Shown: in pieces, positions 1-64,000 of the stretch
Position numbering within the stretch: position 1 is the first letter of the stretch
How the letters are laid out: the number at the start of each line of letters is the position of its first letter
NCBI RefSeq assembly: GCF_006345805.1
Contig: NC_043011.1
Coordinates: forward strand, 47,938,464-48,002,463
DNA from: Octopus sinensis
Taxonomy: Eukaryota
Reading direction: 5' to 3'
Length of the DNA: 64,000 bases
The notes under the pieces: model-generated
The model's database searches: none
What the model was told of the DNA's origin: nothing
The model's input: only the letters and a program-made list of their open reading frames with translations
Position numbers and translations under genes: made by a program

Positions 1-333
1 GTCTTCTACTATAGCCTCGGGCTGACCAAAGCCTTGTGAGTGGATTTGGCAGACAGAAACTGAAAGAAGCCCATCGTATATATATATATATAATATATAT
101 ATATATGTATGTGTGTGTATATGTTTGTGTGTCTGTTTGTCCCTCCAGCATCGCTTGACAACCGATGGTGGTGTGTTTACGTCCCCCGTAACTTAGCAGT
201 TCGGCAAAAGAGACAGATAGAATAAGTACTAGGCATCCAAAGAATAAGTCCTAGGGTCGATTTGCTCGACTAAAGGCAGTGCTCCAGCATGGCCACAGTC
301 AGATGCCTGAAACAAGTAAAAGAGTAAAAGAGA
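1..333 (+). mobile_element. SINE family A/B, 5' end cut by the window edge
   Basis: Matches the body of the full copy at 6300-6711: A segment, internal (TA/TG)n, B segment, AAAAGAGT tail. Confidence 0.85.
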
Positions 334-440
334 GTATCACTTGGAACTGCATGCATATTGCATAGAGTACTGTCTGTCTGAGGTCCTTGTTGTGACTTGA
401 CAAACAGAACAAACCCCTGATACACACAATATCTTCAATC
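334..440 (+). mobile_element. 3' tip of an R4/Dong-like (REL) non-LTR element
   Basis: 334-381 reads VSLGTACILHRVLSV*. The following GGTCCTTGTTGTGACTTGACAAA is identical to 58861-58883, which follows LLGTAHILRKVLSV*. Confidence 0.65.
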
Positions 441-510
441 AACAACCTCATGATACCCTTAAGACCAGGAACTTTTCAGCACCCCTTCGTAGATATGCTT
501 GTTAGTGATG

Positions 511-1026
511 CTTGAGAGATAAGGATCAAGAACTATGTCAGTCCATCCTCACTTAAATATATTTGACCCTTGAGAGATAAGGATCAAGAACCGTGCCACT
601 CCAACCTCACTTATATATATCTGGCCCTTGAGAGATAAGGATCAAGAACTATGCCAGTCCATCCTCACTTATATATATTTGACCCTTGAGGGATAAGGAT
701 CAAGAAATATGTCAGTTCATCCTCCCTTATATATACTTGACCCTTGAGAGATAAGGATCAAGAACTATGCCACTCCATCTTCACTTAAATATATTTGACC
801 CTTGAGAGATAAGGATCAAGTACTATGCCACTCCATACTCACTTATATTTATTTTGCTGCTTGTTTTAATCATTAGAATATGGTCATGCTGGGGCACTGC
901 CTTGAAGAACTTTTAGTGAAATGAATCGAACCCAGTACTTCTGTTTTAAGCCTGTTTCTTATTCTGTTGATTTCTTTTGACCCTTGACAGATAAGGATCA
1001 AGAACTATGCCACTCCATCCTCACTC
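511..1026. repeat. 58-bp minisatellite, 6 units plus 1 displaced unit
   Basis: CTTGAGAGATAAGGATCAAG starts at 511, 569, 627, 685, 743 and 801 (period 58). A seventh unit starts at 983 after about 125 bp of unrelated repeat sequence. Confidence 0.95.
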
Positions 1027-1549
1027 CATTTGGAACAACATGCTTGTGTGAATCTGGATTCAGTTCTTTATTGACAATCAGGACAACATCTAGGAATCAT
1101 CTAAATCCACAGGTCTGCCTGTGGTTCAGAAGCAGCAAGTAAGTTCTACATTTTGCTAAAAGTCATAAATGAAAATCAGGAACAAAGAAATTTATTGTAT
1201 TCTATGTTCACCATTATGACTGATTTTGCTGTTCACAGATTTTTTCTTTCTCCAGTGGTTCAATTTACATTAGTATTTTATGTACCGATTCAAAAAATTT
1301 AACCATTTTCTATTTTTTCTTCTTTTTGTACAGTTCAATCACTCAGAGTATTGTATGCGGTTCAATTAAAAAAAAAAAAGGAGGTATCAGGAAATCGGAT
1401 TTTTTTCATCTTCAAATGTGATATTACTTAGTAGGGGGTAGGAAAATTAATCAAACATTACTTCGGAGTGTGGGGCATAGAAGGGTTTGGCTCCAGTATG
1501 AATTGTAGTAGTGGTGGTGGTGGTGGTGCTAGTGGTGGTGGTGGTGGTG

Positions 1550-1596
<47 letters not shown>

Positions 1597-2404
1597 CTGT
1601 CAGTTACACTACAACTACAAAATGTCATTATGAATCAATAGTAAAAAAAAAATACGTCGGATCTCTCCCAGGTAGTCTTCCTGTTCATGCATGGAAGAAT
1701 ACAACTTTTCTTCTTACTGGAACATTCTCTTTTTATATTTCCGTATTTTTTGTTTTTATTCTGATAGTGTTTCACACTAAGCTATCAACCATCCATCCAT
1801 CTCTCTCTCTCTCTCTCTCTTTCCTTCTCTGTCGTACATGTTCTTCACTGCCTCTTTGATGTCCAAAACTTCCAACCGAGATGGTAATAGTGATCTCTAT
1901 CCATTAGAAAGCTTAGGAAACAAAAGCAGTTGTCAAAATAGAATTATATGATTTTCCTGTTGTTGTTGTTGTTGGTGTTGTTATTATTTAGTAACACCTC
2001 CCACTACTGACATCACCACCAACAACTAACTAGTCAGCCTTGATCTAGCAAAGCGGCTCTCAAAAGAATTCTGACTTAAACCATTCTGTCATGGAGTATC
2101 TATGGCTACATTGAAAGCAGAATATGATTTAACTGAGATTTTTACAACTATTTCTAATAGGAGTTCTTGTTGTTTATCTTCAGATTAACATTAAACCAGT
2201 AGATCTATGATCAAAGATATTCTAACTATGGTCTAAATTAGACAGTATATCTAGAAATAAGTCATGCATCGTCAACTTCCTTTTTAAAACTGTAATGTGT
2301 TATTTAAAGGGGATTTGACTGATGTTTCTAGCAGGTTGAGCAACCATGTGAGAGGCAGGCATTCTTATTGATCTGCAATGCTGTTGTTTTGTCAAAGTTA
2401 GTTC

Positions 2405-2635
2405 TAATTAAAGTATTTCTTTCTACCCGGGTCATACAGACTCTTATGTCCAGTTTCCAATTTCATGAATGCTGATCCATCAAAGGGTTACTCCTTTTTG
2501 TCAGCTGAGCAGACTGGAGCAACAATGAAATGAAGTATTTTTGCTCAAGAACACAATGCATCACATGATCAGGAATCGAAACCAAAATCTTTTCTTCATG
2601 AGTCTAACACCCTAACCACTAAGCCATGCACCTCC
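2405..2635 (-). mobile_element. tRNA-headed SINE (F-type head, different tail)
   Basis: Reverse complement gives GTGCATGGCTTAGTGGTTAGGGTG...GGTTTCGATTCC (A and B boxes), then TGTGTTCTTGAGCAA as in 14152 and 22780. Confidence 0.6.
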
Positions 2636-2974
2636 ATGTTAGTTCTAATTATGCAGACCAATACAGAAAGATGCCCCAGCTGTGAATATCAAATATTTCT
2701 TTTCGGATATAATGTATCTAGGACTATACTATACAAAATTGTGTCTCTACCTGGAAATATTTTGACATTTTACTGGTAGATTTTATAGTTATTTACTTTA
2801 CTCTCTCTCTCCTCTGATTCCTGAAGTAACATCTGGTGTTTTTTATTTTAGCTAAAGCCTTATATGTTTCCAACAAAGATCTGCATGCATGCACACAACA
2901 GCTTCAGACATGTCCTCTGTCTCCTGCTAGATCATCGTATCAGAGCTTTACTCTCATTTGATGTAGCAGCTGTG

Positions 2975-3136
2975 GGCTAGAAGAAGCCTCATAGCATGCC
3001 TCACATCAGATGGCTGAACATGACTGTGGAAGATCTCCAGAGGCTTGTCGTCACCTTGGAGGATGCAGAGGGGCAGGCACAGGACCACCAGTGATGAAGA
3101 GCACTGGTGGACCTGGTCAGCTCTATACATGATGAC
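2975..3136 (+). mobile_element. Decayed RTE-clade LINE ORF2 C-terminus
   Basis: Reads G*KKPHSMPHIRWLNMTVEDLQRLVVTLEDAEGQAQDHQ**RALVDLVSS. This resembles the RTE RPRGRPR.RW.D...EDL...AQDR..WR motif, with CpG-type decay. Confidence 0.6.
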
Positions 3137-3540
3137 GTCTCTGGGACCACTAACTTGGGATGACCCCAGTCTCATTAAGCAAGAGCATGAAGCGAAGCTT
3201 AGTGATTCCAGGTGTCCAATGGCCTAATCATTAGTGTACTGTATTTTTGATATTGAGAATGACATGGGAGTATCTATGACTCGGTGCAGAATAAATATCA
3301 CAAATCATTTCATACATAGAGCATCAGGTTTTCAATTTCCATACAACTGTTTATGTTATTTGCTAATACACATCACTCACAGCTATATATACTCACACGT
3401 AAATACCCACCCAATGGCTTTCATACAATTATCATCTCCCATTTTCTTTCTATTCTCAGTCATGATGGTTCTTTGGAGAAAGCCTCCAACATTTGCTGCC
3501 TGATTTACATTCATTTCCACACTGTACAAGCTAAGCAGAT

Positions 3541-3737
3541 ATTGGTTTCAAATTTTGGCAAGTTTGAAGCGGGTGGGATAAGGTCACTTACATCGACCCC
3601 AGTACTCAACTGGTACTTGTTTTATCAACTCTGAAAGAATGAAAGGCAAAGTTGACTTCAGCAGAAATTGAACTTAGAACGTAGAGATGGACAAAATGCC
3701 ATTAAGCATTTTGCCTGATGTGCTAGCTCGTTGCCTT
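3541..3737 (-). mobile_element. SINE family C (diverged)
   Basis: Reverse complement matches the family C head and the GACTTTGCCTTTCATCC core. Confidence 0.75.
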
Positions 3738-4413
3738 AAACCAGGCAGATATCCAAAACTACTCCTTTCCTCTCCACAAGACTTACAACAATACATTCAT
3801 ATTGAAAACATATAAAACCATCTCTAGCACTTCAAATTAACAAAGCCACCAGACTTAAACTTTTTCCCTCAGCAATACAACTTAGAGTGAGCCTTCATAA
3901 TCACCAAACTCTTTAACTCATTCTCTCTCTCTCTCTCACGATTTATATTCTGATCTTTGGCGACACAATGGTGTCACATTCCCTGGAAGAGCAAGCCAAA
4001 TATCATCTTATTATATTCTTTTCCAGCATCTCAAATGTGATGGAAACGGCCAATATCAAACACCATTATTCTCCATAGACTTGAATCTCTCTCTCCTCTC
4101 TCTTTCTCTCCTCTCTCTTCCTCTCCGCTCTCTTCCTCTCCTCTCACCAGTATGACATTTTGTTTCTCCTCTCTGCTCTTTATATCATTATTGCAATCGT
4201 CTCTGCTTCTTGGACATGACTGGTTTCCATACTACTCTCATTCAGGCACTGGGCTAATCCTGTTGTCTTTTCTTCTCATATCATTCACATTGTATCCACC
4301 GCATCAGGCATTATATTAACCATAAGAATCAGTTGTTTCTTCCTCACAACATTGCACCTATCTTTCCTGCAGCTGCTGCTTACTTGCAACTGTTTTAAGA
4401 AAAATGCTAATTA

Positions 4414-4635
4414 CATCATCATCATCGTTTAGCATCGCTTTCCATGCTGGCATGGGTTGGACAGTTCAACTGGGGTTTGGGAAGCCAGAAGGCTGCACCA
4501 GGCCCAGTCTGATCTGGCAATGTTTCTACAGCTGGATGCCCTTCCTAACGCCAACCCCTCCATGAATGTAGTGGGTGCTTTTTACGTGCCAGACGAGGCT
4601 GGCAAATGGCCATGATTGGATGGTGCTTTTTACGT
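4414..4635 (-). mobile_element. Repeat family D ((GAT)n-tailed, RTE-like 3' end)
   Basis: (CAT)n-CGTTTA...CTACAGCTGGATGCCCTTCCTAACGCCAACC, shared with about 10 other copies in the window. Confidence 0.85.
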
Positions 4636-5656
4636 GCTTTTTACATTGATTATAATTACCAACGAGAGCCTCAAAGGCTGCAAGCACAGCGCCTTTCACT
4701 AAACTGAGCCAACTGAAAAGAGAATATTCCACTTACACTGTATTGATGAAACTAAGGCCATCTTTAAAGATATTTGTCTAAGTTGTGGTATCTTTCAATT
4801 GCTAATTTCTCATCTATGATTTCAGGTCCTGTAAAAGACTGCAGTGCCACTGAAACAGATGGGTTTCTCAGTCCAGGGCGCATAAAAGTGGTATAGCCCA
4901 TTCTGCGAAATGGTAAGAAATCTAAAGACTAAGAATTTTTTGTCTTGCATTTCATTCCCTACTACCAACCTGCTTTCTTATGATAAGGGCATTTCCACGT
5001 TTTCCAGGGCTTCAGGGTTTCACTACAACCCCAGTAGGGTGGCTGATGGGTGCTATACTGTTATGTCACACGTTTGGATGCCTCTACTACTCAATCTTCT
5101 CTACTCTTGACTCTGTTCTCGTCTACTACGACTGCTACTCAACTCGACTCTTCACAGCTGTACTCTCGATGTCTAGGCTTCTCCCTCTATATCAACATAT
5201 TAGGCTAGCCTATTTCATCATCTGGGGGCGTCCACACAATATATACCTTGTCAGAAGGCTACCTGTGATCTTGTCAAGGACTGCTTATTGAGTATTCGCA
5301 TCTAATCTGTATATCTATAGGTCTTTCACCTTTCTGCAATCTGGAGACCCAACGGATAGGAGTTATTATCACCACACCGTATGTGGCACAGTAGGTTTCA
5401 ATGTAGGCCTGCTGAGTTGCAAAGCAAGCTGTTTAACCATGCAGTCATTCGGAGACGTCTCAATCATACCAAATATAATAGTATCAGAGAAACTCTATTT
5501 TGTGTCTACCAAGGAATTGTGTTAATCAGATTAATTCTAAGTAAAGAGATTGATGAAAATAGAAACATCTCTGAGCTGAAATTTGTATCAGGAACACACA
5601 TACACAGAATAGAAGATGTCCATACACAGAGCACAAACATACACAGACAAAGCACA

Positions 5657-5860
5657 TACATGCACGCAGTACATACACAAAGGCATATATACAGACAGGT
5701 ATAACTCCACACAGAAAGAAAGATGCTCACACATGCATATACATACACACATACGCGAACATATACATGCACACAGCACATACACAAAGGAATATATACA
5801 GGTAGGTATAACTCCACACAGAAAGAAAGACGCTCACACATGCATATACATACACACATA
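5657..5860. repeat. Tandem duplication, period about 107 bp, in CA-rich sequence
   Basis: GGTATAACTCCACACAGAAAGAAAGA occurs at 5698 and 5805 with matching flanks. Confidence 0.85.
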
Positions 5861-6299
5861 CACAAACATATTACATATACACATATAATACCAACAATAC
5901 ATATATAATATGAACATACACAGGTACCTACTCACACATAGTACTGACAATATATAAACACAATATCAACCAAATATATACATTCACACACACCAACCTA
6001 TATACAGAAACCAGAGGCGAAAGAGAGGAAGATAGAGAAAAGTCGGAACGGTATGTTAGTAGAATAATAGCTAGCATTAAGTTGCAAACTGTTGGTTACT
6101 ATTTGTTCATTATCTCCTCTAATTACCTCCCTTTTCTTTGAAGAACCAATTCATTTAATTAGTCATTTACAATATAAAAAAGGACAATGAGGAGAACGGC
6201 AGACTGGTACGTTGGATAGTCAGATAGCAGACCACAGATGAAATCACAGTATCAGCTGTTTAAAGTCATGAACGTACACATTTTCTTCTCATATACACA

Positions 6300-6711
6300 G
6301 GAGTGGCTGTGTGGTAAGTAGCTTGTTTACCAACCACATGGTTCCAGGTTCAGTCCCACTGCGTAGCACCTTGGGCAAGTGTCTTCTACTATAGCCTCGG
6401 GCCGACCAAAGCCTTGTGAGTGGATTTGGTAGACGGAAACTGAAAGAAGCCTGTCGTATATATGTATATATATGTATATATGTGTATGTGTGTGTGTCTG
6501 TGTATCTGTGTTTATCCCCCTCCCATATCACTTGACAACAGATGCTGGTGTGTTTACGTCCCCGTCACTTAGCGGTTCGGCAAAAGAGACCGATAGAATA
6601 AGTACTGGGCTTACAAAGAATAAGCCCCCGGGGTCGATTTGCTCGACTAAAGGCGGTGCTCCAGCATGGCCGCAGTCAAATGACTGAAACGAGTAAAAGA
6701 GAGTAAAGAGT
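6300..6711 (+). mobile_element. SINE family A/B, full length
   Basis: tRNA-like A box TGGCTGTGTGG and B box GGTTCAGTCCC, then CCTTGGGCAAGTGTC, internal microsatellite and AAGAGT tail. ATATACAC lies on both flanks as a possible TSD. Confidence 0.9.
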
Positions 6712-7170
6712 ATATACACGTACATAGGCACATGAATATATGCACAAACACACATGCATACTCACACACATGCATACGTGCAACAGATAGGAACATATTC
6801 TGACAAGCATGCGGACACAGATACACAGACAGATACAGACACACCTGCAATTATACACCTCCTCCCCCAACTTAATTATCAGCTCTGTTTAAAATTGATT
6901 GTTTCATCCTTTCTTAATATCTCTTTTTCTACTTTATAAGTTATTTAACTGTATAATTTTTATGCTTTGTTTCTTTTTGTTTTTGTATTTCTTTCTTTTT
7001 TTACAGAAAGTCAAATAAAATATTTGAAACATTCTTCGGTGTTGATAACATCATCATCATCACCACCACCACCACCGCCACCGCCGCCGCCACTGCCACC
7101 ACCACCACCAATACCACCAACACCAACTCTACCACCACCACTACCACAAAAGTAATAATAACAACATCAA

Positions 7171-7291
7171 AGAATACCTTAGGAACGAGAACCTAGTCTC
7201 GAAATTTCCCAAGACACCTGAAGAAGGCTGGAGGGTATATCAACAAACAAGATGAGGACAAATATCCTCCGTCGAATGTAAATAATGTAAA
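7171..7291 (+). mobile_element. Short element with a half hammerhead core (family of 55407-55552)
   Basis: ATACCTTAGGAA...CCCAAGACAC CTGAAGA AGGCTGGAGGGTATATCA...GATGAGGACAAATATCC matches the 55.4-kb copy but lacks its 17-nt GCTGAAACGTGTTAACA segment. Confidence 0.7.
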
Positions 7292-7467
7292 TTATGTCTG
7301 TAAAAGCATGTTAATCATTCCAGCTTAGCCTGAAGTAGAACTTGCTTGTAAAGGGACTCTAAATAACCTCAGCAGAATAAAATTAAGAAGGGCACAAATT
7401 TACACATTTGGAACAATAGTCATGATATTAGTAACTGATTCAAAGAATGGCATAAATGATCTTTTCT

Positions 7468-7631
7468 AATATTGGCAAAGGCCTGAAATTTGTGGGGAAG
7501 TGGGTGGTTGATGAAAGGATGAAAAGCGAAGTCAACCCTCAGTGGAATTTGAACTCAGAACATAAAACCAGGAGAAATGCCGTTAAGCATCTTGTCCAGT
7601 GTGCTACTGATTCTGCCAGCTCGCTGGCTTA
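7468..7631 (-). mobile_element. SINE family C (internally deleted)
   Basis: Family C head and core on the reverse strand. Confidence 0.7.
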
Positions 7632-8381
7632 AGGAGAGCATCAATAATAACCATGCCTATTGATTTAGTCACTTCCAGAATTGTTAATTTTTACCTCCCT
7701 ATATCTCAAACCTTTTGCAGCCTTTTAGATTTTTGCAAAGAACAATAATAGAATACTTAGTAACCATAGATATTATAATGCATACTAGAAAAACCCTACT
7801 ATTTCATAAGGTTTCATAAGAGCAGCATAAGGATGGGAAAATACCCCTGATCCAATAAATGTTTTTTTCCCTTTTTTTAATGCAAATATAGAATTATATG
7901 CTAGTACACATATATATGTAATTAAATAGGATGCTACGTTTTAGATGTACTTACTTAGAAATCTACCATGATAGATTTTGAGGGGTTTTATCTAAAAGTA
8001 CAACTAATCATATATTAGACAACAAATTGATGAAAGTCCTCAGCCTTAGTACTTCCAGCCTTAAAATAACTATAACAACTAACTTACTATTTATTTTCTT
8101 GATGTTGCATTAAATTTAAGAGCTTCCACAAATCTTTCAATAACTGATATATATATATATATATATATATTATGTGAAATAGAAAGATGAATAATCTTGT
8201 AGTAGATTAATCAAAAGTTTAACCGATACCTTAGTAGCAAAAATCACAGCAGTGAACAGCACGGTTGGAGGTACAACCATCTGGCGTTGCAACCGTGCGT
8301 TGATGCGGATAATTGAAATTAAAACATTATTGGTGAATTGAAGAAATGGAGCTGAACGCAGATTGAACAGAAATCGTTTTA

Positions 8382-8470
8382 TTTCATTCTACACGTGTTT
8401 CGAAAGGCACAAATTACCAAAATCCGATTGAATAATGGGACCATATTGTGTCTTTCTCTTCAGGAAGAAA
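8382..8470 (-). ncRNA. Type I hammerhead ribozyme (left arm)
   Basis: Reverse complement reads TTTCTTC-CTGAAGA-GAAAGACACAA..TTGTGCCTTTC-GAAAC-ACGT-GTA-GAATGAAA. Confidence 0.8.
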
Positions 8471-8645
8471 AAAGGAAATCCGTTGGAAAAACAAAAACAG
8501 AACAGAGGCAGAGCAAAAAAACAAATCGAACTGTGCTCCTAAGAGCCCATGGCGAAACAGTTTCGCCATGGGCTCTTAGGAGCACAGTTGATTTGTTTTT
8601 TGCTCTGCCTCTGTTCTGTTTTTGTTTTTCCAACGGATTTCCTTT

Positions 8646-8734
8646 TTTCTTCCTGAAGAGAAAGACACAATATGGTCCCATTATTCAATCGGATTTTGGT
8701 AATTTGTGCCTTTCGAAACACGTGTAGAATGAAA
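8646..8734 (+). ncRNA. Type I hammerhead ribozyme (right arm)
   Basis: Stem I 8646-8652 pairs with 8727-8734 (one bulge). CTGAAGA is 8653-8659. Stem II 8660-8670/8704-8714 pairs 10 of 11 and closes with G-C. GAAAC is 8715-8719, stem III is the palindrome ACACGTGT, and the predicted GUA cleavage is after 8726. Confidence 0.8.
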
Positions 8735-8792
8735 TAAAACGATTTCTGTTCAATCTGCGTTCAGCTCCATTTCTTCAATTCACCAATAATGT

Positions 8793-8835
<43 letters not shown>

Positions 8836-8859
8836 TACATTCATACATACATACATACA

Positions 8860-8894
<35 letters not shown>

Positions 8895-8911
8895 CTAAAT
8901 AGATATATAAT

Positions 8912-8944
<33 letters not shown>

Positions 8945-9825
8945 GTATATACATATTTATATATACACATATATATATATATACATACACACACACATAT
9001 ACATATATTTATATACATATACATACATTTGTTTATATATTGATATGTTGTGTGTGAGAGAGAGAGAGAAAGGAAAAATATATTTATATGCATGTATGTG
9101 TGTAGAGATAGAAAGTGAAAGAAGGAGAGTTGTTGACAGTCCTTCTTTTGTGTTGTAGCCATTATTTACAGGATAACTCTTTTTCCTCTATATTTCCTTT
9201 TATTTATTTATTTATTTTATTTATATTTATTTTCTTTTTTTTTCTTCTTCTTCTTCTTTTAGCCAACTTCATTCCTGCTTTTACAGTCTCAATTCCTGAA
9301 GCAGTGCTAAACAGTCGTCTATTCACTCCTATAATCTAAACTATTTCTCACTTCCCCAATTTCACCACGCCATTCCCTCTTCCTAACGCTCTGTGTGTCT
9401 CATGGATTAAATTGAATTGTATAAGCCGGATTCTAAATATTAGTTGAGGAGAATGGAACCGCTAGAAAACATCAATATACAATGACAGCCAACAAAGCAT
9501 GAGAATCGAAGACACACTTTCATAAAATCTCATGCAATTCTAATAGGAAATTTAGGAACAGTGAAAAATTTCAAAGCTGCCATTAAACAGTTACTTTACC
9601 AGTGAAATAAACTTATAAATTTGTCTACACTAATAAGTTCTGTTACATACTTTATACTGTGACAGCTGATTGACATTACTAAACTGCTATTTTGAGCAAG
9701 CAATTTTTTGTTTTATTTTTCTTCTTATTTCATCGGGGTTCACTTAATTGTGTTCATTGAATTTCCTTTCTGTTAATTGAATGAAACATTTCCATGAAAT
9801 TTTTAGCATCAGCTGTGTGGTGACA

Positions 9826-10135
9826 TGGGAGTTGAGTGTAGAATGATCTGTCTGCATTGGTGCACAAACGAAGTGGACCGAGCTGGATATCAGATGTCTA
9901 TGCATTGGTTAATGTACAAGTGAGATTGAGTGCGAGTGAATTTAGAAAGTGGTTTGGTATGGAATCAATCGGCTTTTGTGAAAGAAGAATGCATGCATTG
10001 CTGTGTAGCACAACTGACATTTAATGTGAATGGATAACTGGTAGCGGATGAAAAAAAGTGAAGTGCTGGATTGTAGATGATACCAGTGATAACAAAAGAC
10101 CATTGAGGAAACTAGATAGGATTGGCATGGTCGAA
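9826..10135 (+). mobile_element. Highly decayed RTE-like ORF2 3' region
   Basis: Broken frames resemble RTE motifs: WISDVYALVNVQVRLSASEFRKWFGMESI and VKCWIVDDTSDNKRPLRK. Confidence 0.4.
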
Positions 10136-11211
10136 TCCAATAATGTGGGACATCAGAATTACTTTGAAGCCATTAGATTATACTTTGAGTTCAAATGTCC
10201 AATGAAGATATAACTTATGAATGCATGTAATAACAAAAGATTATGTAGGACATGATCAAAGGGAACAGACATGTGGTGTTACTGATCAACCCAATAGATA
10301 TACCAGATCAGGACAGGAAAATCTTGCTACTGGTACCATGTAACCCAGGACTACCTGTCTCAATGGTCAGGTGGTCAACGACTAAACTGGCTCCCCCACC
10401 TGGCTTGCCAGGTGAGGTGGGTGTTGTGGACACTATGCAGGACTACAAACAAGACCTGTCAAAGGATGAATGAGTTAAATGTGAGCCAATGACCATCCAC
10501 ATAAGCGGTGTGATGTGAAAACATCCTGTACATGGACTGGCAAATCATAAATCCAGTCCAAGATCATAGCCATGGAAACTCCAGAACCTACTGTGTTCTT
10601 AGGTTGGAATTGATGTCCATGAATGATGTGGCATAGAGAAAAAACAAAAAAGAAAACAGATGTATCTTGGATAAATAGATATTGAATTGTTAACACTCAT
10701 GATGGTGATGTCTTAAAATAAAGGCATGTGTAATCAAGTCGATAGATGTGACCTTTTCTATCAACAAAAATACTTAGATAAACATGACTCAATGTTTTTT
10801 TCACCTGTCAAGAAACAAGTACCATTAGAATGTGCAACTCAGTGAGGGTGACATGTTTTATTTAACAATTGTTTAAGTGTTTGATTAAATAAAGGTAGTG
10901 AGCTAAACTTTTGTAATAGGTAGGAGTAAAAATGACCATCCAACTACATCATCCTTTCAAAATCTGTGTAAGCTGTATGCCCCTGGGTAATCCTACTGCT
11001 AAGAAAAATAATACATGGTTTGTTTCAGTTAGCTTTGAAAATAATTAACAGTTTTGTGGGTCTTAATAAAATAGACATTATTATTAATTAAATTGGGATT
11101 AAAGGTGTTGAGCTGGCAGAATTGTTTGCATGCTAGGCAAAATACTTAGCATCATTTGTCTGTCTTTAAGTTTTAAATTAAAATTTGGCTGCAGGGTTGA
11201 TTAAAGAAGTA

Positions 11212-11406
11212 TCATTTGACTGTGGCCATGCTGGAGCACCACCTTTAGTTGAGCAAATCAACCCCAGGACTTATTCTTTGTAAGCCTAGTACTTATTCTA
11301 TCGGTCTCTTTTGCAGAACCGCTAGGTTACAGGGATGTAAACACACCGGCATCGGTTGTCAAGCGATGTTGGAGGGGACAAACACAGACACACAAACATA
11401 TACACG

Positions 11407-11448
<42 letters not shown>

Positions 11449-11534
11449 CATATATACGACAGGCTTCTTTCAGTTTCCGTCTACCAAATCCACTCACAAG
11501 GTTTTGGTTGGCCTGAGGCTATAGTAGAAGACAC
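11212..11534 (-). mobile_element. SINE family A/B, head truncated
   Basis: B segment, microsatellite and partial A segment on the reverse strand. Confidence 0.85.
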
Positions 11535-11621
11535 CTCTTCAAACCACTCATCTACATACATGTAAGAGGACATTTATGGTGGTGCTGTGTTTATCAGACA
11601 GCTGAAAGCTTGGAATATTCT

Positions 11622-11836
11622 TTTCTATTCTAGGTACAAGGCCAGAAATTTTTTTTGGGGGAGGGGCCAGTCGATTAGATTGACCCCGGTAAAAAACTGA
11701 TACTTAATTTATCGACCATGAAAAGAAGATGGGCAAAGTTGACATCGGTGGAATTTAAACACAGAACACAAAGACAGATGAAATACTGCTAAGCATTTTG
11801 CCCGGCGTGCTAATGTTTCTTCCTGCTTGCTACCTT
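11622..11836 (-). mobile_element. SINE family C
   Basis: Family C head and core on the reverse strand. Confidence 0.8.
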
Positions 11837-12096
11837 TGAAAGGTTGGAATATTGTGATGCAGTTGGCATTGCTGTTGTTTAGCCTTTGATCAACTTTAAT
11901 CCCTGCTGTGATGATCCTGTATTTTTTTTCAGTCAGTCTATTTAGGATTGTATTTCCAACCTATTCTTTTTCCTTGTAAACGGTGGAGTGAAGCTTAAGT
12001 GGCATGTAGTCGTTTCTTGGTCACAAATCAGTTGTAGTCTACTAGATCATTGATTAAAGGTATCACTGAGACACGTTTATCACTGTGACAGCCAGT

Positions 12097-12420
12097 CATC
12101 ATCATCATCATCATCACCATCATCATCATCGTTTAACGTCCATTTTCCATAATGGCATGGGTTGGACGGTTTGACTGAGGTCTGAAAAGCCAGCAGCTGC
12201 ACCAGGCTCTAAATCTGATCTGGCAGTGTTTCTACAAATGGATGCCCTTCATAATGTCAACCACTCCGAGAGTGTAGTGGGTGCTTTTTACATGCCACTG
12301 GCACACAAGCCAGTTAGGCGGGCCTGGCATCGATCACATTCAGATAGTGCTTTTTACAGGCCACCAGCATGAGAGCCAGTCAGAGGGCACTGGCATCGAC
12401 CATGTTTGGTTGGTGCTTTT
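12097..12420 (-). mobile_element. Repeat family D
   Basis: (CAT)n tail, GATGCCCTTC motif and internal GGTGCTTTTTAC sub-repeats. Confidence 0.85.
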
Positions 12421-12984
12421 AGAATTACATCTTTCAACAGCTTCTCTTCTACATTTTAAAGGATGGCAGAATCTAACTGAAGAGAAATGTGGCTGCTATT
12501 TCTAGCAGTCCAAGTAACTATGTAGAAGCTTCCTTCTTGGCTTGTTTAGTGTCTCATGAATCTATATAAAAATAGTTGAATAGGCCTGTCTATGTGTAGT
12601 ATGCCTTTCAATTTTAATTCTTTGAATTCTTCTTGTAAAGAGGAGACTTATTTCTGAGGAATAAACAAAGCTCCTTTAGAATTTAGATAGCAACAACAGT
12701 AAAAAATTTCATGATGAAATTTTGAAAAAAATCCTTTTACTGTACCACTTAATACCGCTGAATTCAGAGAAATACACTTGAATTTGGAGAAAGCACATCA
12801 GCTCTGTTTCTTTGCTTGGAAATCCACCTTTTCAAGATCATTGCTTTAGAACATAGTAACATAACCAAGTAATTCAATAAAACATTAACTGGTCCATTGG
12901 ATCTTGTTTCTAGCTCATTCATTCATTCAGGCAGGCAGGCAGGCAAACATACTACTGTTCTCAAATGTATATGATGTACAAAGT

Positions 12985-13370
12985 GGAGGCGCAATGGCCC
13001 AGTGGTTAGGGCAGCGGACTCGCGGTCGTAGGATCGCGGTTTCGATTCCCAGACCGGGCGTTGTGAGTGTTTATTGAGCGAAAACACCTAAAGCTCCACG
13101 AGACTCTGGTAGGGGATGGTGGTGATCCCTGCTGTACTCTTTCACCACAACTTTCTCTCACTCTTACTTCCTGTTTCTGTTGTACCTGTATTTCAAAGGG
13201 CCGGCCTTGTCACTCTCTGTGTCACGCTGAATATCCCCGGGAACTACGTTGAGGGTATTATACGTGTCTGTGGAGTGCTCAGCCACTTACACGTTAATTT
13301 CACGAGCAGGCTGTTCCGTTGATTTGGATCAACCGGAACCCTCATCGTCGTAACCGACGGAGTGCTTCCA
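12985..13370 (+). mobile_element. tRNA-derived SINE, E head + Y tail, CpG-rich and probably young
   Basis: A box TGGCCCAGTGG and B box GGTTTCGATTCC. A 12-bp direct repeat ATGATGTACAAA lies at 12971-12982 and 13378-13389 (TSD-like). Confidence 0.9.
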
Positions 13371-13837
13371 AGAAAAAATGATGTACAAAAATAAAAATGG
13401 TAACGCAGGGAACATGATAACAGTTAAAAGTGTAATTATTTATGCTGCTGTTGTTGTTGTTGTTTGCATTTAGGCTCACTCCAAATTTGAATGAGAAGAT
13501 GTGTAATTATGTGATTAAAGGCATCGGGTCTATGTATTCCCTTTTCAAGATGATTAGCTGTAATTTAATGAAAATTTGGTTGCTATTTCTAGTTGGTTGA
13601 ATAACCGCATAGACTCCCTGGTACATGTTGGGGCAGATGATAAACGGCATCTGTACAAAAAGCTCAGCGCTCATCTAGTTAGCTTGAAAGACAGAGAGAG
13701 AGAGGGGGAAGGAGGGAAAGAGAAGAGAGAGAGAGAGAGAGGGAAGGAGGGAAAGAGAGAGAAAGAGAGAGAGAGAGAGAAAGAGAGAGAGGAATACAGA
13801 CAGATAGAAAACTAAAAGGCAAATCTGTGTGAGGATT

Positions 13838-14053
13838 ATTCTTTAACTTGTTTCAGTCATTTGACTGCAGCCATGCTTGAGCACCACCTTTAGTCAAAGA
13901 AATCTTATTCTTTGTAAGCTTAGTACTTATTCTATCAGTCTCTTTTGCTGAACTGCTAATGTTACAGAGACATAAATACACCAGCATCGGTTGTCAAACA
14001 ATGTTGGTGGGGACAAACACAGACACACACAAACATGCAAATATATATATCTA

Positions 14054-14086
<33 letters not shown>

Positions 14087-14089
14087 CTA

Positions 14090-14136
<47 letters not shown>

Positions 14137-14380
14137 ATATATATATATATATGGATCAGTGGTTAGAGAGTCAAGCTTACGATCCTGAGTTCGAATCCTG
14201 GACTGGGTTGCGAGTTGTGTTCTTGAGCAAGACACTTTATTTCATGTTGCTCCAGTTCACTCAGCTGTAGAAATGAGTTGCAACGTCACAAGTGCCAAGC
14301 TGTATCGCTCTGGACTTGTGCTTGGGAGGGTAACTTTCTCGGTGCAATCCCTTGGTCAGTCATGACCGAAGGGGGTCTCA

Positions 14381-14422
<42 letters not shown>

Positions 14423-14570
14423 CGGGCTTTTTTTCTGTTTCCATCTACCAAATCCACTCACAAAGCTTTGGTTGGCCCGAAGCTATAGTAGAAGACACTT
14501 GCCCAAAGTGCCATGCAGTGGGACTGAACCCGGAACCATGTGATTGTTAAGCAATCTACTTACCACACAG
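13838..14570 (-). mobile_element. SINE family A/B split by an insertion in its central microsatellite
   Basis: B segment 13838-14035 and A segment 14422-14570 are separated by (ATCT)n, another SINE and (TA)n. Confidence 0.8.
14152..14382 (+). mobile_element. tRNA-headed SINE (F-type head, Z tail)
   Basis: CAGTGGTTAGAG..GAGTTCGAATCC boxes, then GTGTTCTTGAGCAAGACACTT and CCAGTTCACTCAGCTG. Confidence 0.75.
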
Positions 14571-15407
14571 TCAAAGCTATCAATAAAGCTGCTGGCATTT
14601 GACCAGTCCAAAATGTATATTGTTTTACAATTTGCTCTTCTTACAATCAGAAATGTCTTCCTTCCATAGTAAGACATTTTGCTAACGAATCAATCTAATA
14701 TAACTAATTTGTATCAATTAATTAACATACTTTTTAGTTTCTCCTCAAATAAATAATTTGTGTCTGCAAAACAATTGAAAAAAAAATGAATAATAATAAT
14801 TACAAAATAGATAAAATAAAATAAGAAAAGAAAGCATAAAAACTTTAAAAGCACCCCCAAATAAAACCAGATAAATCTGTGATAATTCAATATAAAGTGA
14901 GTAAAACAATAATAATTCCAAGCAGAATGGTGTAATTGGTTATTGCCATGAAAATGGTGGAAGAGGGTTAGAAAGACAGATATGGTCTTAGTTAATGGAA
15001 GGCTGTAATTAAATAGCAATTCCAATTAATATACCAATCTTAGTAATTAATAGTGTATGAAAAGTAATAACAAAAGAAGAAGAAAATTAAAGAATATATA
15101 CAACCACCTGATATTCCAGGGGACAATTTAAAAATAATTAATTAATGAAACGGAACCTCATAAAACTGCAAAAATTTGTTTGCTATTAATATTTATTGCA
15201 GTTTTTTTTTTTTGGCAGAATTGGCATAGTGCCAGACAAAATGTATTTTGGTATTCAGTTTATTTTGTTCCATCCTTTTATGACCTGCAGGTATGTTAGT
15301 ACTTTTTGTTACAGATCTTGGATCTGTGGTTCTCAACCACTTTTTACCTATGGATCCTTTTGATTCTGTTTTACTCAGATGGACCCCTATATCCGTTTGA
15401 TGTTTAA

Positions 15408-15629
15408 CCCTTTCATTACCAACCCAGCTGAAACCGGCTCTGGCTCTGTAGTACAAATGTCTAGTTTTCATAAGTTTTGAATTAAAATCTTCCACCAAAC
15501 CTTAGTCACAATTTGTGTTCCTAACACTTGCTGAATGATAACTAAGTTATTTTACTCAATTCTTTGTTATATTTAAAATCAATTGAAAGAAACACAGAGC
15601 ACCTCAAAATAAATACCGTAACAAAAGGG
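15408..15629. mobile_element. piggyBac-type MITE, copy 1 (222 bp)
   Basis: TTAA at 15404-15407 and 15630-15633. Termini are CCCTTTCATTAC and GTAACAAAAGGG. Confidence 0.85.
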
Positions 15630-15649
15630 TTAACAAATGATTAATTTAA

Positions 15650-15870
15650 CCCTTTCGATACCAATCCAGCTGAAACCGGCTCTGGCTCTGAGTACAAATG
15701 TCTTGTTTTCATAAGTTTTGAATTAAAATCTTCCACCAAACCTTAGTCACAATTTATGTTCCTAACACTAGCTGAACGATAACTAAGTTATTTTACTAAA
15801 TTCTTTGTTATATTTAAAATCAATTGAAAGAAACACAGAGCATCTCAAAATAAATACAGTAATGAAAGGG
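15650..15870. mobile_element. piggyBac-type MITE, copy 2 (221 bp)
   Basis: TTAA at 15646-15649 and TTGA at 15871-15874. Near-identical to copy 1. Confidence 0.85.
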
Positions 15871-15970
15871 TTGAAAAGTCCTATTATAAATTTTATAATT
15901 AAATATTATTAGGAAATGTATGAAAACCAAATTCTTAGAATGTTTTGTATATTTTTTTATTCTTTCTTTT

Positions 15971-16338
15971 TCTTTTACTCGTTTCAGTAATTTGAATGCA
16001 GTCATGCTGGAGCACCAGCTCAAACGGTCTTAGTCAAAGAAATTGACCCAAGGACTTATTATTTGTAAGCCTGGTACTTATTCAATCGGTTTCTTTTGCC
16101 AAACTACTAAGTTACAGGAACATAAACACACTAGCATTGGTTGTCAAGTGATGGTGGGGGGGGGGGACTAACAAACACACACACATATACATATACGACA
16201 GGCTTCTTTCAGATTTTGTCTTCTATATCCACTCACAAGACTGAGGCTGTAGTATAAGACATTTGCTCAAGGTGCCGTGCAGCAGGACTGAACCTGGAAT
16301 CATGTGGTTGGGAAGCAAGCTTCTTACCACACAGCCAC
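15971..16338 (-). mobile_element. SINE family A/B (diverged)
   Basis: A and B segments on the reverse strand. Confidence 0.8.
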
Positions 16339-16641
16339 AATCAATTCATTGCACATAAAATTTTAGAAGAAAATCTTACGATGACCCTCAAGGGTCATGC
16401 AGACCCCGGATGAGAATCATTGCCTTAAAAGGGATGCAACGCAAAAATCAACATCATCAGGAACTGAATTTAGATAATCCAGGGATTTATGGATAATCCT
16501 ACTAACGCCATTAAAGAAACACATAAGCTAGGATACTCATACTTCCCTGCATGATGTAAATTAAATTCCTAGAACAGTATATACATGTTTTATTCCAGAT
16601 GAACCAATTATAAATTCCTTTATAACTGGTTTTATGCTCAC

Positions 16642-16679
16642 AAGCAATATCTGTGGAAATTTCATGGCTATCTCAAAAG
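16642..16679 (-). CDS. Candidate exon of the minus-strand host gene (3' boundary uncertain)
   Basis: Acceptor TTATTATCTTGTAG, phase-1 start, SFEIAMKFPQILL, donor GTGAGC. The frame stays open further (VSIKPVIKEFIIGSSGIKH) to an alternative GTATAT donor. Confidence 0.35.
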
Positions 16680-16713
16680 CTACAAGATAATAACTAGAAG
16701 TTTAAAGGGAGCT

Positions 16714-17060
16714 ATCATCATCATCATCATCGTTTAACGTCCGCTTTCCATGCTAGCATGGGTTGGACGGTTCAACTGGGGTCTGGCAAGCCCGAAGGCT
16801 GCACCAGGCCAGTCAGAATCTGGCAGTGTTTCTACAGCTGGATGCCCTTCCTAACGCCAACCACTCCAAGAGTGTAGTGGGTGATTTTATGTGCCACCAA
16901 CACAGGTGCCAGACGAGGCTGGCAGACGGCCACGCTCGGATGGTGTTTTCTTATGTGCCACCGACACAGGTGCCAGACGAGGCTGGCGAACGGCCATGAC
17001 CGAATGGTGTTTGTTACGTGCCCACAGCACGGAGGCCAGCACGGAGGCCAGCACGGAGCT
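16714..17060 (-). mobile_element. Repeat family D
   Basis: (CAT)n tail, conserved body and three internal sub-repeats. Confidence 0.85.
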
Positions 17061-17129
17061 ATGAAATATATTATTTCTTTTGAAATTTTATTTTATTTGA
17101 GGCATTTTATAATAATAATAATAATAATG

Positions 17130-17167
<38 letters not shown>

Positions 17168-17428
17168 TGTGTACAGTGCTCAGGTGCACTACAACTCATC
17201 TAAAATTATTGTTTAAATGGTGTAAAAGTTTATCTTGGTAGTATTATATGTGCAGTTTTAAGAGACACCATTACTGGAGGCTATAGTCTTTGTTGTATTC
17301 TGTCACCTCTTCTTCTACCCTGTGGTTTGTTTGCTATTATTTTCGTCTTTGTGTCAAAAAGTAAACAATCTTAACTATGGAATGAAACCAAAGATGTAAT
17401 CTAGTTATAACATTATTCTGGTACTATA

Positions 17429-18035
17429 AGGTGGCAAGCTGGCAGAATTGTTACCATGCTGGACAGAATACTTAGCAGCATTTTGTCTGTCTTCAAATCC
17501 CACTAAGATTGGCCTGCCGGGCGAAATGCTTAATGGTATTTCGTCTGTCGTTACATTCTGAGCTCAAATTCCGCCGAGGTCGACTTTGCCTTTCATCCTT
17601 TCGGGGTCAATTAGATAAGTACCAGTTACACACTAGGGTCGATATAATCGACTTAACCCGTTTGTCTGTCCTTGTTTGTCCCCTCTGTGTTTAGCCCCTT
17701 GTGGGTAGTAAAGAAATAGGTATTTCCTCTGTTGTTATGTTCTGAGTTCAAATTCCTCCGAGGTCGACTTTGCCTTTCATCCTTTTGGGGTCAATTAGAT
17801 AAGTGCCAGTTACACACTGGGGTCGATATAATCGACTTAATCCATTTGTCTGTCCTTGTTTGTCTCCTCTGTGTGTAGCCCCTTGTGGGCAGTAAAGAAA
17901 TAAGGTTGGCTTTCCTTTTCATGCTTTTGAGGTCAATAAAATAAGTACCAGTTGAGCACTGGGGTTGATATAATCAACTTACCACATTCCCTAACAGTGC
18001 TGGTCTTGTGCGAAAATTTGAAATCAATATTATTC
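17429..18035 (+). mobile_element. SINE family C cluster: head-to-tail dimer inside an older copy
   Basis: Old head 17429-17505, two younger units about 17515-17720 and 17721-17900, old core resuming about 17904. Confidence 0.75.
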
Positions 18036-18248
18036 TGATGCTATACAACTATGTGAGTGAAGCTTTAACAATCCATAATATACTGATTCCATCCTTATTT
18101 TTAATTTTTATATCAGATTAAAGTTTTAGGGATTAATCATGAACTAAAAGTCCCAATGAGCAAAGTATCATGGCTGACTCCCTCAGCTGTGGATTCTAAA
18201 AATTTAAGAGAAATATAGACACAGGTAAGCATGAGTGGTTTAAGTGCA

Positions 18249-18652
18249 GGAGTGGCTGTGTGGTAAGTAGTTTGCTTACGAACCACTTGGTTCTGGGTTC
18301 AGTCCCACTGTGTGGCACCTTGGGCAAGTGTCTTCTACTATAGCCTCTTGCCGACCAAAGCCTTGTGAGTGGATTTGGTAGACGGAGACTGAAAGAATCC
18401 CATTGTACATATATATGTATGTGTGTGTGTGTGTGTATGTTTGTGTGTCTGTGTTTGTCCCCCCCCCAACATCGCTTGACAAACAATGTTGGTGTGTTTA
18501 CGCTCTCATCACTTAGCGATTCGGCAATGGAGATCGATAGAATAAGTACTAAGCTTACAAAGAATAAGTCCTGGGGTCGATTTGCTTGACTAAGGGTGGT
18601 GCTCCAGCATGGCCACAGTCAAATGACTGAAACAAATAAAAGAATAAAAGAA
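18249..18652 (+). mobile_element. SINE family A/B, full length, followed by an older A fragment (18657-18780)
   Basis: Complete A and B segments. A diverged A-type body resumes directly after the tail. Confidence 0.85.
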
Positions 18653-18848
18653 TTTGAGTCCACATGATTCTTGGTTCAGTCCCACTGCATAGCACTGTGT
18701 GCAAGTGTCTTCTACTTTGACCTCATGATAATCAATGCCTTGAGTGAAATTTGGTAGACAGCTATAATATGGAAGTCCACTGTGTGTGTAAGTATACATA
18801 CATGCATGCATGCATGCATACATACACACATACATACATATACATACA

Positions 18849-18882
<34 letters not shown>

Positions 18883-19162
18883 CATACATACATAATTGTC
18901 TGTAATTATTGAGGCATTGGGATATGTAACACACTGCCTAAATGCCAATCTTGAGAAAGTAGGCTTCTCAAAACCAGAAAGGAAAGCCGATTCGAAGACT
19001 ACAGATCCAATCCATCAATGGAACTGTAAAAATCTGCAAAACTTTCCAGAAGTTTATCATATAAGTATATATGAGAATGTCTAAACATGCAACGATATGC
19101 ATGAGAGTACATACATAAAACAAAGCATATAAATCTATATACATACATATATACATACAAAA

Positions 19163-19263
19163 ATATCTTGTTGATGTTAAAATTCCAATGAAGGAGCCTT
19201 GGATCTAGGTTAGAAACTGGTTCTTTCTCTATTGGCAAGAAATTTTGAAATAAAACTGAATGA
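19163..19263 (+). mobile_element. (TA)n-adjacent short element with a degenerate hammerhead-like layout
   Basis: CCAATGA (19185-19191), A, GGAGCCT-TGGATCT-AGGT, GAAAC (19213-19217). The core has two changes from CTGATGA. Confidence 0.3.
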
Positions 19264-19316
19264 CATATATATATATATATATACACATATACATATATAT
19301 ATTTATATATGACAGA

Positions 19317-19476
19317 CTACACTCGTGGAGTGGTTGGCGTTAGAAAGGGCATCCAGCTGTAGAAACTCTGCCAGATCAGACTGGAGCCTGGTGCAGCCCC
19401 TGGCTTCCCAGACCCCGGTCGAACTGTCCAACACGTGCTAGCGCGGAAAACGGACGTTAAACGATGATGATGATGA
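19317..19476 (+). mobile_element. Repeat family D (3' part)
   Basis: GGTTGGCGTTAGAAAGGGCATCCAGCTGTAG...GTTAAACGATGATGATG. Confidence 0.85.
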
Positions 19477-19856
19477 TATATATATATTTATATATATATA
19501 TACATTGCATGTTTACAATTAAGGACACACACACACACATATTTATATACACACACACACACACTCATAGAGATACAAGGATAGATAGAGACAGAGAGAA
19601 AGTGAGAGAGAGAGAATTAAACAAAGCAGACAGACAATTTAAAAGAAGCAAACTTGAAAACTAAAATGCATCTCAATCAGAAATCATTTTATATTTAAAT
19701 TGAAAAGAATTGAGACCGTCTGAGGTTGCTTTACCATCTATTATTTCTCAGCTTATTCCTCACCGAAATGCTGATATACAAAGCGTCTTTGTTTAAGAAA
19801 CACCTAACCATCCATGCAGTTATCCACTAACTCAACAATCACTACCAAAAACGAAA

Positions 19857-19889
<33 letters not shown>

Positions 19890-20161
19890 AGGAAAGAAAG
19901 CAAGAAAGCAAATACTGAACAATATGATATCCTGATCTGTATGGTGTCATGTTGACTAACTTCTCGAATGGTATATATCCACAGAATTTGTATTGAATCA
20001 CACAAGAGACAGGTTCTGTAAAGCTGTTCTTAGATTTCCAAGATTCTGAGATTCATTTAAAAGCCTGACAGAATATCTTTCTGCTTCGGCTAATCCATTT
20101 GTTTTATCGTCAGAAACAGTTTTGTCCTCAACAAAAATTACAGTATCACTACTACTACTAG

Positions 20162-20193
<32 letters not shown>

Positions 20194-20263
20194 TACTACT
20201 ACTACTACACACTGCACTCACATGCATGTACATTGACAAGTATTGAGATGTACGCATGTGCAT

Positions 20264-20604
20264 TTATATATATATATATATATTTATATGTGTGTGTGTG
20301 TGTATGTGTGTGCATTTGTATGCATGTATGTATGTATTATGTATGTGTTTGTATATGCATGTGTGTGTATGTATATAAGTATGTTATAAATATGAATAGA
20401 GAGAGAGAAAGAGTGAGAGGTGGAGGAGGGGAAAAAGTGGGAAATGGAAATGGAAAGGAAAGACAAAATGGCAATAAGTCCTCTATTATCTATACTGGTG
20501 TCTTTTTCTTTCTTTCTCACCCCCACCAGATATATATATATACAAACACACACACACACACACATACACACATATATATACATTCATACATCCATACATA
20601 TATA

Positions 20605-20654
<50 letters not shown>

Positions 20655-20830
20655 TATATGCATATATATATACATATATATATACATATATATACATATA
20701 GATATACATATAGATAAACATATATATACATATATATATATATATATACATATACATGCATATATATATGTGTGTGTGTATATATATATATATATATGCA
20801 TTTACGTATATAAACTTATAATATACATGT
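20264..20830. repeat. Compound (TA)/(CA)/(TATG) microsatellite region
   Basis: Direct inspection. It is the source of several spurious ORFs. Confidence 0.9.
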
Positions 20831-20875
20831 GTACACAATATGCAGAGACACATTACTTACAAATATAGACATCAC

Positions 20876-20908
<33 letters not shown>

Positions 20909-21199
20909 GACATGCCTATGAGTATATGCTTCTCTCTCTCTCTCTCTCAGTGGGTATGCACAGTGTATGTTTACAGACAACATTACTACAAGCTTACAGA
21001 AATATTATCAGGTATTAGCATGTTGTTCATTGTGTGTCGTTATTACATACACAGCAGGGTTTAATTCTAAATTACTCGCAAGAAATTCTGTACGGGATTT
21101 TCTTATGTGAAATCCATAATATTCAAATGACAGAGATTAAAAAAGTTATTCACTAACTTTACTCAGCATTGCAAGAATTGTGGCTGTTGCTGCTAATGT

Positions 21200-21790
21200 T
21201 GGGTTCAAATTTTGGCACAATGAAGGGGTAAAAATGATTAACCAGGTGAAGGGGTAAAATAATTATAGTGACCCCCCAGTAATATAATAGTACTTGTTTT
21301 ATTAGCCCTGAAAGGATGAAGGGCAAAATTTGACTTTGATGGTATGTGAACTTAGAGCATAAAGATGGACAAAATGCTGCAAAAACTTTTTGCCTTGTAT
21401 CCTTAAATCCATAAAAATGTTTTAGCCCGAAGGCCGCGGCCATGCTGGGGCACCACCGCTGAGATTATGCTAATGATTTTTTTTTTATTCAAGGCACAAA
21501 GTTCGAAATTTTGTGAGAGGGGGCCAGTCGATTAGATCGACCCCAGCATGCTAATACTTAATTTATCGACTCCAGTAGGCAACTGGTACTTAATTTATCG
21601 ACCCTGAAAGAATGAAAGGCAAAGTTGGCCTAAGCAGAATTTGAAATCAGAACATAAAGACAGACATAATACCACTGAGCATTTCACCCGGCATGCTAAC
21701 GCTTCTTATTTCTTTATTGCCCACAAGGGCTAAACGTAGAGGGGACAGACAAAGACAAAGGGATTAAGTCGATTACATCGACCCCGGTGC
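21200..21790 (-). mobile_element. Cluster of SINE family C copies and fragments
   Basis: Core GATGAAAGGCAAAGT-like motifs at about 21315 and 21610, plus a tail fragment at 21705-21790. Confidence 0.7.
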
Positions 21791-22342
21791 GTATGTATTG
21801 AAACATTTGTAGCAATTAAAAAGCTGCCTGACCGTACTTATTCTTCCTTCTTTTGACTTTTGACTTTTTATATATATTATATATATAATATATATATATA
21901 TATATTATATATATATATATAGGTAGATAGATATATATTCACACACACACACACATATATTTATATTAAAGTGGTTACATGAGAAAGCCTGAAAAGTGAG
22001 AGTTGTAAAGAGTAAATTGAAATCTCAAAGAATGAACTTTGCTATACATTTTAAAGTATTATTAGATAATTCTTGCTTTACTGGTTTGCCTCGATAAATT
22101 CAACCACTTTGGGAATTCCTTATGTTTCAAAACTTTGCCAGGAGTTGTTGTGTCAAGAGTCATTAGCTTGTATTGTGTTTACATATTAACTCTGATTTGT
22201 GACTATTCATTTGTGCTATTAAATAACTGGGCTCCGATGATGTATGACTTTGCTAATCATTTAAGCCGGGTACTTGAAATATTCTGACATATTAATTTAG
22301 ATTTATGCACATTCATAGAAATACACCAAGCACATAGGAATA

Positions 22343-22396
<54 letters not shown>

Positions 22397-22779
22397 GAGA
22401 AAGATACATCTTCATGCATTTGCATCATGTTACGTGTGTGTGTTGTGTGTGTATGTGTGTGCAGGTACTTCCAGAGAAATTTAATCATAATTATCACTAG
22501 TGAATGACTACTATTATTATTATTGTTGCTGTTGTTGTTGTAATTTATATATTTATGATTTACGCTTTGAGGAATGCACCAATCATTTTTCTCCCATCAC
22601 CGAGTAATAGGTGCATCTCAGAAAAATCAAAAAAAAAAAAGTAATGTATGCGACAATATTGAATTTTAACAAATACTATGAACGTCTGTTGTAACAAATA
22701 TACAAACTACACACTACATCAGTAGCAAAATCATGCCATGGACTTGAACTCACGGCCATTGCTCAGTTAAGTAAATATA

Positions 22780-23091
22780 GGAGCACTCCATTGGTTATGA
22801 TGACGAGGGTCCCAGCTGATATGATCATCGGAACAGCTTGCTCATGAAATTAACATCTAAGTGGCTGAGCACTCCACAGACACGTGTACCCTTAAAGTAG
22901 TTCTCGGGGAGATTCAGCATGACTCAGACTGTGACAAGGCCGGCCCTTTGAAATACAGGTACTACTCGATTTTGGCAGCTGAATGGACTGGAGCAATGTG
23001 AAATAAAGTGTCTTGCTCAAGGACACAATGCATCGCCAGGAATTGAACTCACGACCTTACGATCACGAGCCGAATGCCCCTAACCACTAAG
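22780..23091 (-). mobile_element. tRNA-derived SINE, F head + Y tail
   Basis: The head (TTAGTGGTTAGGGGCATTCGGCTC..GAGTTCAATTCC) differs from 12985, but the tail from GTACCTGTATTTCAAAGGGCCGG to GGAGTGCTCC is shared with it. Confidence 0.85.
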
Positions 23092-23172
23092 TAAGAACAA
23101 CACTCCATATGACCATCTTTCCAATGTGGCTACAGTAGCACCACTGATGGTATACAAATGACGAAAACATAC

Positions 23173-23270
23173 AAAAGGAATTATTTTGGCCAGTTGTCCA
23201 AATTCTCTGGACATGTTCAGCTGCTAGTAACTCTGTTATCACTTTAAAGATGTTAAAAATTGCACTAATT
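23173..23270 (-). CDS. Candidate internal exon, 98 bp, phase 2 to 1
   Basis: Acceptor TCTACTCTGTCTTTTAG, donor GTATGT, open frame ISAIFNIFKVITELLAAEHVQRIWTTGQNNSF, non-repetitive sequence. Confidence 0.55.
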
Positions 23271-23599
23271 CTAAAAGACAGAGTAGAATTTGGCAAATTG
23301 TTCAAATGTTTATATTCACATAGCAATCTCATGACTGGAGATCATTAAAAATAAAATGGTATTTATTCTGGCTGACAAAACATCAATCTACGAGAGGAAG
23401 AGTGGACAAGATTAAAACTTTTTCTGATCTTTACCATTCTTCCGGAGAATTCTCACAAATTCCGTTGACAGAAAATTTCGTCATGAAAAATTGATCAAAA
23501 GATTAACCAATTAATGCATTTTTGGAACAAATAAACTATAAAGTTGCCAAAGACTTCCTTTTCTTCTTTGCTCATGTCATGTTTTTGGCACCGGAAACC

Positions 23600-23623
23600 A
23601 TCATCATCATCACCTTCTTCTTC

Positions 23624-23681
<58 letters not shown>

Positions 23682-23686
23682 CCACC

Positions 23687-23717
<31 letters not shown>

Positions 23718-23719
23718 CC

Positions 23720-23759
<40 letters not shown>

Positions 23760-23830
23760 CCTTCATCATTATCATCATCATCATCACCATCATCATCATT
23801 ATCATCATTGTCATCAATGTCAATGTCATC
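23600..23830. repeat. (CAT)n microsatellite followed by (CCA)n
   Basis: Direct inspection. Confidence 0.95.
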
Positions 23831-24261
23831 CTAAGAATAGTCATCATCAACATTATCATTCTCAAGATTATTGTTGTCACGACTAGCATCTCTGTTCCAC
23901 CACCACCACCACCACCACCACCGCTGCCACCACCACCGCTACTGCCACTGCCACCGCTACCAACACCGCCACTAATGATAATGTCTCTCCTATCAACAAT
24001 AGTACATTTATTAATTTAACTAATGTCAACATCATCCTCCATCCATGTATGTCAGTAATACTTCAATCTTTGGTCATACATTCTATTGTAAACATCATCA
24101 AAGGGTCATGCTAGGGGGTCACTTGATTTGTTAGAAACAGCAGCAAAATTGCCCTCAAATAGAAATAGAATAGAAATAGCTAAGCCTTCTCCAAATGACA
24201 CCATACCATCTTAAAAAAGAAGAACACCAGGATTTGAACTCAAAATACAAAAGCAGGCAAT

Positions 24262-25050
24262 TAAATACTCTTTTCTACTCTAGGCCCAAAATATTGGGGA
24301 ATGGGGCCAGTCGATTAGATTGTCCCCAGTATGCAACTGGTACTTAACTTATCGACCCTGAAAGGATGAAAGGTAAAGTTGACCTTGGCAGAATTTGAAC
24401 TCAGAACCTGAAGGCAGACAAAATACCACTAAGCATTTCACCCGGTGTGATAGTGTTTCTGCCAGCTCGCTGCCTTAAGGCAAATAAATATTGACTTCAA
24501 ATTTTAGCACAAAGTCATCATGTTCAGTGATGGAGGTGGTGGGTAAGTTGATTATATCAACCCCAGTGTCCAACTGGTACTTATATTTTTTAATTTTTTT
24601 ATGCGCCCTTTTCAAGCCTAGCCAGGCTCATGGGCCCGGTTTCCCAGTTTCTGTGGCGTATGTGTTCTCCCCCAGCTGGACGGGACACCAGTCCATTGCA
24701 GCATTACCCAAGAAACAGGAAGAAAGAGTGAGAGAAAGTTGTGGCAAAGAGTACAACAGGGGTCGCCACCACCTCCTGCCAGAGCCTCATGGACCTTTTA
24801 GGTGTTTTCACTAAATAAACACACACAACGCCTGGTCTGGGAATCGAAACCACGATCCTCCGACCACAAGTCCGCTGCCCTAACCACTGGGCCATTGCGC
24901 CTCCACGGTACTTATTTTACTGACCCCAAAATGATGAAAGGCAAAGTTGCCCATGGCAGGATTTGAACTCAGAATGGAAAGTCAGAAGTCAGAAGAAATG
25001 CCACTAAACATTTTGTCCAGCATGGTAATAATTCTAGAGGCAATTAAATA
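24262..25050 (-). mobile_element. Two SINE family C copies, the second split by an E SINE
   Basis: First copy 24262-24479. Second copy 24485-24590 plus 24907-25050. Confidence 0.75.
24599..24904 (-). mobile_element. tRNA-derived SINE, E head + X tail
   Basis: Same head as 12985. A 9-bp direct repeat GGTACTTAT lies at 24576-24584 and 24907-24915. Confidence 0.9.
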
Positions 25051-25229
25051 TTGCAGGACTTAATCGTTCAGTGATCTGCAGCTTTTGATTTCTCATGTTG
25101 TCTCAATATTTGCATTTATTGGATGGCATAAGAGTAGATATTTCAATATGCTGGGGATGTCAACTTAACAAAAGGTTGAAAGAATTCTAAGAATAATTTC
25201 TGGAATTGATCAAGAAAATTTTTATCCAA

Positions 25230-25375
25230 AGGAGAATAAGGAGTTACTGCCAGTGGCATCTTCACTAGAACAGCAAACATCAAATCTGAAGTAGTAGCCC
25301 AAGGAATTGCCAAGATCTTCTTCTCTTCATGCTTTACATAAATGGACTGTCTGAAATCATTAGCACCAACTGCAG
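25230..25375 (+). mobile_element. Decayed CR1/L2-type reverse transcriptase fragment
   Basis: SEVVAQG followed by a frameshifted LLLFMLYINGLSEII resembles the SGVPQGS.LGP.LF..YINDL motif. Confidence 0.5.
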
Positions 25376-25969
25376 TTTAATCACTGGGATTTGAGAATCT
25401 TATAGGGATTCCATATTTAATAATGACAATAAAAGACGAAATATCAGAAGATAATTCCTTGTAAGTATTACATTTGGAATCTGTAAGTAATTGTATTGCC
25501 ATGGTAACAGCAGGCCATTATGTAAGTATGGAATAATGATAGCATGTAAGATGGGAAATGGCTGAGGTTTCCATGGATTGTTGCCATTAACACGTTTGAC
25601 CAAATCTGGAAATATATATGTCATCTCATCTCACTAAATTATATTTCTTTTACCTAAAGCTAAAGATATTTCATAAACATTTTAGTTATTATTACTCAAG
25701 CATATTTATTTCTTGTTTTTATTCATTATTTTTATTCTTACTAGTACACGGCTCATTGTTTTATGAGCAGAATGAATAATATTCTGATTCGGTGAAATAA
25801 AATTATATATTCTTCAAAATCCAAGAGAGAAGAAAACTTACACAGAATAGAAATAAAATGCATTACAATTTCTTTTATCTGTGTATGCGTATATATATAT
25901 GTATATATATATATGTATATACATATGTATATATATATATGTATATATATATATGTATATATATATATG

Positions 25970-26001
<32 letters not shown>

Positions 26002-26031
26002 TATACATATATACATATATAATATATATGT

Positions 26032-26335
26032 GGAGGCGCAATGGCCCAGTGGTTATGCAGAAGACTCGCGGTTGGAAGATCGCGGCTTCGATTCCCAGAC
26101 CAGGTGTTGTGTGTGTTTATTGAGTGAAAACACCTAAAGCTCCATGAGGCTCCGGCAGGGGGTGGTAGCATTCCCTGTTGTAGTCTTTCACCCCAACTTT
26201 CTTGCACTCTTTCTTCCTGTTTCTTGAGTAATGCTGTGATGGACTGGCATCCCATCCAGCTGGGGGGGGGGGGGGCACATACACCATGGAAACCAGGCCC
26301 ATGATCCTGGCTAGGCTTGAAAAAGGGCACATAAA
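26032..26335 (+). mobile_element. tRNA-derived SINE, E head + X tail
   Basis: Colinear with the reverse complement of 24599-24904. Confidence 0.9.
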
Positions 26336-26880
26336 GAAATATATATATATATAAACATATATATATAATTAAGATTCACTTGAATTAGGTTCTTAAGTTG
26401 AGGCGCCAAGTCAGTCCAGTATTTTCTGCACACCTTGAAGAAAGGTGAATAGATTCAAAATAAGTAACAGAATGACAAGTATTAGTGTAATACGAGCATT
26501 TGAAGCGGCTCCATTTAATTGAACAATGCTAGCATTACATAAATTTAAATACAGTGCCAACTTCATTTCCAAGAAATATCGAAATATAAATGTGATGTAA
26601 TGCTTACATTGTTCAATTAAATGGTGCCACCAGAAATGGCTGTATTGCACTAATTCTTGCCATCATGTTACTTATTTTGATTATATATATATAATCAAGA
26701 CTAATATATATATATATATATATTATCAAGACTATAGAAAAGGTTGCAAGAGGCAACAAAAATTTTAGGAAAATAAAAATAAGGAATAAGTGGAAATTTT
26801 ACAGGTGAGTGTGTAAAATTATAAGGCACAAAAAGAAAAATGACTCTCCCCAGACACAACAGAATATGCTTCAACACACA

Positions 26881-26990
26881 AACTCATATAAAGAATCTTG
26901 CAAACCAAATCCCAAAACGAAATATATATATATATATATATATTGTATGTATATATATTGTATATATATATATATACAATATATATACAT

Positions 26991-27021
<31 letters not shown>

Positions 27022-27061
27022 TTCGTTTTGGGATTTGGTTTGCAAGATTCTTATATGAGTT
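26881..27061. repeat. About 180-bp palindrome centred in a microsatellite
   Basis: AACTCATATAAAGAATCTTGCAAACCAAATCCCAAAACGAAA is mirrored at 27021-27061 with one indel. The internal TTGTATG/CATACAA microsatellite is also mirrored. Confidence 0.9.
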
Positions 27062-27086
27062 ATATATATATTGTATATATATATAT

Positions 27087-27126
<40 letters not shown>

Positions 27127-27206
27127 ATGTATATATATATTGTATGTATATATATATTGTATATATATATATATTGTATGTATATGTATATTGTATGTAT
27201 ATATAT

Positions 27207-27252
<46 letters not shown>

Positions 27253-27267
27253 ATGTATATATATATA

Positions 27268-27319
<52 letters not shown>

Positions 27320-27524
27320 TACATATATACATATAACATTATATATATACTTTCAAGCCTAGTTATTGTACAAAGGAAGTAGCCCCCCACTCCCTTTGAT
27401 ACATGTATATATGTGCGTGTGAATTATATCAATGATCCCCTGTGCCACCAGAATACTAGTGCCACAGCATCGACCAATGTCTTAAGATAGCATGGTTATA
27501 ACACACGAGTGTTAATACCAATAG

Positions 27525-27890
27525 AGGTGCAGGCATAGCTGCATGGTTAAGAAGTTTGCTTTCCAACCATCTGGTCCTGGGTTCAGTCCCACTATGTGGC
27601 ACTTTAGGCAAATGTTGTCTACTATACCACTAGGAATACCAAAGCCTTGTGAGTGAATTCAGTTGATGGAGACTAAAAGAAGCCCATTCTAAGTACATGG
27701 ATATGGATCTTTGTGGGTACCTTTGATAACTGATGTTGGTTTGTTTATGTCTTTGCAACTTAGCAGTTTGACAAAAGAGACTTTTCGAATAAGTACCAAA
27801 CTCAAAAAAATAACTGCTTGACTAAACCCTTTAAGATGATACCTCCAGCATGGCCACAGTCCATAAACAGAAACAAGTAAAAATATGAAA
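27525..27890 (+). mobile_element. Old SINE family A/B copy
   Basis: GGTTCAGTCCCACT B box, AAAGCCTTGTGAGTG and CTCCAGCATGGCCACAGTC. Confidence 0.7.
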
Positions 27891-27933
27891 TAAACCCCTT
27901 TCCCTAAAAAAATTACTACCCTTATACTTAACC

Positions 27934-28172
27934 TCATTATCATCATCATCATCATCATTTAACATTTGTTTTCCATGCCGGCATGGGTCAGGCAGCAAGG
28001 CTTGAAGCCATGCCAGATCCTATTGGCTGTTTTGGCATGGTTTCTACTGCTGGATGCTCTTCCTAACAGCGTCCACACCACAGAGTGTACTGGGTGCTTC
28101 TTACATGGCACCATCATCAGTGCTTTTTATGTGGCACCAGCTTCCATACTAATGCTTTTTACATGGCACTTT
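27934..28172 (-). mobile_element. Repeat family D (diverged)
   Basis: (CAT)n tail and CTGCTGGATGCTCTTCCTAAC. Confidence 0.75.
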
Positions 28173-28179
28173 GGTTTTC

Positions 28180-28402
28180 TGGCAGAAACGTTAGCATGAC
28201 AGGCAAAACACTTAGCGGTATTTCGTCTGCTGCTCCGTTCTGAGTTCAAATTCTGCCAAGGTCGACTTTGCCTTTCATACTTTCGGGGTTGATTAAATAA
28301 GTACCAGTTACGCACTGGGGTCGATGTAATCAACTTAATCTGTTTGTCTGTCCTTGTTTGTCGCCTTTGTGTTTAGCCCCTTGTGGGTCGTAAAGAAATA
28401 GG
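28180..28402 (+). mobile_element. SINE family C
   Basis: CTGGCAGAAACGTTAGC head, core, and CCCCTTGTGGG..AAAGAAATAGG tail. Confidence 0.85.
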
Positions 28403-29019
28403 TTTTAGGATCTCTATTCTATTGTGGTGGGCAGTTCTTATTGAGCTTATGTCAGAAATAATTATCACTATTAGTCTATTAGTGATGGAGTAGAAATTGG
28501 TAAGCATCAGTCTAAAATCCCCAACATAGTATCACATTCTGATTTCATACCCCACAGACGTTACCTTTACCTTTCATCCTTTCATGGTTGATAACATAAA
28601 GTATCGATCAAGCACTGGTGACAATTTAATCAACCAACCTCTCTTGCCAAATTTGCTGTTTAGTACCTTGTTAGAAATTACATAATTATTATGTTTAGTA
28701 TATGAAAGGACAGTACGCTGGAGATCCCTTAAGTACTATTGTGAAATGATGCATTTACTTTCTCAGTTCATATACCATTGAGGTCAACCTTGCTTTTCTT
28801 TGTACTGCAATCAATAAATTAAGTAACAGTCAAACACGGCAGTTATTCAAGTCTATAATGGTTCTCTGGCACGAAATTTGGTTGCATAGTTTGCTAGAGA
28901 TAGTGACCGAATCTGCCTCAAAATGACATTATACAGTTTTCATGTAAAGAGTTGGTATAGAAAAAGGAGTGAGGTGGTTACTGCTGGAGAGAAAACTGTT
29001 CATCCATATGAAGGGACTT

Positions 29020-29108
29020 GACTACTACTACTACCATTACTACTACTGCTGCTGTTGCTAATACTGCTGCCACCACCACCACCACTACTAGAGTACTACT
29101 ACTACTAG

Positions 29109-29144
<36 letters not shown>

Positions 29145-29290
29145 GATGCTGTTACTGCTGTTACTACTACTATTACTACTGCTGCTGCTACTGTTGTTGC
29201 TGTTGTTGCTGCTGCTGCTACTACTACTACTACTACTGCTGCTGCTACTATCACTACTACTACTCTGGCTGCTGCTGTTTCTACTGCTAC
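29020..29290. repeat. (ACT)/(GCT) trinucleotide mosaic
   Basis: Direct inspection. Confidence 0.9.
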
Positions 29291-29393
29291 CTTTACTAAA
29301 AAATGGACATTATATTTATCCTTAAAAGTTGATTATGTTATTGCATAGTATATAGTTTGAAATACCCAGTAAAACCTAGGAAGCATTAATTTT

Positions 29394-29512
<119 letters not shown>

Positions 29513-29524
29513 GCAGGTAGATAG

Positions 29525-29555
<31 letters not shown>

Positions 29556-31250
29556 GATAGATAGATAGATAGTATATACAATAGAGGTTATCTAGTATAT
29601 AGTGTTATAAGTTCATGTTTGGTTTTAGGCCCTCCCTGATCTAATCAATCCATGTTGAATAATATTTGAACTGTGGCTCCCTCTCTATTTCTCAGAAATA
29701 GCACATTAAGAACTAAATTATCAATGAATCCTTCCTCAGTTTAATATAGTAAAGTGTGGTTTGAAGATGATTTAGCTGCTTTTCTTTGCTGGTCAAGTGA
29801 CCATATAGAAACTTCTTATTAATGTGCTTTTGTGACCACACTATGTACTGAAACAGAGGGAAAAAGTGGTTGTAAAAATCAGCTGAAATATCATTTAATG
29901 AAAAAAAGAAAAAGTTTTAAATACAGTTTGTGTTTGTCTAGGATGACTTCAGATTTAAGTGAAACTAAAATTAAACCAAGAATCAATAGCCATTTGGAAT
30001 TTTTTAAAGAATTTGAGTGTTAATCATCTAAAATTTAAATTAAATTTCTTTTCTAAATGACCAATAAAGTGAAGGAAGTGAAAATTTAGAACTTCAAATA
30101 TCACAGAGGGGAAAAAAAAAGCAGCAATATCAGGATGGACTTTTCTCCAGGATTTCTCACGTAAATCTAATAATCTGCTTTAATTTACATGACACATCCA
30201 ATGGGTTGAAGGAATGGAGAAGACAGCGGAGAATTAGATGCATCCTTAATTGACTACAAGTGTGAACCCAGGTGGTATTTAAGTATGATAATGGACAACA
30301 AGATTTAGGTGTAGAAGCAATCAAAAACTGTGATAGACGATACCTAGTGTCAACATAAACTGCACAGTTCTGGTAATATAGTGTATCAGATGTTCTTAAG
30401 TGGGATTAAACGAAAGGATTGTATGACAAGATAAACTGGTTGGACAAGGATCTCTGTATGTGAGAGATGAATGTAATCCCTCTTATGGAAATATAATCTT
30501 AATAAGTTAATTAATAACTGAATAACAATGATGATCAGGTGTTCAGATTGAATCTTTAGATAAGTCATCTTTGTTATGGCATCGTACGTACTCAACTAAA
30601 ATATTCATCTGACGCCAATCATAGAAGAACTGTAGAAGGGATGGACAAGTGAATACCAGAATCAGTGTACAACTGAGTAATCAATGTCAAGGCAAGGATT
30701 GCAAAACAAAGTGAACAACGAGGCGGATCCGGATATTTGGAATCATGGACCAAATTCTAAATACCGGAATAATCTATCACTGACCACATTTAGTGTTGTA
30801 GGTTGACCTTTATGTTCTGATTACTCTGTTAAGCATAATGCTTATTTATTCAAACTGGTTTGAATTAATCATAGAGTATCTCGCTGCTTTGAGATTTCAA
30901 TGACGTGAGTATCAATTTTTAGGATGACATTGTAGAATCAGTATGAGAAGCTGAATCTGGTCAGTTTGAAAGTGGAACATGAAGAATATTTCGGCCTGGT
31001 ATGGCCGGTTTAAATACCAATGGTTTGATGTTGAGAAGCATCTAACTATATGACTGACTGGTTAAGAATTAAGGAAGTTGCTTTGTAACTTTATGATTTT
31101 TGGTTCAATACCACTGAGGAATATTTCACTTCATATGAATAGAAATTTATTGAATCTGTTTCAATGTAATATATGCAATTGGTACACTCTATATGCTATT
31201 ATATAGCAGAAAATACTACCAGTAGAAGACCTTTTTTACATTTTTTTTTT

Positions 31251-31640
31251 ACTTTTTACTTGTTTCAGTCATGTGATTGTGGCCATGCTGGTGCACCGCC
31301 TTCAGTCGAGGAAATCGACCCCAGGACTTATTCTTTGTAAGCCCAGTACTTATCCTATCGGTCTCTTTTGCCGAACCGCTAAGTGACAGGGACGTAAACA
31401 CACCAGCATCTGTTGTCAAGCGATGTTGGGGGGACAAACGCAGACACACGAACATATGCACACATATACATATATATATATACGACAGGCTTCTTTCAGT
31501 TTCCGTCTACCAAATCCACTCACAAGGCTTTGGTCAGCCCGAGGCTATAGTAGAAGACACTTGCCCAAGGTGCCACGCAGTGGGACTGAACCCGGAACCA
31601 TGTGGTTGGTAAAGAAGCTACTTACCACACAGCCACTCCT
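31251..31640 (-). mobile_element. SINE family A/B, full length
   Basis: Complete A and B segments on the reverse strand. Confidence 0.9.
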
Positions 31641-32118
31641 ACGTCTATACATCCAGCTTTTAAAATCGGTTCAAAAGCAAAGAATTTATAAGCAAAATAA
31701 GCTGGACTGGTGGAAAATGTCTTTGAAATGGAGCCGCTGTTGAAAGCTTGACATGTAATAATGGGTAGAGAGGTCAGTGCTATTACAGGTGTAAATGGCA
31801 CACATATCCATTATTTATGGCACTCGAGAATTTTCCATTTTTATAGGGTGTTTTGCAAAATCTAAGGCAGCTATTCAATGAAAAATTAAGATATTTTCCT
31901 GGTTACATAAAAACTGAGCATAAGGATATATTTTTTAAAACTACTTCAGTATAGGCTACGACTACATTCAAAGCTGACCATAATATTAAGGAATGCACAG
32001 TTCTATGAATTGGTGAAAAGAGTAAATCTGCTTTGGTTTGATCATACAACACTTGAATTTTCACAAGTTTACATGCATACATAAGGCACGATTTTTCATA
32101 CATAGATTTAACAAGCAA

Positions 32119-32255
32119 AATGCACCCCTGTCCAATGGACGGTGCTGAGTTGTCAAACAGTTAAACCAAATTTTCTCAAAACAACTTGTCCGACCGTCCC
32201 ATAGGTCTCCTCTTTGAGAAACACTGATTTAACCTAAATTTGAGACACCAGCAAA
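32119..32255. repeat. About 135-bp interspersed repeat (also at 45330-45468)
   Basis: GACGGTGCTGAGTTGTCAAA...GAGAAACACTGATTTAACCTAAATTTGAGACACCAGCAAA occurs at both loci. Confidence 0.85.
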
Positions 32256-32676
32256 CGAAGAGACTATAATAGAAGACACTTGCCTAAGGTGCCACACAGT
32301 GGGACTGAACCTGGTGGAACCATGTGGTTAGCAAGGAAGCTTCTTATCTCACAGCCACACCTTGGGAAGTCATAGGGCATACACCACACTGGTGAGACTT
32401 GGGAAAATTGGGGTGAGGCGAGGGGTCAAAGTTCTTCTTTTCTTTTTTTAGTGGGATATGGAATTGTGAAAATTTTTTTCCCTCAGTCAATAATGTACTT
32501 TTTTTGTACTCAGTACTTAATAAAAGAATTATTATAGATTCTTTTGTATCAAATAATTATGATAAAATATTAAAAAATAAAGTTGCTTTTTTCTCAACTA
32601 CTGGTGGGGCATACATTTTTCTGAAATATTATTATGTGGCTTGGTGGTAGGATAGGTTGGGAAACATTGATACACA

Positions 32677-33020
32677 TACTGTATTTGATGGCCTATAAGA
32701 TGCATGAGCACATAGGACACACTCTAGCCTAACCTGGCTATACTTTTGTAAAATGAATTACCACTAAAATAATGTTATAATTCCTCCACTTACCTATATA
32801 ACTTAATACTATTACCAGTAATTATAAGCAATTTATTGCTTCCCCATTCGATATAAACATACGGTAGGCGTTTGTTCACCAATGGATGGCAGCACATGCT
32901 TTGTAAACATACATACCGTTTTGATCGAGTTTTGAGCCTACATTGAGTGCATTGGACACAGGGGGATTTTAAAAGCCATTTCGGAGTAAAATATGGTCTT
33001 ATAGGCCATCAAATATGGTA
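32677..33020. mobile_element. Tc1/mariner (pogo/Tigger-like) MITE
   Basis: TA at both ends. 22-bp TIRs: CTGTATTTGATGGCCTATAAGA versus reverse complement CCATATTTGATGGCCTATAAGA (20 of 22). Confidence 0.75.
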
Positions 33021-34062
33021 CTTGATAAGAGATGACCTGACTTAAACAACAACATAATTACCACCTTGATACTATCGTCAAAGCGTTAAACACCACCGTC
33101 ACCACAAACATCATATAACAACAATTACTATAACCTACAAAACAGCATGCACTACCCACAACCATTACTGGCAAGTCCTGCAACACAAGCCTCCTCCCCC
33201 TTCCTTCACTGCCACCACCACCACCTCCTCCTCTGGCATATATATACATATATGTACATATGTACATACACACACATACATATATATATAAATCCAGAAC
33301 ATCAAAGAATCTAGGAGGGACCTTTTGATACACACACAATATTTTGATACACACACAATATTTAATCAGAACCATTATCACTACACCTACACAGAACTGG
33401 GAAAACATAATAGGAAACGGTAAGTAAATCGTAATTAAATACACAGGAATTTTTGGTTTTATTTCATTTTTGTTATAAAATTATCCTTTTTTTTTAGACA
33501 GAATGGCTGAAGGAAGGAGTTGGAGGTTGAACACATTACTTCTTCCATTCATCCATTCCGTCCAGTTCTTCTTCCTATTTGTTCCCTGATATTTCCTTCT
33601 TCCGTTTGTTGTTTCTCATTTTTGGTTCACTTCTCTTCAGGCCTAGAGACATGACATCACTGTCAAATCATATTCAGAAATCAGAGATGGAGTTATTAAG
33701 CTGTAGCTTTTTCTCTGCAGGATTTGCCCAAGGACAGGATATATATATATATATGTGTGTGTGTGTATACTGAACAAGAGCAGGTGGAGAAGAGGGTACT
33801 TTAGCATGGACAGGAATTGTAGCCTCTCCATCATCTCTGCTCACCATGATGTTCCAGACTATTAGCTCTGAAATATACTCCGTCCAATCTTAAGGACATG
33901 CCACCACGGTTCATTGAACACATTACAAATAGGCAGCAGGACAAACAATGCAATTGATGTTATACGGAACTTAGATGATAAGTCAATATAACTTGTATTT
34001 ACTTACATTAACACTCTCACACACAAATATATACACAATCTACATACATACACATGTATGTA

Positions 34063-34093
<31 letters not shown>

Positions 34094-34205
34094 TTATATA
34101 ATATACAGATATATATATATATATTATATATATATTATATATATATATACACACATGTATAAGCATATTATGTATGTGTATGTCTATCTGTGTGTGTGTG
34201 TGTAA

Positions 34206-34236
<31 letters not shown>

Positions 34237-34462
34237 CTCACACGGCTTTTATCCTTTACGTCTTTCTGTCATTAGACTGTGGCCATGTTGTAGCATTTAC
34301 TTTAACAGTTTTAGAAGGGAAATATTTTTTTTAAAGCTTCTTTCAGTTTCCACCTACCAAATCTACTCACAAGGCTTCATAAAGGTAATACATAAGTGTA
34401 TATCTGAATATATTGAATATATATATATATGTATGTGTGTGGGGTGGTGAGGGTGTATAAAA

Positions 34463-34795
34463 GCGCTTAGCTCAGTAGTTAGAACATCGATCTTATGTGT
34501 CTCTCCTTACTAACCGTCAGCCATTACGGTTAGTAAGGAGAGACACACAAATAAGTAAGAAGAAAACAAAGGACCACTGATGCGGTCACAGGAGTGTGAC
34601 GAAAGAACTCTAGCCGAAATAAGATTAAGATTAATGTAAAAAATAAATAACAATGAAGCAAAATAACACCAAATATACAGTGCATGTGTTTTTATTGGCT
34701 AAACTGGCAAAATGACCATTCCTAAATACAACAATATGTTTCAACACACGACTGCACATAAAAAATCTTGCACAACAAATATTTAAATGTACATA
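34463..34795 (+). mobile_element. (TA)n-terminated element with a tRNA-like A box, a 22-bp hairpin and a degenerate hammerhead
   Basis: TAGCTCAGTAGTTAG at about 34468, perfect stem 34496-34517/34526-34547, and GGACCA-CTGATGC-G-GTCACA ggag TGTGAC-GAAAG-AA-CTC-TAGCC at 34571-34615. Confidence 0.55.
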
Positions 34796-34824
34796 TATAT
34801 ATATATCATATATATATATATATA

Positions 34825-34958
34825 TCATCATCATCATCATCGTTTAGCGTCCGTTTTCCATGCTAGCATGGGTTGGACGGTTTTACTGGGGTCTGTGAAG
34901 CCAGAAGGCTTCATCAGGCCCAGTCAAGTCTGGCAGTGTTTCTACGGCTGGATGCCCT
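34825..34958 (-). mobile_element. Repeat family D fragment
   Basis: (CAT)n-CGTTTAGCGTCCG...GGCTGGATGCCC. Confidence 0.85.
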
Positions 34959-35256
34959 ATAAATACATATGTATATATATATATATATATTTTTTCAATC
35001 TGATATTTACATACTATTATTTATAGCTTTATATGTTGTAACTTGCTATAGAAAGCTGTAGCCTTATATGAGATGTTTGAAGATCCTCAGTGAATGCATG
35101 TAGAACTCTAAACTGACTCAACCAAACTAAAATGTATTTATTTCTACGATGTCATCAAGCACTCTTGTTTCCTCTCCCTACTCCTCCCCCTTCCTCCACT
35201 GCTGCCACCGCCACTGCCACCACCACCACCACTACCATCGTCATCCTCCTCCTCTG

Positions 35257-35298
<42 letters not shown>

Positions 35299-35390
35299 TA
35301 TATATATATTATATATATTATATATATATATATATTATATATATTTAGATATATATATCTACATATGTATAGATATATATATATATATAC

Positions 35391-35478
<88 letters not shown>

Positions 35479-36132
35479 GTATATATATATATATATATAT
35501 ATCTACACATATGTACATACACACACATATATAAATCCAGAACATCAAAGAATCTAGGAGGGACCTTTTATCACATTTTGATACACACACTCACACACAT
35601 TAGCAGTGCTTCACACGCGCACAAGCATATATATATATATATATATCTGGGGTCAGTGGAAAATGAAAAGATATCTCATTGTATCATATGAAGTAAATAT
35701 TTGTACATTAGCAGTTAATAACTTCCTCAACCATTACTCTGAGTTTCACAAAAATGCTAACACATTCCTAATTAGTCCACACATGTCTGCCAGGCATGAA
35801 GCATTGGTCATATTCAGCTTGAAAAGCAATTATTTATTGATTTCTGTTAAGCTGATCACCATTGGATATTTTAAGATCATGTGATACAATTTGAGGTGTT
35901 AATTGGTGAAGGCGAGGCAGTAATAACGAGGATCAATTTTCATTAGTAGGAGAGCCAATTCTGACATTCTCCATGGAATTACTTTCTAAGTTTTTGATAG
36001 GAAATTAGACAAAGTGGAAAGGGAAAAATAAAGATGATTTCTGATTTCTTATTGATGACTTATGCTTGTGGAGACCTACTAGTCAAGTACATCAACATCA
36101 AAAAATCAAATGGAAATTGTAGTTGTGATATC

Positions 36133-36470
36133 TGTGCTGGTGGCACGTAAAATGCACCATCCGAATGTGGCCGATGCTAGCGCCACCTTGACTGGCGCCT
36201 GTGCCAGTGGCATGTAAAAAGCATCAACTGATCGTGGCCGATGCCAGCCTCCCCTGGCACCTGTGCCAGTGGCACGTAAAAAGCACTCACTACACTCACG
36301 AAGTGGTTGGCATTAGGAAGGGCATCCAGCTGTAGAAACACTGCCAGATCAGACTGGAGCCTGATGCAGCCTCCTGGCTTCTCAGACCCCGATCGAACCG
36401 TCCAACCCATGCTAGCATGGAAAACGGTCGTTAAACGATGATGATGATGATGATGGTGATGATGACATGA
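36133..36470 (+). mobile_element. Repeat family D
   Basis: Three GTGGCACGTAAAA sub-repeats, conserved body and (GAT)n tail. Confidence 0.85.
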
Positions 36471-37037
36471 TGGGCTACTTCAGGATGAGTAATTTTTGGA
36501 ACAAAAAGTATTTCTGCAAATGGCTAGATTTGCCAACCCTGTGTCAACTGAAACTGCTTTTTATGAGTTCCATAAAGCTGGATTCCATGTGTCTATATGT
36601 GTGTGTGCATGTGTGCGGGCGTGCGGGCGTGCATACATGTGTGCATGAGTGTGTGTGCGTATGTGCATGTGTATCTGTGTGCATGTGTATGTGTGTGAGC
36701 CTATTCCTATGTGCATATATATGCAGATAGGTAAACAAACAAAAGAGAGTAGCATTCAAGACATGGCTGGAGCTGTTAGTATTTAAGAACAAACTGACTG
36801 AGCCCCACTCAATGTTCTGTACACACATCTATGCAACAATATCATCATATGACATGCACAACACTTGAATAAATCTTTCTCCTCTTTCACTCTTTTTTTC
36901 ACCCTATATGTTTCACTCTCCCTATATATATATATATATATACACACATATATATAGACATATATGTATATAGATTAGAGAAGAACCACCATGTAGCAAT
37001 TCAACAATGAAATTACAATGATATAATTAAATCATAT

Positions 37038-37465
37038 CTCTTACTCTCTTTTACTCTTTTACTTGTTTCAGTCATTTGACTGCGGCCATGCTGGAGCACC
37101 GCCTTTAGTCGAGCAAATCGACCCCGGGACTTATTCTTTTGTAAGCCCAGTACTTATTCTATCGGTCTCTTTTGCCGAACCGCTAAGTGACGGGGACGTA
37201 AACACACCAGCATCGGTTGCCAAGCAATGCTAGGGGGACAAACACAGACACACAAACACATACACACACACATCATATATATATATATATATACATATAT
37301 ACGACAGGCTTCTTTCAGTTTCCGTCTACCAAATCCACTCACAAGGCATTGGTCGGCCCGGGGCTATAGCAGAAGACACTTGCCCAAGATGCCACGCAGT
37401 GGGACTGAACCCGGAACCATGTGGTTGGTTAGCAAGCTACTTACCACACAGCCACTCCTGCGCCT
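37038..37465 (-). mobile_element. SINE family A/B, full length, young subfamily
   Basis: Complete copy that shares diagnostic variants with 44680-45103. Confidence 0.9.
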
Positions 37466-37551
37466 ATCGTATAGAAAAAAATTAAATATACGATAAAACA
37501 TATACCAATAATTAAGTAAAGTACAAAATAATAAATAAATAGTATATAATT

Positions 37552-37591
<40 letters not shown>

Positions 37592-37594
<3 letters not shown>

Positions 37595-37957
37595 ACATCA
37601 TCATCATGGTTTAACGTCCACTTTCCCTGCTAGCATGGGTTGGACGATTTGACTGAGGACTGGCGAACCAGATGGCTGCATCAGGCTCCAATCTGATTTG
37701 GCAGAGTTTCTACAGCTGGATGCCCTTCCTAATGCCAACCACTCTGAGAGTGTAGTGGATGCTTTTATGTGCCACCGGTATGAGGGCCAGTCAGGCGGTA
37801 CTAGCAACGGCCATGCTCAAATGGTGTTTTTTAAGTGTTATCTGCACAGGAGCCAGTCCAGCGGCACTGGCAACAACCTCGCTCGAATTTTTCTTTTCAC
37901 ATGTCAGTATGGCAACACTGATAACGATCCCGCTGGAATGGTGCTTTTTACGTGCCA
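37592..37957 (-). mobile_element. Repeat family D
   Basis: (CAT)n tail, conserved body and four sub-repeats. Confidence 0.85.
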
Positions 37958-39576
37958 TATATATATATATAGTTACAGCGAGAGTATTTAAACTGCTCAT
38001 AGGGATATTGAACACTGGTTCAATATATTATATTTTGAAGAGACATTTCTTCAATGAATATATTATATAAAATATCATAAAATATAAATATCAAATATTA
38101 TTATCAAGTTAGAAAACAGAGAGTTCTAATGATACAATTTAATTAATTAATAAATTAATTTGCATCCATTAGATCTCTCTGTTTTCACTTGATAATAATA
38201 ATATATATATATATATGTATATATATATGTATATGTATGTATGTATGTATGTATGCATATTGTTGTGTAATATAGATAACACCTTTTCTTTGAAGCGTTT
38301 TATATTTTGAACATGACCATGTTTGAGTTTCATCCCTTTTATTAATGACTCCTTTCATTTCTTTATGACTTAGTCGAGAATAATAAAGATCCAAGGTCCA
38401 TTAGCATTTCTAAACCATATAAGTTTTTATCTTCATGATGAAGTAGTTAGTTGTTAACAGTATTACTTTTGATTTTATTGTTGTTGATTTTTTTTTGTTA
38501 TAGAAGGAAGCTAGCATCAAGGAAATTTGTCATTACAGATGATATAATCATCGTTAGATTTAAAACTCATCAAACAATCAGAAAGTGTTCTTTGTTTTGT
38601 TTTTTTTTCAAGGGTTTTATATCTTTATATTTTTTCAAATCTTTGTGTAGTATTTGCCATTAATCTTCCCCTGCATGTGTGAATGTGTGTGTGTGTGTGG
38701 AATCTTATATACGAGGCTTGGGTTATCAACTAATGCTTTCCCATTTAGTCGGCATTCCATGCTCTGCATTGAAATATGTTGCAGTGGTTCCTTGTGAATG
38801 CATGGTCAGCTGATGGGAAAAAATGTTGAATGCGTGTCCATCATAACATTTGGCATCAGGAATTGTGCAAGTTTCATGTTTCCAGAGAGAGATTTTTTTT
38901 GTAATACATTGATTATCTGAAGTACATTCTGTGATTTATAGGTTTGTGGATTTATGTTGATAAGGAGGCACTGCAGTACATTATACAACAGAACTGCGAA
39001 ACCTAAATTGATAAAGAAAATAAAACATCAGTCAAGAATACCAATATCTTGTATGGAATTCCATCAAAAAAGGGAAGATTAGCAATGAAAGTACAACCAA
39101 ACATTAACACGTTGATACAACAGCAGCCTAGTAATACATCTTGTTACTGTGGTATATATATCTCTCTCTCTCTCTCTGTATATATATATATATAGATATA
39201 TATATATATATATTATACATATACATATGCATATATGTATACCACACACACACACACATATATATATAATATCTATAGATATATACACATACAGATATAT
39301 ATACATACATCTATACATACATATATATACACATACATATATATATACATAATTATATACATACATTATATATTATATACATTATATATACATACATATA
39401 ATATACAATATATAGTTAAACACATTATATATATATATACATATATATATAATATACCAATACATTATATATATATATATATTACATATATATACATAGA
39501 TTATATATATATATATTATATATATACATACATATATATACATATATATATTTAATATATATTAATATATATATAT

Positions 39577-39619
<43 letters not shown>

Positions 39620-39815
39620 TATATTATTACATTATATGTATGTAATATAAGGTAAACTGCATATCAATTGGAGAGAAACCTTTAAAAGTTAATGCTACCA
39701 CAATATGAATATAGCAGATATACCACATCCAAACACACACATATAGATAATTATATCTAAAACAGTAAATAGGAAAAAAAAACAGAAAACTATCGTAAAA
39801 TGTGACGAAACATAC

Positions 39816-39997
39816 TTCAAAACAGTTTTGTAGCTCAGATCCATTATATAGCTCGTTGCAGTGAGTCTTGAAGCTGGAATACTCGTAGAACCAAAATCAC
39901 TCTGTGGTTTAGCCCCAACCTTCTGCATTAATGTGAGGTTTAAGTAGGAAATTCCTAAATTTAGTACCTCAGCATTTCCCATATGATATTGTAAGAT
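39816..39997 (-). CDS. Candidate internal exon, 182 bp, phase 0 to 2
   Basis: Acceptor CTCTCTTGAAG, donor GTATGT, open frame ILQYHMGNAEVLNLGISYLNLTLMQKVGAKPQSDFGSTSIPASRLTATSYIMDLSYKTVL. It lies within the 105-aa ORF 39695..40012. Confidence 0.55.
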
Positions 39998-40265
39998 CTT
40001 CAAGAGAGCCATGTTAAAATTAAAACTTAACTATTCCTATAAAAACATTGCATATTCCGTCAGTTGCTATAATGATAAATGGCCCTCCCCCTCCTCCTAC
40101 TCCTCCTCATCCCTCTATCTTCCCCCCCCCAATCCCTCACCACTCCTCCCCTCCTGCCTCCCTCATCCCCATCACCCCTCCCCCCTCCTCCCCTCCTGCT
40201 CTCCTCCTCCCCTCTCCTCCTCCCCCCTCCTCAGCGTCATGGTTGTTGTCATTATCATCATCAAC

Positions 40266-40407
40266 ATCATTTATTACTTGCTTTCCATGCAGGCATGGGT
40301 TGGATGGTTTGACAGTAGCTGACCAGGCAGAAAACTGCACCCCGTTTTGCTGTATATTCTGGCATGGTTTTTTATGGTTGGATGCCCTTCCTAGCACCAA
40401 CCATTCA
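40266..40407 (-). mobile_element. Repeat family D fragment
   Basis: CTTTCCATGCAGGCATGGGTTGGA...GGATGCCCTTCCTAG. Confidence 0.75.
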
Positions 40408-41080
40408 TACCTATATCAATAATGTTACTCAACCTCGTACCTTTAATTGCATGCATCACAGCTATTCCCAAGGTTTATCGAAATACATCTAGTATCTGAA
40501 GGAATACAATACCCTTCCCTTTAAGGAAACACTTTTTTTTTATTTTAGAACACACAACCACAACTCCATATCAACATGGACCATAGTCCACTCTAGTGAG
40601 TTTCATTCTTTCACAAGACTTTGCCATGATCCAGGAATCAGAATTACTGAAATCTTGCCGATATGCATCCAAGTTCTTGTATTATAACTTTTTACTGACA
40701 TATATTGCATTTTAAGCAGAAAAACATTTTGACTTATTTGATTATATTTTGTGTGTTACCTGCTTTTTGACTGATTTTATTTACTCAAACATTAAAATCC
40801 TTTTCTTTACCTTTCATTTTTTTGGTAACGATTATTCGTATTCTCAAAATTCTTCAATTTCTTAATCCTTTTACGTCATGGTTTTATGTATGCAACAATG
40901 AAACCTCAAGTTTTCTAGCAGTAATTTTCCTCATATCATTTTCGTTATGATGTAATAATCTTCATTCTTTCTTGGCTTACTTCTTGTAGATAATAATGTT
41001 TCAGAGAGTTTGTGCATTGGTATATGATGCATTTAGATTGAAGTGCTGGTTGCCAAATGTGGAAAGAATTTGTAGGTGCG

Positions 41081-41464
41081 GGAGTGGCTGTGTAGTAAGT
41101 AGATTGCTTACCAACCACATGGTTCCGGGTTCAGTCCCAATGTGTAGCACCTTGGGCAAATGCCTTCTACTATAGCCTTGAGCTGAGTAAAGCCTTGTGA
41201 GTGAATTTGGTAAACAGAAACTGAAAAAAGCTTATCGTATATATATATATATATATGTTTGTGTAACTGTGTTTGTCCTCCCAACATCGCTTGACAACAA
41301 ATGCTGGTGTGTTTATGTACCCGTAACTTAGTGGTTTGGCAAAATAGACCAATAGATTAAGCACTAGGCTTACGAAGAATAAGTACTGAGGTTGATTTGT
41401 TCGAGTAAAGGTGGTGCTCCAGCATGGCCAGTCAAATGACTGAAAAACAAAAGAGTTTAAGAGT
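41081..41464 (+). mobile_element. SINE family A/B
   Basis: Complete, moderately diverged copy. Confidence 0.85.
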
Positions 41465-41578
41465 AAATATATATGTATATATATTAAATATTTCAAAATG
41501 TGACCTTGTGTGTACCGTTAGCGATTTTTTTTTTTTCTCTGTCTTTTTTTTGTGCTTTCTTGTTTGGATTGACTTTAT

Positions 41579-41640
<62 letters not shown>

Positions 41641-42539
41641 TGAGAGTTTGGGTGTGTGAAAGCTTGTGGCTGGATGTAAAATAAAAATAACAAAAGAGTA
41701 GTTTTTCACTCTTTTTTATTTTTTATGTATATGTATATATATACATACATAAACATATACATATATATATGTATGTATACACAGACATATATATTTACAA
41801 ACATGCATACATATATATACACACACGCACACACACACATATATGCATACATACATACGTGTGTGTGTACATGAATGTATATTTGCATGCTTTATATATA
41901 TGCCAAAAGTGAGAGAGAGAAAGAAGTAAAGACACATGCTCATGTACCTAAGTTTAGCCGGTGTATGTGTTTGAGGGTTTTTCTTCCGACTCTACTTATA
42001 CTGTTATCTATATACATACACATATATATACAAACATGCATACATACATACATGCATAGCAGCAATCATCATGCATCTATGTATGGGAATGATACTTGTT
42101 GATGTATGCTCCTTCGAATTATTTTTGTTGGGTGTATACATTACCATATTTCTACATACACTTATATCAACATTTGCACACAATATATAATAGTGAATAT
42201 GTATTACACACACATACACATATTAACTACACACTCTTGCTACACACACATGTACACACACACACACACACACTTTTATATATATATTGCTATTTAACTA
42301 TCAAGCGTAATACAATCTGAATAATGCCATGATATCAGTGTAGAAAATGCTGTGACAGCAGAATATCTTAATCCGTGTGGATATTTCTGTATATCTTTGT
42401 CAATCAGATGGCAGCAGAGTGATGACGATGACGACAATGACAATGACAATGATGATGCTGATGATGATGATGATGATGCGGAGATGTATCTTGTGAATTA
42501 CAGTAGCGGTGGTGGCGATGGTGTGGTGGTGTGGTGGTG

Positions 42540-42726
42540 TGGGCAGCGGATGTGGTTGTAGTAGTGGTGGTAGTAGTGGTGGTAGTAGTAGTAGTAGTGA
42601 TAGCAGTTTTAATAGTACTGGTAGTAGTAGTTTTTGTAGTAGTAGTAGTAGTAGTAGTAATAGCAGTCGTTTTTTAATAGTAGTAGTCGTAGCAGTTGTT
42701 TTAGTTGCAACAGCAGCAGCAGTTGC

Positions 42727-42772
<46 letters not shown>

Positions 42773-42900
42773 AGTTGTTGTTTTAGTTGCAGCAGCAGCA
42801 GCAGTTGCAGTAGTAGTAGTAGTAGTAGTAGTAGAAGTAGCAGCAGTAAATTTAGTAGTAGTAGTAGCAGTAGCAGCAGTAGTTTTAGTAGTAGTAATAG
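42540..42900. repeat. (GTA)/(GCA) trinucleotide mosaic
   Basis: Direct inspection. Confidence 0.9.
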
Positions 42901-43061
42901 TTGGAGCAATTATTTCAAGCAATGTCATTCACCATTCTCATGTATGCACATCCAGAACTACACACGTTTCTATAGCATGACTTCGAACGGTTGAATGTTC
43001 AACAATTGTTGATGCTTAGTTGTTGCTAACTTTGGCCCAACAGGACTATAATTAAATTCAC

Positions 43062-43420
43062 GGCTTGGGTTGGACGGTTTGAATGGGGCCTGGAAAGCCA
43101 GCAGCTGCACCGGGCTCCAATCTGATCTGGTAATGTTTCTACAGCTGGATGTCCTTCCTAACACCAGCCACTCCAAGAGTGTAATGGGAGCATTTCAAGT
43201 GCCACCGACACAGGATCCACTCAAGCGTGCTTGGCATAAATCGCATTCGGATAGTGCCTTTTATATGTCGCTGGCACGAGGAGCCAATCGAAGGGCACTG
43301 GGATTCTTCCACTTTTGGATGGTGTTTTTTATGTGCCACTGGCACAGGAGTCAGTCAGGCAGACTTGGCATCGACCATGTTTGGATGGTGATTTTTATGT
43401 GCCACCAGCATGAGAGCCAT
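43062..43420 (-). mobile_element. Repeat family D (tail missing)
   Basis: GGGTTGGACGGTTTG...CTACAGCTGGATG plus sub-repeats. Confidence 0.8.
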
Positions 43421-43587
43421 GCAATTTGAGAAGAACTTGGTTGCTGTTTCTAGCAGATCCAGTAACTTGTCTTTCACTGAATGTGTTGATATAGATATGT
43501 TAAACAGAACTGTTTGGAATACTGGTTCATTATACTAGTAAACATTCTTACAAATATGCACACTTCTGTATGCGTGTATGTGGCATA

Positions 43588-44043
43588 GGAGTGACTCTGT
43601 GGTAAGTAGCTTGCTTACCTACCACATGGTTCTGGGTTCAGTCTCACTGCATGGCACCATGAGCAAGTGTCTTCTACTGTAGCCTCGGGCCGACCAAAGC
43701 CTTGTGAGTGAGTTTGGTAGATGGAAACTGAAAGAAGCCCATCGTATATAATTATCTATATATATATATATAACATATATAATACATATATACATATATA
43801 TATATTATATATATATATATATTATATATGTATGTGTGTGTGTATGTGTTGTCCCCCAACATTGCTTGACAACCGATGCTGGTGTGTTTATATCCCCGTA
43901 ACTTAGTGGTTCGGCAAGAGAGACCGTTAGAATAAGTACTAGGCTTACAAAGAATAAGTCCTGGGGTCGATTTGCTCGACTAAAGGTGGTGCTCCAGCAT
44001 GGCCACAGTCAAATGACTGAAACAAGTAAAAGAGTAAAAGAGT
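43588..44043 (+). mobile_element. SINE family A/B, full length
   Basis: Complete A and B segments with an expanded internal (TA)n. Confidence 0.9.
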
Positions 44044-44679
44044 ATGTGCGGATATGTTTACATGTCAATATATGGTGAGTGTGTGTGCGTGTGAACTATT
44101 GTTGCTTCGCCACTAAGTGTGCCATGATTCAGCAGTCTTCTGTTCAAAGACGTTCCATTTATGGCCTCTCCATCATATGTTTTTTTTCTCAGACATTTTT
44201 ATTTTAGACCACATTGTTATGTCATTTCAATTTTCTCAGATGAAGATGGTAATGATGATTATGATGAAGGTGGTAGTGGTGGTGGTGGTGGTGGTAGTGG
44301 TGGAGGTGGTAGTGGTGGAGGTATGGTAGGGGTGGTAGTGATGGAATCAGGTAGTGATGATGTTGGCATAGCTATGATGTAGTTGTAGCTGTGTTAATGA
44401 TGATGATGATGATGATAATGATGATGACAATGATGACGACAATGACATCAGCAATGACAACTAAAAAAAAAAAAAAAAAATTATCCAAAATTTTTGGCGA
44501 AAATGTTGAAATGTAGTAATGAGTTTGTTGAAGGCAATTTAGTAATAACATTAAACAAGCCAACTGACTACATCTAAGATTGTTCTAGACTAAAATGTGT
44601 TTGTACGAGTATTTGGCGCAGATGTTTTTGGTCTTCCATCTTCACAAGTAGATCTGATTTACACTGGGTATAATGTTAT

Positions 44680-45103
44680 ACTCTTTTACTCTTTTACTTG
44701 TTTCAGTCATTTGACTGCGGCCATGCTGGAGCACTGCCTTTTAGTCGATCAAATCAACCCCGGGACTTATTCTTTGTAAGCCCAGTACTTATTCTATCGG
44801 TCTCTTTTGCCGAACCGCTAAGTGACGGGGACATAAAGACACCAGCATCGGTTGTCAAGCAATGCTAGGGAGACAAACACAGACACACAAACACATACAC
44901 ACAAACACATACACACACATACACACACATACATATATACGAAAGGCTTCTTTCAGTTTCCGTCTACCAAATCCACTCACAAGGCATTGGTCGGCCCGGG
45001 GCTATAGCAGAAGGCACTTGCCCAAGATGCCACGCAGTGGGACTGAACCCGGAACCATGTGGTTGGTTAGCAAGCTACTTACCACACAGCCACTCCTGCG
45101 CCT
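44680..45103 (-). mobile_element. SINE family A/B, full length, young subfamily
   Basis: Complete copy that shares diagnostic variants with 37038-37465. Confidence 0.9.
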
Positions 45104-45479
45104 GTTATGTGCTGGGTATTTAATATTTATATTTTTAATTGCATATATCAACTCGACTCTCAGGCAAAGAATTCATAATACACTGTAAAGTAAACTCTGC
45201 ACAAATTGTCAAAATCTGAGAAGTGCACAGTGTTGCTCATTCCGTGCAAGCTTTTGTTCTTGAAGTCTCTAAAAGAGCCCTTGTGAAGGCGCCTGGGCTG
45301 TATTACCGTTTTAGTAAGTACGAACAAAAGGCCCCACCCCCTGACCAATAGACGGTGCTGAGTTGTCAAATATTTAAACTAAATTCTCTCAAAACAACTT
45401 GTCCAACTGTCCCATAGGCCTCCCCTTTGAGAAACACTGATTTAACCTAAATTTGAGACACCAGCAAAAGAAGAAATAA

Positions 45480-46012
45480 AGATAGACTTCTTTTCTATTC
45501 CAAAGAAAAACGATTTTATTCACACAAATATGGATCCGAGGAGTTTAAAGTACCAGTAATGATAAGGTTGTTGACTGGGGAAGCACAAACATGGTTTAAA
45601 CAGTAAGCTTGGCAGGAAAGAAATGTGCGTTTAAGCAGTACAAAAACAAAGAAAAACGATTTTATCACACAAATAGGTAACCGAAGAGTTTAAAGTACCA
45701 AAGAAATGTGCGTTTAAGCAGTACAAAAACAAAGAAAAACGATTTTATCACACAAATAGGTAACCGAAGAGTTTAAAGTACCAGTAAGTACATCACAACA
45801 GCTGATGTACTTGTGCATACAAATGCACGTTCCCACGGCTTTATCGATCACATTCTCACCTGGAATCGATTTTTGTAATTTTTTCAAGACTTATACATGC
45901 CCTGATACCATCGGTATCTACGTATCAAATTTGAGCGCAATCAGATGGAGGATGCCCGAGACCCTAGAAGACACACACACAGACAGACAGAATGGATTTT
46001 ATATAATAGATA
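45480..46012. mobile_element. Possible non-autonomous Helitron/Helentron-type element with internal tandem repeats
   Basis: Perfect 83-bp duplication 45617-45699/45700-45782 and a diverged partial unit at about 45501-45555. The right end CAAATTTGAGCGCAATCAGATG..(ACAG)n..TTTTATATAATAGATAT resembles DINE-1/Lep1-type ends. Confidence 0.45.
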
Positions 46013-46054
46013 TATTAGTGACAGAGGCAGCATTAAAACTGAGAAATAATATTT

Positions 46055-46272
46055 TAGCGAGCTGGCAGAATTGTTAGCATGCTGGGTAAATTGCTTAGTA
46101 ACAGTTTGCCCATCTTTATATTCTGAGTTCAAATACCCCCAAGATCAACTTTGCTTTTCATGTTCTCTCATGGTCAATAAAATAAGTACCAGTTGAGCAC
46201 TGAGGTCGATATAATTGACTTACCTGCTCTCCTGAACTGGCAGGCCTTGTGCCAAAATTGGAAATCAATATT
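46055..46272 (+). mobile_element. SINE family C (diverged)
   Basis: GAGCTGGCAGAATTGTTAGC head and core. Confidence 0.8.
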
Positions 46273-46288
46273 TATCCCCACATAAATA

Positions 46289-46652
46289 AATAGATTCTCA
46301 ACCATTTTTATCTATGGACCCCTTTGATTACTATTTTGCTCTGGTGCACCTCCCCTATCCATTCAATGTTTAAAAACTAGTTTTATAGAAAGGTCTTTCA
46401 AAATTTCTATTTTGATTTTCAAGCATCAATTTGTGTTCTTTGAACTCTGTAAAATGCTTAAGAAAGAAACCTGTTCATTGTAATACATACCGATACATAT
46501 ATCTAAAGTAAAATTTTTTCAGGGGCCCTTAAAATACTATTGTGGATCCCCAATTTACTCATTTGTTGCTTGGACCCCAAAAAATCTCATATGAACCATC
46601 AGTGGTCATTTTAACTTTTAAGGGCCATATGGACCCTGGTTGAGAACTACTG
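46289..46652. mobile_element. hAT-like MITE
   Basis: Ends are AATAGATTCTCAACC and GGTTGAGAACTACTG. The left part is related to 15324-15407. Confidence 0.55.
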
Positions 46653-47601
46653 TTCTGTTAAAACAAACTATACTGCAGTATTTACCACGAGAGAAACTCT
46701 CATATTGGGTTTTTGGGGAAAAATGCACTCTTGTTTCCATCATTAACAGGGAGATAAATACCCACCTTCTCCAGTGCCAAGACCACCAGATCATGTGATT
46801 TCAACCTTGTTTGGTCTCGTCAATGATGGACACTCGACAGCTAGAGGCAGCAGCGATTCATCGCCCCACCAGCAAGCCAATTTGGAGGAAATTTGGTTGC
46901 TATTTCTAGTAGGTCTAAAATGTTCCACTAGTTTCTTGGATTCACAACTAACTCGTATACATTTTATCAGTGAAAGATAACAGTGATGGATACACTAATG
47001 CACAATTTCAGTTATAGAATTGTATAACGCATTATTATATATCAAAGGTAAAAAATTGATGCTCAGCAGATATAAAATTAACATCACAGCAAAATAAAAT
47101 TAGATCCAGAAGAATTTTCTTGCCAAAACTCTACCATGTTCTTGTAATGTGTTTAAGAAGATCTAGTTAAGAATTACTCATCAGTTGAATAATAAAATTT
47201 ATTATATCCTCCAACTGCGTATTTCAAATTCAGTTATTTATTATCAACTATAACAAAATCTTTAAAATAGATTAATAACTATTAACCAATATTTATTGAA
47301 ATAATAAATTTAATTGATACATCTTGACGCAGGTTAATTCATAAAATATTAGATTGTGAGACAGGAAATTTTTAATTATCTAAAAATTCAATAAATAGAA
47401 GCAACGCACTATTTCTACTGAAATAAATGAATAAATCCACTATACCTTCTGTTGTTTGTTTTTCTTTTCATCCCCCCAATTCTTCTTATTAACAAAAGAA
47501 AATATTAGATTTAAAAATGATCGCGTGTATATATGTGAAATATCCTGTGTAAAATACACGTACACATGATGATGATGGTGGTGTTGGTGGTGGTGGTGAT
47601 G

Positions 47602-47821
47602 AAGGCGGCAAGCTGGCAGAATCGGTAGCACGCTGGGCGAAATGCTGAGAGGTATTTCGTCTGCCGTTACGTTCTGAGTTCAAATTCCGCCGAGGTCGAC
47701 TTTGCCTTTCATCCTTTCGGAGTCGATTAAATAAGTACCAGTTACGCACTGGGGTCGAATTATCGACTTAACCCATTTGTCCTCTCTGTGTTTAGCCCCT
47801 TGTGGGTAGTAAAGAAATAGG
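47602..47821 (+). mobile_element. SINE family C, full length, CpG-rich
   Basis: AGGCGGCAAGCTGGCAGAATCGGTAGC..GAGTTCAAATTCC boxes, GGTCGACTTTGCCTTTCATCCTTTCGG core and tail. Confidence 0.9.
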
Positions 47822-48097
47822 TGGTGGTGGTGATGATGCTCTTGATGGTGGTGGTAGTGATGATGATGATGATGATGACGATATCGATGACAATGGTGAT
47901 TGCTATGATGATGATGATGATATGATGACAACAATGATGATGGCAATAACAATGATGATGATGATGTCTGCTTTTCCATTCTGGCAGGCTGGGATATTTC
48001 AGACTTGGCATTATGGTCAGGCATCGTTTCCTGATGCCAGTTATCATCCACCTCTTACTACTTGAAGAGATATAATGGGCTTATTCTAAAAAAATCT

Positions 48098-48419
48098 GGT
48101 GCTGTTGGCACATAAAAACCACCGTTCTAACGTGGTCGTTGCCAGTGCCCACTGATTGGCTCCTGTGCTGGTAGCATGTAAAAAGCACTATCCAAACATG
48201 ATCGATACCAGGCCCACCTGACTGCTTCCTGTGCCAGTGACACGTAAAAAGCACCCAGTACACTCTCAGAGTGGTTGGCATTAGGAAGGGCATCCAGCTG
48301 CAGAAACATTGCCAGATCAGACTGGAGCCTGGTGCAGCTGCTGGCTTTCCAGACCTCAGTCAAGACTTCCAACCCATGCCAGCATGGAAAATGGATGTTA
48401 AACGATGACGATGATGATG
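48098..48419 (+). mobile_element. Repeat family D
   Basis: Sub-repeats, conserved body and (GAT)n tail. Confidence 0.85.
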
Positions 48420-48426
48420 TAGATAC

Positions 48427-48520
48427 ATAATATCGAGTATGAACAGTTTCATTTGGGAGAAAGCAGTTGCGTTCATGGTTATTACTGGCCCACTGGCAAA
48501 AGTTGAATGTGACTTTAGTT
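48427..48520 (-). CDS. Candidate exon, 94 bp
   Basis: Strong acceptor TTTTCTTTATTTATATTTTAG and weak donor GTATCT. Two frames are open; the phase 2 to 0 frame reads TKVTFNFCQWASNNHERNCFLPNETVHTRYY. Confidence 0.35.
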
Positions 48521-48903
48521 CTAAAATATAAATAAAGAAAATTCAAAAGAGTTCTTCAGGTGACAGGTCTTGGGATATGACTATATGCCATAAAGTTAAA
48601 CCTTTTATCTTTATGGACGGAAAACCTAGGGTAACTCCATAATCTGGCCTTCCTCAGTAAAAAAAGTATATAAATATACATATATACACACATATATATA
48701 TATATATATATATACATACATATATATATATATATGTATGTGTATATATTATATATATATATATATGTGTATATATATGTATATATAAATATACGTATAT
48801 ATATGTGTATATATATATGTATGTATATATATGTACACATGTATATGTGTGTGTTTATGTGTGTATATATATATAAACATAAATATATATACACAAACAT
48901 ATG

Positions 48904-48938
<35 letters not shown>

Positions 48939-49460
48939 TATATATAGCACTTTCGTATAGTATCACCTTTGAATTGTTGTCTCATGAGATGCATATGATT
49001 TAAAGGTAGTATGATGCAATATTACAAAATCATTTATTTGCATATTAATATTTATATTCATGAATTGTATATGCTATGTAGTATCCAAACAGTTTTAGCT
49101 AAAGAATTAAATGTAATACCATAAATTTCATGCCTTGACTTGATGTATTATACTCTGTGACTAATTTATTACGCCTGAAATTTTGTTTCTTTGGATGGTT
49201 TTCTTGAAGATAAACAGTTGACTTATAAGCAATTTGTTAGCTGGTATTTGCAGGTGTGCTGAGATTTATTAATCCCATTTTACCTGCGATATAATATAAT
49301 AATAATAATAATAGATTATAATCATAGTAATATAATAATATATCTGTTTGTATGTCTCTCTTTTTCTCTCTATCACACATGCACACACACAGGAACATAT
49401 ATATAAATTTATACATATATATATGTATATATATATATATATATATGTGTGTATATATAT

Positions 49461-49660
49461 AGTTAATCCAAACTTGAACAAGCAAGAAAAAACAACAACG
49501 CGAAGACGTAGAATAAGTACAGTGTTATTGGATGCTCAGAAAAGGAAAGAAAAGAAAGAGGACCTCACATTTCGAGCAAAGCTCTTCATCAGAAATATAG
49601 AAAAAGTTCAAAGAAGGAAAGGCAGAGAAAGAAAATCACCAACAATACACACGTGGCCAC
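49461..49660 (-). mobile_element. (TA)n-adjacent element with a degenerate hammerhead core
   Basis: Reverse complement of 49561-49592 is CTGATGA-A-GAGC ttt GCTC-GAAA-TGTGAGGTC. No convincing stem I. Confidence 0.45.
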
Positions 49661-49743
49661 ATATACATTATTGTTTGTATAAAATACCTCTTGTAAAATA
49701 TATTATATTTTGATTTCTTAAGTTTTGCTTGGCCATCACGCCC

Positions 49744-49875
49744 CACCAAAACAGTCACAATATATGTTCCTAACACTAGCTTAATGATAACAGTTATTTT
49801 ACTGAATTCTTTGTTGTATTTAGAATAATTGAAAGAAATACAGAGCATCTCAAAATAAATACATTAAAGAAAGGC
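49744..49875. mobile_element. Truncated, diverged copy of the piggyBac-type MITE
   Basis: Aligns with the right half of 15408-15629 and ends AAAGGC-TTAA. Confidence 0.7.
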
Positions 49876-50173
49876 TTAAAGGAGCAGCACTTTTCATTCT
49901 GTTTTAGGCTTTTGCTGTTGGTAATATGCATCTTTTGTGGGGTTCAGGGGCAGCAAACAGACAGGCCACCTTGGGTGGCACTCACTCTAGCTATGCTAGT
50001 GGTAAAATGCACAATTATGTCGCAAACATTTTATAGAAGAAGAGGAATATTTCAAAGAACTTTGTAAATTTGGAAAACTTACTTCATCTGCTTGAGTTAG
50101 CATCATTTACTTTTTAGCCTTGAGTCAGCTCCCAAACAATATACCTATAATCAAATGCATAGTGTATCTAGGC

Positions 50174-50668
50174 AGCACCTGAATAAGGCCCATCGAGGCC
50201 CTAAGCCCTTAAACGATTTTGGTGTCCCCAAAATTTAAAATATAAACAATAACAAACCATAAAATAGGGTCAGCAAACAGATGGGCCCATCTATTTGCTG
50301 CCCCTATTTACGATGACAAACGAAAAAACGATAACAAACCATAAAATGAATTTTTTTTTTTGAAGCGAAACAAAACAGTAAGAGGGAAAAATAATGTTTA
50401 TTTTTGTATACTTCCTCTTTATTTATATTTGAAAAGTTTCCTCCTTCTTTTTTGAATTACAAAGTCTTTGATCAGATCCTCAAAATTAATCTTAGGTAAC
50501 ACAACACATCCGCATCTATACTTAATAAAGATAAAGGCATCCCGAATATTATGTTAGGAAGTTTAAAGTGATTCCTTTTGTGCCATAAACCATTCACTAT
50601 TTCTATGGTGCCCCCGCTTCCCTTGATTCCCTACGGTGTGTATTTTGCTTAATGGTTAATCCAGCGCT
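50174..50668. mobile_element. Possible old MITE with an internal 48-bp palindrome
   Basis: Degenerate ends AGCACCTGAATAA and TTAATCCAGCGCT (9 of 13 match). Palindrome at 50262-50309. Confidence 0.35.
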
Positions 50669-50817
50669 TTATCTCAGATATTATTCAGTATATTCTTCTT
50701 TTATGTTGGTTGTTGTGTATCTCTTAGATCAGACTTGTGCCAGCAAAATTATAATTATAGATGTTCCTGTGATGACCATTCAATCTATTTTTCTCACAAA
50801 ATGTGTATATAGGCACT

Positions 50818-51223
50818 GGAGTGGCTGTGTGGTAAGTAGCTTGCTTACCAACCACATGGTTTTGGGTTCAGTCCCACTGCATTGCACCTTGGGCAAGTGT
50901 CTTCTACTATTGCCTCGGGCCGACCAAAGCCTTGCGAGTGGATGTGGTAGACGGAAACTGAAAGAAGCCCATCATATATATATATATATATGTATATATA
51001 TGTGTGTGTGTGGTTGTGTGTATATGTGTTTGTACCCCCAACATCACTTGACAACCAACGCTGGTGTGATTACATCCCGTAACCTTGCGGTTTGGCAAAA
51101 GAGACCAATAGAATAAGTACTAGGCCGACAAAGAATAAGTTCTGGGGTCGATTTGCTCGAGTAAAGGCGGTGCTCCAGCATGACTGCAGTCAAATGACTG
51201 AAACAAGTAACAGAGCAAAGAGT
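50818..51223 (+). mobile_element. SINE family A/B, full length
   Basis: Complete A and B segments. Confidence 0.9.
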
Positions 51224-51420
51224 ATATATAACAACATTGTCCAGCACATCTCTCTTATTATTCTTATATAGATGATAGCGTGTAATATGAAGGAAATTTG
51301 CTAGCTTTTTCTACAGAGTTGAGCAACAATGCAGAATCTCCATAAATTGAAGGTAGAACAGAAACCATTAAAGAAAAAAGCAAAAATACATTGATAAACT
51401 CGATAAATACTTTCGACTAC

Positions 51421-51542
51421 CGAAAATATGTGATACAACTTTGCAAAGAAAACTCTTCCAGCTCACTAAAGAAATGGTAAAAATCTTTAGAGAGTCTGAC
51501 TTCATTCAAGACGTTTTTTTCCTTCTCACTTAATAAATCAGC
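51421..51542 (-). CDS. Candidate internal exon, 122 bp, phase 0 to 2
   Basis: Acceptor TTGTTTGTATGTAATTTAG, donor CG|GTAGTC with an in-frame stop just inside the intron, open frame ADLLSEKEKNVLNEVRLSKDFYHFFSELEEFSLQSCITYF. Confidence 0.5.
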
Positions 51543-51919
51543 CTAAATTACATACAAACAATATACTATATATTTTATAGACAAGGAAATCTAACACGGC
51601 AAAAGGATAAATATCCATCTTAATAATCTCAATCTTCTGTCTTCATAGAATATTTTGATTTAGGGTAGGTAGAAAGAGATATTTTTTTTTTTTAAATTTC
51701 ATTTTTTTTTGTCATCTTCTGCTTGAATTTGCTGTTTTTCTTTTTTTTTTAAATTTCATTTTTTTATTGTTATCTTCTGCTTGAATTTTCTGGTTTTTTT
51801 TTTAATGTTTTTTTTTGTTTTCTTTTGTTTCAATAAGTCAACGAAAGGAGAAGCATGCTGGGTAAATGATGAAACATTGTTCATGTGGGTATATGTGTAT
51901 CCATGGATGGTGTTATGCA

Positions 51920-52520
51920 TGTGAGAGAAAGAGGAGAGAGAGAGAGGGGGGGAGAAGGAGAGAAAGAAAGAGTGAGTTAGTGTGAAGGAGATAGAGAAAG
52001 AAGAGGAGAGAGGAGGGAAAGAGAGAGAGAAGGAAAGAGAGAGATAAGGAAAGAAAAGGAAAGAGAGAGAGAACAGAGAGAAGGGGAGAAGAAGAGAGAG
52101 AAGGAGAGAAGGAAAGAGTGAGAGAGTGTGAAGGAGATAGCGAAAGAAAGAAGGGGAGAGAGCGAAGAGGGAAAGAGAAAGAGAGAAGGAAAGAGAGAGA
52201 TAATGAGAGAGAAGGAAAAGGAGAAAGAAAGAGAAAGAAAGTGAGAGAGAAAAAGAAAGAGAATGAGAGAAATAGAAGGAGAGAGATAAAGAAAGATATT
52301 GAGAAAGAAGGAAAGAGAAAAAGAGAGAGGTAGAAGGACAGAGGAAGGGGGAGAGAGAAAAAGAGAAAGAAAGATAAATGGACTGTATGTTTGTATGAAG
52401 GGATATTACAGAAATTGAGTGTATAAGAGAGAAAGAAAGAGATAAAAAGAGAGGAAGAGTGAGAGAGAGAGAATATGAGTGAGAATGTGTAAAAGACAGA
52501 GAGAAAGAGAGAGACATATA
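51920..52520. repeat. About 600-bp GA-rich polypurine tract
   Basis: Almost exclusively G and A on the plus strand. Confidence 0.9.
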
Positions 52521-52544
52521 TTGTGTATATATTAAAGAGACAGT

Positions 52545-52595
52545 CTGTATGTATGCATGTATGTATGTATATATGTGTGTGTGTATGTATGTATG

Positions 52596-52629
<34 letters not shown>

Positions 52630-53085
52630 TGTATGTATGTGTGAGTGGGTATGTATGCATGTATGTATGTATGTATGTATGTGTGTGTATGTATGTATAT
52701 ATGTGTGTGTGGGTATGTATGTATGTATGTATGTGTGTGAGTGTATGTATGTATGTATGTATGCATTAGGAAGAGAAAGTGAGTTGGGGTGTGAGTGTGA
52801 GCAAGAGGGTGTGTGAGTGTGAGAGAGGTTGTGCCAGAATGAGTGTATGCATTCATGAGACATAGCCATAACTCAGTCAGCATATGCATGCACACACACA
52901 CACACATACGTAGGTACATACAATCCACAGTATCACACATGCATACATAACAGACACACGCACACACATAAGAAAACATACAGAAATACACACATTCATG
53001 GACACATATCAGATCATATATCCACTGATGAAGTGGTAGAGGATTTCTGTGTGTATTATATATATATATACATATGTACATATAC

Positions 53086-53118
<33 letters not shown>

Positions 53119-53152
53119 TATATGTGTGTTTGTGTGTATGTATATATGTATG

Positions 53153-53192
<40 letters not shown>

Positions 53193-53268
53193 CACATACA
53201 TACAAACGTATATATGTATATACAAACATTGCATATATACATACAAACATTGTGTGTGTATGTATGTA

Positions 53269-53354
<86 letters not shown>

Positions 53355-54270
53355 TATATATATATAATATATATATATATGTATATATATATATTATTAT
53401 AATTATATATATATATGTATGTATATATAATATATATGTATATAAATACATATATATATATATGTGTACATATATCCATATATATATATATATATATGCA
53501 CACACACACACACACAAACACATGCACACATAAATATAATCATCTACATATAAAATAAAACCTGAAGAATTGAATTTGAGAAGAAAATTTTAAAATGACA
53601 AAAAGATTTAAATAAGAAAAACAAAAATAAAAACGTAAGTAATAGATAGAGAGAAGATGAATAAAAAAATGTCAGTTTTAGTGAAAGTTTTTTTTTTTTT
53701 TTGGAATTACAATTATCTTTGGAATAGAAATGAATAGAAGAACAAGAACAAAAACAACAATAAAAACAAAATTTATAGAAATGTATAAACAAACTAGAAA
53801 AAAAATAGCAAAACTTTAAAATTTGGAAAAATCTTGCATCCAAGACATACAAACATAGATATCTGCAAGGACACATGTATGCATGCACACACACACATAC
53901 ATACATACTTAAAATACACAAACACATACAAACACATACATATATGCATACATACACATATATTCATACATACATACATATATACGTACATACATACATA
54001 TATACATACATAAATGCAGACATATATATACATACTTATACATACATACATAAATGCATACATATATACATATACATATACATACATGCATACATACATA
54101 CATACATATATACATAAATGCATACATATATATACATATACATACATACATAAAGGCATACATATACATACATACAAAAATGCATACACATACATATATA
54201 CATACATACATACATACATACATACATAAAGGTATACATATACATACATACATACACACATACATACATT
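52545..54270. repeat. Compound (TATG)/(TA)/(CATA) microsatellite field with short AT-rich interruptions
   Basis: Direct inspection. It underlies the long low-complexity ORFs. Confidence 0.85.
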
Positions 54271-54709
54271 TTATTCTGATGCAAATTTATGAGTGCCAAG
54301 AAAATATATCTGTCAGCAAGCCATTTTCTCTTAGAGAAGACAGAATGCCATCGCCCGTAGTGGCACTTGATGACCCTTGGAGGCCCAAAGGCATCAACTT
54401 GTGTTGTTTGTTATGTGTTAAGTCTTGTACAAGTGTCATGTCATAGAATTGAAAATGTTATATAACGAATATGAATATTTCACTGGAGATTAGCACTGTT
54501 GTCACTGGGTTAGTGTGTGTGTGTGTGCACGTGTTTGTATATGTGTGTGTGTGCGCATGTGTGTGTGTGTGTGCCTGTGTGTGTGTGTATGTATGAGCAT
54601 ATATAAATATATATAATATATATACATATATATTTATATATATACATACATGCATACACAAATACACACACATCTCTCTCTCTCTCTCTTTTCGCTCTCT
54701 CTCTATCTA

Positions 54710-54756
<47 letters not shown>

Positions 54757-55296
54757 TGAATTGACTGAGTCATTAGAATGTCAAGTGAAATCTCTCAGAA
54801 TATGTTCCGAGTTCAACTCCCAATGAGGTCAACTTTCATTTGTCTGGGGTGAATAGATAAAGTAACAGTGTCAGCTTAACAGACAGGCTGAATCATTAAC
54901 ACCTTAAACAAAATGCCTTCTGGTATTTTATTTTCTGACTCTAAGTTCAAATCCTGCTGTGGCTTACACGGGTAGTAGACTCAGTCTGCTTAACCCCGCA
55001 GTGTACCCCTTAGGGAACTTTTGCAAGCATTCAATCTAGGCCTGGAGTTTTTGTGTTTACTTTTCTAATTCCCTCTTACCTCTCAAGGGGACCCTATGAA
55101 AAAGAGTATAGGCAATGCCTTTCTTTCCTGAAAAAGAGGTAGAATACACACACACACACACATTCGAGTGAACTTTGCATAATGAGATAGTTATCATCTG
55201 ACAAAATGAAAATTATGATCATCATAGTTTTATTCATGTGTGTGTCTGTGTCTGTGTGTGTATATGTATATATATATATGTACATATGTATGTGTA

Positions 55297-55341
<45 letters not shown>

Positions 55342-55406
55342 ATGTATATATATATGTATATATGTGTGTACATATATGTATAAATATATGTATGCGTGTA
55401 CACACA

Positions 55407-55552
55407 TACATTATTTATATTATTTACATTCAACGGATATTTGTCCTCATCTTGTTTGTTGTTAACACGTTTCAGCTGATATACCCTCCAGCCTTCATCA
55501 GGTGTCTTGGGAAAAAATCGAATCTGGGTTCTCATTCCTAAGGTATTTTTCG
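55407..55552 (-). mobile_element. Short element with a hammerhead-like core
   Basis: Reverse complement reads GACAC-CTGATGA (55501-55495)-A-GGCTG..CAGCT-GAAAC (55473-55469)-GTGTT. There is no room for stem III or a cleavage triplet, so this copy looks defective. Confidence 0.6.
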
Positions 55553-55571
55553 ATATTATTATTATTATTAC

Positions 55572-55987
55572 TGAGTGAGCGAGCAGAGCATGCCATCAAA
55601 GTGACACTGGGGTGAAATATACGAAGCCCAGTATACCCATCATGACTACCCGTCTGATAAGGGTACACCAGGCACATGCATCACAACCATATGTGCGCGA
55701 CATGGTGATCTCATATCAAGATAAACAGCACATGACCTTGCAGGTGGAGCCCAGTTAGAATTTTCTTCAGATCGAGTAACCCATCCCGCTCAAAAGGTCC
55801 CCGAATAAGGGTTGTTTAAGGACGTTGAACGAAACACCCATGTTTCCAGAGGTGAATTATTCAAACCCCAAAGAATCCTTCTCAACACATGGCTATGATG
55901 CTCCCCCACTACTTCTGCTCGTGATCAGAGATGCACATATCGTCAGCCACTAAGGGACATGCTCAACTGGTTAAGGTCAAACAACTG

Positions 55988-55988
<1 letters not shown>
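55572..55988. mobile_element. About 415-bp non-coding insertion within (TTA)n
   Basis: GC-richer unique sequence bounded by TTA repeats on both sides, with no ORF. Family not identified. Confidence 0.5.
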
Positions 55989-56037
<49 letters not shown>

Positions 56038-56178
56038 GATCATTGCCTGGAATGGAACTCAGAATCTTGGGGTTAGTAGCCCACACTCTTAACCACAAGA
56101 TGAAGACAAATATCCGTCAAATGTGAATAATGTAAATAATGTACATAATTCTTCAGCTCTTAAGTACAGAACTGTTTT

Positions 56179-56211
<33 letters not shown>

Positions 56212-56390
56212 TATATATCTGTATGTATGTATATATATATATGTACATACATGTATCTATGTATATATATGTAAGTTCATTTATGTATATATATACATAG
56301 ATATTTATATATATATATATATAAGAATTTTTTGCATAATGAGATAAAAAAACTAAAGCTGTGTAGATATAAAACATTTATAGATAGAAG

Positions 56391-56442
56391 GTCTTACAGC
56401 TGTTTCCAGGATATTTATTAATTATATTCCTTCATCAGAGAC
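56391..56442 (-). ncRNA. Type I hammerhead-like ribozyme
   Basis: Reverse complement reads GTCT-CTGATGA-AGGAATAT..ATATCCT-G-GAAAC-AGCT-GTA-AGAC. Stem III is the palindrome ACAGCTGT, stem I is 4 bp, and there is one extra G before GAAA. Confidence 0.65.
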
Positions 56443-56591
56443 GGTGTGAAAGGATGGTAAAGTAATAATTAATTTAGATCAGATACAAATTCAATATCCC
56501 TACATATCTCACATCTATTTTCTTTCCTCCATCTCACTCTCTATTTTGTATCCCATTTAGATTAATTATTGATTAACCATCCTTTCACACC

Positions 56592-56643
56592 GTCTCCGAT
56601 GAAGAGATATAATTAATAAATATCCTGGAAACAGCTGTAAGAC
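56592..56643 (+). ncRNA. Hammerhead-like copy with a core change (CCGATGA)
   Basis: GTCT-CCGATGA-AGAGATAT..ATATCCT-G-GAAAC-AGCT-GTA-AGAC. Confidence 0.5.
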
Positions 56644-56705
56644 CTTCTATCTATAAATGTTCTAATATCTATACAGCTTGGTTTTTTATCTTATTATGCA
56701 AAACC

Positions 56706-56968
56706 TCTAAGTGACGGGGACGTAAACACACCAGCATCGGTTGTCAAGTGATGTTGGAGGGGACAAACACAGATATACACACACGTTTATACATATACAT
56801 ATATATGATAAGCTTCTTTCAGTTTCCGTCTACCAAATCCACTCACAAGGCTTTGGTCGGCCCTAGGTTATAGTAGAAGACACTTGCCCAAGGTGCCACG
56901 CAGTGGGACTGAACCCGGAACGATGTGGTTGGCAAGCAAGCTACTTACCACACAGCCGCTCCTACGCT
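56706..56968 (-). mobile_element. SINE family A/B (tail truncated at the inverted-arm element)
   Basis: Complete A segment and partial B segment. Confidence 0.85.
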
Positions 56969-57177
56969 ATAGAACTGTTAGAAACTTTACTAAACTGGCT
57001 TCCTTCTCTTATTAAACCAGCCAATATCAGTTGCATATCAGTTAGTCTTCCCATCACATAATAACCAACTCGGTAATTAGGTGACACGGTACGCCTTTCT
57101 GAAGAACACCAGTTCATGAGTTCAAATGGTTCACTGAGCATTCTGTCCACCACATGTATGCTAAATGTGAGTGTGCT

Positions 57178-57257
<80 letters not shown>

Positions 57258-57270
57258 ATGCACTCATTAC

Positions 57271-57350
57271 TGAAAGGGACTTTGAAGTTTCTCTGTTAGT
57301 TTGTCCCATTTGCTGAGGTCAACGAACTCTGAACTTCAAAGTCCCTGTCA
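57271..57350. other. 80-nt hairpin
   Basis: Perfect 14-bp arms GGGACTTTGAAGTT (57276-57289) and AACTTCAAAGTCCC (57332-57345), with extendable imperfect pairing. Confidence 0.7.
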
Positions 57351-58502
57351 ATAAAATTATTGGCAATATTTTACTCTAAGGATGAAACGAGTCCTGTATT
57401 GAATTAATGCTCACTGCTTTTATGTATATAAACACCTTCTTTAACGCTCTACCTTTCAGCATATATTTATATATGTACACATATAAATATCTAAAATATA
57501 TATACATAGATATCATGTATATATGTATGTATATATATGTGTGTGTGTATGTGTGTATACATATATACATAATAACTATATACATATATATTAAAACTAT
57601 TTGTGTATATATGGTGTGTATATATATATTACATATATATATATATTATATATAAAATATATATATATATATGTATATATATAAATAGTATGTAATATAT
57701 ATATGTGTCTATATATAATATGTATATTATATATATATATATATATTTATTATAATACACATATATTTATTGATTCTATTTAGTTATAACCTTGGAGTTT
57801 ACATAGCCTGTCTATGGGGATCTGCTGTCAGATACCAGCATCCAGTGAAAATATATTACTTCAGTGATGATCTGTATCTGAAAATGCATAAATATCCATA
57901 GAGTCTGTATGAACATTAACAAGGAGAACATAGTGGGAAACTCATGTCATTGCATAATTCTACATCTGTTCCATCAGAGTTTTATCAGCAATTTAATCCT
58001 GCAATGTCATTGTATAAGATATGAAATAATACATCAAACCAGTGTTATTCCAGTAATACTGTAAAATACCGATTCCTTAGGTTTATGAGTAAATCGAAAT
58101 GCATCTCAATTTGTTACATAAACTTATAAGAGTTGATATTTTCCATTAATACTGGTATAGTAGTGAGTCAATGTATTATTTCCTTTATCATATAGTAACA
58201 TTCCAGCATGAAAGGACTGATAAGCCACTGAGGAAACAATTGTTGACTTAGGCAATAAAACGAGTTGCTCGTTTCATTATTCTTGTTAATGTTTATATAT
58301 ATATATATATATAGAGGGAGTTAGATATAGATACAAAAATTTAGAGGGAGATAGACTAAGTGAGAGAGAAATAATGCTATATAGGTATGTGTGTGATATC
58401 GTTTCCCTTGTGACATATAAGGTTAGATTATTGTATACATACAGTCACAGAGTTAAGACAGATGTTGTCAAAAAAATGACAGCACCCATGATGATAATAA
58501 TA

Positions 58503-58539
<37 letters not shown>

Positions 58540-58764
58540 TAATTCTCATTTATTGGCTACACGGGCTAACAAAAATCAAATAAAACGAAAGTAACAAAAG
58601 GGTTTTGTCGGTTTGGAAAATCTGTGTAAAAATGCAAGATAACAACGAAAATATAACAAGTAAAAACTCCCAATAGGGGGAGACACTTTGAAAGGTTACT
58701 CGTGGAAAAACCCATAAAAGCCACGGGATAATAAAAATAATAATAATGATGATAATAATACTTC

Positions 58765-58885
58765 TTAAGGCAACTAGAAATTCCATGCAAGATTCATGTG
58801 TTGCAAAAAGCAGCCTTATTGGGCACAGCACACATCTTAAGGAAAGTATTATCTGTCTGAGGTCCTTGTTGTGACTTGACAAATG
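58765..58885 (+). mobile_element. 5'-truncated R4/Dong-like element tip
   Basis: 58765-58860 reads LRQLEIPCKIHVLQKAALLGTAHILRKVLSV*, directly after (TAA)n. Confidence 0.75.
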
Positions 58886-58944
58886 ACTAAAGACTCTGGT
58901 ACATTTTTATGTACACTGTATTACGAAGGAATAATAATAATAAT

Positions 58945-59380
58945 AGGACTTGCAAAATCCTCTGGGATTTCCCAGTCCAAACAGACCAGGTGCTGGAGCA
59001 TAATAGACCGGACCTAGTGGTGGTTGACAAGATGCACCACATATGTTATATAGTTGATGTTGCCTGCCCCTTTGTCCTACAAATAGTCAAGAAGGGAGGT
59101 GAGAAAATAGATAGATACAATCCTCTTATGTACGAAACAGCCTGGCTATCGAGAATGAAGAAGGTGAAGATAGTGCTAATTATTGTCGGGTCCTTGGGGA
59201 CAATATCAGAAGGCATCAAGAGGAATATAAAGGAAATTGGAATAGAGTACCCAGTAGAACTGTTACAAAAGGTTTGCCTCTTTGGCATGGCCAGAATAAT
59301 CAGGAAATATTAGTTGAAAAGAACAGATAGCATGCAGGCAGCAAGTTCGCTATGCATGCAAGACTCCAAGAGTTCCATTG
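58945..59380 (+). mobile_element. 5'-truncated R4/Dong-like non-LTR element, REL endonuclease domain
   Basis: ORF 58909..59313 contains KILWDFPVQTD..HNRPDLVVVD..IVDVACP..K..Y..LQK.CL.G.ARIIRK, a PD-(D/E)xK-type motif. Homology begins right after (AAT)5. Confidence 0.85.
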
Positions 59381-59740
59381 GCACAAAGCCAGCAATTTTG
59401 GTTTGGGGAGGGGGAGTCAGTCGATTACATCAATCCCAGTATTCAACTGGTACTTATTTCATCGACTCTGAAAGGATGAAAGGCAAAGTAGACCTCAGAG
59501 AAATTTGATCTCTGAACATCACGATGCATGAAATACTGTTCTTAATTTTGTCCAGTGTGCAAATGGAATGGAGCTAAATTGAGTTCACCAACCCCCAGTA
59601 CTCAAATGGTACTTCTTTTATTCACCCATGTAAAGATGAAAAGCAAAATCGACCGTTGCAGAATTTGAACTCAGAGCATAAAGACAAATGGAGTACAGCT
59701 AAAAATTTTGCCAGCCATGCTAATGATTCTACCAGCTCAA
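59380..59740 (-). mobile_element. Two diverged SINE family C copies
   Basis: GATGAAAGGCAAAGT-type cores at about 59475 and 59640. Confidence 0.7.
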
Positions 59741-59900
59741 TGGCTTCAGGGATCTCAGTATTATAAAGTGAACTGTTTAGCTCTTCAACCATGTAGCCAC
59801 ATATATACATAACACATGAGCACAAAAACACACTCATACCTATACACACACCTGCACATATACAAGATCATATTCAGAGGTACATACATACATTTATATA

Positions 59901-59941
<41 letters not shown>

Positions 59942-59943
59942 TA

Positions 59944-60066
59944 TTGGCCTGCTCGCTTAGCCAGCGGGGGTGGGCGTCGTTCGAAGGCTAAAACAATGCG
60001 AATGCATTGTGACCAGCGATGTGTAACAACATCTGATGGTCTGGTCGGTCACGTGATCATGTGATA
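59944..60066. other. About 120-bp GC-rich, densely self-complementary insert in (TA)n
   Basis: Stems: CGCT/AGCG, TTAGCC/GGCTAA, ACAATGC/GCATTGT, GACCAG/CTGGTC, GATGT/ACATC. A terminal near-palindrome CACGTGATCATGTG lies at 60050-60063. Confidence 0.6.
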
Positions 60067-60979
60067 TATAATATTATTTATATTAATATATTATATATTT
60101 ATATATCAATATTAATATAATATATTATATATTATATTAATATAATATAATATTATATATATATATATGTATATATAATATTTTTATAAACAAACCAAAG
60201 AATAAATATCATTATGATATATATAATACAATTATATATATAAGCATGTATGTATAATGCATGTGTGTATATATGTATATGTATGTTTGTATGCATGAAC
60301 ATATGTATGTAGGAATGTATGTATATATACATGTATGTATATATGTATGCACATATGTATGTATATACGTATGCACATATGTATGTATATATGTATGTAT
60401 ATATGTGTGTATGTATGAACATATGTATGTAGAAACCTATGCATATATACATGTACATATGCATGTATGTATGAACATATGTATGTATGTCCATACGTAC
60501 ATATATACATACATATGTATGTATGCATGAATGCAGTTGCTGCTCCACACGTGTTTAGTTGCAGGCATGTAAATGCACATCAGGTCATATGCAAGCATAG
60601 ATGCAGTTGCATGGTGCACAAAGAAATATGCTAATCCGCACACAGCTGAAGCTAAACTTGCACTATCACGGTGTCACATGGAAATCCTTGGACATTTGCA
60701 CAAAGCACCACAGGCATCAGCCTGCAAATACTCATTTAAACATTATGAATAAATGTGTGTGTGTATATGCATATGTGTGTGTGTATATGCATATGTGTGT
60801 GTGCATGTGTGTGTGTATACATAGAATGTGCATCAGCCGTATTTATATTTATTGTTGTTGTTATATCAATAGAGAGGATGGAGGTGAGAGGTTGAGGGGG
60901 TTGAGGGGGTAGTCTGTTTCCATTTGTTTATATTTCCCTTATGTGTGTGTGTGTGTGTGTATGTGTCTATGTACATCAT

Positions 60980-61002
60980 CGTCGTCTTCATTACTATTAC
61001 TA

Positions 61003-61062
<60 letters not shown>

Positions 61063-61204
61063 GATATTACTATTATTATTATTATTATTATCATCATTGT
61101 TATTATTATTATTATTACTATTATTATTATTATCATCATTATTATTATTATTATTATTATTACTATTATTATTACTATTATTATTACTACTATTATTATT
61201 ATCA

Positions 61205-61245
<41 letters not shown>

Positions 61246-61530
61246 CTATTATTATTACTATTATTATTACTATTATTATTATTATCATCATCATCATTAT
61301 TATTATTATTACTATTATTATTATTATCATCATTACTACTATTATCATTATTGTCATTATTATTATTATTATTTTATTATTATTATTATTATTATTACTA
61401 TTATTATCATTATTATTAGTATTGTCATTATTATTAGTATCGTCATTATTATTATTGTTATTATTTTTATTATTATCATTACTATTATTATTATTGTTGT
61501 TGTTGTTGTTGTTGCTGTTGTTATTATTAT
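60980..61530. repeat. About 550-bp (ATT)n/(ATC)/(ACT) microsatellite
   Basis: Direct inspection. Confidence 0.95.
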
Positions 61531-61597
61531 TATTAGCATTATTGAAGGAATAAATATTAAAGTGAGAATGTGTGGTGAATAAATGCAGAATCATTAC

Positions 61598-61650
61598 CAA
61601 GGCTGAGCTTTCCATATGCCATCTTGCTGCACTGCCATGAATATGTATAT
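61598..61650 (-). CDS. Candidate exon, 53 bp
   Basis: Acceptor ATATCTTCACAG and donor TTG|GTAATG. The phase 1 to 0 frame reads IHIHGSAARWHMESSAL; a second frame is also open. Confidence 0.4.
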
Positions 61651-62091
61651 CTGTGAAGATATTTCATTTTTTTTTCAATCAATCAATCAGAGGGGAATGG
61701 GCAAGAGCCAGTGCCCCTGACCCTTTTTAAGGTTTGCAACACTGTTGAGATAAAGGGCGTTTGTTATCTTCAAACGGGGAAACTGATCAAATGCTTGCAG
61801 CTGAGTGGTTTGCAATGCTGCCCAAAAACAATGACTGTCTTGTCAAACGGTTTCCATAAATTGTTGAGTCATTAAACTGGCTTTACATCCTGAGTCTAAA
61901 TTCCACTGAGGTAAGCATTGCTTGTATCTTCTCAGGATTGGTTCGATAAAGTTCCAGCAGAGTACCGGTGTTAATGAAATCAACTTATCCCCTCCCTCAA
62001 ACTTTCAGGCCTTGTGCCAAAAATGGAGTCTATAATTATTATTATTATTATTATTACTACTGCTACTACTACTACTACTACTACTACTACA

Positions 62092-62122
<31 letters not shown>

Positions 62123-62128
62123 TTATTA

Positions 62129-62166
<38 letters not shown>

Positions 62167-62167
62167 A

Positions 62168-62208
<41 letters not shown>

Positions 62209-62352
62209 TCAAATTCTGCAGAGGTCGATAAATTAAGTACCAGTTGCGTACTGGGTTGATCTAATCGACTGGCCCCATCTCCCCACAAATTTTTGGGCCT
62301 TGTGCCCAGAGTAGAAAAGATTCTTCTTCTTCTTCTTCTTCTTCTTCTTCTT

Positions 62353-62383
<31 letters not shown>

Positions 62384-62389
62384 TCATCA

Positions 62390-62426
<37 letters not shown>

Positions 62427-63371
62427 TTCATATACCCACAACAGATTAGACTTGGAAAAGTAAAAGCAACCCTGACATTGAGCTACAAGTAACCTTAGAT
62501 GCCAAGAACCCTCCTAAGTATCCTAGCTGTCCCTAATAACACTGTTTTCTGGAATTGTATTAAACTGGGTTTTATGTCTATTTCCTCAGTCCATCTGTTC
62601 AGATTATTATTATTTTTTTTTTTTTTTTTTGTGGCACACTTGTAACAAAGGATCAGTTTTTACTCTCTCTTTGAAACATGTTTTATTCAAGCATCAACTA
62701 TTGAAATTTTTATAGGAGTACTTGGAAAAAGAACTATAATTGTCTGAGGAAAACCTGATCTCAACAACATAGGGTAAACAAATTAACAGTAGCAACACAA
62801 AAAAACAGCAACAAACCCCTATTTCCAATGCACCACCTGTAAAATTCCCTGAGGATAACAAAGGAAATATATTTAGGTCAAGTATCACCAACAGGTGAGC
62901 AAATACTTCATTCCTTAGTAGTACTAACCTGCAGTAGCACACATTTACCATGTGGTGAGAAAGACATAATTGTAGATAAACTACGAAGGAGAAAAAGAAG
63001 AGCAAAATCATAATTAGAAGAAAGACAAGCTAAACAACACTGATGAGGAGGAGGGAGAGCTTTTTCTAAATGATAATGAAATTCTGCCCCATGGAAATAA
63101 TGAAGAAAATGCACGGAGCAAAGAGGAAGTAAGATGCATCTGTGAAGCCATAGATTCTCCACAGAAATTATAATGACATAAAACGGTTTGAGGGAAAATC
63201 AAAAAGATAAATTATTATTATTAGTAAAATTGAAATTAAGACATTATACTGAACTTAAAAACAAAAGAATGCCCTAAAAACCTTAATGTTTTCAAAACAA
63301 AGTATCTTTAAAAAATACTTAATGGTACATTTGGTTGCACTTGGAAACAATTTTTAAAATGGCTAAATGGT

Positions 63372-63450
63372 GCAGGAGTAGCTGTGTGATAAGAAGCTTG
63401 CTTCCCAACCACATGGTTTCAGGTTCAGTCCCACTGCATGGCACATTGAG
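63372..63450 (+). mobile_element. SINE family A head fragment
   Basis: GGAGTAGCTGTGTGATAAG..GGTTCAGTCCCACTGC. Confidence 0.75.
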
Positions 63451-64000
63451 CACCACATCTGCCACACACACACACTATTCAGATGCCACCACCATCAATA
63501 CCTTTGACTTCACCACGTTCCCCTCCACCACTATCACCACTGTCTTTCACATCATTTACACTGTTATACCTGACTGCCTCGGCTACCACCACCACCACCA
63601 CATCAGTACTGCCACCTCTGCCTCTATCACAACTACAGCTCATACCATTACTATCACTCCATTACCATCACAAAAAGGCTAAATGTGTGTATAAAAGGAT
63701 TATGTCCAGTATGTTAGTTCAGTGTTCAGTCCCTCTTTCTCTCACATACTCGCTCTTTCTCTCTTATTATTACCCCCACTGCCACCATCAACACTACTAT
63801 TTTTAATAAAAGCATCATCAACACTCCCTAAATCTCTGTCTCTTTTTCTTTCTCTCTCTGTCTTCATCACCACCCTTACTGTCTCTATGTCTACTATTAC
63901 TCTCACCCCAGCATGAGCAATAGTAGGAGTGTCAATAAATAGTCAAAATGTGACACACTGACACACAGATATTAGTTTTCACGTTTACTATATTAGATGT

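What the first reader, a model, noticed from the sequence alone, without database searches (positions are those of the whole stretch)
8171..8793. 471-bp fold-back palindrome with a canonical hammerhead ribozyme in each arm
Seen: arms 8323-8558 and 8560-8793 are inverted copies around a single A, differ by only two 1-bp indels, and sit between (TA)n tracts. Each arm encodes a complete type I hammerhead on the strand pointing away from the centre: CUGAAGA, a 10/11-bp stem II closed by G-C, GAAAC, a palindromic stem III (ACACGUGU) and a GUA site. Established: Penelope-like elements carry hammerheads in their pseudo-LTRs, often with short palindromic stem III that needs dimerisation, and they often have 5' inverted partial repeats. 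Inference: this is a non-coding, non-autonomous PLE or retrozyme-like insertion made by snap-back during reverse transcription. A read-through transcript would form a 235-bp dsRNA hairpin, while a transcript of one arm could self-cleave.
Basis: partly seen in the sequence, partly recalled or inferred. Interest (0 to 1): 0.9.

Follow-up and report, generated by a model that had tools for sequence, protein, structure and literature searches.

The report
Inverted Penelope-type hammerhead fragment in octopod DNA
A real 471-bp palindrome in an octopus-like genome carries a hammerhead-ribozyme motif in each arm and looks like an ordinary, dead-on-arrival fragment of a Penelope-like retrotransposon inserted into a (TA)n microsatellite; this is a known kind of structure, not a new one.

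Summary
Arms 8323-8558 and 8560-8793 are inverted copies around A8559 and differ only by two 1-nt indels. Each arm carries, on the outward-pointing strand, a type I hammerhead motif: all invariant core bases, a G-C-closed 10/11-bp helix II, a palindromic ACACGUGU helix III and a GUA site. A motif this good occurred 0 times in 4.9 Gb of random sequence. "Canonical" is too strong: Rfam RF00163 aligns full length but scores 14.8 bits against a threshold of 34, helix I is weak, and the monomer fold is not the energy minimum.

The host is an octopod cephalopod. In Octopus vulgaris, Penelope-like elements (PLEs) make up about 6.8% of the genome.

The anatomy matches published PLE insertions: strong 5' truncation, an abutting inverted partial copy, a hammerhead near the 3' end, a (TA)n target and a one-sided extension. 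Opposite-strand hammerhead pairs 100-700 bp apart are already described.

I found no RT or GIY-YIG coding sequence in the window. I could retrieve no sister copies, so conservation, PLE homology and cleavage remain untested.

Verdict: a new member of a known kind, probably young and non-functional. Interest 0.3.

The parts
8147..8170 (.). (AT)12 microsatellite. Left flank; proposed left half of the (TA)n insertion target.
   Evidence: TRF: period 2, 12 copies, 100% matches.
8171..8322 (-). One-sided 152-nt extension of the left copy, absent from the right arm. Either the 3' continuation ('tail'-like) of the element or pre-existing flank DNA. The sense (-) strand has a 9+4-bp stem-loop at about 8255-8300.
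   Evidence: Unique in the window (blastn). RNA fold -30.9 kcal/mol, z -2.1, 9 of 200 shuffles as good.
8323..8558 (-). Left arm, 236 nt. Element sense strand is the minus strand, with the 3' end pointing left. It carries the extra G at 8528 and the extra A in the run 8515-8521.
8382..8471 (-). Type I hammerhead motif of the left arm. CUGAAGA at 8463-8457; predicted cleavage between 8390 and 8389.
   Evidence: Descriptor hit. Identical to the right copy over 100 nt. Own covariance model scores 130.5 bits.
8559..8559 (.). Apex: a single unpaired A between the arms.
8560..8793 (+). Right arm, 234 nt. Element sense strand is the plus strand, with the 3' end pointing right. It ends 67-70 nt after the cleavage site, directly at the microsatellite.
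8645..8734 (+). Type I hammerhead motif of the right arm. Helix I 8645-8652 / 8727-8734; CUGAAGA 8653-8659; helix II 8660-8670 / 8704-8714 with a 33-nt distal loop; GAAA 8715-8718; palindromic ACACGUGU 8718-8725; cleavage after A8726.
   Evidence: Rfam RF00163 aligns full length at 8647-8732, 14.8 bits, E 0.42.
8794..9040 (.). Compound TA/TACA/CA microsatellite. Right flank; proposed right half of the (TA)n target, later expanded or compound.
   Evidence: TRF rows 8793-9040.

Best explanation
The interval 8171-8796 is one dead-on-arrival retrotransposition product of a hammerhead-bearing Penelope-like element (PLE), or of a short non-autonomous derivative mobilised by one. It inserted into a (TA)n microsatellite of an octopod genome.

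Proposed sequence of events (inferred, not shown):
1. The PLE endonuclease nicked the AT-rich target.
2. The free 3'-OH at 8170 primed cDNA synthesis on the element RNA, producing the plus strand 8171 to 8558. This copies only the 3'-terminal ~390 nt of the element, hammerhead included.
3. At 8558/8559 the reverse transcriptase left the RNA and copied its own nascent cDNA back (snap-back or template switch at the small natural hairpin GAAA-CAG-TTTC). This produced 8560 to about 8796.
4. That end was then joined to the other side of the (TA)n target.

The result is two head-to-head, 5'-truncated copies whose 3' ends and hammerheads point outward.

The hammerhead is of the invertebrate type I kind: a 2-bp helix III capped by a palindromic tetraloop. 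That kind needs two sense copies to build an 8-bp intermolecular helix III. Here the two copies lie on opposite strands, so no single transcript holds two sense copies. The locus itself is therefore most likely catalytically and transpositionally inert.

Shown here: the sequence anatomy, the motif's statistical significance, the folds and the host clade. Inferred: the PLE origin, the order of events and the inertness.
For: - The palindrome is exact apart from two indels, and symmetric to the base at the apex.
- Complete hammerhead core and three helices in type I order. The full-length RF00163 alignment gives the same parse.
- 0 comparable motifs in 300 shuffles and in 4.92 Gb of random sequence.
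- Helix II forms in the unconstrained MFE. The dimer is -45.3 kcal/mol against 2 x -16.9 through ACACGUGU pairing, and the full double-hammerhead is -39.5.
- Both ends of 8171-8796 abut (TA)n.
- No coding capacity in the element or anywhere in the window.
- The host is an octopod. The window's SINE core is 80-92% identical to an Argonauta hians locus. Octopus vulgaris has 190 PLE families covering 6.83% of the genome, some of them young (PMC13282606).
- PLE insertions are strongly 5'-truncated, often have an inverted 5'-truncated copy abutting the 5' end, a one-sided tail, hammerheads near their 3' ends and a microsatellite insertion bias, with (TA)n reported for Naiads and marked as a preferred target in that paper's figure 1 (PMC8557442).
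- Pairs of PLE hammerheads 100-700 bp apart on opposite strands are described. So are G10.1-C11.1, a long helix II and a palindromic helix III (PMC4209133).
- A purified PLE protein nicks AT-rich DNA, extends from both strands and starts RT at alternative internal sites about 85-92 nt downstream of the hammerhead cut site (PMC11167929). Here that distance is 67-70 nt.
- Zero substitutions between the arms imply a young event: under about 1.8 My, using the JC 0.09 = 25 My calibration of PMC13282606 (own calculation).
Against: - No homology to any PLE sequence could be tested, and no RT or GIY-YIG is within 64 kb.
- No sister copy was found anywhere: window blastn, own covariance model over the window plus 20 kb of Argonauta, ORF-based searches, and collection scans. 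There is therefore no conservation or covariation evidence.
- The Rfam score is well below gathering.
- Helix I has only 3 contiguous pairs before a mismatch, and it fails a descriptor requiring 4 contiguous pairs.
- The one-sided extension is 152 nt, not the published 30-40 nt.
- A DNA-level fold-back duplication would give the same final sequence.
Confidence: 0.62

Rival explanations
1. The hammerhead-bearing repeat is genuine (a PLE or retrozyme-derived solo copy), but the palindrome arose later at the DNA level. A break in or near the fragile (TA)n tract, followed by fold-back priming at the short GAAAC-A-GTTTC inverted repeat and fill-in synthesis, would duplicate about 235 bp in inverted orientation. 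Reverse transcription would not be involved.
For: The near-zero spacer and base-perfect symmetry are what fold-back repair produces. The right arm ends directly in a long compound microsatellite. The arms are unequal: the left copy continues for 152 nt.
Against: Inverted 5'-truncated partial copies are a documented, frequent product of PLE integration itself (PMC8557442). PLE protein acts on both strands (PMC11167929). Both ends of the whole 8171-8796 unit abut (TA)n, as expected for a single insertion into one microsatellite.
Confidence: 0.17
2. The hammerhead resemblance is coincidental. The element is a palindromic fold-back or MITE-like DNA element, or a hairpin-RNA / small-RNA precursor locus.
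For: Rfam hammerhead scores only 14.8 bits against a gathering score of 34. Long-hairpin miRNA models score higher in raw bits. Helix I is weak and AU-rich. The hammerhead fold is not the MFE for the monomer or for the whole arm. TA dinucleotides at both ends could be read as a TA target duplication. There is no homologue to show conservation.
Against: 0 motifs of this quality in 4.92 Gb of random sequence, and about 1 at the next looser tier. All invariant core bases, G10.1-C11.1 and the family-typical palindromic helix III are present together. The miRNA hits are all far below their gathering scores and simply reflect any long hairpin. A TA duplication is uninformative inside a (TA)n tract.
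Confidence: 0.1
3. Assembly artefact: a fold-back chimeric read or mis-join created the second arm.
For: PLE tandem/inverted structures are known to cause assembly problems (PMC8557442). The only differences between the arms are two 1-nt indels, one of them in a homopolymer, which is typical of long-read error. A difficult microsatellite lies directly adjacent.
Against: The arms are short (235 bp) and internal to the window. The sequences beyond them are not inverted copies of each other: unique DNA on the left, microsatellite then other sequence on the right. A fold-back read artefact would mirror everything out to the read end.
Confidence: 0.05

Closest known systems
Hammerhead ribozymes in the pseudo-LTRs of Penelope-like elements, including pairs on opposite strands (Cervera & de la Pena 2014, PMC4209133)
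   Same: Type I topology, long helix II, G10.1-C11.1, a small palindromic helix III implying action as a dimer, mostly solo or truncated genomic copies, and pairs 100-700 bp apart on opposite strands. Here the cleavage sites are 336 bp apart.
   Different: [quoted passage not shown] Helix II is even longer (11 bp plus a 33-nt structured loop). No PLE ORF or PLE sequence homology is demonstrated. The host is a cephalopod, for which I found no specific hammerhead description in the searchable literature.
Complex tandem/inverted PLE insertions with 5' truncation, an inverted 5' partial copy, a one-sided tail and microsatellite targets (Craig et al. 2021, PMC8557442; Frangieh et al. 2024, PMC11167929)
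   Same: Head-to-head 5'-truncated copies with 3' ends outward, (TA)n on both sides, an extension at one end only, and the hammerhead a few tens of nt upstream of the 3' end.
   Different: The extension is 152 nt rather than 30-40 nt. Both copies are extremely short (about 240 and 390 nt) and no full-length partner is present.
Metazoan non-LTR retrozymes (Cervera & de la Pena 2020, PMC7229834; Li et al. 2026 preprint, 10.64898/2026.07.22.740005)
   Same: [quoted passage not shown] These are proposed to derive from PLE pLTRs, and solo monomers are common.
   Different: The defining direct tandem repeats, which allow dimeric cleavage and circRNA formation, are absent. Here the two units are inverted.
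Twin-priming and snap-back inversions of LINE-1 and other target-primed retroelements (own knowledge)
   Same: Inverted, 5'-truncated copies generated during a single target-primed reverse transcription event.
   Different: L1 twin priming gives arms covering different parts of the element, with an internal junction. It does not give a base-symmetric palindrome.

Membership tests
Hammerhead ribozyme, type I (Rfam RF00163) | Invariant core: C3 U4 G5 A6 N7 G8 A9, G12 A13 A14, A15.1-U16.1, H17 | tested here: met
   CUGAAGA 8653-8659, GAAA 8715-8718, U8725, A8726.
Hammerhead ribozyme, type I (Rfam RF00163) | Three helices around the core, with helix I open-ended | tested here: met
   Helix I 7/8 pairs, with only 3 contiguous pairs at its base. 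Helix II 10/11 pairs. Helix III is 2 bp plus the ACGU tetraloop, or an 8-nt palindrome.
Hammerhead ribozyme, type I (Rfam RF00163) | Covariance-model score at or above the curated gathering threshold | tested here: not met
   No hit at gathering or at E<=10 on 751 nt. Full-length alignment at 14.8 bits against 34, E 0.42, when 110 nt are searched alone; the 51-nt helix II insert is penalised.
Hammerhead ribozyme, type I (Rfam RF00163) | Core conservation and compensatory stem changes among homologues | tested here: inconclusive
   The only two copies are identical over the motif. No other copy was found. The tools hold no eukaryotic genome DNA collection.
Hammerhead ribozyme, type I (Rfam RF00163) | Mg2+-dependent site-specific self-cleavage | not testable with these tools
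   Needs in vitro transcription. Predicted site: after 8726 (+) and after 8390 (-).
Penelope-like element (PLE) insertion | ORF with a telomerase-like RT and a GIY-YIG endonuclease | tested here: not met
   Pfam finds nothing in 135 stop-to-stop segments across the window. This is expected for a strongly 5'-truncated copy, but it means membership rests on non-coding anatomy only.
Penelope-like element (PLE) insertion | Hammerhead motif in the terminal repeat, near the 3' end | tested here: met
   The cleavage site lies 67-70 nt from the arm end. The published PAc geometry is about 85-92 nt (PMC11167929).
Penelope-like element (PLE) insertion | 5' truncation with an abutting inverted 5'-truncated copy | tested here: met
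   Head-to-head arms with 3' ends outward. Feature described in PMC8557442.
Penelope-like element (PLE) insertion | Insertion into AT-rich or (TA)n microsatellite DNA | tested here: met
   (AT)12 at 8147-8170 and TA-rich array from 8793. Published target bias.
Penelope-like element (PLE) insertion | Optional 30-40-bp tail at one end only | tested here: inconclusive
   A one-sided extension exists (8171-8322) but is 152 nt. It cannot be told apart from flank DNA without other copies or an empty site.
Penelope-like element (PLE) insertion | Sequence homology to the pLTR or 3' end of an autonomous PLE of the same genome | not testable with these tools
   No cephalopod genome or repeat library is reachable. 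The supplements of PMC4209133 and PMC8557442 are not held, and the one held for PMC13282606 has no sequences.
Metazoan PLE mini-hammerhead (Cervera & de la Pena 2014) | [quoted passage not shown] | tested here: inconclusive
   G10.1-C11.1, the palindromic helix III and the long helix II are met. The extra nucleotide is absent. The motif fits better the 'less atypical' variants with a small palindromic helix III reported in flies, rotifers, shrimps and mosquitoes.
Metazoan non-LTR retrozyme | Direct tandem repeats of 170-400-nt units, each with a type I hammerhead | tested here: not met
   Only an inverted pair is present. No direct copy in 64 kb.
MITE / fold-back DNA transposon | Terminal inverted repeats with a fixed target-site duplication; many copies | tested here: inconclusive
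   The whole arms are inverted repeats. A TA duplication cannot be judged inside (TA)n. No second copy in the window. Genome-wide copy number is not testable.
miRNA / hairpin-RNA precursor | Match to a curated precursor family or small-RNA evidence | tested here: not met
   MIR8562, MIR5048, MIR847 and others all score far below gathering (118 against 211, 96 against 160, 70 against 184). These are generic long-hairpin matches.

The most novel reading that the evidence does not exclude
The inverted pair is not just debris. It could be a retained hairpin-RNA locus: read-through transcription (either strand) gives a 235-bp perfect dsRNA (-416 kcal/mol) that feeds siRNA or piRNA silencing of the hammerhead-bearing PLE family in octopods. 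Alternatively, divergent transcription from the apex could yield two sense hammerhead RNAs that cleave each other in trans as a bimolecular double hammerhead. Either way, the unusually long, structured helix II would define a cephalopod-specific hammerhead subclass.
Probability: 0.06. Interest if true: 0.6.

Novelty: new member of a known kind. Interest (0 to 1): 0.3.

Why it matters
The main value is in annotation. It is a clean, young, nearly mutation-free example of the fold-back products that PLE integration leaves behind, and it sits in a clade (octopods) where PLEs are abundant but their ribozymes are little documented.

If sister copies confirm the family, three things would follow. The base-symmetric apex and unequal 3' ends could inform the still poorly understood PLE integration mechanism: snap-back versus dual-strand priming, and alternative RT start sites. 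The long helix II would add a variant that current Rfam thresholds miss. The locus could also be checked as a natural dsRNA source against PLEs.

It does not open a new question or overturn anything.

Tried and rejected
- Rfam at gathering on the whole window and at E<=10 on 751 nt gave no hammerhead. Only the 110-nt search did.
- I tried using spurious ORFs across the element as handles to find the locus or sister copies in public assemblies. The exact look-up was not on record, the word-indexed homology search gave nothing, and the exhaustive HMMER scan of 1.84 billion representatives gave only two weak multi-stretch hits, which I took to be low-complexity matches.
- Exact and gapped DNA patterns returned 0 hits in every collection scan: viral contigs, metagenome contigs (both scans used) and genome contigs. 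These collections are essentially non-eukaryotic, so the null result says little.
- Literature string searches for the core sequence returned only unrelated primers. The supplements of the key papers are not held or hold no sequences.
- Pfam on window ORFs found no RT, EN or transposase. A retroelement-like ORF at 58891-59310 gave only weak, unnamed homologues.
- My own covariance model, run with filters off over the window plus 20 kb of Argonauta hians, matched only the two known copies. The antisense strand scored 18.4 bits, which I attribute to the helix II hairpin being shared by both strands; everything else was noise.
- I considered pure dual-strand target-primed synthesis (two independent cDNAs) and ranked it below snap-back. 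Independent truncations would not end at the same nucleotide, unless both ran off a defined RNA 5' end with the apex A as a non-templated addition. The apex is not at this hammerhead's own cleavage site.
- I considered and rejected a second hammerhead at the apex. On the + strand, 8539-8563 reads CUAAGA-GCC-CAU-GGC-GAAAC-A-GUU, which lacks the essential G5, and its 'helix III' is created by the palindrome centre itself.
- The exact host species was not determined; only the order-level placement is supported.
Full report
**What is there.** The region contains a genuine, nearly perfect palindrome. The repeat finder gives arms 8320-8520 / 8596-8796 and 8517-8558 / 8560-8601. A global alignment of 8323-8558 against the reverse complement of 8560-8793 shows no substitutions and exactly two 1-nt gaps. 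These are an extra G at 8528 and one extra A in the run 8515-8521 of the left arm, around a single A at 8559. As RNA the 471 nt fold into one hairpin of -416.5 kcal/mol, z = -49. The window holds no other copy of the arm or of the adjacent 152 nt (blastn).

The right arm runs directly into a compound TA/TACA microsatellite (8793-9040). On the left, 152 nt of unique sequence (8171-8322) separate the arm from (AT)12 at 8147-8170. It is therefore the whole interval 8171-8796, not the palindrome alone, that sits between (TA)n tracts.

**The hammerhead claim.** A descriptor for type I hammerheads finds exactly two sites in both strands of the window: + 8653-8726 and - 8463-8390. Pair by pair:
- Helix I, 8645-8652 with 8727-8734, has 7 of 8 pairs (three pairs, a C.U mismatch, then four pairs including a U.G).
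- The core is CUGAAGA.
- Helix II, 8660-8670 with 8704-8714, has 10 of 11 pairs, is closed by G10.1-C11.1 and carries a 33-nt structured distal loop.
- GAAA follows.
- Helix III is A15.1-U16.1 and C15.2-G16.2 capped by ACGU, so the segment ACACGUGU is fully self-complementary.
- The cleavage site is GUA, with cleavage after A8726.

All invariant core positions are present.

Chance is excluded at any reasonable scale. Dinucleotide shuffles of the window give 0.013 loose hits per window and none of 300 at the observed quality. In 4.92 Gb of composition-matched random sequence there were 1140 loose hits, one hit with a G-C-closed helix II of at least 10/11 pairs, and none of the full observed quality. 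Because the two arms are copies, this counts as one independent observation.

Rfam is less generous. It gives nothing at gathering score on the window and nothing at E<=10 on 751 nt. When 110 nt are searched alone, RF00163 (Hammerhead_1) aligns over its full length (1-45) at 8647-8732 with the same parse as mine, including a zero-loop palindromic helix III. The score is only 14.8 bits against a gathering score of 34 (E 0.42), and helix II is treated as a 51-nt insertion. 'Canonical' is therefore too strong. This is a hammerhead-family motif with a weak helix I and an unusually long helix II.

**Folding behaviour.** Helix II forms in the unconstrained MFE. The monomeric hammerhead fold (-12.2 kcal/mol) lies 4.7 kcal/mol above the MFE (-16.9). 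Two copies gain about 11.5 kcal/mol (-45.3 against -33.8) by pairing their ACACGUGU segments. The complete double hammerhead, with helices I and III both intermolecular, is -39.5 kcal/mol. That is more stable than two monomers but is not the dimer MFE. In a whole-arm transcript, the arm's 5' end GUUUCG pairs with the core CGAAAC and the hammerhead is not in the MFE. This matches what is published for animal type I hammerheads with a 1-2-bp helix III and a palindromic loop: they are inactive as monomers and act, often weakly, as dimers (PMC4209133; PMC7229834).

**Host and context.** The window is extremely rich in microsatellites and SINE-like repeats. One SINE-derived ORF has as its only recorded relative a hypothetical protein of Argonauta hians. 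The fetched A. hians locus shares a 113-bp SINE core at 80-92% identity with at least 12 copies in the window. Argonauta is an incirrate octopod, so the window comes from an octopod cephalopod; the species was not determined. In Octopus vulgaris, Penelope-like elements are 6.83% of the genome (about 191 Mb, 190 families), and some insertions are young (PMC13282606). A PLE fragment in any 64-kb octopod window is therefore expected. No RT, GIY-YIG or other domain is detectable in 135 stop-to-stop segments of the window. The element itself has only short accidental ORFs.

**Comparison with known PLE anatomy.** Craig et al. 2021 (PMC8557442) describe PLE insertions as follows:
- They are strongly 5'-truncated.
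- They have a short extension ('tail') at one end only.
- They carry hammerheads near their 3' ends.
- They are biased towards microsatellite targets, with (TA)n reported for Naiads and marked as a preferred target in that paper's figure 1.

Cervera and de la Pena 2014 (PMC4209133) already report pairs of PLE hammerheads 100-700 bp apart on opposite strands. They list a long helix II, G10.1-C11.1 and palindromic 15.2-16.2 / loop 3 as family traits. Frangieh et al. 2024 (PMC11167929) show that a purified PLE protein nicks AT-rich DNA, extends from both strands and starts reverse transcription at alternative internal sites some 85-92 nt downstream of the hammerhead cut site, which explains the tail.

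Here the hammerheads point outward, the cut site lies 67-70 nt from the arm end, both ends of the 626-bp unit abut (TA)n, and one copy is 152 nt longer at its 3' end. Every non-coding hallmark is present in kind. [quoted passage not shown]

**Most likely history (inferred).** There was one target-primed event in a (TA)n tract. cDNA primed at 8170/8171 copied the last ~390 nt of the element RNA. At 8558/8559 the enzyme switched to its own nascent cDNA and copied it back for about 237 nt, and the end was joined to the other half of the microsatellite. The base-exact symmetry of the apex argues for one arm being copied from the other rather than for two independently truncated cDNAs. The alternative is that both strands primed and both cDNAs ran off a defined RNA 5' end, with the apex A as a non-templated addition. 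I cannot exclude this. A DNA-level fold-back repair next to the fragile microsatellite would give the same sequence, and that is the main rival.

With no substitution in 234 aligned bases, and using JC 0.09 = 25 My (PMC13282606), the duplication is younger than roughly 1.8 My at 95%, unless the arms homogenise each other (own calculation).

**Function.** Dimer-type hammerheads need two sense copies. A single transcript of this locus contains one sense and one antisense copy locked in a 235-bp duplex. The locus is therefore most likely inert as a ribozyme and as a transposon. Its only plausible activity is as a dsRNA source, which is speculative.

**What could not be done.** No tool here searches eukaryotic genome DNA. 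ORF-based handles, pattern scans of the viral, metagenome and prokaryote collections, paper supplements and my own covariance model over 84 kb of octopod DNA all failed to yield a sister copy. Three things therefore remain untested: core conservation and covariation, homology to an autonomous PLE, and read-level support for the palindrome.

**Verdict.** It is a new member of a known kind, and a specialist would not be surprised by it. Interest 0.3.

Noticed in passing
window 8539-8563 (+), mirrored on the - strand: Next to the apex the sequence reads CUAAGA-GCC-CAU-GGC-GAAAC-A-GUU. This is a hammerhead-like box lacking the essential G5. Its 'helix III' (AC-A-GU) is created by the palindrome centre itself. 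It is probably chance plus a by-product of the palindrome, and not a ribozyme.
   Followed up: partly
window 8255-8300 (- strand sense), inside the 152-nt extension 8171-8322: A stable nested stem-loop (9 + 4 bp; GCACGGUUG...CAACCGUGC). The whole 152 nt fold at -30.9 kcal/mol, z -2.1. It could be a 3'-end recognition or RT-start hairpin if the extension belongs to the element.
   Followed up: partly
window 3-76, 6360-6456, 11457-11534, 14422-14533, 18309-18401, 31483-31595, 37302-37414, 41125-41231, 43648-43744, 44945-45052, 50878-50973, 56812-56918; L001:10040-10152: A SINE-like repeat with at least 12 copies in the window. Its 113-bp core is 80-92% identical to a locus of Argonauta hians, where it is annotated as a partial hypothetical protein. 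This is what places the window in Octopoda.
   Followed up: partly
window 16757-16996, 27963-28196, 36180-36479, 37653-37988, 40140-40415, 43052-43426, 48130-48555: A second dispersed repeat family, recognisable from recurring translated motifs (e.g. ...LQSDLAVFLQLDALPNANHS...). Not classified.
   Followed up: no
window 58891-59310 (+): A 140-aa open segment resembling the C-terminal region of retroelement polyproteins. It has no Pfam match and six weak unnamed or misnamed homologues in ENA, Logan and JGI contigs (59% identity at best).
   Followed up: partly
window 47196-47247 (-): A relaxed mini-hammerhead descriptor (U3-A8 core variant UUGAUAA, helices of 4/4/2 bp) gives one hit. This is at chance level.
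   Followed up: no
window 51756-54446 and 60941-62441: Very long compound microsatellite blocks (TACA/TA/CA/TC-rich; ATT/AAT and poly-purine runs). They give a strong local GC skew (0.44) and AT skew (0.24) at 52001-54000.
   Followed up: no
window 8490-8519 and 8597-8626: Inside each arm there is a degenerate 11-nt tandem (AACAAAAACAG x 2.7, 63% matches). One of the two arm-distinguishing indels lies in the adjacent A-run.
   Followed up: no
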